64,000 nucleotides of DNA from Vermamoeba vermiformis (taxonomy: Eukaryota): positions 186,001-250,000 of the forward strand of contig JBEWZL010000300.1 in assembly GCA_045837725.1 (NCBI GenBank), in the 5' to 3' direction. Shown piece after piece: positions 1 to 64,000 of the stretch. Each line of letters starts with the position of its first letter. Position 1 is the stretch's first letter. The position numbers were made by a program, and so were the translations under genes. The notes beneath the pieces were generated by a model that made no database searches, was not told where the DNA came from, and worked only from the letters and a program-made list of their open reading frames with translations.

Positions 1-965
1 ATTAAACATCGCTCAGATTCGGTAAGCCTTTTTTCCTTTGGATCGGATGCAATCCAAAATTTCATGTTTGATTGACGCTATAATTAGCGCCGTACACAAA
101 ATTACGTGCCTTTAATCTAATTAATTATATATCAAGGCAAGTCTTTGAAAATGTTGAAAGCGAAGACGGACTGAAAGTGGCGACAGAGATGCTGACACTT
201 GAACGAAAAAAAGAACTCGTCGCGCTATTCGAGCAAGAAATTTCAGAGCTGAATACGAAGCGCGAAGAACATTTCGCCGCTCAACTCAGCAAACTAATCG
301 CTGAGCATATGCCCGCATTGAAAAACAGCGTCGAGCAATTTTGTCAGGACTGCACGCTGTCGTCAAATTTGGAGCGGGAATTTCGCGTGTTATCGGAGCA
401 GATGAAAAAAGTACGCAGCAGCATTGAGAAGTTGCAGCGAGAAATTCGCAAGACCCAAGCGCAGTTGAAATTGCCGTTACGGATCTTGACCAAGACTCAG
501 CACGAGAAGCTCCACGAACAATACACGACCCTGGTAGAGCAATTAGTGACCATCGCGCAACAGTTGCACGAACAAGCCCTGACGCTGGACAAGGGCAATT
601 TGAAAGACGGACTCGTGCACCAAGTCTACGCCAAGTGGCAAGCCATCAAAGAACAGTGGGTGCAAAAAGCCACCAATGAAGCGCGCGAGGCTGACATGCA
701 GATCGACTCGCGCGAGGCAGTGTTCGTAGAAGAAGACCAGTCCGTGGTATTGTACGAGGCAATTAAGAAGATCGGCAATCCCGCCGCGATCAATGACATT
801 TACAAAATCACGTGGGACGACATCATTCACACCGGATTCAGATGCGAGCGTGACTTTGTCGACAAGAGGATTACGTCATTGAAAGAGCTCGAAGACTATA
901 TTACTAAGCAGAAACAAATTGCCACGGAACATGTCGCATCCGAGCAACCTGCCAAGGATAACTAA
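1..965 (+). CDS. 3' part of a coiled-coil protein of unknown function (starts upstream of window)
   Basis: Intron 22-136 (GTAAGC...CAAG); open frame 137-965 with heptad-like E/K/Q/L-rich sequence; no recognisable motif. Confidence 0.6.
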
Positions 966-1103
966 GATTATCTACGAACAACCTTGTTAATTTTGTGATT
1001 AGTGTTAATTTTTGTACATAAAACCACTGTGTTAATTTGTAAATGCTACTTTTAGTCTTTTTACAAGTGTTTCATATGTACATAGTATACGTTTTTTTGT
1101 GTT

Positions 1104-4100
1104 TTAAGGTGACGGCGCCTTCCACTTGAAGAAAACGATAATTACAGTCACGTTGTCCATTGAACCCAAGTCAAGTGCTTTGTTAGCCAACAACGAGCTG
1201 ATTTCTTGTGCGGAGTGACCAGCAGTCTAGATGCAAGATAAGTACACGATCGGAACAAAGAAGCTAGCAATGACTTACCATTCGCTCTGCAACAAAATCG
1301 ACTGCTTCTTGATGCGTCATCTTATCCCACAAACCATCGCAAGCCATAACCATGAACTCGTACTCGTCTGTGAGCTGAAGCTTTTGAAGGTACGGATCTC
1401 GTGATACGTAATCAGCCTTGCATAAAAAATTAGTACTATCACCTGTACAATACACGCGCAGACAGTTCGTCGTTCGGCAAAGGAAGCAAGGAGCAAAAAG
1501 AGAAAAAAAAAAGAGGAATCCGACCTGCCGGAATCGAACCAGCGACCTAAGGATTGATGCTTCACTACAGTCCTCCGCTCTACCGACTGAGCTAAGGTCG
1601 GTTTGTTGAATTGTCTCGTGCCGACCCACTGGAACACACCAGTAAAGCATGCCTGAAACTTAATAGCGAAGACTTGGTAGCGAAGAGCGATGCATCGTGT
1701 ACCCGTAGACCGAAGGAGTCGCTAAATTGTAAGCACGGGCTTAGTCGTTAAAGCATTCAGCAAAACGACGTTCTCACCGCAACATTAAAGTTGACCGTTT
1801 CTCGTAATGTAGGCTTGGTTAAAAACAAAAAAATTTAAAGTTAAATGAACGTTCTCATGCCCGTCGACTTCAGCCGGCAGATAGGCAAAAAAGTAAAAAA
1901 GAAATCTCCAACACCGGGAATCGAACCCGGGTCACCCGCGTGACAGGCGGATATGCTGAACCCCTACACCATGTCGGATTGTTGAACGCGGTTTGAGCTT
2001 TTTTCTGCTCGCGCCAGTTCGGTAAACAAACGAGCACGCAAGCCTGCTGCTTTCCCGGAACCGAACCGTCTATCGCAACTCAATATATCAAAGGGAGTGT
2101 GCTTACCTTGACTTTCGGCATCTTGTATTCGGCGTCACCAAGCGACCGCGCAACAGCCAGCTTGCCATAAATTCTGTTCGCTAGGTAAGTAATTTGAACG
2201 TCGCGTAAGGTGTTTGTTTGGCTGACCTGTGTCGGAATACCATGGCACCTGCAGTAGTGATGCGTTCTTTCTCATCGGGGTTGTCTGGCTTGTGCTTGTG
2301 TGTAATGCAGAGCGCCTCGTAATTTGAAGCGTGCATGTCAGATCGCCTGCACATAAGTTAATAACGGTGACGGTTTCCTCTAAAAATCAAATACGTACTT
2401 GGCTAGAACAGCTTCTGAGTCTCCCAAGTTAGCCACGTACAACTCTTCGCCAATAAGAATTGTCATGACCATTGTCGAGCCACTACCGCAAGGACATTAG
2501 CGCGTTATTTAATAACATTCTAACACTAGACTAGACTTACGCTTCAGGCACATTGTCCAAAATAAACAAGTCCGTCTTCTCTACACCGAGTTTAATAGCT
2601 TCTAGAATATCACCGTCCTCAAACGCGTCTTGTGTGACGATATCGCGGTACAATCGTTGACTAGCGATTTCAGAGGCCTCACTTCCGCTGTGTCCGTCAA
2701 AGACTGCGTACAGCGCACGATTGACATTCTTTGTCAAACCATCAGAGGTCTCGTTCAAATCATCGTACATCGTGATCTAACAATATGCGCATTAATATTA
2801 GCAGTCACCAACAAGAATACAAATATTGTTATTAGTATTAGTACGTACTCTGTCTTCCATCGTGGCTCGTTTGCCTTGCAAAGAAGTATGACCAGCTTCA
2901 ACAGCTGATTTGCAAATACTACCGGGCAAATATCGACGAGCAGAGAGCGGTGCCTTTTCTTCTTGCGCGGCGGTTGTTTTGTTCTTCGTGTAATTCACAA
3001 AATTTTCTTTGAGCGCCTTGAGAGTCTTTGTAATCTCCAACAACTCATCCATATTCGAAGCAGCATCGAGATCAGCGTGAATAGTAACAAGCTGTTTTGA
3101 TAACGCTTGAACTGATGCTTTCAACGAGCTTTTGATCGTCACTAATTTTTGCTTTTGACCAATCAGTTCGGGAGTCTCTTGTACACGCACCAAGGTGCGC
3201 TTGGCTGGGATTTTCTATGAAAATGGAATTAGCCCGGCAGTCCGTATAATATTATATTAACCATATTGATTCATCTTATGTTGTTAGAAAACTTGAGGTG
3301 CGTGGATCTGACTTACAGGAAAAATTTTGTCTGCGTTTTGTATTAATTGTTTAAACACTCGCGTTCGCTTCTTAGTATCAGCCATAGTATCAATAGTCTC
3401 TGTTTGAGTTCTGTATAATTTTTAATTAATTTTTTAATTTTGCAGTTGTATTTTGTAGGTCAAAATGAATTACCGGATCAAGAGTGGTCCAAACATAACA
3501 GCCAATTCGTCCAATGATACTTTGTTAACTGCAGAATAGTCCAGTACTAATCTTAAAAATAAGCACAATACTTCAGCGAGTTTAGCATGGTGCGGAGGAA
3601 GTTCTTTGTGAACGAGATCGCGCAGTACAGAAATTGATCCTGAAAAATTAGGATAAATTAAATAGCTCATTATATATTATATAAATCTTGACCATACCTT
3701 CACTATTGATAAATTGAATATAAAGTCGAGAGGTGAATAAGGGATCTGGCAGCTCGCGGAAATACATTTTCAGCAGTGCGGCAACTACGTGCGGATCGAA
3801 TTTCTCGAAGTCATAATCCTCCTTCTCGTCTATAATAATAAAAGGTGACATAATTAGAAAATAATCAAATAATAAATGCCAAGAGATTCGGTAATTTTGA
3901 ATCTGTTCTTCCCTAACTTTACTTACAGTAATCGACGAGCTTCTTCGCTTCATAAACTAAGTCCGGTTGAGGCATATTAACGAAAATTCCTTCAACGCTG
4001 AGATCTATTGAATAATTAGAACGCGGTCAGGATCCTGAAATTAAATTAAATTTGTCTGCAAGTTATAACACGCAAATCCGGATCTAATCATGATCTCGTG

Positions 4101-4248
4101 TCATCATATTATACGTACGATTTTTCAGGCAAAGAATGAGCTCCTTCACAAAGGTCGGAATCTGTTTTTGCGTTGATCGACTCATAATCGCATCCAGCGA
4201 CACCCCAAATACGGGCAATCGGTGTTCATTCTTCGCTGCAGAGCTCAT
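1104..4248 (-). CDS. RhoGAP domain fused to PP2C/PPM phosphatase, multi-exon
   Basis: N-terminal exons VFGVSL..IPTFVKELI, SVEGIF, DPHVVAALLKMYFRELPDPLF, LAVMFGPLLIR (RhoGAP). C-terminal exons GKRATMED, AVFDGHSG, NLGDSEAVL, LAVARSLGD, MACDGLWD, GSMDNVTV (PP2C). Stop at 1104-1106. Confidence 0.85.
1519..1601 (-). tRNA. trnY-GTA: tRNA-Tyr(GTA) with 10-nt intron after position 37
   Basis: CCGACCT acceptor stem, GAGGA-CTGTAG[TGAAGCATCA]A-TCCTT anticodon arm, GGTTCGATTCC T-arm, downstream T-run terminator. Confidence 0.97.
1906..1978 (-). tRNA. trnD-GTC: tRNA-Asp(GTC)
   Basis: TCCGACA...TGTTGGA-G acceptor stem, TCCGC-CTGTCAC-GCGGG anticodon arm, GGTTCGATTCC, T-run downstream. Confidence 0.97.
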
Positions 4249-4435
4249 TACAATATCATGCGTTGATCCTCTGTCAATATCCTTTTTGAATTGTAGTAAA
4301 ATGACTACAACGGTTATTTGAATCAAAAATCTTCGTGGGCCAAAATCTCTCGGACCAAAACGAATCAAATTACACTCTTTTTGCGCTCAGTTGTAATCCA
4401 TGTGGCAGTAGTATAGACAAGCAATCGATTCTCGA

Positions 4436-5754
4436 ATGAATCATGACGAGGCAGTAATAAATTGGACAAATCTGCCTGAAGAGATCTCGCTTCGAATTTT
4501 TCAGTTCCTTGATGTCCTAAATCTTTCTTTTATTATGGGAAGTTGTAAAGTATGGCGCAAGATAGCAGGCGACGATGTTTTATGGCGTCCAATTGTTGAA
4601 GTATCAATGCACATCTCGCAGCTCAAATATCTTCGCTCAAAATTTCCAGATAATGATTGGCACGGCATATTTTTAAAACAAAAAGAGTCAGAAAAGAATA
4701 AATATATTGACGTAAGTAATGCCCCAATTTAAATCAAATTGACAGCATGAAAAAAATCATTTTCGATCTGCCCGAACGTTATATAACCCTGTGTTCGTAT
4801 TAATTTACTAACGCGTATTATTAGGCGATAGAATTTATAAAAAAGAATGTGAAGAAAGGATTTACCTTCTCGGAGCACTTCTCGGGGATCGGATTGACGA
4901 AATTGCCTCCAGAAATTAGACTCTGGAGTAATGTTACTGCACTAGTACTCGCTAATAATAAGTTGCGAACAATACCACCAGAGTTATGCCTCTTGCACAG
5001 CCTTGAATATCTTTACTTGGTAAGTACGAAGCCCAAGCAAATTCTTTCGACTTGATTTGCATTATATCCGCATTAATTAGCGAAATTATCTATAGTAATG
5101 GAATTACCGACATCATTTCAAATCTTTACGCGTATTGTGTAACGAAATTTTACTGTCGAACACGGATCTTCGATTGGTTTTCCATAGCCTCAAATAAACT
5201 CTTTGTCTTCCATATAATAATATATGTTATACTAATAGGAGCAAAATCTATTGTCGACATTGCCTACTGAATTGATTAAAATCAAAAATCTTGAAAGTTT
5301 GACGTTGGATGGCAATCTCTTCCACGAGATTCCAGCGCCGGTGTATCAATTGAAGAAGTTGAAATACTTGTACGCCAAGAACAATTATATACAAGATGTG
5401 CCGATCGATATCACTGCGCTCAAGCACTTGTCAATTTTGGATCTGAGCGGCAATCAGATCGAGTCCGTCACCCCTGGCATTGGCGTCTTGCATAAATTAA
5501 AAGTCCTATTATTACACAGCAACAAAATCAAGGAGATTCCACCGTCGTTGGTCTCCTTGAAGTATTTGGACATCTTACGCGTCCATAACAATCCCCTAGA
5601 AGAGCCTTTCGCTGTGTATGGCGCCGAACTGAAAATGAGCGCAAAAGAAGAAAAAGAAAAGATAGAGAAGATATTTGGATTGTTAAAAAGCATTCATGGC
5701 GATCCAGCCGCATCCGAATCTTCAACCAAAGAAAAAAAATCGAAGAAGAAATAG
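4436..5754 (+). CDS. F-box + leucine-rich repeat protein (3 exons)
   Basis: WTNLPEEISLRIFQFL...CKVWR F-box; repeated LxxLxLxxNxL LRRs; introns ~4712-4824 and ~5020-5238. Confidence 0.9.
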
Positions 5755-5840
5755 AGCGACCCTAAATACGACTGCGTATATGTAAGTTTAAACCATATTT
5801 ACGTTTATGTTACTTATTTTCGTCTGTACATGAAGTTAAA

Positions 5841-8800
5841 TTAGTTACTCGAAGTATTGACTTTCCAATGTTGCAGGGCAGTTCTATTTATAGTGGCAGC
5901 AGAGGCAATACGAACACGCTAACAAAGCTCACGAGCCATGCATAGCCACAGAGTACCAAGAAGCTCGTTAACGGTGACGCGTACAAGGTGCGCATTGAAA
6001 TGTTGACTAGACCCGTCATAATGTTGGCCTGAGAACAGCGATGTATTATTAGAGCAATGCATAGTTATTATGTAAATAGAGTGTTAATACAAAATCGAGA
6101 AAATATTCAAATGAAGCTCAAAAGATCGAAGTTCAGATTCGGATCTGAACTTTGGCAAACACTTACCAATAAGAATACTATTAATTGACTATTACGTGTG
6201 GCACTGATCGATGACAAGATTAAATTGGGCTTGGGCAGAGTGATCAAATCGACACCGAGACACAACGCCAGGATTTGCAAGTTGATCGTCAACACGAGCA
6301 GAGAATACGGCATATTGGCCTAAATAACACGGTCATTAAGTATAGGCCACGAGTATAAAGGTCATATGTATATATTATACTGTTTAATAATATAGTAACG
6401 TACCATACGTCGTGAAGAAGGAACGCCAAAGCGGATCTGCACGAACGAACAAAGAATCCAAGCGAAGAACGACAGCACGGCTAATGCACCTGCAAATATC
6501 CACCAGCCATTTTTAGACTTGTTTTTGTTCACCCAGAAGCCTGTGGCAAATTGCAATGAGTATTTGAAATTGTTCGGTAATTACTAGTAAAAAGGACTTT
6601 CATACCTAATTCAACGCTCATAAAATAAAGACCTAAGTATCCGAGCAAGCTAATAATGCCTTCGCGATTTTGATTGAAAAAATTCGTTCGCGGCGCGTTG
6701 AGAATGTAATTCTCGACCCCAACATGCGTGAGCAGAACTTGGTACGCTATAAGAAAGAACGATGTTAGCAAATTAAATACAATGACAAAAATATCGTAAT
6801 TAATAAATAAATTGCCCATTTAGCAGACAACAAAACATGAATCCGTGGATTCAAATCTGCGAAATTTATCAAAAAGTTGAACCAGCAGAATAAATAAAAG
6901 CTGTCTTTCTGCCAGGCCAAAAAGGTATCGACGCCGATGGGATTTGAACCCACGCGGGACTTCGTCCCAATGGCTTAGCAAACCATCACCTTAAACCGCT
7001 CGGTCACAGCGTCATTTGTTGAAAGTACGCCAGCGGATCAAGGGTGGTCGTGCAAAAGACAAAGGGTTGCCTCTTCGACCGATCGGACATAAAAAATATT
7101 GCGCGTTGTTTGCCATATAAAGAAATTGGGCTCGATAATACTAAAGTAAATTATAGAATTCCGGATCTCTTACCAACCAAGAGCAAGAAGCCAAATACAC
7201 CAGTGAGGTGCACATCCATATCGAGCACAACAGTCACGAGACCAACAATCGCTAAGGTCAAGAAAAAGTTCCAATGTTCACCGTATTCAGTAACGTGTTC
7301 CTAAAAATTAGATCCGTGTTAGTCACGCACTTTAGACCTCATAAATATAGAGCCTATTGAAAATAACAAACTTGCAAATGCAAATTATATATATAGCCGA
7401 CGGATATATCAGCTTAATAGGTAATACAATGGTATATTAAGTAGTGTCTTGGAGTTTAATTACCTGATAGTTGAGTGCTTTGATGATCGTAAATCTGATC
7501 AGACCAACAGCGAGCAGCAGTGCCATTGCTTTCAATGCTGATTTGGCGCGCTGCAACCCTGTCTGTGGCACATGAGCACGTGACAGTTGCGGTGAACTGA
7601 CAGGTGTCACTTGACCCTGATCTGTTTCATTTGCAGTCATTTCTGCTACTTTCTCTTTGCGATACCGTTCAGCACGTGGACTGCCTGGCTTTTTTGGCGT
7701 TAATTTCGGCGAGTCACGTGACTTGTTCGGTGAACTCTCTTTGTCATTGGCTGAACGCGCCTTTCTCGAGACTAGTGCTCCTGAGACTATAAAACATCCA
7801 ACACCCACATCCATCTATAATATAATATTATAATTAATACCTATTATTTTTGGTTGTTCGAACAACGGTGAATTCACAAGAATTTTTTTTTTGCGGTGTA
7901 GGACGAGTAGATCCGCTATAAAATTAAAGAGGTATAACAGTGGTATATAAATAGACTTACCAAGCTAATGCCGTAAGTTTCAGTCTTCGCATACGCCCGC
8001 GGAAATATTCTAAAATCGACCGCGAGGATTGCAATGCAGGTCAACATCATCATGCCCGAGCGATAGGTGTTCAAATAAGGCTTTTTAGTGCTGTTTAACA
8101 GCTTGACACGATCTTTGTCGTCTTTTGATTCTGCCGGCACGTGATGACTCACCGTGCTCTTCGGCGTCTTGGCTCGCTTGCTAAATATGGATTAATAAGG
8201 ATAATTAATCGGCTTATATAATTAATAATAGTTAAATTGAGAATTGCAACGTCGACACCGGATCTGTCAACGCTGGCAAACATAAAAAAACTTCTGAATT
8301 ACTGCGCAAATAAGGTAAATAGGTATATTATTCGTAAATATATCGTATCAATGCGTTAAATTAATAAAATAAATAAATTGAAGGCAGATCAAGTATTGTT
8401 TTTGAAAACTACTTACGCTGTTGCAAAATTGAAGATAGTAAAGCTGAGCATAATGAAGTACATTACAAATGTAGACTGTGTGAATGTACAACTAACGATT
8501 ATAGGCACAATAGTCGTAATGTAATCGAACATAAACTGAAAGAAAGTGGATCTATTTTCAGCTCGTAAAGATTCGAATCTTTTCATTAAACTCCTTTGAA
8601 ATAGCGTAGTGATCTATAAATAAAATAATAAGAAATTGTTAAATATAATTTACAAATTACAGATGCAGGGCATTTTACCGTTACAACTAATAAATTTAAC
8701 AGTAAGAAGCAGTTTGCAATTATAGAGATGGAATATTGCAGTATAATTAATATGACTCTCAATACATACGGGAACTACGAGAATAACGAGCAGTATTTCT

Positions 8801-8877
8801 TCCAGAGAGGATCCTGACAGATTTGAAACAAAATCCTCTTTCTCTTTCTTGTACGTTAATTCGTCAATATCTGCCAT
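5841..8877 (-). CDS. PIGW: GPI inositol acyltransferase PIG-W/GWT1, multi-exon
   Basis: [92 protein letters not shown]. Confidence 0.95.
6929..7013 (-). tRNA. trnS-GCT: tRNA-Ser(GCT) inside PIG-W intron 6747-7173
   Basis: GACGCTG/CGGCGTC-G acceptor stem, ATGGT-TTGCTAA-GCCAT anticodon arm, long variable arm GGGAC-GAA-GTCCC, GGTTCAAATCC. Confidence 0.96.
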
Positions 8878-9543
8878 ATTTTATACGATAAATAAATTAA
8901 TACTGGTCATTGGTCCTCTGCTTCACCAACGGATAAAAGAATAAAAGAGCAAAAACTTTTCAGCGCCGCCATAAATCGAACACACTGGCCGGTAAACAAT
9001 TACTATCCAGATTAAGAAGAACGATTTTAATAGGGATGACCCTTTATAGTTTCATAGACAGGCAGATCTTGCTTTTTTCGAAATTATTTCATTTTAATTC
9101 ACTTCTTTCATACAGATCGACCTTCTGCCAAGTTAAAGTAATAAAGCCCCACATAACATCTTATTTGATAATATTGTGGCTAAATAAAATTAATTGGGAA
9201 GACAGATCCGATTATAAAAGGATACTCTCAGGGCTACGTACATATTTGGGTAAATCGAGAGTAATTACATTGTAATCGGTTGTATTACAATAATATAAAT
9301 TAATGCTTTGGCGGGGTTTGTACGAGTTTGTACGGTTTGGACGAGTTAAATCTACCGTCAGGGCACGAATAGAACGAATCTGTAGCGAAAAATATTCTAT
9401 CAACTCTAAAATTTATTTATCGAAGGAAATTGCATAGCGCGTGCCGTCGGTACATAAATACCGGCTGGACCTAGGTACATTATTTAAGTGGACATAAATA
9501 CCGTTGTTTCTTCTAGTAGCCGGATTCAAAAGGTTGATTAACG

Positions 9544-9690
9544 TTACTTGCCCAAATTAAGGGTGGTTCCCATGGGAGCGGAGCTGTATTCCACTTGATC
9601 TTGTTGGGCCCAGACGATAGTCACGCAGCCTTCACCTGCTTCCCAAGCATTGAAATTGCAGTAAGGGCGGTCATCCGTATTGTAGTCCAT
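9544..9690 (-). CDS. Small ORF, 48 aa, unknown function
   Basis: MDYNTDDRPYCNFNAWEAGEGCVTIVWAQQDQVEYSSAPMGTTLNLGK; ACC-ATG context; GC-richer than flanks; below ORF-track cutoff. Confidence 0.5.
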   Translation of the reverse strand: MDYNTDDRPYCNFNAWEAGEGCVTIVWAQQDQVEYSSAPMGTTLNLGK

Positions 9691-10034
9691 GGTAGCGGTG
9701 GTAGTGGTGATGTGTAGTGAGCTTGATTGAAATTGATAAAAAAAAAAAAAATTTGTACCAAAAGCGTAAGTTGAGAAAGCGGACCTGCAGATTTTCGCCT
9801 AAAGCGTACGAAATTTCAGAAGGTCCGTTCCCGCGCGGTCGAAATTTGAACTCTATAATTTTAATTACACGGCACTGTATTGAGCGCTTTATTGCTATAA
9901 ATTGATGCTACATTACATGACGATCAATGACGTTAATTTTTTTGTCAAACCCAAAATTTCGTTTAGTTTAGGGGAATGGCCCAATATAATATAATCGTCA
10001 ATATTAGATTAAATAATAAATAAATAATATTCTT

Positions 10035-11969
10035 TTATTTTGTCTTTTCAGTGGATTCAAGCTGTTTCTTCGCGCTCAGCTTCAACACGTACTCGTACAC
10101 CATCAATGTAATGCCCGACGCCGGTGCACTCAACAAAATTCTCGGTAATAATCCTCGCGTTAATGATTTCAATCCTTCTTCAGCGACCATTGTTTTCAGA
10201 CCTTGAAACGTGTTTTTGTACAGCAACGTGTGTTGCGTCACTGTGCCTGGCGCTGCTTTTGCGATGAAATCTTGGGTCTGTAAACGCACTTTAATGACAT
10301 CGATGGGATTGCTCACTAACGATGCGGTGATGCCTTGATAATACTAAGAATTAGTATGACTCATTAGCAACAAAAAAAATTGGATCTGGATCCGTGAAAA
10401 AATTGAACGGAAATTTCGTTGCATAATGATAAAAAGGCATTATTTGACTATATATGGCTATTGCGATTATAAAATAGTGTGAAAAAAGTGAAATTTCACG
10501 TACCTGCAGCAGCACCAGCTGTCGAATGTACTACGGGTGATTTTTCATTTTTGAATTTTTCTCGTAATTTGTCTCGCCAAGTCATAGTCTTATCGCTCTT
10601 AATATTACTGATACTACTAGTATTAACTATATTGGTTGCATTTGCAGCTGTCGTGGTGTCATTTGGTAGCGTTGATATTTTATCGTATTTTCTAGCGTTC
10701 CTCGTGATCAATTGTTTGGCCTTTTCATACGTCACCCACCACGTGGCACTGGCAGGAGCTGCAAAAATAAAATTAATAAAATAACACCTTATAACCAAAT
10801 ATGGTAATATTGATTGAAAATTTATAAATTATATATATTAAACCGAAAATTGATAGAATTAGAGTAAGACTAGTAGTTTAAAGTATAGTGTACCTGTAGC
10901 TAATATACTAGCGCCAAATCCTTTCCATAGTCCTCGAATTCCTTCTTCTTTCGCAATTAGGAAAAATGCTTGCACTCCGTTTTTATATCTTTCGCCGTGT
11001 GTTGAGCTTTGAATCATTAAACGCGATGATACGACGTCTATAGGTACCTGACAATATAAATATTACACTAATAGACAAAACTAGCGGCATTTTATATTTT
11101 TGAAAGTTAGATGCGATTTGTACTGGCAAAATTCTTGATACTATGTACAACTACAACTGTGCATATATTATTTCTGTATTTAATTACGTACCCAAATCAA
11201 TGTAGAAGTGAAATCAGCGATGACTCCGGCGCTCAAACAGACCAATGCACTATCGGTGTTTGGTTCGCCAGAAGGTTTAGCGAATTGTTTGGCTAAATAG
11301 CCTTTAGAGAAGTTATAGGCACCAAAGTATACGAGTTCTGATGGTAGACCCTATTATTAATGCGTTAGAATTAATTGAACGAATTTTCTTTCATTTTGGA
11401 TTTAGATCTCGGCCTTGAAATTGAGCTACGTACCGCTATTTGCCACCATAAATAGCCTATAATTATGTAATATGATTAGTGCGTCGTTAAGCGCGAAGAA
11501 ATTTGGTGAGTTCATTTTGCAGCGCTGAGATCGGATCGTTTACGAATAAATTAATAATACATCAATATTATTCAATATTAATTATTCTTACTATATTAGT
11601 GCTTATTTTTCTTGACGGAGTTCGCGATTTGTGCGATCCGGATCAGCGTGAATTAATTATTACGACATTAATTTCAACAATTTTTAAAATTAATTAAATT
11701 ATTATCCCAATGCTGTCTATTACTATGACATTATACTGACCTTTATATAATCCTCTTAAACCTGATTCTCGCGTCACTTCTTTGAATACACGTGGCAGAT
11801 CCGAAAAGATCTTGACATTGCCTTGTCGCTCGACTTGCATACGAGTCTTTAATAATTTCATCGGGTAAAAAAACACCGATTCGGCAATGGATCCGAGACT
11901 AGCAAACAAAGCAAACTTTTTGACGTCGATCTCTTCGCCATTGGATCCGTGCAGGAGGTTGGAGAACAT
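10035..11969 (-). CDS. Mitochondrial carrier (SLC25 family, SLC25A44-like)
   Basis: Three carrier repeats YPMKLLKTRMQ, VPIDVVSSRLM, NPIDVIKVRLQ with GLRGLYKG, GIRGLWKG, GLKSLTRG. Confidence 0.92.
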
Positions 11970-12289
11970 AAATTAAATATGGATGTATATGTAGTATATA
12001 CAGAACAATAAATAAATACAAAAACAACTGTTTGTGCAGCCTTCGACCGTAGAAAAATTTTGTCGTTTATTTTCACGTGGCTGATCAACCGGTCACAATA
12101 ATTAATCGATATTCAATCTAATTATACTACTATAAGTGCCTCATAATAGTACTATAATTAGCGCGATAATGCAAATTTGAAGGGGTCAGGAATGAATCAC
12201 AGGACAAGAAAAATCCCAGAGTGGACGTTTGAATGCATCGCTGATTAAATAAATTATTGCAAAAATTACAACTTACAATAGCAGCAACA

Positions 12290-14503
12290 ATGGAGCAGAA
12301 ATTGAGCCAAAATCAACAAGTTCAACAGAGTTTGGATTCACCGTGGGCAGATTTAGCGTTACTCTCCGATTTTATGAGCAAAGAGCTCGTTAAAAAAATA
12401 GAATGGCGTGATGTCAAATTATTTATGGCTGTTAATCACAGCTGGCAGTCATTCTTCGGAGCAGATGCCGTCTGGAAATCATTGCTCGAGCAGCAGTATC
12501 CCTACCAAGCCGAAAGCGTTACAAAAGATTATTTTAAATCATTTAAGCATTTTTATGATTTATCCAACGGTAAGTAACGATTTTCAACCACATCTAAAAA
12601 ACCGAAATTTTATTTTTACCTTATTTAAGCTTCAAAAACTCAATCAATATTATTTTTACTTATACCCTAATTATAGGACTCCAATGCCCACATAAAGATG
12701 CAGCTCACGAAGGATCTGAGCGAGTTTGTCCGTGCGTGTTCAAAACTTTCATTACAGAGCGTAAAAACGCCCGTTTTATAGGCGTCGCTCGGAGATTTAC
12801 CGGAGTTAAATCGGAATATTATTATTGTTCTCCTACCTGGGAAGACGATTGTCCCTGCTCGTCAGGACCGACCGAAGATCGATTGTACAGATCTTATCCT
12901 GTCGTCTGCAAAGATTGCATGGATTTTATTATAGATGACAGCTATGTAGGACAACATATCGGAATGCCCGAAGAACAAATGCAAAGACTGGATGCGGAGT
13001 GGATCCACGAAGAATTTGTGTCGCTGTACAAATTTGATGCAATTAAAGCTATTCCAGGAAGCGAAAAATACATTGCAATTATTAAAGACCCTCGTAAGTA
13101 CTCATTTACGATAAATTATCACTCTCAAAGTGTCTTGTCAAAGTGACACGTGTCAAACATATTTTTCACAGCTGATTTTTTTTCCTTTTTTAGATCAAAT
13201 TGTGCTCGTAACATTCAAAGACAAACACGTGCATATAGAGCCATTGCTCCAAGAAGAAGAATTGACCAAGTTGTTGACCCTCGAGAAGCCATCCAAACCT
13301 GCTACTGAAGGTGACGAAAATGATTCTGATGACGATGATAATTACGATGCCCCGGACGATAATCAGCCGAAAAAGTTTGACTGCGTTGAGGTCTCTGCTT
13401 GTGGCAAATATGCAGCCATTTGTCAGGTATACAAAACCAGAGCTTTCGTGTACAATCTCAACGACAAGCGAGTTACATTTACACTACAGGTAAGCACAAT
13501 ATTTCATCTTAAATAATATATTAACAAAATATTTATATCAGTTGTATCACTAACAAATGAATTTTTATAGCGTGGCAATTATCAAGTACGAAATTCATCG
13601 TTTCCTTTGTCCTTCTTTACGCACGAAGGCAAGACACTGCTAATAGCTGGAAAACATTGGAACTACCTCGAAGTATACGACCCCGAGACTGGTGAAGCAC
13701 TGCGATCACGTGACGGTAAGAACTTTATTACCAAATTAGGAAAAGTTGGTCTAACATCGCTCCTCACAGTGACGGGCAAGCATTTGGAATTGTTCTGGTG
13801 CAGTTTAGAAGTATCACCCGATCAAAAATCAGCGTGCTCGTATGGCTGGGTGTGGCATCCCGTTGGAATGTTGGCTAGTTTTTCACTCGAAGATTGGATG
13901 ACCAAAGATATTTTTGCCAGCGAAGTACGCGTTGCTTTTCTTGTACATTGAAAATTCCTAACTTTTTTCTTAGAACGCAAAAATGGCGTTAGATTCTGAC
14001 ATGTGGGATACTGCTTTTTGCTTCGTTGATAATGACACGGTGGCGCTGTGGACTGAGACGAATTTAACTGGAATAGAAAACGAAATTGAAGTAGTGACGC
14101 CTTATGGAATCAACACTAAAAGACAAAAGAAGTCTGATATTGTTTTGGGCTATAATATTAAGACCAGTAAGTTTTTTATATGAAAATTTAAAACGGATCC
14201 GGGCATCCCACCAAAACAAACTTTTAAAATCTTATTTTAGGACATTTCACTCGCTTGGCTCTTCCAAATATTACATTTTATAATATAATGATGATCGATG
14301 GCTACCTCTATAGTCTTGATAAGAATGTCGGCATTCAAGTTACGGATCCAAAGAAAAACATCATTTTTAAGGTTAAAAACTGGACTCCAGCAACACTTGA
14401 ACTCATTCACGGCTACAACGCGCACACGAAACAATTCTTATCGCGCATGGCGTCGAATGAACATGCAACGACTTACTTGTTGTCGCACATCCAAAGGCAA
14501 TAA
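12290..14503 (+). CDS. Multi-exon protein of unknown function; weak F-box-like N-terminus and beta-propeller-like C-terminus
   Basis: Consecutive ORF pieces joined by GT-AG introns; LFMAVNHSWQ..DAVWKSL resembles an F-box end; VSACGKYAAI and VSPDQKSA are WD/PD40-like. Confidence 0.6.
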
Positions 14504-14733
14504 ACATGTAAATACATAATTGGTTTTAACTTCACCTTTGAACCTGAACCGATTCAGTCAAAAGTGTCAATTTGACACGTGTCAAAGTAAACCTCTGTGC
14601 TTATATGGGTAGTGCACCTACAGACCTAGTGGTTCCGACCGATACATCAAATGTTGTAATAACAAATGGGCGGAACTACTTCCAGGTTCAAAAATTATTC
14701 TTTGCTGCTTTTTTATTCAACAGCAACCTATCA

Positions 14734-16204
14734 TCATTCATAAAAATAGTCCTCCAACCAAGTCATTTGCTCTCGCAGCCAATCACTGGCGACTGGAAAG
14801 CCGCCAATCAACGGCGTAAAATCCAGTACGCGCAGTGACGTCAGCACGGTGTAGTATTCTTGGTTGATTTGGCCTGTGTATCGCAGGGACAGCTGCGTCA
14901 AGTGCGATAATGCTGTCAAACTGCAAATGATTGGTCCATCGGGTGAGTCGCAGCTGTGAATTAACGACTCTAATGTCGTGCATTTTGTAACGTTTGACCA
15001 AAATTGACCGGACTGGATCGGCATTTGATTGCGGAATAATTTTATCGGAGCTATTTCGAGGAACTTGTAATCGCTATTATCGTTCAATTCGACGATTAGA
15101 TCCGTCAAATTTTTCATGAAACACAAGTCGCTTTCGATAGTCGAAACACAAACGTCCAGCAAGCACAATTCTTCCAAATTCGTTAGAGCTGATAATGAGG
15201 CATTTAAAGTCAGATCCAAATTGCTTCTACGAGGGACTTCCAAGCTGAGCACTTTTAACTTTGTCAATTTTGAAATTTCCTCGAAATCGTGTATATTCTT
15301 GGTTTGAACACGAATGCTCGTCAAATTAGTTAATACAGACATATTGATTCTGCCAGTTGGTTCCATTAGATCGTGCTCGTAAATTGTCAGATATTTCAAA
15401 TTTGTTAATCTCGATAAATCTCTGTAGTAGATCTGCTGGTAGGCGGCTATGTATAGGTGTGTTAATCGATTCGAATTAATGAACCTCAAGAATTGACTGT
15501 CCACTGCATATTCAGGTCCACTTCCAGTGTCAACATGCAATTCTTCAAGATCTGTTAACGAAGCCAAAAACGAGCTATCTTTCATCTTCAAAGCCATATT
15601 TAAATGGCGTAGCTTCACTAAATTTGATATAGTTGAATTTGAAGAGTTTTTAGCTGCGACAAGCCAGGTTAGGTTTGTGTTATTGCTGAGATCCGCGTCT
15701 GGCCAAGTAAGTAATAATTTCTTCAGTGCTCGCAATTCACTGAACGGAAAGTCCGTACGAACCGCTGAATAACCGCAGTCGAAATAAGTTAGGTTGGACC
15801 AATATGGTATTAGTGATGACGGAGCGTCACGAGCGAAAGAGCATTTGTTCAGGTTGGTCAAATCCGTCAGTTTAAGCAAGTCCTCCCCGTTGACAAACAA
15901 CTCGCGAGTCTGTAATGCTGATAAATTCGACAATTTTGATATATTTTCCAACAAATCTCCGCTATCTACAGGTCCAGGTGGGTTGATCCTGAGGCTGATC
16001 AAAGTAGTGCTGTAATATTTCAGTAACCGGTCGCACACGTCTGCAAAATTAGGGGTAATTTCTTCTTGTAAAATCACAAAGTCTGTGCTGAATAATAAGG
16101 CTCGAAACAATCTGTTAGTGGCTCGTGTTGCGCGCACGGTACTTTGATCCAGGTATGATAATATCTGTTGCACAATCTCTTTTGGCAGACTATCAAAACC
16201 GCTC
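14734..16204 (-). CDS. F-box + LRR protein (5' end uncertain)
   Basis: FDSLPKEIVQQILSYLD..RATNRLFR F-box followed by many LxxLTNLxxL repeats in a 479-aa exon. Confidence 0.85.
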
Positions 16205-16553
16205 TAAAATTGCATATAATTAATAAGACATAATTTTTAAAAATAGTGGTGTTTCCCGTGTAGAATCTGATCTTAAAATCGTTGAAGACGGCAATTTACG
16301 ACAAGCGCGATTATTCATGCTTTAGAAATTCTCATGACATTATTACCTTGGATATTTCCATGGTTTAGTGGTGCGTAAATCGAAAACGAGTTGTGAAATG
16401 GATTTGGGAGCAAACACGATTTTTTATTGTACAACGCTCCAATGTTTGTAAGTTTTTCCGTTAATATCATTTGTGTGCTATTTACAGAGCTTTTGTTGTA
16501 TTCTCTATTCATTTTCGGTACATGAACAGAAAAACAAGAGGATCCAAAAGTTT

Positions 16554-18244
16554 TTAAAGTCCTTCGTTCAAGACCTCAAAATTATAGCGCAGCTTGTCTT
16601 TTGGACTTTCTTCGTGAAAACTCGACGAAGAACTAGAGCCCCAAAAGCTAGAACTGCTGCCGTACCGACTCGTTTGCTGCGCTGGCTCGGGCTGTGTCTC
16701 GCGCACGACTTCAATCGTCTTGTCCTCGAGCAGTCGTTTCAGCACTTGACTGCTTTGCACTTCAACTGTCTCGCTGCCCAAGTTTGAGATCTGATGTAGC
16801 AGCGCGTCTTCACTCTTTGGCAACGAAGTCGCTGGCTGTGCGTTGATCCAACTCTTAACGCGCGTCACAAGTGTCGCTTTGGTGTCAACTTCTTTGCCGT
16901 ACGAGTCCCAGCCCCATTGCGAGCTGTGTCGAGCGCTGTACGTGTTCACTGATGTACTCGGAGCCGCTGCATTTGTCGATTCAACGCGGCCCGGGAAGAA
17001 CTGTGAGCCACACGCAGCACACGTGCTGATAAACCCTTCGCGGCGTAACTCGTCGAAGCATTCTCGAGGATCTAACGGCTTTTTGATCGTGCACATCTTC
17101 GCGATCGAGTTTTGGAACTTAGCGCGGGTCTTGGGAAGATTCTGTGGACGTTCTTTGCACGAATTTATCCACTTTTTCACGCGGTTGACAGCAATGTCTA
17201 GATCTGGCAGTCCCATGTCAACGTCATCGACACTCGAGTTCGAGCCATTTGACGACTTCATGCCACTACGGAAGCCTTCGCTTGCGAGCTCGTGGCTGGA
17301 CTTCAAAGCAGTGAAGTTCATGCTTTGGATGACTTCGTTCTTGAAGGGAATCAAGTGACGCAAGAGATTGGCTCCAGTGTCTTTCTTCAAATCGACAATA
17401 TCGAGCACGCGACTCTTTTGAAGCTCACTGATGACTGGCAGCTGTCTGATGTTTTGGTTGGCTGACATCAGGGTCATTTTAGTCGACGACGGCAACAACT
17501 TGTGCATCACGTAGCAATAATAGCCGAATACTGAGAGCCATCTAGAAGGTATAATTAGCTCAATGCTCGCATCTCTAATATTAAAATAACGTACCCTGGT
17601 TGTTTCTTCAATCGCTTGGGCATCAATCGTTGAGCATTCGGAGCCATTCTGTGCGAACAAGTTGTTTTGCAAGTCGCGCAGGCAGGTGCAAAGAACGAAT
17701 CTTTGCAGAATACGACGATAGCGCCCTCGGGAATAGTCTTCGAATAAAGCAAATGAAACACCATTGGTCCGATCCCGGATGCACGAATGCTATTTAAGTT
17801 TGTTTCGTTAATTTCACCAATGTTAATAATTTAAACTTGATACGTACCTCTCAATATCAACTAATACGCAGAAGGTAACCGCTGCTGGAATATCTGTCTT
17901 CAGCTGTTGGATTTCGGCCTCCTTTAGGTTGATCGCGCTGAAATTTTCAGGAGTAGAGTCTGTAAGCATTATTTGTTACTCTATTATCATTTTTAGGGAA
18001 TTTATAGTCTTACCAACCCTTTGCTTTTTCTTAGGCTGTTCTACGACCTGTTCTTCAGAATTCTCTGTCGTAAATAATTTTAGTTTTATTTACAACTAGA
18101 GTATAATGAAGGCAATATATTCGTGGCTGTAGAAAATAATAAGGAAAATTTTAAAATAATTAATCGATCATTTTAAATTTCAGATCGTGACTTACCCTCG
18201 GCATCCATTACTGCCCAATCGCCCCACTTTGATGATCCACTCAT
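16554..18244 (-). CDS. Unknown protein with possible NYN/PIN-like N-terminal domain and duplicated C-terminal module
   Basis: Spliced model MSGSSKWGDW...FCVLVDIE...KKQPG|WLSVFGYY; C-terminal repeat RVKKWINSCKERPQNLPKT / RVKSWINAQPATSLPKS. Confidence 0.6.
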
Positions 18245-18485
18245 GATGTATACTTCTCGTGTGTTGTTACTATCTTTTCTTCATAACGAGTTTTGCGAGT
18301 ATTTAAGCCTGCTCTTGGATTTTCCGACAATTTTCTGGCCAGAATCAGTTTGTCCACAAAATATCAGAACTTTCCGCAACCATTCCTCTGTGAATACGAA
18401 GAGACCAGATTATAGATCATTTCCCCTCGAGAGAAGCTTGCAATTTGAAGTATGGAAGCTTTCGTTCTAGTAGCGTAGATCGGCC

Positions 18486-21400
18486 CTACTTGGCAGGTTT
18501 CTTCTTTGCGAGCGAGCACAACATCGTTAAAATAATGTCGAACATCTCTCCAAAGCCTTCCATCGTCTTCGCGGACCCTTCGACATAACAACCGTCGATC
18601 TGACAAGTAGCAAAGAATTAAGTCTGGATCTAGGACCAGTTCGATAGCGTACCTTCTCAGCATACTGACAGCGCTCTGTATGCTCAGGTTGATGCATGTT
18701 TCTTTCTTCGGGTGTCATAAGGTCGAGCTTGGTTCCGAGCAACAATATCGGTGCTTGCGCGTTCTTCTCTCGTGCCCAAGGAACCCACTAAAAAGATAGA
18801 TAGAAACTTAGTACTAATCCCTGTACAATACACGCGCAGACAGTTCGTTGTTCGGCAGGGAAAGCAAGGAGCAAAAAGAGAAAAAAAAAAGAGGAATCCG
18901 ACCTGCCGGAATCGAACCAGCGACCTAAGGATTGATGCTTCACTACAGTCCTCCGCTCTACCGACTGAGCTAAGGTCGGTTTGTTGATTTGCCTCGTGCC
19001 GACCCACTGGACCACACCAGTAAAGCATAAAGCAGGCTGAAACTTTCAGACAAACTGAAAAAAGGGTCGCGAAGAGATGATTGATTCGCGTCACCGTAGC
19101 TAGCTTGCCGAAGGAGTGTCGCATTGCAAGCACGAGCAGCCTTCAAGCAAAACGACGTTCTCACCGCAACATAAACCGTTCTCGAAATTTAGGCTTGGTT
19201 AAACACAAAAAATCAATAAATAAATTAATTTCAAATCAATTTAAGTTCAGACGAGAGCTAGTGAAGGCATAGGTATTTAAGCAGGCCAAAAAGTAAAAAA
19301 TAAATCTCCAACACCGGGAATCGAACCCGGGTCACCCGCGTGACAGGCGGATATGCTGAACCCCTACACCATGTCGGATTGTTGAACGCCGTCAAAGCTT
19401 TTTTCTGCTCGCCCCAGTTCGGTAAACAAACGAACTCGAGCCTTGCTGCTTTCCCGGACCAGAACCGTCTTCGCAACCCAATATATCAAAAGGGGTGGCT
19501 TACCTTGAGTTTGACATTGCGGAATGATTCGGCGTTGTCCAAAGCAAACACGATGACGATACAGCAGGCTACAGGGAAGCACAGGTTGAGCTTGGAAACC
19601 ATGTCGGGATGGTCACCAATGTCCCACAATTCAACTTCGTTGCCGTCCACTAAAAGGTTTGGTTAATCCAGATAACCAAGTTAGGTAGTAGTTACAACGT
19701 ACATTTCACTTTTGTCATGTCAAAAGTTGAAGGCGTGTATTGGGTTGGGAAGGCTCCTAATTTAGCCTAGGATATAAGTTAGTTCACATTCGTTCAAGCC
19801 TTGAGGGTACTTTGCATACCTTAATTGCGGCAGTTTTGCCACAGTTTGCATCACCAACGAACAACACGATTTGATTCTTGCCGAGCTTGACTTTCTTTCG
19901 TGCATCTTCACGGTACTTCCAGCCACGCATTGCTTTCTTGACAATTAATGACTCACCACTCTCGTAGTATTTGTAGTCTCTGCCTTCTGTCAGATTTTGA
20001 GGCAATCCTGATTTGGGTAGTGCAGGCAAAGGATCTTCATATACGGGAACATGGGTACGCGGGCTCGTTGAAGGTCTAGGCGGCGGTGTTTCTTCAGCAG
20101 GGTCAGGTTTGTCAGGCACCGTTGGTGAAGGGTTGGGTCGTGGTGGCGGGCTCGGATCAGATGGAGGCATTGGCGGCGGAGGTTGTTTTGGCACGCGCAT
20201 TACGAGTGGTGATTTTGGTTTAGCGTTACCAGCCGGTACCTTGACTGTGGCAGGTTGTTTAGGTGCAGGTTGAACAGGCGGCACAGGCTTTTCTTCGACT
20301 GGCGATGCAGTGCTTGGGGTGGTAGGTGCCGAGGAGGATGTTGAAGTGCCCTTCGGACTTTTTGTTTTAGCCAAGGGAATCTTTGGCAACGGCTTCTTAG
20401 TGTGTGCATTCGGCAGATCCGAGTTCCGCGGTGACAGGTTCAGATTGTCAATAGCAGGAATGGCACTTGGATCAATTGTATTTCTGCGTTTAGGTGCTGC
20501 GGGACTTGGTGCTAAACTGTTGGTGGTTTGCGGGCCTTGCATGCCTATCTGAGGCACGTGCTGTTGGTGAGCTTCGTTGGCCATTGGAGCAGGCACAGAC
20601 ATGGGACGCGGTGGTTGTTGAGTAGGCAACATCACGGGCACGTATTGTGGATTAACGTCGCCCGCTGGACTGATGTTGATTTGTGGCGGTGGTGCGGAAT
20701 AGTTATGTGTGGGGGGCATACTTTGAGGCTGAATATGCTGGTGTGGTGGCATGTGCTGGTGCATCATTGGTTGGTGCTGATATTGGGGTGGCGGCATATG
20801 ATTATTGTGCTGATGTACTGGCATCGGAGGCACCGCCGTGGGTTGTGGTGGGTACGCGGATCCACCATCGTGCATTGGTACTTGTGGATACTGCGGCGGT
20901 GGTTGATAAGAATTGTAGTGCTCAGCATGCATGAACTGACCTATATATATGAAAGTATTTAGCGACAATAGACTTTTATATTTCGTCTTACTTGGAGGTG
21001 GGGTAGAAAATACACGTGATGCTCGATTGACCGGTGGTGGTCCACCAAGCGGTGCTGAACAGAATAAAACGTTTAAAAATGGTGTATAATAATAAATAAA
21101 ACATACGTTGATTAGGCATTATATTTGGTTGTTGATAGAACTGTGGATCTGGTTGTAACATCCGCGAGTTCCGATCGACGGGTGGTGGAACATTGTTAAA
21201 TGATGGCATCGGATTATTATCATAATACGGCTGATTTGGAGGGTACGGCGTGCTATTATAATTGTCTGCAGGCTTGGAGTAACGATTTACTGGTGGAGGC
21301 TGATCTGCTTGCGAAATTATGATTATAAATCGTGCTTGTAATATTATCATATTATTTCATTAATAGATACGATTTACAAGCCTTATATTGCTTCTTAAAA

Positions 21401-21505
21401 TTAAAAAGATTCTTAAATTTTCATTTTCAGGAATATAACCTTTCGTTCATGACCCAATTTATTCGCTTTTAAATAGCTACATTTAAATTGATTACCTTGA
21501 TACAT
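18486..21505 (-). CDS. Atypical Rho-like small GTPase with long Pro/Gln/His-rich N-terminus
   Basis: G1 FVGDANCGKT, YTPSTFD, VELWDIGDH, SFRNVKLKWVP, G4 LLGTKLDL, G5 YVEGSAKT; ends KKKPAK with no CAAX. Confidence 0.85.
18897..18979 (-). tRNA. trnY-GTA: tRNA-Tyr(GTA) with 10-nt intron
   Basis: Identical by eye to 1519-1601. Confidence 0.97.
19306..19378 (-). tRNA. trnD-GTC: tRNA-Asp(GTC)
   Basis: Identical by eye to 1906-1978. Confidence 0.97.
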
Positions 21506-21747
21506 GGTTGTTACAGTTGAGTAATTGCTTTCTGCTTTGCGAAGAGTTGGATGTGGGTGAATCAAAATAATAAAGACATCTAAATACGAATAATAAATGT
21601 CGAACTACTTTAGTTGTATATAGTTCTAAAAAATAACAAATTTCGGTGTGATTTTCTCGTGCACTTTACGTATTTTTTGTCGTGCGATATTTTGTGCCTT
21701 GCAACGGTAACACGAACACAAGTCAATGCTCATGACCCTCATATAAG

Positions 21748-23547
21748 ATGAGTATATTGCAAAATAAGATGGGTCTAGTCGCTGCGGCACTTCTAGCCCT
21801 GCAGATCGCGGCAAGCGGGTAAGATCAAGATCCAGAACGAAAAATTATTGCCGTTATCTCAAATCCGATAAATTTATAAAAATGCATTATATAGTTATAT
21901 GTAAATATAGCTATGATTGCCAAACGGAAATTTTCTAATGATCATGGTTGGATTTAGTGGCACGATTATCAGCCGGTTTGGCTTGAAGCAAATACACCCG
22001 ATGATTTTCGGATTTTTTCGAATATCATTCGCATCTACAGTATTATCTGGTTTAGCTGCCGCCGTAGATCGTAAGTCGGACCTTCGGATCGTTGATCGAA
22101 CAAAACCTCCGATCACATTAATTAACTTCGATTAAAGGGACTAAACCGCAGAAAACTGAATTTGGATGGTTCTTTTTATTAGGATTTTGCGGTATGTAAA
22201 TAACTAGCGAAAATAGTATTTCGAAAACTCGATCTACTTTTAATAGTGATCCGTTGTACGGGACACCAAGAAAAGTCTTCAAGTCTGTGTACATAGAACT
22301 ATATTAATATTATTATAGGCATCTTTTGCAATCAGCTACTCTTTCTGTTTGGCGTTTATTTTGCCGGCGCAATTGTTGCATCCATTTTACAGGTACGTTA
22401 AAATAAATTAACTCAGTCGATTTAAATTAATTATATTATATATAGCCAGTGGCACCTGTATTTACGTCGATATTGGCCTTAGCAGTCGGTTATGAAAAGT
22501 TTTCAATTTTGAAGGTAACAGTTGTAGATCGAGATCAATTTTTTTTCCTTTAATTAACGAGTGTTATATAGATCGTTGGTGTATTATGCTCAGTAGCAGG
22601 AGCACTGACTATGGTCGATTATGAACACTTTGAATTGCGTGGCTCACAGACGATTGGATTTTTAATGTTACTATTGCAACAAGTTATTGGTGCTGTGTTT
22701 TTAGTATTTCAAAGAAAACTACTCGCAAAGTAAGTACATAGAGTTATATTATACTACTATAATATCTATTCGTAATAAATTTAATCGATGAAATTTCTTT
22801 TGGTACATCCACCTGCGGATCTAATTTTTGAATTCTTTGCAGGTATCCGATGATTACGGCAACGGCGGGGATATTTGTTACAGGTGCTATGTATATGACA
22901 ATAGCATTTGTCATCTTCTTATCGGTCTCATCAACTGATATTTGGAATTTTGATGCTGGACGAGCCGCTTGGACATTAGCGTACACTATTTGCGTGCAAA
23001 GCGTGCTTGGATATTTATTAATAGCTTATGGAGTTAAACATACTGATAGTTCTATCGTCGCTGCATCGAATACTCTTCAAGTAAGAAAAAAATTATTTTG
23101 GATGTGGATCTGATTTTTTATTTTAAGCCGCCAATGGTTGCTGTATTAGCGCATATTATTTTCGAAGAAGATATTACAGCTAGACAGATTATAGGAGGCC
23201 TATTAATCATCACTGGGCTTATTGTAGTCTCGTTCCAAAAATATCGCGAAAACAAAGCCGCTCAATTACAACAAATGATTTTATTAGCGCAAGAAGAAGA
23301 GAAAAATAATAACGAGGAGAATAAGGAACATAAAAAGAAAGAAAAGAAAGTGGCTGTTGATAAAGAACATTTATTGCCGTCGAGCAACGAAGATCTTGAA
23401 ACAGATACTTCAACGGACATTAATATTGATATTGACGAGCAACAAGTGCCGTTAGAAGATGACTATGACCAGCAACAGAGTAACGAATTATCATTTTCAG
23501 TTAATATTGTTGATGACAAAGAGGAAATCGAAAATGGACGGATCTGA
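21748..23547 (+). CDS. EamA/DMT-family transporter, multi-exon
   Basis: About 10 hydrophobic helices; HPMIFGFFRI, QPVAPVFT, VKHTDSSIVAASNTLQPPMVAVLAHIIFEE..QIIGGLLIITGL; acidic tail. Confidence 0.88.
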
Positions 23548-23646
23548 TCTGGATCTCAAAATCAGAATGAGAAACACATGTAAATAGTCTGCGGAATTAA
23601 ATAACACGAATATTTAACTCGAAATAATGATTTTATTCGCATAATT

Positions 23647-25512
23647 TTACCATTTAAGGACACTTTGCATGATTTTAATCATCTAAACAAAAATTTATCG
23701 TTAAAAGACTATTCTACAAATTAATTAAATATGGATTACCTTAGCAGCCATTTTAGCATCGCCAGAGACGCTAGGATGACCATCACATCCGTAATCATGC
23801 GCCGGATCAGTCAGCGTTCCTTTCATGTTGATAAAAAATACTCGTTTGTTGCCTTGCGCATTCAAATCATCAACTACGCGACCAACATATACATCGGGGT
23901 CATTAGGCAAGGGTCCAACGGCTAAGAATACAATGGGTGGTACTCTAAATTCCGAGAAAAAAAAAACACGTTTTAGGCGTCAGATCTGCAACGAGTTTGC
24001 ACGGGCGAGCGGCAATTATACGTACCCAGTAGTATTGTAAGTTGTTTGGACGTAGTCGACGAGTCTCTTGTAGCCATTGAAGACCTGTTGATATGAAGGC
24101 CACGCGCTCTGTGGTGGTGAAAAGTCGTTGCCTCCGAGTGTAATAACCACCGCGTCAGAATCAATCAGTTCCCACTGCGTAGGGTCCCACACACTATCTG
24201 ACTCGGTAGGCAAGGTACGAGGATAGTAACTGTATTATAATATTAATACATAGGACTAGTTTCAAGGATGAATTATTTCTTACAATCCGATCGGATCTGG
24301 TGAAGTGCTGTTTTTGCTGCCAGCATTGCGAACGATCCCTTTACCACTCCTTAACATATAATGAATATAGATCTATCTCAATAAGCAAAGACGTACCAGC
24401 ATTGCAAATGATAATCAGCATTCAAAGCCATCGCCGTAACAGTGGCAAACGACAAATGTGCATTTCTACGAATAGTTTAAAATTAATCATGCATATATTA
24501 TAAATAATACTATTAATATGACTTACTGTGTGGCTTGAGTGAATGAACACGGTGCTTGACCTTCATTGCCAAAAGCACAGGTCAACGAGTCTCCAATAAA
24601 TTCAATGCGATGAGGACGTTGCGCACCTAATATGAATATTAAGCACTGTATGACCAATAATATAATATTATAATCATTACTTCGAATATTTTTGCTGGAT
24701 CTCGGAGTTACGTCTTGTGGATTTAAAGGCTGGTTATTAGTAGTCGATACATCGAAGCCAAGGAATGCAGCAGGACCCCAAAATGCTTCAGTGCGCTTTT
24801 CAACACGAATAGCAATAGGAGTACTATATTTAGAGCTATCACCAAGCGAATATAATTGCGAGCCAGTGGATGTGTTCAAAACCATAACGACAGCATTGGT
24901 CTTTTAAGAGCGTTAATCGTGAATATAATATCGATAGAATAGGTATATACATTTAAGTCCCAAATATTGTATCTATTGCCTTGTTGACCTTTTTCTGTCA
25001 AGTAGATGCCGATCGAGTTGACACCCGAAGTTGTCAAATGCAAATCGATTGAAACACCTGACCATTCGAACCTTTAATTATTTAATTAGTTATTTAGACG
25101 CATTAAAGATATAAAATGTGCGCAGAATGTGAAAATATTTCTGATCAAGATCCGCAGATATTTTTATTCCGCTAGTAATTGCTAATTTTTTTCTTTTATT
25201 ATATTTATCGTATAAATTACCATACATTAAGTTTATATAGGTTTTATCACCCCTAAATTGTCGCTTGATTTTATAAATTTTCTACAACAAATTCATTGCA
25301 AAACTACGTCGCGCCATCGTATTATTTATCACTCTAATTACATAAAAGCTGTTTAATACGTACCAAACAGCCTGTTCAATATTTGAAAGATCAAATCGAC
25401 CGCGATAAGAGATACTAGCAGCGTTCGGGTTGATCAGATCCGCATTTATAAGGCTAGAGCAGCCCAATAAGAATACAGATACTAATATACATAAGTTGCT
25501 CGTATTTTTCAT
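23647..25512 (-). CDS. Secreted SGNH/GDSL hydrolase, carbohydrate esterase family 2-like
   Basis: Signal peptide; YRGRF, FEWSGV, EKRTEA; RIEFIGDSLTCAFGNEG; DAVVITLGGNDF; GCDGHPS (DxxH-type). Confidence 0.88.
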
Positions 25513-25650
25513 TTTTAATCCAGTTTTTTGTGTGACTGGATCGCAACGAAAGTGTGAATGAAAAAAATTCTTCCAAACGTTTGTCTTTCTGAATAATTCT
25601 TGAATTCGAGCGTTAATTAAGCTATATTGAACACAAGTGAGGCTATAAGC

Positions 25651-28252
25651 ATGCGCTACTGCTACGTGCTCGTGCTGGTGCTTTCAATTATTGTACCTAC
25701 GATCCAGTGCGTCGATTGGGCAAATCTTACTGCAGTGGAATTATCATGGTTATCACCGTCAGAATTTTTAAATATTACTGCCCAAGAATTAGGTTCAATT
25801 CCTGCGCCTGTAAGTCATTTTGAAATTGATCTAAGAAAAATGTCCCGAAGTTTTGATAAATCCATCCCTAGTATTATTGCCCAAAGTTATTAACGGGTTT
25901 ACTAGGCGATGAAGAGCTTGAGTAGCGAGCAAATCAAAATGATTCCGTTCAGCGAGGCGAGTGGATTCACCGAAGATCAACTTTCCAATATAGGGCCATT
26001 CGAGTGTGGTGGATTCAACGAGTCTCATATATTGTACATCACTCCGCAAGCTTTCGGAGGATTTAGCTACCGGTGCATTGATCAGTGGACGCAACAAGTG
26101 TTTAACGCGATTTCAAAGGATCAAGTGAGCCATTTCTCAAATTCAATTTGCTGGGGTACGCATTATCTATTATAGTGCTTAACTTGGTAACTAACGATAT
26201 AACGACAAGATATTTCGGTGAAACGGATTTGGTGGTTGAAAACGGATGCGATCAGTGGATTCACCGCTGAATGTGTGAAGAGTTTGCAATACTGCGATGG
26301 TTTCAATAGCACATTATTTAGCTTATTATCCCCAGACGCTATATCGGGCTTGGACATAATCAGTTTCGCCCAGGCACCTCACGACATTTTCAGTCTCGCA
26401 TCTGCAGTACAGATGTCGAACTTGTCACCAACAATCTGCGCTGCCCTCGACAGCACTTACATCACGCACATCAACTACAATGCCGTATCAGGCTTGACAC
26501 CACAGTGCGTTGTGAATTTGACTGCTAACGCGTGTCAAGCGATGAATGGCACGTGGTTGTCGCACATGGCACTAGACAGCGTGACAGCACTGACAGCACA
26601 GTGTATTGCGAGTGTTCCTCCGAGCTCTGATTTGCAGCTGCTCAATGGTGATTTCTTTCACGCGTTGGATCCGTTGTCGTGTTCGAGCTGGTCTGCGGCA
26701 CAATCAATGTACTTCACGGCTAAGGCAGCCAGTGGCATTACTCCTCAGTGCCTTGGAAATTTCACGACACAGAGACCAGGCGGCGCGTGCAGTGGACTGA
26801 CAGCAGGATTCATCAGCGGACTCTCAGCCACGTCATTCAATGCTTTCACCGAGGATTGCATTCATTCTGTTGCTCCTAGCGCGTTCAAAGACATAACACG
26901 TGACCAGTTGCAAGGCATCAACTCGGCCTTATGCAGTGCATTCTCGCTTGAACAAGTGAGCATGTTCCCATCAACAGCTGGCTCAGGAATGCAAGCACAA
27001 TGTCTCGAACAATTGACTGCTTCCAATCACGGTGCTTGTGCCGGTCTGCAAGGTGAATTTGTGGCGCATATGAAGCCTGCAACATTCAAAGGACTCACAG
27101 CTGAGTGCGTGCGACCCATGTACTCGACTATCTTTTCATTGATCTCGGCCCAACAAGTCGAAAATATTCCTGTCACTACCTTCAGTGCACTGTCTGACAC
27201 GCAAATCGACGCACTTACGAATGACGCTATTCAAGGGGCTACGTTAGAGCAGTTAAAACACGTGTCTAACTCAGGCTTTGACGGCTTTACCATGGCACAT
27301 TTGGTGATCATTATTCGCAAGTACGGACTTGACTTAGTGCCTGCTTGGACAGTTGAACAAACGAGGACTTCGAAGGTCTACGAAATTTCGCGTAAGTAAC
27401 ATATGTCTAAATATGGTAATACTTACACCGAAATATTTAGACTTCAAGGATTTGGTGAACAAGGATAACTTCGCTAAATTAGTGTCGTGGGACGACTTTT
27501 CGAGCAACGTGTCACGTGCTACTTGGGTGATGATTGCTCTGCTCAAAGACGATCCCAAGCCCAGATTGGACTCCAAAGTGATCCAAGCCCTCGCTCCTTC
27601 TGCAATTGCCGGTCTTCGTGCATACCATATCGAGCTGATTGCTGGCAAGGACTTCGAGGCCTTCACACCATTGCAAGGCCTGTGGTTCACCGACGACCAA
27701 GTGTCAGTCTTCACCGCAGCCCAGTTGAGAAATATGGCCGCAAAGACCTTTGGCGCACTGAACTTCATGGTCATCAGCAGCCTCCCTGCCGAGCTGATTT
27801 CGGCACTGTCAATCGAGAAGGTTCAAGAATTGCCTGCATTGAACATTGAATACATGACCTGCGACCAACTCAAGTCCTTCAATCGAGATCAAACTTCGTA
27901 CTTCAATCTCGAACAACAAGTGGCCTATGACACTACTGTAAGTCTCAAATACTTATTATTGTCACTAACTTATGACCACTCACAGAGCAAGCAATGCAAG
28001 AACGGTGATTTGTTGATTCCAATGACTGAGAACGAGCCGTATTCTGAAGCCACAAGTACGTTATTGTTGTTATTAGATGTGACAGCTATTGACTAGTCCT
28101 TTCTAGCGATTGTGTTGCTGACTATGGCCGGCGTCATCGTCGTTACATTCATTATTGCGGTCATTATCTGGGGTGTGCAGCGAAGACGAAGAGCGGCTGA
28201 AGAAAACATCGAAAGTGACGAGCGCAAGCCGTTAGTGGAATTTTCTTCGTAA
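25651..28252 (+). CDS. Type I membrane protein with Cys-containing helical repeats
   Basis: Signal peptide MRYCYVLVLVLS; ~24-aa repeats of type xxGLTxxCxxxL / xxxFSxEQVxxF; C-terminal TM helix followed by RRRR and short tail. Confidence 0.8.
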
Positions 28253-28338
28253 TATGGAATCGTATTTATATGAAAGAAGTATTTAGTACAATTTGCATAG
28301 ATGATAAGCAGTAATGATAAAATCAACAAAGAAACACG

Positions 28339-30079
28339 TTACTTATTCTTTTGAGCGGCTTCGTTCGTCTTCGCGGCAGTTGAACTGTCAGCACTCTTTG
28401 GGGCCGTGAAAGTAGTGCCAGTGGGTTTGTCTTGCTTCGTTGAGTTCTTTCGATTCTTAGCACCAGCGTTAGTGTTGTTGTTGTTAGCCGCGTTGTTTTG
28501 ACCAGTTCGCTCTTTCTTCGGAGAAACAGAGGCTGCATTGGGTGCAGTGACAGTGATGGTAGCCGCGTTGTTATTATTGGTCTCGATATTTCTGTCAGTG
28601 GAGTGATTTGTAGGCTCTTCGGTGATGACAGGCACGCTGGGAAAGCCAATCACAGGTCGAATCTTTCTACGGCGACGGTTCAACAAGTTTCCTCTAAGAC
28701 ACTCGCATTAGTCATTCACATATCTCCAGCACGTCTATTCAATCGCCGTACCTTTCACGTGGCATCATATCACCCTCAGTGTCACTAATGCCAGCACCAC
28801 CGTCAGTGTCGTTGTCCGTGGCTGACATTTCAGTCTCCGTGTACATGTCAAGACCGCGAATACGATCAGTGACTGGTCGCTCTTTTCTCTTCGATCGCTT
28901 GACTGGCGGGTCAAACAACTTGAACACGGAGATGAGAATGTTGTTCGTGGGCGTGGTCATCAAGAACAGCGAGGCAGTGTTGACTGAAATGTGCCACAAC
29001 AGGAACACGACCCAAGGGCGCAACAAGCCATTCTGGGTATAGTCAGCACGAGGGACAATAATACTATGACTCGTTCATATGTTACAAACTTACTTGAGTG
29101 AAGAAGCCTTGGTCACCAGTGTTGGGATCAGCACTCGCTTGTTTGACCAATGTCCATTGAGCTTGAGCGTAGAAATAACCTCCCAATGCACTAAATCCAA
29201 TACCTGCATATTTACAAGTGTTATTGCGGCAAGTATTCAGACGCCGGATCTGTTTCGTACGTACCAATGAATCCGCTAATTAAACTGGGAATAGGATACT
29301 TCTCCATAAAGAACGTAGGTCCTTCTCTAACAAACAACCCTATCGTATATATATTAGTATCATATCCATACCATGCCTATGTATAGTAAAGAAACTGCGT
29401 GTAACAGCTCACAAATAAGGTCTCGGTACTTACATCCAAACCAAGCCAAGAGGACCAATACGTTTACGATGATAGTATAAATATTGACACTAACAAGTAC
29501 TTGATGGTTATCAGCTGTATCGAACAACAATACCGAGAGCATGATTATAACCATCAGATGTGGCACAGACTTGAACTTTCGTGGACGAATATCTAGATAG
29601 AATATGTACATGGTGTTGATAAGATGGAACATCATAACAGTGAAGATCCTAATTAGTTAATAATCAGTAAAAGACAGTCTTCATGAAAAAAGTAAAATGC
29701 ACTTCGACTACTTAAATTCTTAAAAATTAGATAATGCCGCAATAATAATTACAAATATTATTTATATCCAAATTTAATGCTGATTCGATGATATAAAATT
29801 TAGATACCAAAATTAAATTATTTGCAAACAGATGTTGCTTTGTTATTTCAAGATCACTACGTACCATTTCAACGCCTTCAATGAGATGCCCATGCTATCG
29901 AAACATATTCCACGAGTAGCACAAGAATAATACATGCTTGTAAAAGCAAGCACGAAAAAGCTGATCACTGTCTCGTGCGTGTAGCCTCGTCTAGCACAAA
30001 AATATATGCTAGGGAATAATATAACATTAGAGACTATTAACCCTATAGTCGCAATCCATGGTGTGTTGTCCGGATCCAT
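28339..30079 (-). CDS. TMEM8/PGAP6/myomaker-like multi-pass protein (CREST superfamily), degenerate motifs
   Basis: LIVSNVILFPSIY..RRGY..ET..F..AFTSMYYSC....IC; late FLLWHISV..ASLFL; low-complexity cytosolic tail. Confidence 0.65.
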
Positions 30080-30170
30080 TTTTGAGGCTCAATTGAAGAA
30101 TAAAAAAACAACGGACTTAGCCACCGATTTCATCAAAAATTAAATCTTTATTATTAGCATAACGTGTATT

Positions 30171-30638
30171 CTATACATAAGGTACGTCTACTCTCTTAAA
30201 ATACTTGCTTGAAGCTGCCAACGGTATCACGAACAGGCTTCCGAAACCGACGTTCAAAACAGCGTTCTGCCAATAGCCCATTGCAATTGATAATACGCTG
30301 TCGAGTACGAACCATATTCCTAGCGACAATACAATGGCAATCCAAGCTTGACGATCGCCAGATGTGAAGGTGTTTTTTACGTGTAAGAACATCTGTACGC
30401 TCCAGCCGACCATAACAGCGCCAAGTACGCCGTAGACTTGGTGAATATAGGTTGTTATCTCGGGCGTAAATGTTTGGTATAACTTTGAACTGGAGAAGAA
30501 GATCACGTTCCAAAAGTACTTATCCAAAACGCCTGGCAAGATAATCATGGCAAGACCAAATACCGCTTGAAATGCTATCGCAATGAGCAACCATTTGCGC
30601 CAGAAATTGATAGACGAGGCAACTGTCGTGGATTGCAT
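30171..30638 (-). CDS. Intronless 4-TM membrane protein, unknown function
   Basis: Four hydrophobic segments; YGVLGAVMVGW, AWIAIVLSLGIWFVLDSVLS, WQNAVLN. Confidence 0.7.
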   Translation of the reverse strand: MQSTTVASSINFWRKWLLIAIAFQAVFGLAMIILPGVLDKYFWNVIFFSSSKLYQTFTPEITTYIHQVYGVLGAVMVGWSVQMFLHVKNTFTSGDRQAWIAIVLSLGIWFVLDSVLSIAMGYWQNAVLNVGFGSLFVIPLAASSKYFKRVDVPYV

Positions 30639-30759
30639 TTTTTTTGGATTTGTCGTCCGATCTGTTTGTGAAAGGGTGTTGTGTTGTTTCTTTCTTTGCA
30701 TCGTTGAATATGTTGCATTTGTAGTTGCGACAGCCATGAATTTGACCGAAGCGCTCCTA

Positions 30760-31400
30760 AATTATCCGAAATTTCAAAAAGGCAATTACACCGAAATTTC
30801 TCGTCAGCTGATTTCGGAGTAAAGAGACAAAGGAATTTCGGTCAATAGCCATATATGGCACTATGGTGTTTGACCATTGCATCATTTTCTTCATTGTAAT
30901 TGCATGGACCGAGAATGAGATTGGTGCAACTGTACAAGTAATCGAGGCGTCAGATTGGGAGTACAAAATTTGAATGTACCGTTGATTTGAAGTGCTGAAT
31001 AACATTGATCAAATTTTTTAACTGCTGCATCTCGCTGAAACTGTCGTCTGTAATGCATATTCGCGTTGAATTGAATGACGCTGTTTGACGTTGGGGCCGT
31101 AAATTTATTCCCGTGCCATGCGTAGTCAAGAATAGACTCGTACAACGGAATGTCTAGTTGTGGGAACTGTCTTTCCCAGACTGTCTTTTTGAACGATGAT
31201 CTGTTTGCCATGGAGTGGTGACGGCTCGTCGTTGCTCGTTGAATGAACACTCCTGTGCCTGCCACGGCGTAAACTAGCTCTACATCCGAACTGCGGTCCT
31301 CTTGCCAAGTTATCTCAAATAGCTGTTGCCGCGACAATTTGTAGCGCAGTCAATGGCTTCAGTTGCAGTGAAGGCAAGGGTTTGTAATTGTATCATTTTC
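30760..31400 (-). pseudogene. Frameshifted, truncated copy 1 of tandem gene family
   Basis: Family motifs (PLPSLQLKPLTALQIVA, ELVYAVAGTGVFIQ, SPLHGKQIIVQK, WERQFPQLDI, NANMHYRR) are split across different frames. Confidence 0.75.
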
Positions 31401-31525
31401 TTTTATCTTACGTGGCGATGGTTGAAACTTACAGACTTCCAATAACCAAGCCTACAATGAAAATCAACAACTAAATGATTGCAAAGTACGCGCAAGGTTC
31501 GTATCGTACAAATTTCTTGATTGAC

Positions 31526-32870
31526 TTACCAATACTCAAACAGATCTATCGCCGTATTAAAGTGATAATCTCTCATTATTTCAAGCTGAACAGGGCAAGT
31601 GACTGGATTCCAAACGCGCATTCGAAACCACCATTTGCTCGCCATGCGCAACACTTGAATAGCAACTCCTTGAACGGCATTGTCTAATAGTGCGCTGTAC
31701 CTAATCGTCGCTTGGATCTCTTTGTTAAATGCAGCATAAACAACGGCACCGGGAGGCAAGTCTTCGCACTCGGCCAGTCTCGATGTCGCTTTGCTCGGAA
31801 AGTTGGAATTTGTCGGGGGTAATTTGCGTAATGTGCTGAACTCGTCAATGCTGTTGCCAACAAACAAATTGAGCATTCGCAAGAAATCAACAGGAGTGAG
31901 GGGCACAGGCACCTTCATTTTCTGTTGCAGGACAAGCAACTGTATGATGAGCGAAGTATCTAGCCCAAAAACTGGATCGTAGCTGCGAATTATAAGAATT
32001 AATGTCTTAAAATACCTGTTGAACATACGAGTGAACGTAGACAAGGCTATTTGCTGCTAATGAGTGAAGATAATCCGGCAACGCTGTTAGTGATAAGTCA
32101 TTGACAAAGTGGTCGATATTATTGTACTCGAGGGTGCATTCGTAGAGCTGACGAAGAAGTGTGCATGTGTGGGACTTAAAGATGACGTTCCATTTGAAGT
32201 ATTGAATAACGTTGAGAAGTGCTATTAGCTGTTGTATATCGTGGAACATTGGCTTTGTCAAAACTCGATAAACAGCTGGCGGTAGACGTGGAAACTGATC
32301 CCATAATGCTTTTGCTCGTCTATAGTGCATATTTGCATTGAACTGTGTGATGTTGTTTGACCACGGAGATTTGAAGTTGTTTCCGTACCACGTGTGGTCG
32401 AATATGGGCTCGTATTGAACAAGACGTTCGTTGATGCTTGCAATATCGTCAATAGGTGTGTTGCCATCAATTCCAACCTGTGCAGTTTTCGTGACCATGA
32501 ATCGTGCCCAAAATGACCAAGGCTCTCGCCTCTGCAGCACTTTCATAAAGACAATCTGCTTGCCATAGAGTGGCGACTGTGTATTGCTGATTGTTTGAAT
32601 GAACGCTCCTGTGCCTGCGACGGCGTAGATGAGTTCTACATTTGGAGTATCGTTTTCTTTCTGCCAATGTAACTCCGAAATAATGGTCGACGCAACAATC
32701 TGCAGCGCAATTAATGGCATCTCTTGAGGCGAAGGGAATGGTTCGTTGAGATCGACTTGTTTTTTGGCAAGGATCCAGTGAAGTTCTTCTGGCGTAATCC
32801 AATCCTTCCCACGACCTTCAAAAGTACTGCCACTGGAATCAGTATTGATTCTACCGCCTCGGATCAGCAA
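31526..32870 (-). CDS. Tandem family copy 2, unknown function (5' end unclear, may be degenerate)
   Basis: EPFPSPQEMPLIALQIV, ELIYAVAGTGAFIQT, NANMHYRR, PVPLTPVDFLRML; two ORF pieces joined by a probable intron ~31985-32034. Confidence 0.6.
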
Positions 32871-33042
32871 CTTTTGCTTTAACAGTCAAGGTTGGTTCTA
32901 AGCTCAGTAAACGAATTTGTCTTTAACAGAGCATTAAAGCAGGTGTCTACGTACAAGTTCGTAAGCTTGCATTTATTATAACTAGTCACATTTAAGTAAA
33001 TAAGCAGTTTCATATTGTCGGTGCAATGCCAAGTAACCGAGC

Positions 33043-34920
33043 CTATTCGAATAGATTAGCGATTTTTTTGTAACCAAAGTAAGCATACCAATACTCGTAT
33101 AGATCTATTGCCATAGTCAAGTCAAAACGCTTCATAACTTCACAATCGATGACGCCATGAGAAGACTGCAGCCGAAACCAGATCTCGTCTTGCATCCGCA
33201 ACAGCTGTAGTACCAAAATTTCTTTTGCGTTATAATAGTGCCTTGAGAACTGAGCATTATAATAAATCGTCGTTGCTAATTGTTCGTTGTATTCACAATA
33301 AATCTCGGTTCCTGGCGGTAGAGCGGATTTGGTTTTTGTCTGCATGCCGTTCTTTTTGAAATATTGAACATTGGAGCCAAAACGAAATTCTTTGTTAAAA
33401 TCTTCGATCCTGTTGCCAATGAGCACGTGCAGCATTCTTGCAAAATCGATTGGTGTGAGTGGCACCGGTAAATTCATTTCAGTTTGTTGCGTTAAAGACA
33501 AAGGAAGATCCATTATATCAGAATGCCTACGAGGTATTAGTGCAAGTCAAAAGTAAACAGATTTACGTACCAGTCCTGTCCTACTCCCCCATCTCCCGAC
33601 ACATACAAAATTCGCTTTGCTGCTCGAGATTTCATGCGTCCTTGAATTATGCACCTTTCATGCTTCCACGCGCACCTCGAGAGGATGGTCAAGTCGTGTA
33701 TAAGATATTCAACGTTGCCACGCTCAATTCTGCCACTGTAAAGTTGTCGAAGCATTTCACTCCCGGGTTGCTTGAAAAAAGTATCAAGTTTGAACATTTG
33801 AAGGATGTTGATCAATGCGTTCAATTGCACGGTATTGGTTGTCTTCTCTTGAGCTAGTGCTTGGTATACAGCTGGTGGCAGCGTCGGAAATTGGTCCCAA
33901 AGTGACTTTGTTCTTCGGTAATGCATATTCGTGGGGAGTTGCGTGAGTGCATCTGACGAGTGGCTCGTGAAGTCATTCTGTGAATACCAACAGTCATGGA
34001 CGATTGGACCGTACAGTTCGATATCTAGTTGCGGGAACTGCTGTTCCCAACCTGATTGCGTGTATTCATCGTACCATACATTCGCTTCAATGCCCAGTAA
34101 CATCGCCGTTGAAGGATCAGAGGCGCTGATGCTTGTTGTGAATGGGCCTTCCCTACAACACTCGCACACTCCTTCAGGCATGGATGCTAAAATCTTTTGC
34201 ACTAAGATCTGCTTGCCGTGGAGCGGTGACTGCTCGTCGTTGATCGTTTGAATGAACACTCCCACGCCTTCCACGGCGTAGATGAGCTCCGTGCATGAAG
34301 CCTTTTTGCCATGATACTCTTCCCATAAGTTGTTCGTATGAAGCATTATCTCGCAGATGATGGTTGCCACAATAATCTGCAAAGCAATCAATGGCATGGC
34401 TCTGGGCGAAGGCAAGGGTTCGTGGAGATTGATTTGTTGTTTTGAAGTGATCAATGCGACTTCTGCAGGTGTTAGCCAAGGCGAGCAGTATTCATGAGCA
34501 TTCGTATTACATTCTTAGTGATCACAGTGCGCTGATACTCGTTCTTCAACAGTTTGAGCATTGCAAAACAAGGCACGTTGTCATCAACGACACGACAGAA
34601 TTGGCGGGACACAAGTCGAAGTTCTTCGTCAAAAGGGGTCACATCCTCGCAACGGTCATCACAATATCTCGTTTTATAAAACTTAGTATAGTAGGATAAA
34701 ATAAGAGCTACGATGCCATCAGGAAGGATCTGTCAATAAAAGCGGAATTACTAAACAATTATTTCTATATAAAATTATTGGAAATTATTTCTTAAACTTG
34801 TATTCGCATTAAATGTATATTTACCAATAAATTATCGTTAGGTTGGCTTGACTCCAAGCGTCTCCGCTTTGTTCTTGCGTCCTGGTCCAAACTATCTTCA
34901 GTGTCCAGCTTCCTCTTCAT
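33043..34920 (-). CDS. Tandem family copy 3 with probable N-terminal NLS and F-box
   Basis: First exon MKRKLD..TKRRRL; then ILPDGIVALILSY...LRLVSRQFCRVVDD (F-box-like); body shares copy 2 motifs. Junction near 34510 is unresolved (possible frameshift). Confidence 0.55.
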
Positions 34921-35217
34921 TGGTTAATCAAAATCTAATTTTCTTCGAAGTTTTAGATGCGTTGTCTTCCACGCGGTGCATCGTCTAATTATTTTGCTCA
35001 GTGACATCCAAATTTAGCGCGGGAACAAATCAGGGTCCGGAGGCCAGGTCCCGTATTTTGCGTAATCTTATTATAGAGTAAGTTAATGAGCATTTATTAT
35101 TAATGAAACAAATGAAGCATAACCATGCAACTAAGTCTCGTTTTGAATCGAAAAATTCAACGCGATATTAAGACCTTAATTGCAATCATACGCTTTTAGA
35201 AACATAATATTCTATCC

Positions 35218-35748
35218 TTATTTGAATACAGCGTCGACTCTGCCTTCTTCGTTGATAATTTCAAGTTCATCCCAACCCTTAAAAAAATCTCGTTAGGACG
35301 AATAGAAATAAATAAAGAAAATATATTTGCGGTGCAATATTGCTGTGTCGGTTAATTAGGTAAATTATAATTAGCTCAAAAAATTAAAAATCAAGCGAAA
35401 TTCAAAAATAAAATCTTTGTTGTTTGACCGTTAATCGGCACATCAATATTAAAGATCGCTGTAATACATACACCAACGTATTGATCGTTGACGTGAACTT
35501 GAGGGAGTTGCTTCTTGCCGCTGATCTTGAACATGTGTTCTTTGTGATGCGCATTCGCGTCAACAGCGCAGTCAATTTCCTGAATATAATTATCATAAAT
35601 ACGGTTACTTAAGAAAATAATATTTCCAGCTGCGTACGGTGTATTTAATGCCGTGAGCATCCAACAAGTTCTTGATGGAAGTGATATTCTTCTTTGTTTG
35701 CAACATGCCAGTGGCAGAGGTCGAATAAAATACAACGTTCTTGGACAT
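35218..35748 (-). CDS. SH3BGR-like glutaredoxin-fold protein (3 exons)
   Basis: MSKNVVFYSTSATG..LLDAHGIKYT|EIDCAVD..MFKISGKKQLPQVHVNDQYVG|GWDELEIINEEG; no CxxC. Confidence 0.85.
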
Positions 35749-35852
35749 TATGTAATTAGAAGTAAGAGACTAGTGCTGCTCGTGCTGATAAATTGGAGAA
35801 TGAGCAAATTTTCATTTTCGTTCAAGTCAACAAGCGGAAGCCACAAAAAATC

Positions 35853-37524
35853 ATGAGTAAGTATTTAATTGATACATATTGTCATATTTCATACCTAGGG
35901 CAGTATTTGCGAAGGAAACCTCTGTGAATCCGCAGAGAAAAAGTTTGCAAGATCGTCGATTAAATTTGCCTGCGCTTGTAGTATAATTTAATTCTAACAT
36001 ATGTCGTGTGCAATAGGTCAAAAGCCTAAGGCGATAGTCGGTCAAAAAGGCGTCCAATACGGATTGCAGTCCGTCTTCAATATGGATGACGAAGAAGAAA
36101 AAGAAGAGGTGTACGATTGGAGAAAAAAAGTTGCGGAAGAAGCTGCAAAAAATCAACGCAAGGTAAGTACCTTTTAACAAAATTTTAATTATTATTCGAT
36201 AATTCCAAAAAAAAAAAAGAATTACTTGCTCAAAGCCAGATCCCAGCGAAAAAATTATAATTTATTTGGGTAAAAAGGCAATGTAATTAAATTAAGCGAT
36301 TTCGCGGGGATCAGATCTCTCGCTAATTTTTCTTTTTGCCGTAAACTATCCGAAAGGTGTACTAATATAGCATTTCTTTTTCAGAATACATTGGAAACAG
36401 CCAAAGCGCTTGGTGACGATCCCTTGGCCTTTGAATATGACGCTGTCTACGATGAAATGAAAGGTGTCGCGCCAAAACCAACAAAGCCAGTCCGAGGAGC
36501 TCAAGCTAAACAGGTATGTATTAAGTATATATTATTCTTTCGTAATATTCGAAATTAGCGCTATTTTGACGAAAACTACACGATGAAAATTTTGATGGAT
36601 CTTGTTGAACTTTATTGCTAACGTTTGTTTGTAATATTATAGCCACCCAAGTACATTGCCAATTTGCTTGATGCAGCTAAAAAGCGAGAAATTGAACGCG
36701 AAATGGTGATGCAGAAACAGATTCAGAAACAAGCTGAGATCGAAAAAGAATTGTTGGGCGATATTGAACAATTCGTAACGCCTAGTTATAAGAAAAAATT
36801 AGAAGAACAACGCAAATTCGAGGAAGAACAGCGAAAAAAAGAAGAGGCTGAGCTCGCTAGAACTGTTGAAGGCAAAAAGGATATGAATGCTTTTTACAGA
36901 AACTTTGTAAATACAGTGGCGCTTGGAGGAGCGAGGCCTGATGAAGAGAATAATAAGAAGGAGAATAATAAGGACGAGGCTAAAGATAAGAAACAAAGCA
37001 CATCTGGATCAGATCTGGATCGAAAATCAAGCGACAGTAGAGATAAACACAGAGATGATAGAGACAAACGGGACTCGCGTAGAGATTATAGAGATGACGA
37101 CAGAGATAGGAAACACCGCAGAAGTCGAAGTAGATCGAGATCTCGTGACAGAAAAAGTCGACGAGACAGATCCCGTAGCCGCAGCAGATCTCGCGACAGA
37201 TCATCACGAAGCGATTCGCACAAACGTCGAGATGATAGACATGGTCGAAGTCGATCACGTAGTCGTAGTCGCAGCGATAATGATAGAAAAAGAAAGCGCG
37301 AGGAGGATCCGAAAGAGAGCAGAGAACAATCAGGCAATAAGAGTGACAATACTAAGGGGGACAATAAGGAAGCTAGTAACACCGTCAGTGCCGAAGATAA
37401 GGCAAAGTTTGCACGAAGAAACGATGACGTAGCAGTATCTAGTGCCCGCGAGAGATATCTGCAACGAAAAGCTCAAATGGAAGCTGAGGCTGCCAAGAAC
37501 GCTGCGGCAAATAATGCGAAATAA
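35853..37524 (+). CDS. NSRP1: Nuclear speckle splicing regulator NSRP1/CCDC55-like
   Basis: DDPLAFEYDAVYDEMK, PKYIANLL..AKKRE, FVTPSYKKKLEE, RS/RD-rich region, SARERYLQRK. Confidence 0.88.
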
Positions 37525-37616
37525 AATTGATAAAATTTGAGTGAATTTTTATTTTGACCAAATCGTCGGTGCTCTCTGTAACAGTCTAAACCAATTTTCA
37601 ACGATTAGACAAAACA

Positions 37617-39030
37617 ATGAGCATGAATATTACCGGTACGTCACCAAATCCTCCTTGGATCCAGATCAGTTAGTTCTTAATTTAACCCTTGTGACCAAAA
37701 AAAAATGAAAATATGTCTAATTATTACAATAATCCTTCCTTCGTTATATTGCAATTATAACTGATATTTAAAATACAGAATATTTTAAAAATTTGTTAAC
37801 TTCAGCGCGGGATAGCGGTAAGTGCGCTCAATTAACCAACTATTCTTATTTAACGATTTTTGCAGATTTTACTATTGTAGTTTTTGATGAAGAAGGCAAC
37901 AAAGTGGAAAGAAAAGCCCATAAAATATTTTTGAAACGCAGTCCGTATTTTGAAGGCGTACGTTATCCAAACGAACATAAGATTATGTAGTCTAACGACC
38001 ACTTAGCTATTTAATGTCGAAGGAAAAGAACAACAATCGTGCACGGTGACACTGGACAATATTCCGAACGAGACGATGACGCTAATTTTGGACTATGTGT
38101 ACACGGATGCCCTCAATATTCCCGTTGAAAGCGCAGCAGATGTTGCAATAGCCGCCGACTACTTGCAATTAGAACTATTGCGAGATGAATGCATTGACAT
38201 TCTATCAAGTAATTACACCGAGCTTACCGCTGATGACACGGCAGCTTCGCTCGACAAAATTATCAAACACAAGTTAATGATGCCTGAAGACTGCAAAGAC
38301 ATGCTAGAGTACGTTTACAATAATGCAATAGATGCATAATAACGTCGTCTATCAGTTATCTAGCGAGTGGCTTGGACTATTGGAACAACTTGCCCTACTT
38401 GTCAGAACAGTTCTTGGCCGTTCTGATCGAACAGCTCGGTCATTTAACACGACAATGTCTGTACTGGCTCGAGAACTGGACCGATATCGAACACGAGGAA
38501 GAACGAAGGATCGAACAGGCGAAGAATTTATTGAGCAAACTTGACCTGCTGCAGTTAAGCTCCCGCGACTTGTTAGAGTGTTCTTCTTCCGTTTTACTGT
38601 CACCGTCACTAGTACTAGAATTGCTTAGGAAGAAAGCGAAAGAGGAAGATGACGGCGAGTCCCGAGACTACACGTTTCAATTCACGAGCGACTCGTTAGT
38701 TGAGTTCGAGTATGAAGGCACACATTGGTACGCACCATGATGAACTTTTCTGAACACAACTGACCATCATATTATAGGGTTGTCGCATTTTACGCCTTTT
38801 TCATCACGGAATGTAGCCAACTCAAAAATCAGATGTTGTTCAAATTCATCAAAGGAGATCCAGATGCGCAACTCGAAGTCACATTGAAATCAAAAACACA
38901 AGTTGGCTTCTGTTGGACTTTGAAGCCCTTAGAGCGAAGTGGATATTTGGAAGCGACTCCACATAAATTTGATGCGCTTAAAAAAATGCAAAAAGAAGGC
39001 TTTATTCTCCAAGTCTCAGTGTCGCTCTGA
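37617..39030 (+). CDS. BTB/POZ-domain protein
   Basis: DFTIVV..KAHKIFLKRSPYFE; ILDYVYT..IAADYLQLELLRDEC. Confidence 0.85.
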
Positions 39031-39593
39031 GAAGAACACCACTAGTAAAATGGACATCTCTTTGAACCATAATGCTAGTATCTGGCACCCGAGATGGAGA
39101 TTTAAGGTAATTTCGCCATCGGAGAACTGCGTGAAGAACTGCGCACCAGGACATGACTCGCATGGTTAAACAAGTGAAAACTGCGGTCCTGTCATTTCAG
39201 CGTCGGTTCGGTGTTGTTTGCAACAATATCATTACAACATTGACGTGTCTCATAAACATTTATTTATCACTTAAGAAGCTTACCACAACTCGCTTTTCTA
39301 TGATTGTTAGCATTTTATAATATTTATAACAATTAAATCATCAGAGGCGACTTAATACAAATGACAGATCTGAAACAGTAAGCACGAATTTCAGTTTGGG
39401 TGCCTTAATAAATTACCTTAATTTATCCTGATATCAAATCACTATATAGGGTGTAATCAGACCGGTTTACGATTTAATAAGATATTTGAGATTCCATAAA
39501 ATTTCGCTAAATCGTTAATTTTGTAGGAAATCAGTTGCTCGTTATTGCGAAGTAGATTTAGTTCAAACTGATACTAGACCCACTCACAATGTG

Positions 39594-42137
39594 ATGTGGG
39601 ACTCAACAAAAATTCAAAACAGCTTTTCAGAATCAGAACAACAAGATCCACTTTTACACTTCAACATTGTGACAGGCACAATCGTCAGTGGCAAGTTGTG
39701 GCCATTGATATTCGATCAAAGCGATGATCCACTCGTTGAAAAGCGCACCATTGCATTCATGAAGCGAGTTGTTCGTGAGCCACAAGAGCTGAAACAACTC
39801 AACGAGCAACAAGCGCGGCACTTGTTCGTCGGTGTGCGTGACTTGTGGCTCGCTGAGTCACGTGGCTTGTTGTCCGCCGACGAGAAGAAGACACTGAGCG
39901 CAGTGTTGGAGCTGTTGGACGACGAGTTTGTGCCTCACGGTGAACACCAATCAATGTCGTTCTCGTTCTGTCCGTCCAAACATCGTCGCGTGCTCAAGTT
40001 TATTGAAAATATCAACGAGCTCGGTGACTTTGACGAGGAATTACTCGAGTCAATTGCAACACTTGCGGTCAATATAAAAACTGAGCCATTTATCGACGAA
40101 AATGACGGCCAGGTCCTGATTGAAGGCGGCGAGACTTTGACACAATTCTACGCTGTGTGGGTCGATCCACGTGACCTTTCCTATCACAACTTCGAGAACA
40201 TTCTACCACTCGACCGCGCGCTCTGTTTCGACACCAAATATGGCACTAGACCTCCTCCACTACGCCTCAACCTGTCCTCGATTCAACACCCGAACAAGAA
40301 AATGAGCGTCGTCCAGTGCAAGATTGAAGGTCCCGATGCACCGTTACTACTCGAGCTCGACAAGTTAGGACTGTACAGCACTCCCGCGAACTCGAGCACT
40401 CGTGGCGGACAAAGATTCATCTTCTCGTCGAATGCACTCAGCCAAGGTCTCACCACCGCCATCAAGGCGTCAGATCTGTTCAAATCGCTGGGGAGACCTC
40501 GTTCAAAGTACCGCGCGAATACCTTTCAGTTCGTCAACACTGTCTTTCGATGCAACAGATTTGCACCTGGCGACAACAAGTTTGAAATGCACATGGACAC
40601 ACCGTATTATGATGCAGCGAGACAACACATTTCGAGGTACACCATGTTGATATACCTCAGCGATGGCACCGGCAATCCTGCACTAAGCATTAAAAGTGCT
40701 AAAAAAGGTGAAAATGGAGAAGAACAAGAGCAATGTGTGAGCTTCAATCAGTTCTCGAAGTTTGATTGCATATTTTTCGATCAACAATATCCGCACGAAG
40801 GACAAGCGTTCATTGACAGCAACAAAGTGTTTCTCAGAAGCGAATTAGTATTCATTGAGCTCCATGATGACCTCGTTGTTGACACGACTGTTGGCAAGCT
40901 GTTCAGCTCCGCAGTGTACTTCACACTACAAAGCGCATTCCAGCCCGACTACTCGCGACACGCACACGAGTTGTACGAGCGCGTCAACAAAGCACATTGG
41001 AGACTCAACGACGACACACAGTCACAACGATTCGAGCCAATTGTGCTGCACAAGCGTTGGAATGGCCTTCACTTTGCGACGAATGGCAATGACTACTGGT
41101 TCCCGCACGTCGGTGCCGAGAACAACAGTGACCAAGTGACACTTGAGCAACGTGTACAGTACCTCAAAATGACTGCTGTAATCGCGGTACTTGATTATTT
41201 CAATGGGCGATACGGTGAACAAGTGGAGAATAACAACACACTTCAAGCGTTCAGAAAAGAGTGCTCGTCAGAACAAATCAGCGTGCCTCAAGATGTCGAG
41301 TCAACATCTCGCTGGATCATGTCGTACTTGTGGAACCAAATGTCACAAGAAACGAGGCACGGAACTTACGTTGAGTTTACTGACAGCAAGCAAAAAGAGG
41401 CCTATTTCCACAAACGATTGCCGCTTCTCGATTACGTGTTGCCTTCTGATGAAAGAGCCAATCAATGCTGTCCAATGTGCGATCGAGATTTCACTCCGTG
41501 GAAGTGCTACTACACACTTAATGCATACGGAAGCGAGTGGGAATCATGTCTGCAAGAGCTGAAAGACTCTCCTGTTATCTTACTCAACAATCGCTTGCAG
41601 ATCGACGAACAGATGATTGACATTGAAGACGACAAGATATATTTCAAGCACGACAAAAAAGTACCGCACGTCAATTTTGCAGGTAAGATCGATGAAATGA
41701 AGTACATGCGTGGTGTCATCTTTTGGCACCGTACGATCAGAGACTAGATATTTAATTGAATTCTTTTCATAGCGTGTTGGAACAGCCACTCACCCTCGGA
41801 GTTTATATCCGACAAAGAACTGATTGACTCGCCGTACTTGTTGGTTCCACCAATCAACTTCATTGTCATTCCAGCGAGCGAGTCATCTGGTCCGGGCTAT
41901 CAACTTCTCATGGACTTCTTTGGCAATGATTGGGCAATTCCGACGCCTGAAGATCTCGATCAGAAACTGTCCATTCCTAAATTTGTCAAAACACCTCGTC
42001 GGTACCAAGAAGGTGAGATCGAACTTCCGAAACGACCTCGGAAAAGCCCCTATTATTATTCAGGTGATGGATACTACAGCTTTGATACTGATAGTGAGAA
42101 ATCCGATGACGATGATGGTTATGGTTTGTTTGATTAA
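39594..42137 (+). CDS. 2OG-Fe(II) dioxygenase-domain protein (2 exons)
   Basis: FRCNRF..KFEMHMDTPYYD (HxD), YTMLIYL, HEG (distal His), KVFLRSEL; intron ~41683-41772. Confidence 0.8.
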
Positions 42138-42212
42138 TAAAGGTGCTTGTTTCCTTTTTTGGTTAAATCCAACGAGATTGTACGTACATCATTAATTTTA
42201 TTTACATCATTT

Positions 42213-42824
42213 TTAACATATATTACAACGGTCTTTTTCCTTTGTTTTCATCTCTCTTCCTGTGCTTGAGTGCTCATTAAGTTTTTTATCTCGAATTTTT
42301 AAGCAGAGTTCAATTACTGCTTCTTCTACATTAGCTCCAGTTGTCACATTAACTTCATAAAATAGAGCGTTGTATTTTTTAGCTATTTCTTCTCCATGTG
42401 CATACGATACATCTCGAGCTGGAAGATCAGTCTTTGTTCCAATAATCACGATCGGCACGTCTTGAGAGTCTCTCGCTTGGTGAATATCTTCAATGAACTG
42501 AGAAATAGCTGTAAATGTATCTAATGAGGTCACCGAATATACTAAGATAAATCCTTCGCGGTTTGTGGAACGGCAAATTGAAGTAAAATGTGTCTTTAAT
42601 TGTAAATCAGTGTATTTCTCGCCTTCAAGCGCATCCATAATGTCTATTAAAGGTTTTTCGTCGTTTATTAATGTTATTTGTTTTCTAAATCCGTATTTGT
42701 CGTAAAGAAAACTGTCGTATTCTTCCATAAAGTATCCGCACATGAATCTGTAAGCCAGCGTTGATTTGCCAGCGCCGCGAGCGCCTAATACTACCAATTT
42801 ATACTCGCCCAGTAGATATTCCAT
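42213..42824 (-). CDS. Divergent Ras-family GTPase, intronless
   Basis: YKLVVLGARGAGKS, EGFILVYSVT, IIGTKTDL, C-terminal CAAX CNIC. Confidence 0.9.
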   Translation of the reverse strand: MEYLLGEYKLVVLGARGAGKSTLAYRFMCGYFMEEYDSFLYDKYGFRKQITLINDEKPLIDIMDALEGEKYTDLQLKTHFTSICRSTNREGFILVYSVTSLDTFTAISQFIEDIHQARDSQDVPIVIIGTKTDLPARDVSYAHGEEIAKKYNALFYEVNVTTGANVEEAVIELCLKIRDKKLNEHSSTGREMKTKEKDRCNIC

Positions 42825-42897
42825 AGAGTAGTGGTGCTCAACGGTTGCAAAAAATAAATTTGACGATCTTGAATGCACAATTTTATCTTAAGCAATC

Positions 42898-44543
42898 TCA
42901 GAACAAATACTCATTTAGTGCTCGATCATATGACCCTCCATTCAACTTATCAAGCTCTACAACGTGCTCTGAATCGACCATTGCGTTTTTGCAATTGACT
43001 CGGTGCCTTTAAAGGTAACAGATCAGACCTATCCACGCTGATTGCCAATCACTTACCATTCGAAATGTTCTTCGCAGCACACTGTATTCGCCAAGTATTT
43101 CAATCCTCTCTCGGTCCAGAGGCCAGTAGCCATGCTGTAATGTCGATGGAACAGGTTTAACAGGCAGTCTTGGCACGCCCACACATCGTAGACATTCATC
43201 TCCTCGCACGTGGCTTTACTACACTTAATCTAATATAGCATATGTATTAGATATGATAAAATGGATAGGTTGTATGGCTTCAATACCTGACGGCGGATTT
43301 TGAATGAATACAATTTGTGGTGGCCTGGAAACTGCTTCAGATGTTGTGCAATATGCCCACTGCCATCACAAAATGTCGTATCGCAGTCGAGACACTGGAC
43401 TAAATGCGTTCTGTCGCCACAGGTCACGCAGCTCATGTCACTCGACTGCCCCAGTTTCTTGCACCTGAATAACCTTGTTAATATCACCTGGGAACTATAA
43501 ATATCATCATTACCTCTTATACATCTTCCTTAATAAGGGTGTGTATATTTGTGTTTGACCGTGCTTGTCAACTGACTCGTAGTGCTCGGGTACTTCATAC
43601 CGATCGGGATCTCGCGTTGATTGTGCAGGGACATTAATAAACATCGTACAGTCCTCAGCAAAGTGTCCAGGTCGATTGCACTTCCAGCTACACAAGACGA
43701 ATTAATACTTTAACCGAGGACGTGTTTTCAAAGACCTACCACTTGTACGTGCTCAAACTCGTCTTTTGTTTGATAAAGCCACGATTGACTGGATTCCAAG
43801 TGAGTGGCTGATGTTCTGGAAGCTTTAATGTGTACCCAGGGAGATAATTGCTGTTACGATTGGCTGTTGGCTGCTCCGTTGAGGGACCTGCCAGAGGACG
43901 TGTATCACTCACTTCTTGGTCACCCGTTGAATAACCATAGTGTTCAGCAATCTCTTCGTCCTCGTCAACGTCCTCTTCTCGGTACCCTTGAATGAGACTA
44001 AGTAGCGAGGCCTTTTTAGAGTTCTTCAGATTGAAGAAGTCAGTCGGCGTGTCGTCAGATTCGCCTTTGTCACTGCTGACATCCTTCTCAACTGCAGACA
44101 CGCGCTCATCACAACTATTTTTCTCGATATTTGTACTGTTAGTACTCAACACTGTAGTCTGGTTTGGGTCATTCATAAACTGTTCAACGGGATTGGGCTC
44201 TGGCTTGTCGTCCTCGTCGCTACTGTCATCATAAGCAGCAAATGGATTGAACGACCACTCATTCTTGGAAACGTTGGTCGTTGTGCTTACGGTAACGGGC
44301 TGCTCGTAAGGATGAAACCGCAGATTGACTTCTGAAATCGCCAGAAAAATAAAATAAGCAAAATATGGTATAAATGGTGTTGTGCTTACTCTTTTCAGTC
44401 GCGTGTAATTTCTTAAAATTATTGTAACCCTCTACGGAGCCAGATTCGGTTTTTTGCGCCACATCTACTCCTTCGTAGCTTATTGCAGCATCTTTAGCGA
44501 TGTTTTGCATAACATTATGCTGTCCTGTTGTGTGTTCGTTCAT
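42898..44543 (-). CDS. Zinc knuckle plus Cys/His-rich zinc finger protein
   Basis: CWKCNRPGHFAEDC (CCHC); CVTCGDRTHLVQCLDCDTTFCDG..HIAQHL; further C/H motifs; multi-exon. Confidence 0.75.
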
Positions 44544-44739
44544 TACATCGCTAGGCAGCAGTCCGCAGCTGGTCCTTAATTGTATGTCCTGCCCTCTCGG
44601 CAGCAGTTTGGGCAGCAAAAAAATTAGCGAGAAAAAAAACAACTCTCAGCATTGTGTCTATTGTGCAAGCCAACGAGAAGAGATATCCTTGTAGATAGGA
44701 GAATAATATTTTTGTTGAATATATCTCGCTTGCTTCTTG

Positions 44740-47194
44740 ATGGCTCAGCCTACTGGTAACATCGACCAACTGCGTGGTCAGTTGCAAGGCTTGCTTGACT
44801 CCCTGCATGCCTTAGGACGCGACCTGCCTCAATGTTTAATTTCTCTAACACAAGTGGTGCAACCGCAAATACCAAATGAAATGCGTATCCCTCTGCTAGG
44901 CAAGATGTTCGCCGAAGTACCGTCGTATCTCGAATCAGCTACGCCTCAACAATTACAACAAATTGTCAGACAACCGCCAGCTGATGCAGTTGCCTTCAGA
45001 TTATTATTGGACCTCAGCCAAGTCCAGCAAATCCTGCAGAATATTTCATACCTTCAATTACTGCATTTAACAAATAACATGATCCCACCTGGTTCACCGC
45101 AGCAACAGCTAGGATTCTTATCAAAAATTCAGGAGATATTTCAGTTGTGGAGTAACGAGACTTTGGAGCGATACAACCACACCTTTTCAGAAACCCCGCT
45201 CCATCTTGAACGACAACAATTAATGCAGCTTGAGCCTCAAATTCCTTTCGAACTGTTACACCTGCTTGTAGAAGTGCTCAAACTACCTGTAGTCGAATTG
45301 CACGCTTTCAAACGATGGATTGAAAGTCTTCCTCAGAATCACTTAATCTTGTTGGTAAATCTGCTTCAAATGGAACCGGCAGTTCTTATAGAAGTGAAAA
45401 GGAGAATTACAGTAAATACAGAAGATATTGACCCGAGTCAAATCACTGGAGTTCGAGACCCCACCGGTCGGATTACCTTCAAGCTCCAAGGTCCAGCTGG
45501 CAATGCTCTTGGCGACTATCAAAGTCGAGTGGACCCCGAGCAACCTCGTGCTAAAAAGCAAAAGATTAACAACTTGCGTGTTTCAATGACCCGCGATCCT
45601 ACAGTCGAAGTGGATGAAGAGATGGACCATCTGGCCTTGAACACCAATCATTCGTACGCCAACACGCAGATGGGACACCACGTTCCTCTTGATCTAGGTC
45701 TTGAAGAGCCTCCTATTACTGAACTCATACCCGATCAGCACTACATTGTTGAAGAGCCCTCGGATAGCGACATGAGCAGCATGCCCTTGAGTCCTGAATC
45801 AATTATGGCAGTTGCCAATAACAACAATGTTATGACTACGTACGGCAACCAAGGGTAAGTATTGCGAAAGGCGCGGGCAAATAATTTTAGTTTTTTCGAT
45901 CGGCCCAAAGAAAATTACGCAAGCAAATTTTATAAATTAAGGTCTTGAAATCTTCTAAATATTCTCCTTCGATTAAATAGCATTGATAATAACGTTTTCT
46001 GTCTTAGCCATTTTCAACTGCGGATTGCGAAACAACCGCCTGGCAAAACAGTTTATCAACGCATTTTGAAGCCTTTCCCCGCCGTTATGCTGTTAGGTAA
46101 TACATTAGACCTTAATATTACGCAATTCTCTTTTCACAGAATCATAATTTTGACCCATTTCCTTAATTAGGTTCAGGCGTCACTGAGGCGCAAAGCAATT
46201 TATTCGTCGAAGCCACTCTGCTGCGGAGTGACTCAGACGTCGAGTTAAACCAAATTTTGGACGGCAGCAAAGTGATTCGAATTTCTACCGGCGTTTTTGC
46301 GACATTTAAGAAGCTGAAGATTTTATCGACTTCACAACAACAAGGCACGTTGTTCCGCCTCAAGTTCCAATTGAAGCGATACGTGGGCAACGTGTTTGAG
46401 ATCATTGAAGGTGCTTCAGTCACGTCCAATCCCATTGAAGTCTTTTCGCACACGCAGTACCTCAACGAGCGGAAGAATGGTAAGCACGAACTCTTCTTCG
46501 GCAATTCATGAATGTGCGTGTTTCTAATGCGTTTGTTTGAAGGCCCGCCACCCCCACCTAACGTAACGGAGATTATTCCGACGCGTGGACCTACTGCTGG
46601 TGGCACTCGCGCTGTAATTTTGGGTTCAAATTTCTTCGGCTCCCCGTCATTGCGAATGAAGTTTGGCGATGTAGTGGTATGTAGTTTCTATCCTTATAGT
46701 TTTTATATTATCTATCTACCCTCTATTTGCAAATTCCATTATTTTGATTTTAATTTGATAAATTAATAACCCGTTTGTCTATCGTAGACTGACGGGTCCA
46801 ATAACGCTGCAAATTTCAACACGCCTCCATTTAATCCTCGTCCGATGTAATATATGTACCATAGTTTTCTTCTCTGAATAAAATCATTATTTCTGATGGC
46901 GATTATCTATTAATACATTTAAATGATGATCGATTCGACGTGAGCTGATCCAAACATTTTATTTTCATTCAGATAACACCGACATTCCACGAACCAGGCA
47001 CTTTGATTTGTTCTACGCCAGCAGGACGCTCTGACAATACTGTTCAGGTGAGTTGTTATTTAACTACCGAGATTGGACTCGTTAAAGTGGGTGTGATGAA
47101 ACGGTTGTACTTACAGATCTGCACTTAGGTACGCGTGGCTAATGACGGCCAAGAGTACTGCGAGTCATATGCATCGTACACATACACGGGATGA
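44740..47194 (+). CDS. Putative transcription factor: Rel/velvet-like Ig-fold DNA-binding domain + IPT/TIG
   Basis: LRIAKQPP..PFPAVML; ATFKKLKI..LFRLKFQL..VTSNPIEVFSH; IPT EIIPTRGPTAGGTRAVILGSNF..LICSTP..VRVANDG; NLS-like PRAKKQK. Confidence 0.7.
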
Positions 47195-47563
47195 ATCAGA
47201 ATAGTTGTATAAATGGCCTCAATTCGATTGTAATATTGTTATTTTGGATTCGAAGGATCTGATCCCGCGAAGTGTGAAAAGCAAACCTGCTTTCGTAGTA
47301 CTTCTACGCCTGTAAACTTGTAAAAAGATTTAATGTAAAATAAAACACACCACACCCAGCTGACTATGAAATGTGTCGCAGCACTGTTGACGACATTTGA
47401 CACAAATAGGTTCGGTGAAAATTAACAGAAAACAAAATCCATTTATTGTGTTGTATAAATTGGCAGGAAACCATGAATTAGTTGTAAATCGACTAATGTA
47501 TGCTGCAATAACAATCGTCAGCAAAAGGAAAGCGAAGCATAGTTATAGTTGCATTTGAAAACG

Positions 47564-49039
47564 ATGTCCAACGAGCAAATAGAGTTAGAAAATATAGATT
47601 TTGGTGCAATTCAATCACGCAGAATAAATGATACTAGTAACATTGATTTGGACGTCGCCATAATTAAACGATGCACAAATCTGACTTTGACCTTGGAAAA
47701 TTACCAATTGATATCACTACAGCACAAACAAGCCGTCATCAGCGCAATATTAGAGGCAAAAATAATCAAATCATTATATTTAAAAGGTCAAATGCCAAAC
47801 TGCACAGATGAACTGTCAGATCTTTTCAGAAGAGCTCGCTTGGAGACCGTTTGGCTATCTTGGCCTTATCTATATCCCAGTGCGGTTTCAATTTTGTTAG
47901 CGGTTGCATCTAATACCGAGATCAAGCATTTTACTTTGCACCTCACGAGCCACTTAAATATGCTCACAACGGAGCAATGGAACGCAATTGAAAACAGTTT
48001 CAAAAGCAATTCAACAATAGAGTGCTATGAATTCATCGAGTCCCATCGATTTCCGAAAGAATGGTGGCAATTATTCTGCCGCGTGATTGAACACTCGACC
48101 GCTGTTACTTCAATACTCCTCAACGCGCACGGCAATGTCGATCAAATTATACAATCGTTACGAGCAAACAGATATGTTACGAAGCTGCGGTACCACGCAA
48201 TGAGCGCGGCTAGTTGTCAGATTCTGGTTGAACGAGGAATTCCCCTGTCATTAACGAACCGCTGCGGATTTGACTTGGCAAGTTTCCCCGAGACTCTATT
48301 ACTCAGACACAATCTATTGACAGAATTCAGTGCTAAGGGCGATTCATTTGATAAAGACAAGTTGGCTGAGTTCTTCGACGCTCTTCAATACAACAAGTCT
48401 CTAAAAGATTTGGATCTATATTTTTATACAGGTATCCCAAGCACCAACATACATCTAGCAAGAGCATTAAGAACGAATACGTCATTGACGAAACTAAACA
48501 TAAATGTGGACTACACTGACGTCCCCGACGAATCGACCTACACTGTTTTCGACGCAATCGCGCAGAACACTTCACTCACTTCCGTTAGTTTACACCTGCA
48601 ATTTCGGGAATATAATTATAACGGCCCAGACAAAAGTTATAATCGGTACAAAGCTCAATTGAAGAAAGTGATCAAGAAGAATCGGAGCATAACTTCATTG
48701 CACGTACACCCAAGTTTGTTTTCACGGCCGTTAACAGAAGATATCACCGAATTTTTAACGCCTATAGTGGCAAAGAATTTAACTCTATTAGAGTTCTCAT
48801 GCCAGGGGACAAGCTCGACGCAATCAGACTTCCCCGAATTAATGCAGCGAAACTACCAAATAGCACATCGCCTCAAAACAGTGATACTACTGCATAATAT
48901 ACTCCGACACGAATCGTTGTTTGGTCCTTTTCTGCCGCGCGAACTGTGGTTGATAATCTTTGAGTTGAGTTGGCCTGGCCCTTCTCCGACACGGAGCTAC
49001 AGCGCTGTTATAAGAACAATATTCGATGTGTATATCTGA
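47564..49039 (+). CDS. RNI-like LRR protein, intronless
   Basis: Repeats ALQYNKSLKDLDL, ALRTNTSLTKLNI, AIAQNTSLTSVSL; C-terminal LPRELWLIIF. Confidence 0.8.
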   Translation: MSNEQIELENIDFGAIQSRRINDTSNIDLDVAIIKRCTNLTLTLENYQLISLQHKQAVISAILEAKIIKSLYLKGQMPNCTDELSDLFRRARLETVWLSWPYLYPSAVSILLAVASNTEIKHFTLHLTSHLNMLTTEQWNAIENSFKSNSTIECYEFIESHRFPKEWWQLFCRVIEHSTAVTSILLNAHGNVDQIIQSLRANRYVTKLRYHAMSAASCQILVERGIPLSLTNRCGFDLASFPETLLLRHNLLTEFSAKGDSFDKDKLAEFFDALQYNKSLKDLDLYFYTGIPSTNIHLARALRTNTSLTKLNINVDYTDVPDESTYTVFDAIAQNTSLTSVSLHLQFREYNYNGPDKSYNRYKAQLKKVIKKNRSITSLHVHPSLFSRPLTEDITEFLTPIVAKNLTLLEFSCQGTSSTQSDFPELMQRNYQIAHRLKTVILLHNILRHESLFGPFLPRELWLIIFELSWPGPSPTRSYSAVIRTIFDVYI

Positions 49040-49140
49040 TAGCAGTACTTCACCAATAAATAAGGACGTTGAAAATTAAAGCTACCTACTTATTATAAAA
49101 ACAAAAACTACGTATTAACACTAATGACACAGAAGAAGTG

Positions 49141-50150
49141 TCAATGAAAAGGATCATGAATTCGAGAACAAAATGGACATGCGCGAGGACCAGTTGGCAC
49201 TTCGTGGTCAACCCATTGGCCTAACTCGCGTAATTCGTTTCTGTTCCTCTTTTCGTACGAGCGAATAGTTTGGTACAACCACTTTTGAAAATCGTCTTGG
49301 ACCACGTGACAGGTGTCGTATAGTTCGTCAATGGTGCCTGCGTGCACTGCAGCATTGAGTTTGTCCAGGTTTTTCCTGATCATTTTGAGAAAGTCGCGCA
49401 AGCTAATCCCAACTTGGTCTTCAAACGCTTGAACAAAAGAGTCCTCGATCCAATTACTTTGCAGGTAGTTGATATATTGCGCGATTGTCGGGTAGTCGTT
49501 GGCACCGAGATTAGGAAGATCTTCAGGGTAGGTCGTTCCGAGTCTGTCGCAAATCTGCCGCGGTGATGTTAGAGCAATTTGGCGCGGCTTTGCAGGACTT
49601 ACACTTTTGAGGAAATGAGTGCAACAGTGACGAGCTTGAACGCGACCCAACTGTTTCATTTTCTTCTTCGCTTCCTTGTTGTAACCATCGTCTTCGTCCT
49701 TTTCTGCGTCCAAACTCAGCATGGCTAAATCGGTAGTTTCTAACAGCTCCTTCTCATTTTCTTTTCTTAACTCACGGCACTCTTCAATGCAAATATCCAG
49801 TTCTAGTTGCTGGTTCAGGATTTGTAGATTTATTTTCTTAAACTGTCTTTCCATTTCCTTTTGCCGTCTTTCTCTTTCGTTTTGCCATTTTGCTTCAAAT
49901 TCCTTTTGCAATCTTTCTATTTCGTTTTGCCATCTTGCTTCAAATTCATGTAGCCATCTTTTTCGTTCCTCTTGCCATCTTTCTCTTTCGTTTTGCCATC
50001 TTGCTTCAAATTCCTTTTTCATTTTTTTTTTTTTTTTTATCTTGCTTCAAATTCCTGTAGCCATCTTTTTCGTTCCTCTTGCCATTTTTCCAGTTCCTCT
50101 TGCCATTTCGCTAGAGCCCGCTGCTTCACCGCACGCGTTAATATCCGTCG
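49141..50150 (-). CDS. Coiled-coil repeat protein interrupted by a poly-A run (artefact or pseudogene); upstream exons likely
   Basis: EFEARWQNE(R/I)ERWQ/LQ repeats continue upstream of the A17 run at 50022-50038; splice donor near 50445. Confidence 0.5.
49855..50110 (-). repeat. Coding tandem repeats of GAATTTGAAGCAAGATGGCAAAACGAA / TGGCAAGAGGAA units
   Basis: Several near-identical units visible directly. Confidence 0.85.
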
Positions 50151-51433
50151 ACTGCAAAAATAGTGCGCAGCATTCACATTCAAACAGGCTTCGAGCTCAA
50201 ATCGTGTTAATTGGTAGTAAATATTTTAAATAAATTTATTGTTGAACGTCCGAATATTATTTCGTTATTTTGAAAATGAATCTGTTAGCGGCCCTACCAT
50301 ATCGATCTCGGATTGCTCTGGATCTGTTGGCTCCTCTCTCCCAGTTGGATGAATATACTGGAGTGTCTCGTGGATACTTTGGTTCTAGCAAGCAAAATAA
50401 ATGTGCGACGCAGAGCAACAAAGAAAAGTTTTTGCATGTTCTTACCTTGACCTCCTCTGCAATGGGCGGGCTGATGGCGAGCTTGGGTAGTTCTTTATTT
50501 ATTCCTAAACGGAAGTTAGCTTTGAAGAGTAGCAGATAAAAAGAGAAGGGACCTCGATCTCCACCGGTTCCAGATCACCGGTTTTGACTGGAATAGCTGC
50601 AACTCTCCTATTATCGTTTGAACTCATTTGAGCATTAATTCTTGAGTTAGCACGTGCATTTGCTCTGATAGATAAGTGTAAGGATGACTTCGGTCACCTT
50701 CTGCAAAGCAGCTATTGATCGTCGTTGCTCGAGAATCTGCAAAAGTCGACTAAGTATCGGATCAAAGCAGCCGTGATTAACAAGAGGTGTGTCGCCTATA
50801 ATTCAATATGGACGTTGGTATACTACTAGCTTTCTGTTTCTTCACTAGAGTGATCCAGTTCAGAAATAGTTTAAGCCAACGAGGAGCTCTGCACAGCTAT
50901 ATTTAGAGAGATCGGTTTGACTATGACACGTATCTTTAAAATTGACAAAGTGACTGCTATAAGTACAAATACAGTGATAAGTTCTGCATCTCTCGGCAAA
51001 TCTGTTCTGCGTTAGCTTGTTATTAGTATACCTAATTTAGATAAAAAAAAAAATAATGGAGTAATAATTCTTTGAGATTTTACCGAAAGATTCCGCCGCT
51101 GTGGTCGAGGCCGATAATAGATTAGATGAAGAACCGAACCTGGTTGAATTCTTCGCCTTTAATATTTTGTATGGGAGTAGTAATAATATTGTTATTATTA
51201 TGTCAGTATATAAGTTCAAAATTAGGTTTGGTTGCCAGCCGAAGCTTCGGTTGTCAGCCTCTCGTGGAATATTGCGAAAAGAAAAGTAATCACTGAGACT
51301 TGTTATTTCTTTTATCTAATATGATAAAGTGAGGCAGCCACAACCGCAACTTGTAACAAACAAAAAAGCCCGCCAAAAAAATTCAAAAAGTAACCAAACC
51401 GTTTTGAGTTGTTATTCATAAAATTGTCGCATT

Positions 51434-54400
51434 ATGGCCAGAAGGCGTAAGTATATATTTCGAATTCAATATATACTTACATTGGAATACGCGTAGTGTT
51501 CGTTAAAAGTTACGACTCAGATCCAAATCTGCGAGTGGACGACAGCCAAACAACAATTAAAATGGACTTAAATGAAAGCAAGATAAGAAAGCAAGCAATG
51601 GGTAATTGTATAATACATCGCTTCAAATATTACAAGGTTTAATTTTGGCATCTAAAGGCATGGCGCTTGCTGATCAAACAACACAATCGTATCACGAGTC
51701 AGACGTTGGTATGATATTATTTATTATTAATATTTATTTAAAATTCTAATTAATTGGGTGTTATTTTAGGTGATGAAGACATTCGTATGAACGAAGACGA
51801 CGATGATATGTTTGAAGTAGGATTTGACGATGATTCTGAGGACGAATCAAAAGATAAAAATATGCTGCAAACTAAGACCGGCAAGAACGTCATGAAAAGT
51901 TCTTCGAATCTGCACGGATCCAACCTGCAATCCGCTGAATTCGAATTTTTGAAACAGATCTCGTCTGACGATGAAGACGACTCAGCACCTTCATCCCAAT
52001 TGAACTCTCTTGCGCTAGGCGACTCAAATTCTCGCTTGCCTACTCAGATGCCGACGATGGGTCCTACTTTACAACCCACTAACAATTTTGAATCACTCGG
52101 CGGCTTCCACGAGCCTAATTTATCACTTGAAGAAACTGGTGGCAATGCCGCTGATGTAAGAACACGCATACTTCCAACAAGACCTTTGTACTAATTTTCC
52201 TTTTAGTTCATGGCGGATGTAGACGATGACGACGACTTAGCAGAGTTTAATAGTGACGACGAGGAAGAAATGAACACGCCACCACTCACTCAAGTACCGA
52301 AATTTCAACGCGAGCCATCGAGCAGATCCAACAACGAAGACGAGGACTTGTTGGACATGGTCGGCAAGTCTGAGAAGAAACAGTCCTCATTCTCATCGCG
52401 CAGCAAAGAAGTCAGCTCGGAAATGGACTCGCGTTCACTGAAATCAGACACCTCCAATCAAAAACAAGCCAAAAAGAGTGAAGTTACAGTTGAGAAAAAA
52501 TTTGTGGTCAAAACACCGGCCAAGCAGCAGAAAAAAGTCAACGAGAGCGTGAGTTCTGACGAAGAATTGATCGAAGAAAAACCAACGAAAAAAGAAGCGC
52601 CTAAACGAGAGCTGCCCAAGACTATTTTGAAGAACACAAAGCCTGTGGAAGTCAAAGAAACCAAGCAGAGCAAGAAGCCCGTGAAAGAGTCAGTTGAGTC
52701 TAGCGAGGGCGAAGATGACAAGCCCGTGTTCGTGAAAGAAAAGAAGACTGTCGAGAGCTCGAAGAAGACCGACAAATTGTCCTCAGATGACAAAAAGACC
52801 CCTGCAAAGAAATCCGAGACGAAAGAAAAAACCCGCACGGAGCTGAAGAGCAGCAAAGATAGCGCCAAAGAAGAGACCAAAGCGAGTGTCAAGGTCTCTA
52901 AGCCCAAAGAAGAGCCCAAGAAAGTTGTCAAAGAGAAGGCTATGGAGGTCAAAAAGAGCTCCGAAAAGAAGACCGAGCACGTCGAAGAAAAGAAAAAAGA
53001 TGTCAAAAGTGTCAAAGAGAAGCCTGTCGAAGAAAAGCCAAAGAAGAGTTCGAGTACTGAAGTGTCAAAGTCCACCAAGACACCTGTCAAACCGAGTTCT
53101 CGCGAGGACAAAGAGAACATCAAACACGCAGCGAACAGTGCGCACCAGTCCTCGGCCAAGACATTCAAGAAACAAAATGTCAAAACTGAAGCCAGTGACG
53201 AGGAGCAAGAGACACGTGTCAAAAGTGTCAAGAAAGATGTCAAAAAACAAGCGAGCTCATCGCCCAAGAAAGAAAAAGAGCGAACGAAATCACCGAGACA
53301 CTCACCAACTAAGTCAAAGTAAGTTCACTGAAAAAACGATTCAGTGAAAAGATCCTCATCGTTTGTTTCGCAGGCCTGCAATCCGAAAAGACATTTCTGA
53401 GCTTCAGCCCCGCGAAGTTAAAGCTCGTAAGTGCCGCTGAGTGTTTATTCATTGCATGTATTCACGCCACTTTCCTTATTTAGTTGAAGACTTGGCAGCC
53501 TTTTATCCAGCTGAAGGACTCGAAGACGATGACGAAGACAACCCGCGCAAAGCCACAAAGTTATTTGCAGGCATTACGTTTGTCGTGACAGGCTGCAAAC
53601 GAGCCAAGAAGAGCTTGTCGGAGATCACCGAAGTGATCACCAGAAATGGCGGCAAAATTGCTATTTTTGAACAAGTCGGCGTGAAGAAGACTGTGCGTGC
53701 TGGGTAGGTTCTATAAGATACCTTAATGTACACTTACTAAATATGGTAATAGTGTCCCCTCGCTAGTTCTGATTGGTGCTCGTGCCGAGCGTACAAACAA
53801 GTACATTTTGGCCCTGGCTGCAGGCATTCCTTGCGTGCACTACAACTGGCTCTATCAGTGCCGCCACGACGTGAGTTCATTTGTGAATATACAGCACTAA
53901 TACAGCTCTTAATATGACACATTCTTTAGGGCAAGATTGCTGACATGGAGGACTTCTTGTTGCCCGCTGGTTTCTCAATCGAAAAAGAAGAGCGCATCAG
54001 CCAGTACGTGCTCGATTTGTGACGCTTTCACATGACACCAGATCTAATTCCTTTTCGTTCAGATTGCCCGAAGTACTCACTGACGAGGCGATTGACCCCG
54101 TGTTTTTGCTCAAGAAAGGCCGGTCATACGACGCAGCTCGAATTGAAGTTGTGGGCTCACCCGAGTTCAAAGAGCAATGGACACCCATTTTGAGTGCTGG
54201 TGGTGCTAAAGTCGTGCAAAGACTGTTCAGCGCGTACGAGAACATGGATCTGATATTCAGCGATCAAGAGCCATCAGATATTGTGTGGGAGAAGTCCAAA
54301 GAGCTCAAGAGGCCGTTGTGCAATGTGGAGTGGGCCATTCAATGCATCATCAGTCACCAGTACATTGATCCGATGTCGCGTGAAGAATATCGAGTGATTG

Positions 54401-54477
54401 TCGAAGAAGAGAGCGGCAGTGACCAGGAAGACAGCGCTGAAGAAATTTCACTCGAACAATCTGCCAGCGAGGAATAG
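51434..54477 (+). CDS. Large K/E/S-rich protein with C-terminal tandem BRCT domains (checkpoint mediator-like)
   Basis: LFAGITFVVTG..ITRNGG; RTNKYILALAAGIPCVHYNWL..C; ILSAGGAKVV..PLCNVEWAIQCII. Confidence 0.8.
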
Positions 54478-54654
54478 ATCCAGTCACGTGATCGAAGACG
54501 TGATATTAATGTAATTATATAGCAGTATACCTTGTTTTGGACTAATGTGGTGTTTGCTTTCTTTGGCGGATCGCAAATAAAACCTCAAATTATTTCCATA
54601 AATGGCAAAAATAGCACGTTTTTTGCTGAATATTGTTGCTATTAAATGACAGTT

Positions 54655-56550
54655 TTATTTTTTGGCTTGTTCGCGCCTGTTCCGATGTTTATTTGGCGAT
54701 TTTGGTCGGTTGTTGTTGTCTTTGAATGGTTTGAACGGACTCGTCAATTCAGACACGCGCTGAAGGTACTGCACTTCGGAGGGCAGCGGCGAGTGGTCTA
54801 TTTCCTTATTTAGTAATCACGTGATATGCAAAATTAGTAGCTGTGACGTACCAGGTGTTTTGGGGCTCGGCGTTGGATCCGAGTCCAAGTGATCGCACAC
54901 GTCCATCAATAGACTGGCCAGACCGTGCTTGTCGCCCTCGTGATAGCGCAATAATAAATTTGATAAAATTGCCACGTTCTTCGTCACAATCGCTCGTTGC
55001 AAGTCAATGTCCTTTGGCGTGCCGAGCGAAAATTCTTTCTTCTCGTTGAATTGTTGCAATATTAATCTTAATAAGGAAATCACTGCTGGTGTCTCGAGTA
55101 TTGATTGCGTAAATGAATGCAAATAAAACTTGTTCTCGAACAGCGAATTCTTTGCAGCTTTTGAGTTGACAGCACTGACCAAGTCCCGCAATTTAATCCA
55201 ACACAGTCCTTGCAACTTTTCTTCGGTCTTATCTGGAATAAATCTTTGCAAAGATTAGTAAACATTTCCTAATTGAGTAATGACAGAAATTTTCTCGTAC
55301 TTGTTGTCTTCGATGTCAATGTCCGGTACTTGAGTGGTGAACAAGTAATATTTGCCTGCGAATGAACCTCGTTAGTCATATCGCCTATAACCGCGCCATA
55401 TCACCAGTCACGCACCTGATCTAATGTACACTGCGTTCTTGGGATAGTGACTGCTCAGCTCTTCTTTCATGGTCTCCAAGTGTGCTGCAAACAAGTTGGC
55501 TGTCTCTTCGTTGAATTCTCTGAAAGGAGGGCTGGTTAGTACGAGAACAAATACAGCTTGCCCACGCGTCAAAATTTCGCAACAAAATCACGGTAATAAA
55601 TACGTCTTATAATATTATAGTCACTCGCTGAAGTACCTTAATGCAGTGTTAATTGGGTCTTGCAAATCTTTCGTGTCAATTTTTCCACCAGGGAACGAGA
55701 GACCTTGATATTCGGGACTGGAAACAAAGAATATACGTGAGTGATTGGTGTAGCAATGCTATAAATATATAATAGGTGCCTAGTACTATACATACTTGTT
55801 CTTAAATGGACTGCCAGGTCGTGCCTCACGTAACATAAGGACGAACAGATCAGAGTCGCGCGTAGATCCGCTTGGTTGTTTAGTGGGAGTTACTGGCTCC
55901 TTAATATTACTGTCGCTACTAGGTATATTTGTATTGTTTTGAATAGTATCATTTGATGTATTGAGTGCTGCGGTTGGTTGAGCAGATGTGTTATCAAGTT
56001 GGATCTTATTCATGTCAGCTGTAAGTTTATCCACTGCGATAGATAATAATTAATTGCTAGCATCATTAAAATATAAAGGCAAATTGGCATCAGTTTCAGA
56101 ATACAAGCTATCAAATTAATTAAATTACAATATTGGGAAAAATCATTTTATAAATTATAGGAAGGCCTTATATTGCTTAAATCGTTATAGCATGCCAATA
56201 AATAATAATCGTACTAATATCTTACCATCGCTAATTTTTTTGAGTGCGATCGGAATGATTCCTGCTGATCGAAATTCGCGTTGATATCTGAACTGCAAGC
56301 CACTCTTAATTGTGAACGGCGATCTGATACAGTATATTAATGACACTATAGTAATAACGGATAATATTTCAAATGATATTCAAGCGAGATCTGACGCGTA
56401 CCGCTCGTCTTTGTTGGGCGTGGATGACATTGTGCGGCAACACCGAGAAAGATCGCGTTCTAAATATATAGTGCCTACACGAGTGCTGATCGTATATTTG
56501 TCTCTTGTATTAAATCTTCTGAGTCCGATCGTGGTCACTCGTTTCAGCAT
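54655..56550 (-). CDS. Nudix hydrolase, multi-exon, possible mitochondrial presequence
   Basis: Spliced RSAGIIPI...FVLML...LSFPGGKIDTKDLQDPINTALR|EFNEETA (Nudix box); Arg-rich N-terminus MLKRVTTIGLRRF. Confidence 0.75.
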
Positions 56551-56756
56551 TCTTGAGATCTGGCCTAAAAATCTGTTTCAAACGATAAATACTTCGCTAA
56601 ACAACAAACAACAACTGTCACATCCGTACATGCCATAGATAGTCTTATTTGTTGCTCAGTGGTGACGGACTTTGACTGGATCGCGTAAACTCACCAAATA
56701 AAAACGAATTTTTTTTTGCTTTTAGTTCGTCAATCAACGTGCACATAATACACAAC

Positions 56757-56918
56757 ATGGTCTTCGGTACTATCAACAACTGGGTCAAGGCTCAATGGAA
56801 CGCTTGGAAAGCTGGCGGCATTGGCCGAGCTTTGATCCTTGAACACACCAAGAACATTGCTCTGTTCGTCGTATCAGTCTACTTGGCTCGATTCCACTCT
56901 CAAAAGTTATTGGATTAA
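56757..56918 (+). CDS. TOM6: TOM6-like mitochondrial import subunit (53 aa)
   Basis: MVFGTINNWVKAQWNAWKAGGIGRALILEHTKNIALFVVSVYLARFHSQKLLD; TM segment matches the recalled TOMM6 pattern NLGLFAAGVWLAR. Confidence 0.65.
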   Translation: MVFGTINNWVKAQWNAWKAGGIGRALILEHTKNIALFVVSVYLARFHSQKLLD

Positions 56919-57127
56919 TTTACTTCGGAGTTAAAACAATTTTGGTTTGCGGATTTGCTAATTAATGATCTTGCCGGATCTCGGTAACAAAATATTCTTG
57001 TACAAAGCTAATTCTATATTACTGTTTGTAATATATTGTAATAAATTTTAAAATCGTATACAAAGCTCTTACTAATTTTACAACATTTTTTATTGACAGA
57101 TCTCGATAATTACAACTTAATTCTAGT

Positions 57128-57508
57128 TTACAGCTCGTCTTTGTTCTTGTGGCGCTTAATTTTAGCATCAAGCTCATTAATATCAGGACGATCCTCCATT
57201 ACGTCATCAGCACCTGAAAACATGTTCTGAAGTCTCGAGCCAAAGTTACCGATCGCATCTGAGATGGAGGCACCCCAAGACCCTTCAGCGCACAACGAGT
57301 CGCAGATAGAGCAAGCAGTACATAACTTACAATACTTGCAGTAGCCACAGAATGGTTTTGCAGCGGATGTAACGCACGGACAGTCTCTGCAGTCTTTACA
57401 AAACTGGCAGTACTTGCAATAGGCGCACGGCGATTCTAGTGCGTGCGAATAGTGGGCTAGTGTTGCAAGAACGATAAAGGACAATACAACTGTGGTGATG
57501 TGTTTCAT
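57128..57508 (-). CDS. Small ER-lumenal Cys-rich protein (HRC C-terminal domain-like) with KDEL
   Basis: Signal peptide; CxxCxxCxxCxxCxxCxC..CxxCxxCxxCxxCxxCxxLCAEGSW; ends KDEL. Confidence 0.8.
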   Translation of the reverse strand: MKHITTVVLSFIVLATLAHYSHALESPCAYCKYCQFCKDCRDCPCVTSAAKPFCGYCKYCKLCTACSICDSLCAEGSWGASISDAIGNFGSRLQNMFSGADDVMEDRPDINELDAKIKRHKNKDEL

Positions 57509-57573
57509 TTTTCTGACTTAATTTTTGTTTTAAAACCGGAGCGCGTGGGGCATTTATTAAATGCGTACAAAAG

Positions 57574-57852
57574 TTACTTGCAATGCTGTTTTTGACTCCT
57601 TGTAAGTGGACGGGGAGCCACGGAGGTGTTGAACCACAGCGCCTCTTCTTTCGCGGTTGCCACAATATGTCGCATCTGCTTGTACAACGAAGGTTTCTTT
57701 GTCTGTTCGTCGGACGGTAGAAGTGAGGCCGCAGCAAATAGCAAATCCTGCTGCATTTGTTTGGGAGCTGAAGACTTCTTCGTGAGATGAATTACAACTT
57801 CTGGACCTGTTAAGTCGATAACCTCGATCTCGGCTAGACGTGGTGATTGCAT
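57574..57852 (-). CDS. Small basic protein, paralog A of divergent pair
   Basis: MQSP..VIDLT..KKPSLYKQ..AKEEALWFNT..AP.P.TRS shared with 58379-58900. Confidence 0.7.
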   Translation of the reverse strand: MQSPRLAEIEVIDLTGPEVVIHLTKKSSAPKQMQQDLLFAAASLLPSDEQTKKPSLYKQMRHIVATAKEEALWFNTSVAPRPLTRSQKQHCK

Positions 57853-58166
57853 GCTGGGGATTTAGTGAATAACAAATTCGAAGGTTTTTTTTGCATAAGC
57901 AAAAAATTGGCTAAAAAGGTTCTTCAATCGTAAACGTAACTTTACAATTTAAATCACCCACGCAGGATCGCGAAATTCCCAGCCTAATCGGACGGTTACG
58001 AAAATAAAATAAATCACAATTAAAACACTGCATGTGACCAACCGATAGGAGAGAACGTCACCTTTTGTTGATTACAAAAAATCAAAGCAAAACAACAGGA
58101 TACATGGTCACAGATCAGTTCTACGGCAAATCTGACAAACACTTCCTCCCTGTTACTGGTCATGAC

Positions 58167-58340
58167 CTTCAAATTCATTGACCCGCTTTTCAAAATTCAT
58201 ATTCACTTTCCAAAATTCATTGACCCGCTTTCAATATTCATTTTCGCTTTCCAAAATTCATTTTCACTTTCCAAAATTCATTGACCCGCACTTTCAATAT
58301 TCATCGCTTTCCAATATTCGCTTTCCAATATTCGCTTTCG
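58167..58340 (+). repeat. Degenerate minisatellite built from TTTCCAAAATTCAT and TGACCCGC units
   Basis: About 8-10 imperfect CTTT(C)CAA(A/T)ATTC units directly upstream of the 58379 ATG. Confidence 0.8.
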
Positions 58341-58378
58341 CTCATTCACTTAACGACCAGTGTTAAATTCACTGACAA

Positions 58379-58900
58379 ATGCAATCTCCACCAGCCACCA
58401 GCCAGGTCATTGACTTAACAATAGATCTTCCCCACGCTGCTCGTGAAGATCCTCCACCAAAGAAACCTTCACTGTACAAGCAATACCAACAAATCGCTGC
58501 TGCCGCCAAACTGGAGGCTCAACAACATTCCAGAGGTCCCGCTCAATCGGCGATGAAAGACAGTCTGCGCAAGCGTCTGCCACTCACACCTTCCAAACGT
58601 AGTGCATCTGAAGTGGGTTCAGAGGACGAGAGACATTCTAAGCGAATGAAAACACTTGGTGGCTCAACTGAACCTCTCGTGTGGGGTAGACAAATCGGTG
58701 GTGAGCATAGCGATGTACCTCCTTGCCCAGCTACCACGATCCACCGTCCCATCGACGCCGACGAACGTCCAATAAAGAAACCCTCAAAGTACAAGCAATT
58801 TGCGAAAATTGAGGCAGAAGCAAAAGAAGAGGCTCTGTGGTGCAACACAGCTGCGGCACCACATCCACGAACTCGAAGTGGCAAGAAACAAATTAAGTAA
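58379..58900 (+). CDS. Small basic protein, paralog B of divergent pair
   Basis: MQSP..VIDLT..KKPSLYKQ and a second KKPSKYKQ..AKEEALWCNT..APHPRTRS. Confidence 0.75.
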   Translation: MQSPPATSQVIDLTIDLPHAAREDPPPKKPSLYKQYQQIAAAAKLEAQQHSRGPAQSAMKDSLRKRLPLTPSKRSASEVGSEDERHSKRMKTLGGSTEPLVWGRQIGGEHSDVPPCPATTIHRPIDADERPIKKPSKYKQFAKIEAEAKEEALWCNTAAAPHPRTRSGKKQIK

Positions 58901-58962
58901 ATATATATTATATATATTAATAAATAAATGTTTACATCGATTTTAAGCCGACTGCAATGATT

Positions 58963-61154
58963 TTATTTCCGCCTCTTGTCTTTTTTTTGCTCGAGATGAG
59001 CTGTGTTACCGTTATAAGCCCACGGACTCGGGCACGACTGACTCATGTACTGAGCCCACAGCTGTGAGTACACGTGATAGAACTGATTTAATCCCGCGTA
59101 GTACTGTTGCCAGTCAAATTCTACTCTGTTATCTGCACCAGATCCGTCGGCATCACCTTCACTCTCGTGGTCGTATTGCTCGTCATAACTGTGGTCCCCT
59201 CGTTGTGCAGCACTGTATGCCGGTGCATTGTTTTGTGGCTGATAATACTGCGCGTTGTGTGGATTATAATTGTAAGCGTAGTTTGCATTGTTATAATAAT
59301 CGCTATAATATTGGCCGTAATAATTTTGATATTGATTACTATTCTCATTGGTATTCACCTCGTGCTTAGTATTAATTTTCTTCTCATCGTCGTATTTTTT
59401 CTTGGCCTCTAGTTTCTTGGCCTTCTTTTCCTCACGTCGTTTCGTGTCTTCTTTTAATCGCAATGCGTCTAGACTCAATTGCTCCGCTGCCAACTTGTCT
59501 TGCTCGTCGGTCAGTTCAAAGTGATAGTTCTCTTTGATAACTTCATCCAAGTTCTCGGGCAGTTCATTGACGGGTGTTAAATACGCGTCGCTCACTGACT
59601 TTTGCAAAAATTCTCGTTCCGCGGCTGTCACGAAGCTGACCGCAATGCCAAGAGTGCCAAACCTGCCCGTGCGTCCTACTCGATGCAAATAGGTCTCGCC
59701 GTCGTGTGGCACATCGAGGTTAATGACGAGATTGACTTTATCGACGTCTACACCGCGTGCTGTCTGACATGGAACAGGCCGTCAGCGTCTGTAAATCAAA
59801 TAGTAGTACGAAGAACTTACCAAGTCAGTCGAGACTAATATGCGCAGCTTAAATCGTTTCAAGTTCTCCATTGTGTGGATACGCTCTTGTTGAGACTTCT
59901 GTCCCGAAATGAATTCATTGACCCACCCTTCCGCATTCAGTCGTTGGCACAGTGCCTCGGCTCTGTATATTAATATGAGCGAGATGATTACTATAGTACG
60001 ATTGTGTCCTTGCGTACCTCGCTTGATGGTTGCAGAATATAATACATTGATGGAAGGGTATTTGCGAGAGCACTTGAATGATCTTGTTCACTTTCCAGTT
60101 GAAGATCTTGTACGGGTGCGTGAGTTCAGCGGGCACTTGGCAGTAGAATTGTTTCACACCTGATGCATTAGATGAGCTTCATGCGACTTAAATTGGGTTG
60201 CTCGTACCTTCCAAGCTTGGCTTATCCGAGTCCAGCAGCACGAGCTGAGGGCTGTGCATCATGTTTTTGATATGTTGCAATAGATCTGCGGGATAAGTGG
60301 CGGATAAAGTCATCATTTGTTTCTTGTCTGGCAGTCGTTTGTAGATCCAGCTGAATAGACGTCAGTACCGCGATGAAATTAGGCACTAAGTAGCACTTAC
60401 AATATCACTTCGATAAAGTTCAAGTCAAACAGCTTGTCAGCCTCGTCAAATATGAACAATTTGATCGTATTTACATTCAAGTACTTCTCTTCAATCAGCT
60501 GTTTGATGCGTCCTGTACACTAGTCAGCGACTAATTTAAGCTAGATTTTAATATGATCGTACCAGGAGTGCCTATTATAACATTAGGCTGCTGTAATAAA
60601 CTCTTTAAATCTTCTTCAAGCGGTATTCCACCAATGAAAGTACTGCAGATCAGATCACCTTGCGCGATCAACTCTTTGCCGACTGTGTTCATTACCGCAG
60701 CACTTTGAAGAGCTATTTCGCGCGTTGGTGTTAAAATTAAAACCTATTTAATACTTCGGGTCAATCTAGAGTAAAATTATACCGTGTTCGGGCTTCTTAC
60801 CGTCGGTACTTTCTTATTTGTTGCCTTTAATATTTCCTCTAATGATATAATAGTATATACAAGTGTTTTGCCGGTTCCGGATTTCGCCTGTGCAATCACA
60901 TCTACGAAAATATTAAAAAAAGATTTTAGAAATTAAACAAAATTACCTGAGCCAAATTTTCCTTTTGGGATAGCTTGTAGTTGTATAGGAGATGGTTTAA
61001 AAAATCCTGCGGCATTTAAGCCAGCCAATATCGGCTTCGACAGAAGTAATTGTTCAAACGTAATATTCTCGTCTACTACGACATCTTTCGTTCTTTTTCT
61101 GGCACCATGTGAATGACTACTATAAGAGGATCCTTTGTCATGTGATGATGACAT
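58963..61154 (-). CDS. DDX20: DEAD-box RNA helicase DDX20/Gemin3-like
   Basis: [82 protein letters not shown]. Confidence 0.88.
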
Positions 61155-61227
61155 CGTAAATAATAAAGAAAGATCCGAGAGCAGGAATTTGCTACGAAAA
61201 ATCATGGCGCTAATTTATTTAGCAACT

Positions 61228-62890
61228 CTAGTGCTTGGGCAACACACCAATAAAGTTGAATGGTGTAATAGCCTTGAGCTCAGCCTTAACAGCGTCGCTA
61301 ACTTTCAACGTGTCAACAAAGTCAAACATCTGTTTCTGTGTGATTTGATCGCCAGTGCGTGTCAGCTCTTTCAACGCTTCGTACGGCTTCTCGTAGCCCT
61401 CACGACGCAACACAGTTTGAATGGCTGTGCAGGGGTTAGTATACGAGCACTTGCAAATCAAACTGGACGTACCTTCAGAGACCACGACCCAGTTCTCTTC
61501 GAGGTCCTTCTTAATGCGCTCGTCATTGATCAACAACTTGCTCATGCCGCGCAACAACGACTGGAAGGCGATCAATGTGTGTCCGAAGGGAACTCCGAGG
61601 TTACGAAGCACAGTTGAGTCCGTCAAATCACGTTGCAAACGCGAGATCGGGAGTTTGTTGGCAATGAATTCAAAAGAAGCATTGGCCAGGCCCAAGTTTC
61701 CTTCAGCGTTCTCAAAGTCAATAGGATTGACCTTGTGTGGCATGGCTGAAGAACCGACTTCGTTCTTGGCAATCTTTTGCTTGAAATAGCCCAACGAGAT
61801 GTACATCCACATGTCGCGGCTGAAGTCAATCAAGATGGTGTTGATGCGCTGTAGGATTATTAATGTTAATGCTCCTTGACTTAGAACAACGTACCATAAT
61901 GCCGTGGAAGAGAGCAGCGAGGTTGTCGTACTGTGAAATTTGAGTGGTCCATTGTTCACGCACCAAGCCAAGGCCAGAGACGAATCTAATAGGGTAGCAC
62001 ATGAGTAAGCATTAGTACTCAATAGGAGCTGCATACTTATCAGCAAAAGCGGGCCAGTCAATGTTAGGGAATGCAACTGCGTGCGCATTGAATTGACCAG
62101 TAGCACCACCGAACTTGGCACTCATAGGGACCTGTGAAATGATTAGCAGGCCTCTCAATGACCACTACAGGTGTGCTACATACTTGCTTCAACAAATTAA
62201 GTTGACCACGAGCTCTGTCCAAGAAAACATTGATCTCTTTGCCCACGCGTGTTGGAGTGGCTGGTTGACCGTGGGTGCGTGCGAGCATAGGCACTTCAGA
62301 CCAGTCGCGCACCATGGTCTCAAACTGAGTCAACAAGGAGTTGAGGGATTTGTAGTAGTCGTGCTCCATAGCCTCGTGCAAGGAAAGAGGGATTGACGTG
62401 TTGTTAATGTCTTGCGAAGTCAGACCGAAGTGGATCCACTCTTGCAGACCCTTCAAATTAGGGCATTGTTGGTCGATTTTTTGTTTCAAATAATATTCCA
62501 CGGCTTTGACGTCGTGATTGGTGACTTTTTCAATCCTGAAGTGCGTAATTAGCAAGAGATCTCACAAAAATAATTTAAAAAATCCCATAAGCGCAATTTA
62601 ATAATCAAAATTAATTATTATTGTGCTTACTCTTTAATAATCTCAGCTTGCTCCTCGGTAAAATTTTCCTTTTTGTACAAAGCTCGCAAAAGTTCGAAGT
62701 CTTTAAGATGCTGTTGCTTGGCTTGGACCAAAGCAGGAATAACATCAAATAAGGCAATAAAATATTCTACTTCAATGAGGACACGGTAACGGAACAAACT
62801 GTACTCGGAGAAGTATTCTGAAAGTCCTGAGACTTTGCTCCAATATCGGCCGTCAATAGGCGAGATAGCTCTCAAGGGAGACAATTCCAT
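61228..62890 (-). CDS. purB: Adenylosuccinate lyase (PurB type), multi-exon
   Basis: AISPIDGRY, TNHDVKAVEY, IHFGLTSQDIN, ARTHGQPATPT, GSSAMPHKVNPIDFENAEGN. Confidence 0.97.
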
Positions 62891-63038
62891 CGTGTTGTTG
62901 TATTCTAAGGTAAGATAGTATTGTGAGGAAAGTTAATTCCGCAATGAAGCCTCGGTACCACGTGGTTTTGGGGTCAAATTTGGATTTTTCAACAATCGGA
63001 TCAATATTTCTTGCACGTAGGTTTTCGGTACCACAAAT

Positions 63039-64000
63039 ATGCTCCAAAAAACCTTCTTCTTCGCTGTCGTATTAGCCCTAGTAACGGTGTCATCGGCTCA
63101 GCTCTGCGTGTTCAACGTTGGAAGCTGTTTGCGAATCCGTGATAGCGACAATTTGATGGTTTCTCGCGTGCTTGGCTGTGTCCCTGAAGGTACTCGCCTT
63201 GAGGACCTCGGTAGATCCTCCAACCGCGATGGAATCAATTGGAGAAACGTTCGGTAAGCAGATCATGAATGACATTTTGTGACATTCAATTTTAATTATT
63301 ATTCACACTATTTAGTATTGAATTTCAATAACACGTTTCGGTAAAATTGTGACACTAATTTATCACGAACAAAGGTGGAACGGTCAAGTTGGTTGGGCAT
63401 CTGGCGAATTTTTGCGAGCTTGTGGAACTACCACGCCAACACAACCAAACAATGACAGGCCAGTATTTGATAGACTGCCATTCCAAGGCAACTTTCCTCT
63501 TTCGCAATTCTACGGCGACACGCGCTTTGCTAGATCAAACCAACGAACGTTCTACGGCTCTACTCAGGTACGATACAACCCTACTACTACGACTGTGTTA
63601 TAAGTGAAGGATGGTATTACTTCCATCGGCCTTCTAGAAGCTAAAAATGCACAGAATCAAATTAATCGAATCACGCAGGGCATGCACAATGGCATCGACT
63701 GGGCTACTCCTGTAGGCACTCCCCTCGTTGCAGTATGCAATGGACAAGTTGTACATGCCGGTCTCAACTCTCCATTCGCAGCTGGACCTCGTAGGTAAGT
63801 ATCTCATTCTAAAATGTGAATCGAAACTGGCGACATCAATTAACTTGTCGAAGTGTCATTCTTCGCTGCGGTGCTTGGTACGTGCTGTACGGCCACACAG
63901 ACTCAGAGTCCGTTCGTGCTGGCGATAGAGTCACCTCTGGTCAAGTGGTTGGTCGTTCTGGATGGCCTGGTAATGCGCACGTCCATTTTGAAGTCAGGTA
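63039..64000 (+). CDS. Secreted bacterial-type SH3 + M23 peptidase (runs off window end)
   Basis: Signal peptide; SH3-like LRIR...W..V.WNGQVGWASGEFL; M23 motifs HNGIDW (HxxxD), LYGH, HVHFEV (HxH); GT-AG introns. Confidence 0.88.

Follow-up and report, generated by a model that had tools for sequence, protein, structure and literature searches.

Homologous tRNA-bearing introns in two unrelated genes: possible copying of intron contents between old intron positions

Introduction

Introns that are near-identical but interrupt unrelated genes are the usual signature of introners and of intron gain. Two minus-strand, phase-0 introns of this kind, one at 1417-2106 in a gene for a PP2C phosphatase and the other at 18788-19503 in a gene for a Rho/Rac-like GTPase, lie within the window, by which we mean the whole 64-kb stretch of DNA that was analysed, and are alignable between the 5' splice site and the branch point. 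The question raised by this arrangement is whether an intron moved into a new gene together with the tRNA-Asp and tRNA-Tyr genes that it carries, or whether the contents of one intron were copied into another that was already present. How old an intron position is and how old its sequence is are easily confused, and at this locus the two can be separated.

Extent of the similarity

The PP2C intron (690 nt; GTAAGC...TAGTACTAAT...CAAG) and the Rho intron (716 nt; GTAAGC...TAGTACTAAG...TTTTTAG) align over 828 columns with a mean column identity of 87%. Similarity sets in within one base of the GTAAGC hexamer and ends at TAGTACTAA, and the common tract extends 89-128 nt past the tRNA genes to the splice signals and includes a spacer of 304-326 nt. 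The 5' block, from the donor to tRNA-Asp (1979-2106 in the PP2C intron), is identical at 110 of 125 positions (88%), the 5' flank of tRNA-Tyr at 47 of 51 (92%), and the stretch from the 3' end of tRNA-Tyr to the branch point at 82 of 89 (92%). Identity is 30/40 (75%) in the 3' flank of tRNA-Asp and 139/192 (72%, with 35 gap columns) in the central spacer. Divergence between the copies is patchy, with mismatches at 26 of 265 sites in the outer blocks versus 63 of 232 in the central parts (Fisher p = 6e-7), a pattern more in keeping with constraint or several rounds of conversion than with a single neutral copy. The 3' block of the PP2C intron (1417-1518) runs from the tRNA-Tyr terminator to the branch point and then into a 13-nt tail that is unlike its 20-nt counterpart in the Rho intron (8 of 13 positions identical, 10 gap columns), and the acceptors are also unlike, AAG in the former and TAG in the latter. 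The flanking exons match at 23 of 44 and 20 of 34 positions (52% and 59%), which is background. The initial annotation of this DNA had described the introns as homologous from donor to branch point with unlike tails, and had argued that they do not result from a segmental duplication; the first statement is borne out by the whole-length and segment alignments, and the second by the unrelated host genes and the background identity of their exons.

Host genes and splicing

RNA confirmation of the PP2C junction, which the initial annotation had called for, comes from reads and a transcript contig that skip exactly the 690 nt from 1417 to 2106 (joint 1415>2106, GT..AG, cut +1; 8 reads in X21, 21 reads in X23 and one transcript contig in X4). 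The upstream exon (2107-2173, minus strand; ...LAVARSLGDAEYKMPKVK) is bounded by this joint and by 2173>2227 (X4), and the downstream exon (1279-1416, minus strand; ADYVSRDPYL...ACDGLWD...) by the same joint and by 1226>1279. Both belong to the Pfam PP2C domain (E 1.6e-14 for the downstream exon), with profile positions 161-181 and 186-231 falling on either side of the intron. Among the 12 RNA-supported introns between positions 1000 and 8000, the AAG acceptor of the PP2C intron is the only one that is not YAG, and GTAAGC is an uncommon donor, found in 1 of the 12. A 5-nt direct repeat, CAAGG, is present at both ends of the PP2C intron.

The Rho junction is placed by homology. The upstream exon (19504-19649, minus strand; ...DGNEVELWDIGD...SFRNVKLK; upstream boundary predicted) aligns with PDB chains of RhoA and Rac1 and with positions 50-91 of the Pfam Ras profile (E 0.1), and the downstream exon (18653-18787, minus strand; WVPWAREKNAQAPILLLGTKLDL...; downstream boundary predicted) aligns with Rac residues 97-119. 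On the Rac1 chain 1foe_B the two exons cover residues 43-96 and 97-119, which are contiguous, with weak E-values of 0.039 and 0.45, and the intron site is the equivalent of Rac1 K96/W97. No target-site duplication or direct repeat was found at the Rho copy. An earlier claim that duplication of the tRNA pair left the hosts unharmed agrees with the splicing and Pfam match of the PP2C gene and with the Rac1-contiguous Rho exons.

The tRNA genes

In the PP2C intron, a 73-nt tRNA-Asp(GTC) gene (1906-1978, minus strand) is followed by an 83-nt gene with a 10-nt intron of its own (1519-1601, minus strand), and both are sense to the host. ARAGORN and Rfam identify the corresponding pair in the Rho intron at 19306-19378 and 18897-18979 on the minus strand, with Rfam scores of 56.2 bits for each tRNA-Asp (RF00005) and 59.7 bits for each copy of the second gene. 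Across the two introns the genes are identical at 73 of 73 and 83 of 83 positions, and the earlier description of the same two tRNA genes in the same order is thereby upheld. By default ARAGORN labels the second gene Thr(agt), its intron being unmodelled; with the -i option the 10-nt intron is found but placed at 35/36, giving GTC. The canonical site of introns in eukaryotic tRNAs is 37/38, and moving the intron there gives the anticodon GTA. The cloverleaf also has a C1-G72 pair and A73, which we take to be identity marks of tRNA-Tyr, and on these two grounds the second gene is probably tRNA-Tyr(GTA).

Pol III signals are present in the form of GGTTCGATTCC B boxes and T6, T10 or T5 runs after each gene (T10 after the tRNA-Tyr of the PP2C intron, and T-runs on the 3' side of its tRNA-Asp), and TCAACAA directly adjoins all five tRNA genes seen, at 1979-1985 in the case of the PP2C-intron tRNA-Asp. 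All five are in the sense orientation. The tRNA genes are complete and lie wholly within the spliced PP2C intron, and within the Rho intron as its splicing is predicted from homology. The third tRNA locus of the window is a tRNA-Ser inside an intron of GWT1 (joint 6744>7185 in X23 RNA), so that 3 of 3 tRNA loci are intronic.

Copy number of the cassette

A repeat search of the window found two copies of the cassette (families D2, D3, D7 and D10, two copies each), and no further matches were found in metagenome, genome and viral collections. In the X1 DNA run, single-copy contigs have a depth of about 360-520, and positions 2039-2044, within the non-tRNA 5' block, reach 620.9. The ratio of about 1.5 is a measure of depth and not of copy number. 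Among the contigs listed, two indel-bearing ones at this block fit the Rho copy. Copy number is low: two in the window, with the depth estimate drawn from one DNA run among the contig pieces listed.

The tRNA genes themselves are far more abundant (depth 10682.8 at position 1600 versus about 400 for single-copy DNA), which, together with the intronic position of every tRNA locus in the window and the ability of multi-copy tRNA genes to spawn non-local copies (excerpt of PMC4981973), could be taken to mean that a dispersed Asp-Tyr cassette inserted independently into two existing introns. Resident DNA would later have been trimmed, and selection for splicing would incidentally have set the extent of the similarity, from donor to branch point. 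We consider this improbable, given that similarity in both genes starts no more than one base from the GTAAGC donor and continues to the branch point, such that each insertion would need to have landed beside the donor and to have been followed by loss of all resident DNA. Furthermore, other copies of the tRNA genes have different flanks: among the loose ends listed, tRNA-Asp copies in X1 lose similarity at 1912, 1914, 1957 and 1985, and another tRNA-Tyr copy in X4 does so at 1492 and 1609.

Age of the intron sites

Comparison with relatives bears on whether either intron is a recent gain. In the PP2C ortholog of a relative (L001) an intron occupies the same codon boundary (CCAAG/GTAAGC) and carries a tRNA-Asp identical at 73 of 73 positions, 66 nt after the donor versus 128 nt in the window. 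tRNA-Tyr is absent from the remaining 390 nt of this intron, up to the point before the acceptor where the L001 sequence ends, and the non-tRNA intron DNA has no significant similarity to the cassette (147-357 of 1000 shuffles reach the observed score over five comparisons). For the Rho gene, an exon ORF from a relative (P0001, 78% identical) reads ...NVKLK/VSNIYIHKM, in which VS corresponds to GTNAGY and places a donor after the same K. The start of this intron, seen as 9 read-through codons, is unlike the cassette. The donor and recipient states are seen at best indirectly, the relative's Rho intron through these codons and its PP2C intron through a contig that stops short of the acceptor.

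Because L001 has an intron, and P0001 a donor, at the corresponding site, both intron positions are older than the 72-92% similarity of their contents. As a calibration, six ordinary introns orthologous between the window and the relative that carries L001 are 48% identical and four exons 83% identical, and the 72-92% identity of the two paralogous introns therefore places the copying far later than the species split. Judged by sequence similarity only, these near-identical introns would have been mistaken for intron gain, whereas they sit at old positions.

These results revise several earlier proposals. The reading of new intron gain is not supported by the diverged relatives, in which both sites are already intronic; the ortholog comparison that had been suggested returned a tRNA-bearing state for PP2C (Asp present, Tyr absent from the available part of L001) and a donor for Rho. 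The headline proposal of an introner-type family, that is, an active mobile element with tRNA cargo making new introns in many genes, is now very improbable. Each copy does coincide with a whole intron in an unrelated gene, and the CAAGG repeats flank the PP2C copy, whose odd AAG acceptor could stem from a duplicated target. However, only two copies are seen in the window and among the X1 and X4 contigs listed, rather than tens to thousands, and the sites are not recent gains at intronless positions, the PP2C intron of the relative already holding tRNA-Asp. The Rho copy lacks a direct repeat, the repeat search reported no inverted repeat linking one end of the intron to the other, and no match was found in the sequence collections. 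Among the papers on introners and tRNA genes that were listed, none describes tRNA cargo in its title or the beginning of its abstract.

In X1 the single-copy contigs break shortly within the PP2C intron, at 1470 and 2099, which might point to one copy having been misplaced or collapsed in assembly, an idea to which we give almost no credence. About 13% of the alignment columns differ and indels are numerous, and therefore both copies exist; X1 contig 1 (1000-1470) runs from the exon 53 nt into the PP2C intron; spliced RNA places an intron exactly at 1417-2106; and the L001 contig independently has a tRNA-Asp intron at the PP2C site.

Copying between introns

We put at roughly one in two the probability that the interior of one intron was copied over that of another, pre-existing intron at the level of DNA, by ectopic copying or gene conversion, duplicating the tRNA pair. 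In this short-intron eukaryote, spliceosomal introns would harbour tRNA genes that lie in the sense orientation and work as independent Pol III units. The PP2C intron would already have contained tRNA-Asp when the relative with 83% identical exons diverged, and the Rho site is old as well. Much later, a stretch that begins near the 5' splice site, extends slightly beyond the branch point and includes tRNA-Asp and tRNA-Tyr would have been copied from one intron over the interior of the other. This would have occurred either by gene conversion or by repair of a break in the recipient intron with the other intron as template, and the recipient would have retained its original sequence between branch point and AG. 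The limits of the tract would coincide with the only sequences common to unrelated introns, GTAAGC with the AAG of the exon end at the 5' limit and TACTAA at the 3' limit, and in an ordinary intron of 50-160 nt no break would be more than a few dozen bases away from these signals. The outcome would be a second copy of the tRNA pair, with both hosts still spliced. Copying from PP2C to Rho is the more likely direction, because tRNA-Asp is ancestral in PP2C, but it is not settled. The data establish where the homology stops, that the PP2C intron is spliced, that both sites are old and that copies are few; from these we infer the DNA-level mechanism, the role of microhomology and the direction alike.

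What is observed is a tract of non-allelic similarity between unrelated flanks that is younger than the loci carrying it, as expected of ectopic conversion or templated repair. Conversion normally requires flanking homology, and it counts against this explanation that, beyond the tRNA genes, only microhomology is on offer. The exon ends match at 8 of 9 positions, which is not compelling, as 1 of 11 other introns gives 7 of 9 against the PP2C exon end. The GTAAGC hexamer may itself have arrived with the copied DNA instead of serving as prior microhomology, because it is an uncommon donor here. By eye, 6 of the first 9 tail bases match between the introns, and as an alternative to a tract ending at the branch point a full-length copy followed by indels in the tail is possible.

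A route through RNA must also be weighed. The excised tRNA-bearing intron could have reverse-spliced into the exon-exon junction of the other mRNA and been reverse-transcribed, with recombination of the cDNA swapping out the resident intron. Such transposition into an occupied site would explain why homology starts at the donor and takes in the intron as a unit, and why both sites are pre-existing intron positions. We nevertheless regard it as rather unlikely. A reverse-spliced intron should bring its whole 3' end and be homologous from the 5' to the 3' splice site, and the idea is weakened because the tails from branch point to AG are unlike. Furthermore, short introns 67-146 nt away have been kept on both sides in both genes (by RNA joints for PP2C, by prediction for Rho), and any cDNA tract must therefore have been very short, and a lariat of 690-716 nt with so much tRNA structure in it would probably be an unfavourable substrate. 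For the earlier statement that the intron moved as a unit by one of three mechanisms, it follows that the homologous unit stands, introner-type transposition is not supported, lariat reverse splicing is weakened, and ectopic conversion fits best.

Comparison with other systems

According to the excerpt of PMC4981973, it is established that tRNA genes at scattered loci undergo ectopic conversion. The present case resembles that system in having identical unlinked tRNA genes as homology for non-allelic transfer and identity that peaks in and beside the tRNA genes. Unlike that system, the tract described here reaches the splice signals and covers the spacer, which is more than gene conversion of tRNA genes alone. 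Intron transposition in Mycosphaerella and Oikopleura, as excerpted from the review PMC3443670, likewise involves sequence common to introns at unrelated positions, and most suspected cases there concern previously intronic positions, as here. The present pair differs in that homology ends at the branch point and not at the acceptor, and in the presence of two functional-looking tRNA genes, possible seeds of DNA recombination. Introners and introner-like elements of Micromonas and fungi (PMC3609843, PMC3879977, PMC11282704, in excerpt) resemble it in that the repeat unit is an intron, found in unrelated genes and longer than ordinary introns. Those elements number hundreds of copies gained recently at formerly intronless sites, in contrast to two copies at old sites here, which have neither terminal inverted repeats nor a consistent target duplication.

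The excerpts of PMC3342880 and PMC4999229 describe complete tRNA genes inside host introns of Caenorhabditis, with 52% of the host-tRNA arrangements of C. elegans conserved in C. briggsae. Conservation of a host-tRNA pairing in orthologs is matched here by PP2C and tRNA-Asp in L001, and loss of a tRNA without change to the host by tRNA-Ser and the GWT1 intron in L002. In contrast to Caenorhabditis, host introns here are otherwise tiny (52-163 nt), so that the tRNA cassette makes up nearly the whole intron; the sense orientation is found in 5 of 5 cases versus 56% in C. elegans; and an entire intron sequence is common to two hosts, a situation that those excerpts do not describe.

The two introns are a concrete and datable case in which a compact genome duplicated a tRNA pair while its coding sequence paid no price. 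More such pairs genome-wide, if they exist, would suggest that tRNA genes regularly turn over by intron-to-intron copying, with the copied tracts ending at splice signals. A broader and doubtful extension is that introns of this lineage act as tRNA vehicles, a whole tRNA-bearing intron, splice signals included, being transferred into the intron sites of other genes by RNA or DNA. Were this true, tRNA families would expand from intron to intron with coding sequence untouched, and the present copies would be the first pair caught of a wider process.

Minor observations

In a relative (L002), the GWT1 intron is without tRNA-Ser and the host is unchanged. Within the PP2C intron, the 3' block is predicted to form a long-range duplex with the 5' block (-52.1 kcal/mol), with 11 of 300 and 26 of 300 shuffles equally good, and the 5' block contains a T-arm-like relic, GGTTCGGTTCC, at 2057-2067 on the minus strand.

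Homology between the two tRNA-bearing introns

That nearly the same tRNA-bearing intron occurs in two unrelated genes, as the initial annotation had it, is borne out by alignment. When 1380-2150, containing the PP2C intron (1417-2106, minus strand), is compared with 18750-19550, containing the intron of the Rho/Rac-like GTPase gene (18788-19503, minus strand), both read on the minus strand, mean identity over 828 alignment columns is 87%. The similarity starts no more than 1 base from the donor hexamer (CAAG/GTAAGC in both copies) and stops at TAGTACTAA. Identity is 88% from the donor to tRNA-Asp, 75% in the 3' flank of tRNA-Asp, 72% in the central spacer (35 gap columns), and 92% both in the 5' flank of tRNA-Tyr and from the 3' end of tRNA-Tyr to the branch point. 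The tails, from branch point to AG, agree at 8/13 positions with 10 gap columns, and differ in length (13 nt in PP2C, 20 nt in Rho) and in acceptor (AAG in PP2C, TAG in Rho); the flanking exons are 52% and 59% identical between the genes, which is background.

Mismatches between the copies are unevenly spread, at 26/265 positions in the outer blocks and 63/232 in the central parts (p = 6e-7), suggesting either that conversion recurred later or that the outer blocks are constrained. Predicted pairing of the 5' block with the 3' block has energies of -52.1 and -58.0 kcal/mol, where shuffled sequences average -42 to -48; it is equalled by 2 to 26 of 300 shuffles and is only modestly better than shuffled sequence; such pairing would join the donor with the branch point and would lend modest support to constraint. 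The whole-intron fold is not notable (z = -0.94).

tRNA genes of the window

The window has a G+C content of 41.4%, comes from an intron-rich eukaryote, and holds five tRNA genes by ARAGORN and Rfam, every one on the minus strand. Each of the two introns carries a tRNA-Asp(GTC) gene (1906-1978 and 19306-19378; 73/73 bases identical) and an 83-nt gene (1519-1601 and 18897-18979; 83/83 identical), and a tRNA-Ser(GCT) gene lies at 6928-7014. Default ARAGORN reports the 83-nt gene as Thr(agt) and, once introns are allowed, gives it a 10-nt intron; setting that intron at the canonical 37/38 site yields the anticodon GTA, and the cloverleaf has C1-G72 and A73, which we take to be identity marks of tRNA-Tyr. 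Because the 37/38 placement gives GTA together with C1-G72 and A73, its annotation as tRNA-Tyr was accepted, with the caveat that the identity marks are an assumed rule. Scanned against Rfam at a low threshold, the intron gave no match besides the two tRNAs.

At 2057-2067 (minus strand), in the 5' block of the PP2C intron, GGTTCGGTTCC matches the T-arm/B-box of both tRNAs at 10 of 11 positions. Its counterpart in the Rho copy is more decayed, and Rfam finds no tRNA at 2057-2067; the stretch could be what remains of a third tRNA gene.

Splicing

Exact skipping of 1417-2106, with GT..AG ends, occurs in 8 and 21 reads of two RNA runs and in one transcript contig of set X4, and the intron separates positions 161-181 from 186-231 of the Pfam PP2C profile. 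An index of sequencing runs listed no RNA run for the window, and its metagenome entries with small shares were left out. The two raw RNA runs, which carry the same species label, differ from the window by 5-20% in most of their reads and represent a diverged strain, so that their joints could equally reflect absence of the intron from that strain; for this reason the near-identical X4 contigs carry the weight of the evidence. RNA and DNA reads were compared with 1000-8000, a span chosen to contain one copy only since a long repeat would otherwise be included, and the Rho locus lies outside it; its junction at 18788-19503 is predicted from homology, the left exon corresponding to residues 43-96 of Rac1 (1foe_B) and the right exon to residues 97-119, with neither gap nor overlap. 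In 1000-8000, the lengths of ordinary introns range from 52 to 163 nt. The acceptor is TAG or CAG in 11 of the 12 introns of this span, and the sole AAG is that of the PP2C tRNA intron.

The RNA runs share their species label with the best-matching DNA run and are diverged from the window, with most reads less than 95% alike and fixed differences at many exon sites in 1000-8000. The X4 contigs, under another label, are near-identical to it; labels and sequence relationships therefore do not match.

Copy number

Only two copies of the cassette (5' block, tRNA-Asp, central spacer, tRNA-Tyr and 3' block) occur within the 64-kb window. Summed contig depth in the DNA run X1, which is not a measure of copy number, stands at about 360-520 for single-copy contigs and increases over the tRNA genes alone, to 10682.8 at 1600. 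Among the contigs listed, other tRNA-Asp contigs of X1 diverge at 1912, 1914, 1957 and 1985 and a second tRNA-Tyr contig of X4 at 1492 and 1609. The 5' block, outside the tRNA genes, has a depth of 620.9 at 2039-2044, and two contigs there have the indels of the Rho copy. Nothing among the contigs listed points to a family larger than two copies, with the same caveat on depth. The pattern Asp-N{300,330}-Tyr had 0 matches in the metagenome collection, and exact cassette blocks had 0 in public genome-contig and viral-contig collections. Protein searches for unspliced ORFs of relatives returned 5 matches to the tRNA-Tyr-plus-PP2C-exon ORF, none spanning intron and exon, and none to the 5'-block-plus-Asp ORF. 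Three rival accounts fit the data less well: independent insertions of a dispersed cassette are improbable, and an active introner family and misassembly are each very improbable.

Age of the intron positions

Screening of metagenomes with the PP2C exon at 2849-3214 recovered two contigs that, at 99.9% identity to each other over 1368 nt, belong to one species; at the protein level each shows 89% identity with the query. Comparison of this relative with the window gives 83% identity for 4 exons and 48% for 6 ordinary introns, the latter a saturated level. On contig L001 the PP2C intron lies at the same codon boundary (CCAAG/GTAAGC, donor G2203) and has a tRNA-Asp 66 nt past the donor that is identical to the window copy at 73/73 bases, with no second tRNA in the remaining 390 nt of the contig. 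The rest of this L001 intron, outside the tRNA, has no significant similarity to the cassette, scores being matched by 147-357 of 1000 shuffles in five comparisons. A likeness by eye (19/31) between the upstream flanks of tRNA-Asp in L001 and the window was dropped as evidence of direction, its local alignment being nonsignificant against 1000 shuffles. For Rho, the unspliced exon ORF used as query matched one relative, P0001, at 78% identity. In P0001, ...NVKLK continues as VSNIYIHKM, corresponding to a GTNAGY donor directly after the same K, and the start of that intron is unlike the cassette.

Given the PP2C intron with tRNA-Asp in L001 and the Rho donor in P0001, both intron positions, and the tRNA-Asp in PP2C, are on these comparisons older than the event that produced the 72-92% likeness of the two introns. 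As both sites held introns before the copying, the proposal of a mobile, introner-type intron that makes new introns is not supported.

A proposed route of copying

The two introns are best explained by ectopic copying of a tRNA-bearing interior, in which the content of one old, pre-existing intron would have been copied over that of another. A DNA-level event, either gene conversion or templated break repair, is favoured because the recipient appears to retain its original tail and acceptor (the two introns have tails of 13 and 20 nt and the acceptors AAG and TAG), because intact short introns 67-146 nt away (supported by RNA joints for PP2C and predicted for Rho) leave scant room for a cDNA tract, and because ectopic conversion is known to act on identical tRNA genes (PMC4981973). 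RNA-mediated transposition into an occupied intron site would accord with suspected reverse-splicing events, which fall mostly at previously intronic positions according to the review PMC3443670, but the apparently retained tail and acceptor and the limit that near introns set on a cDNA tract make it unlikely.

The copied tract ends at GTAAGC and TACTAA, possibly through microhomology: unrelated introns have no other sequences in common, and in an intron of 50-160 nt any break would sit near one or the other. GTAAGC is the donor of only 1 of the 12 RNA-supported introns, and may itself have been copied instead of being present beforehand. Microhomology at the exon ends (AAAGTCAAG against AAACTCAAG, 8/9) is weak as support, as the exon end of another intron reaches 7/9.

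Relation to known systems

Nested intronic tRNA genes make up 43-44% of the tRNA genes of Caenorhabditis, with 52% of the arrangements conserved in C. briggsae and 56% in sense orientation (PMC3342880 and PMC4999229). In contrast to such ordinary nesting, here, unusually, two unrelated hosts have the entire intron in common as far as the splice signals. Among the papers listed by a literature search outside subscription journals, none described an introner with tRNA cargo in its title or the opening of its abstract. The proposed ectopic tRNA-intron copy is a variant of known phenomena; if such copying proved recurrent across the genome, its interest would rise considerably.

Other features

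Each of the five tRNA genes of the window has TCAACAA 0-2 nt upstream (1603-1609, 1979-1985, 7016-7022, 18981-18987 and 19379-19385, minus strand), as does the L001 tRNA-Asp (about 2259-2265). The window has 39 occurrences of the motif where 18.3 are expected, and TCAACAA is put forward as a candidate for a Pol III start or upstream element specific to the lineage.

The tRNA-Ser(GCT) gene is nested in sense orientation in a 427-nt GWT1 intron (6747-7173, minus strand), flanked by Pfam GWT1 profile positions 209-247 and 251-295; RNA run X23 has a joint 6744>7185. The orthologous intron on the relative's contig L002 (1072-1341, 270 nt) is without a tRNA and, read directly, still has both flanks (TTTGTCTTTTGCAC...TCAACAA upstream, T5-GCC downstream), with about 14 nt standing where the gene would be. 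It looks as if the nested tRNA-Ser was cleanly lost, or gained, between the window and L002.

In alignment, the Rho/Rac-like GTPase (18653-21118, minus strand) has DIGD in place of the Rho DTAGQ, and a P- and Q-rich open frame of 444 aa lies upstream; this GTPase may be atypical or inactive, with a long extension at its N terminus. A degenerate tandem array of 21-24-nt units occupies 49801-50112. Three related blocks of 42-83 nt, spaced 1356 and 1653 nt apart within 31239-34289, suggest tandem paralogous genes.
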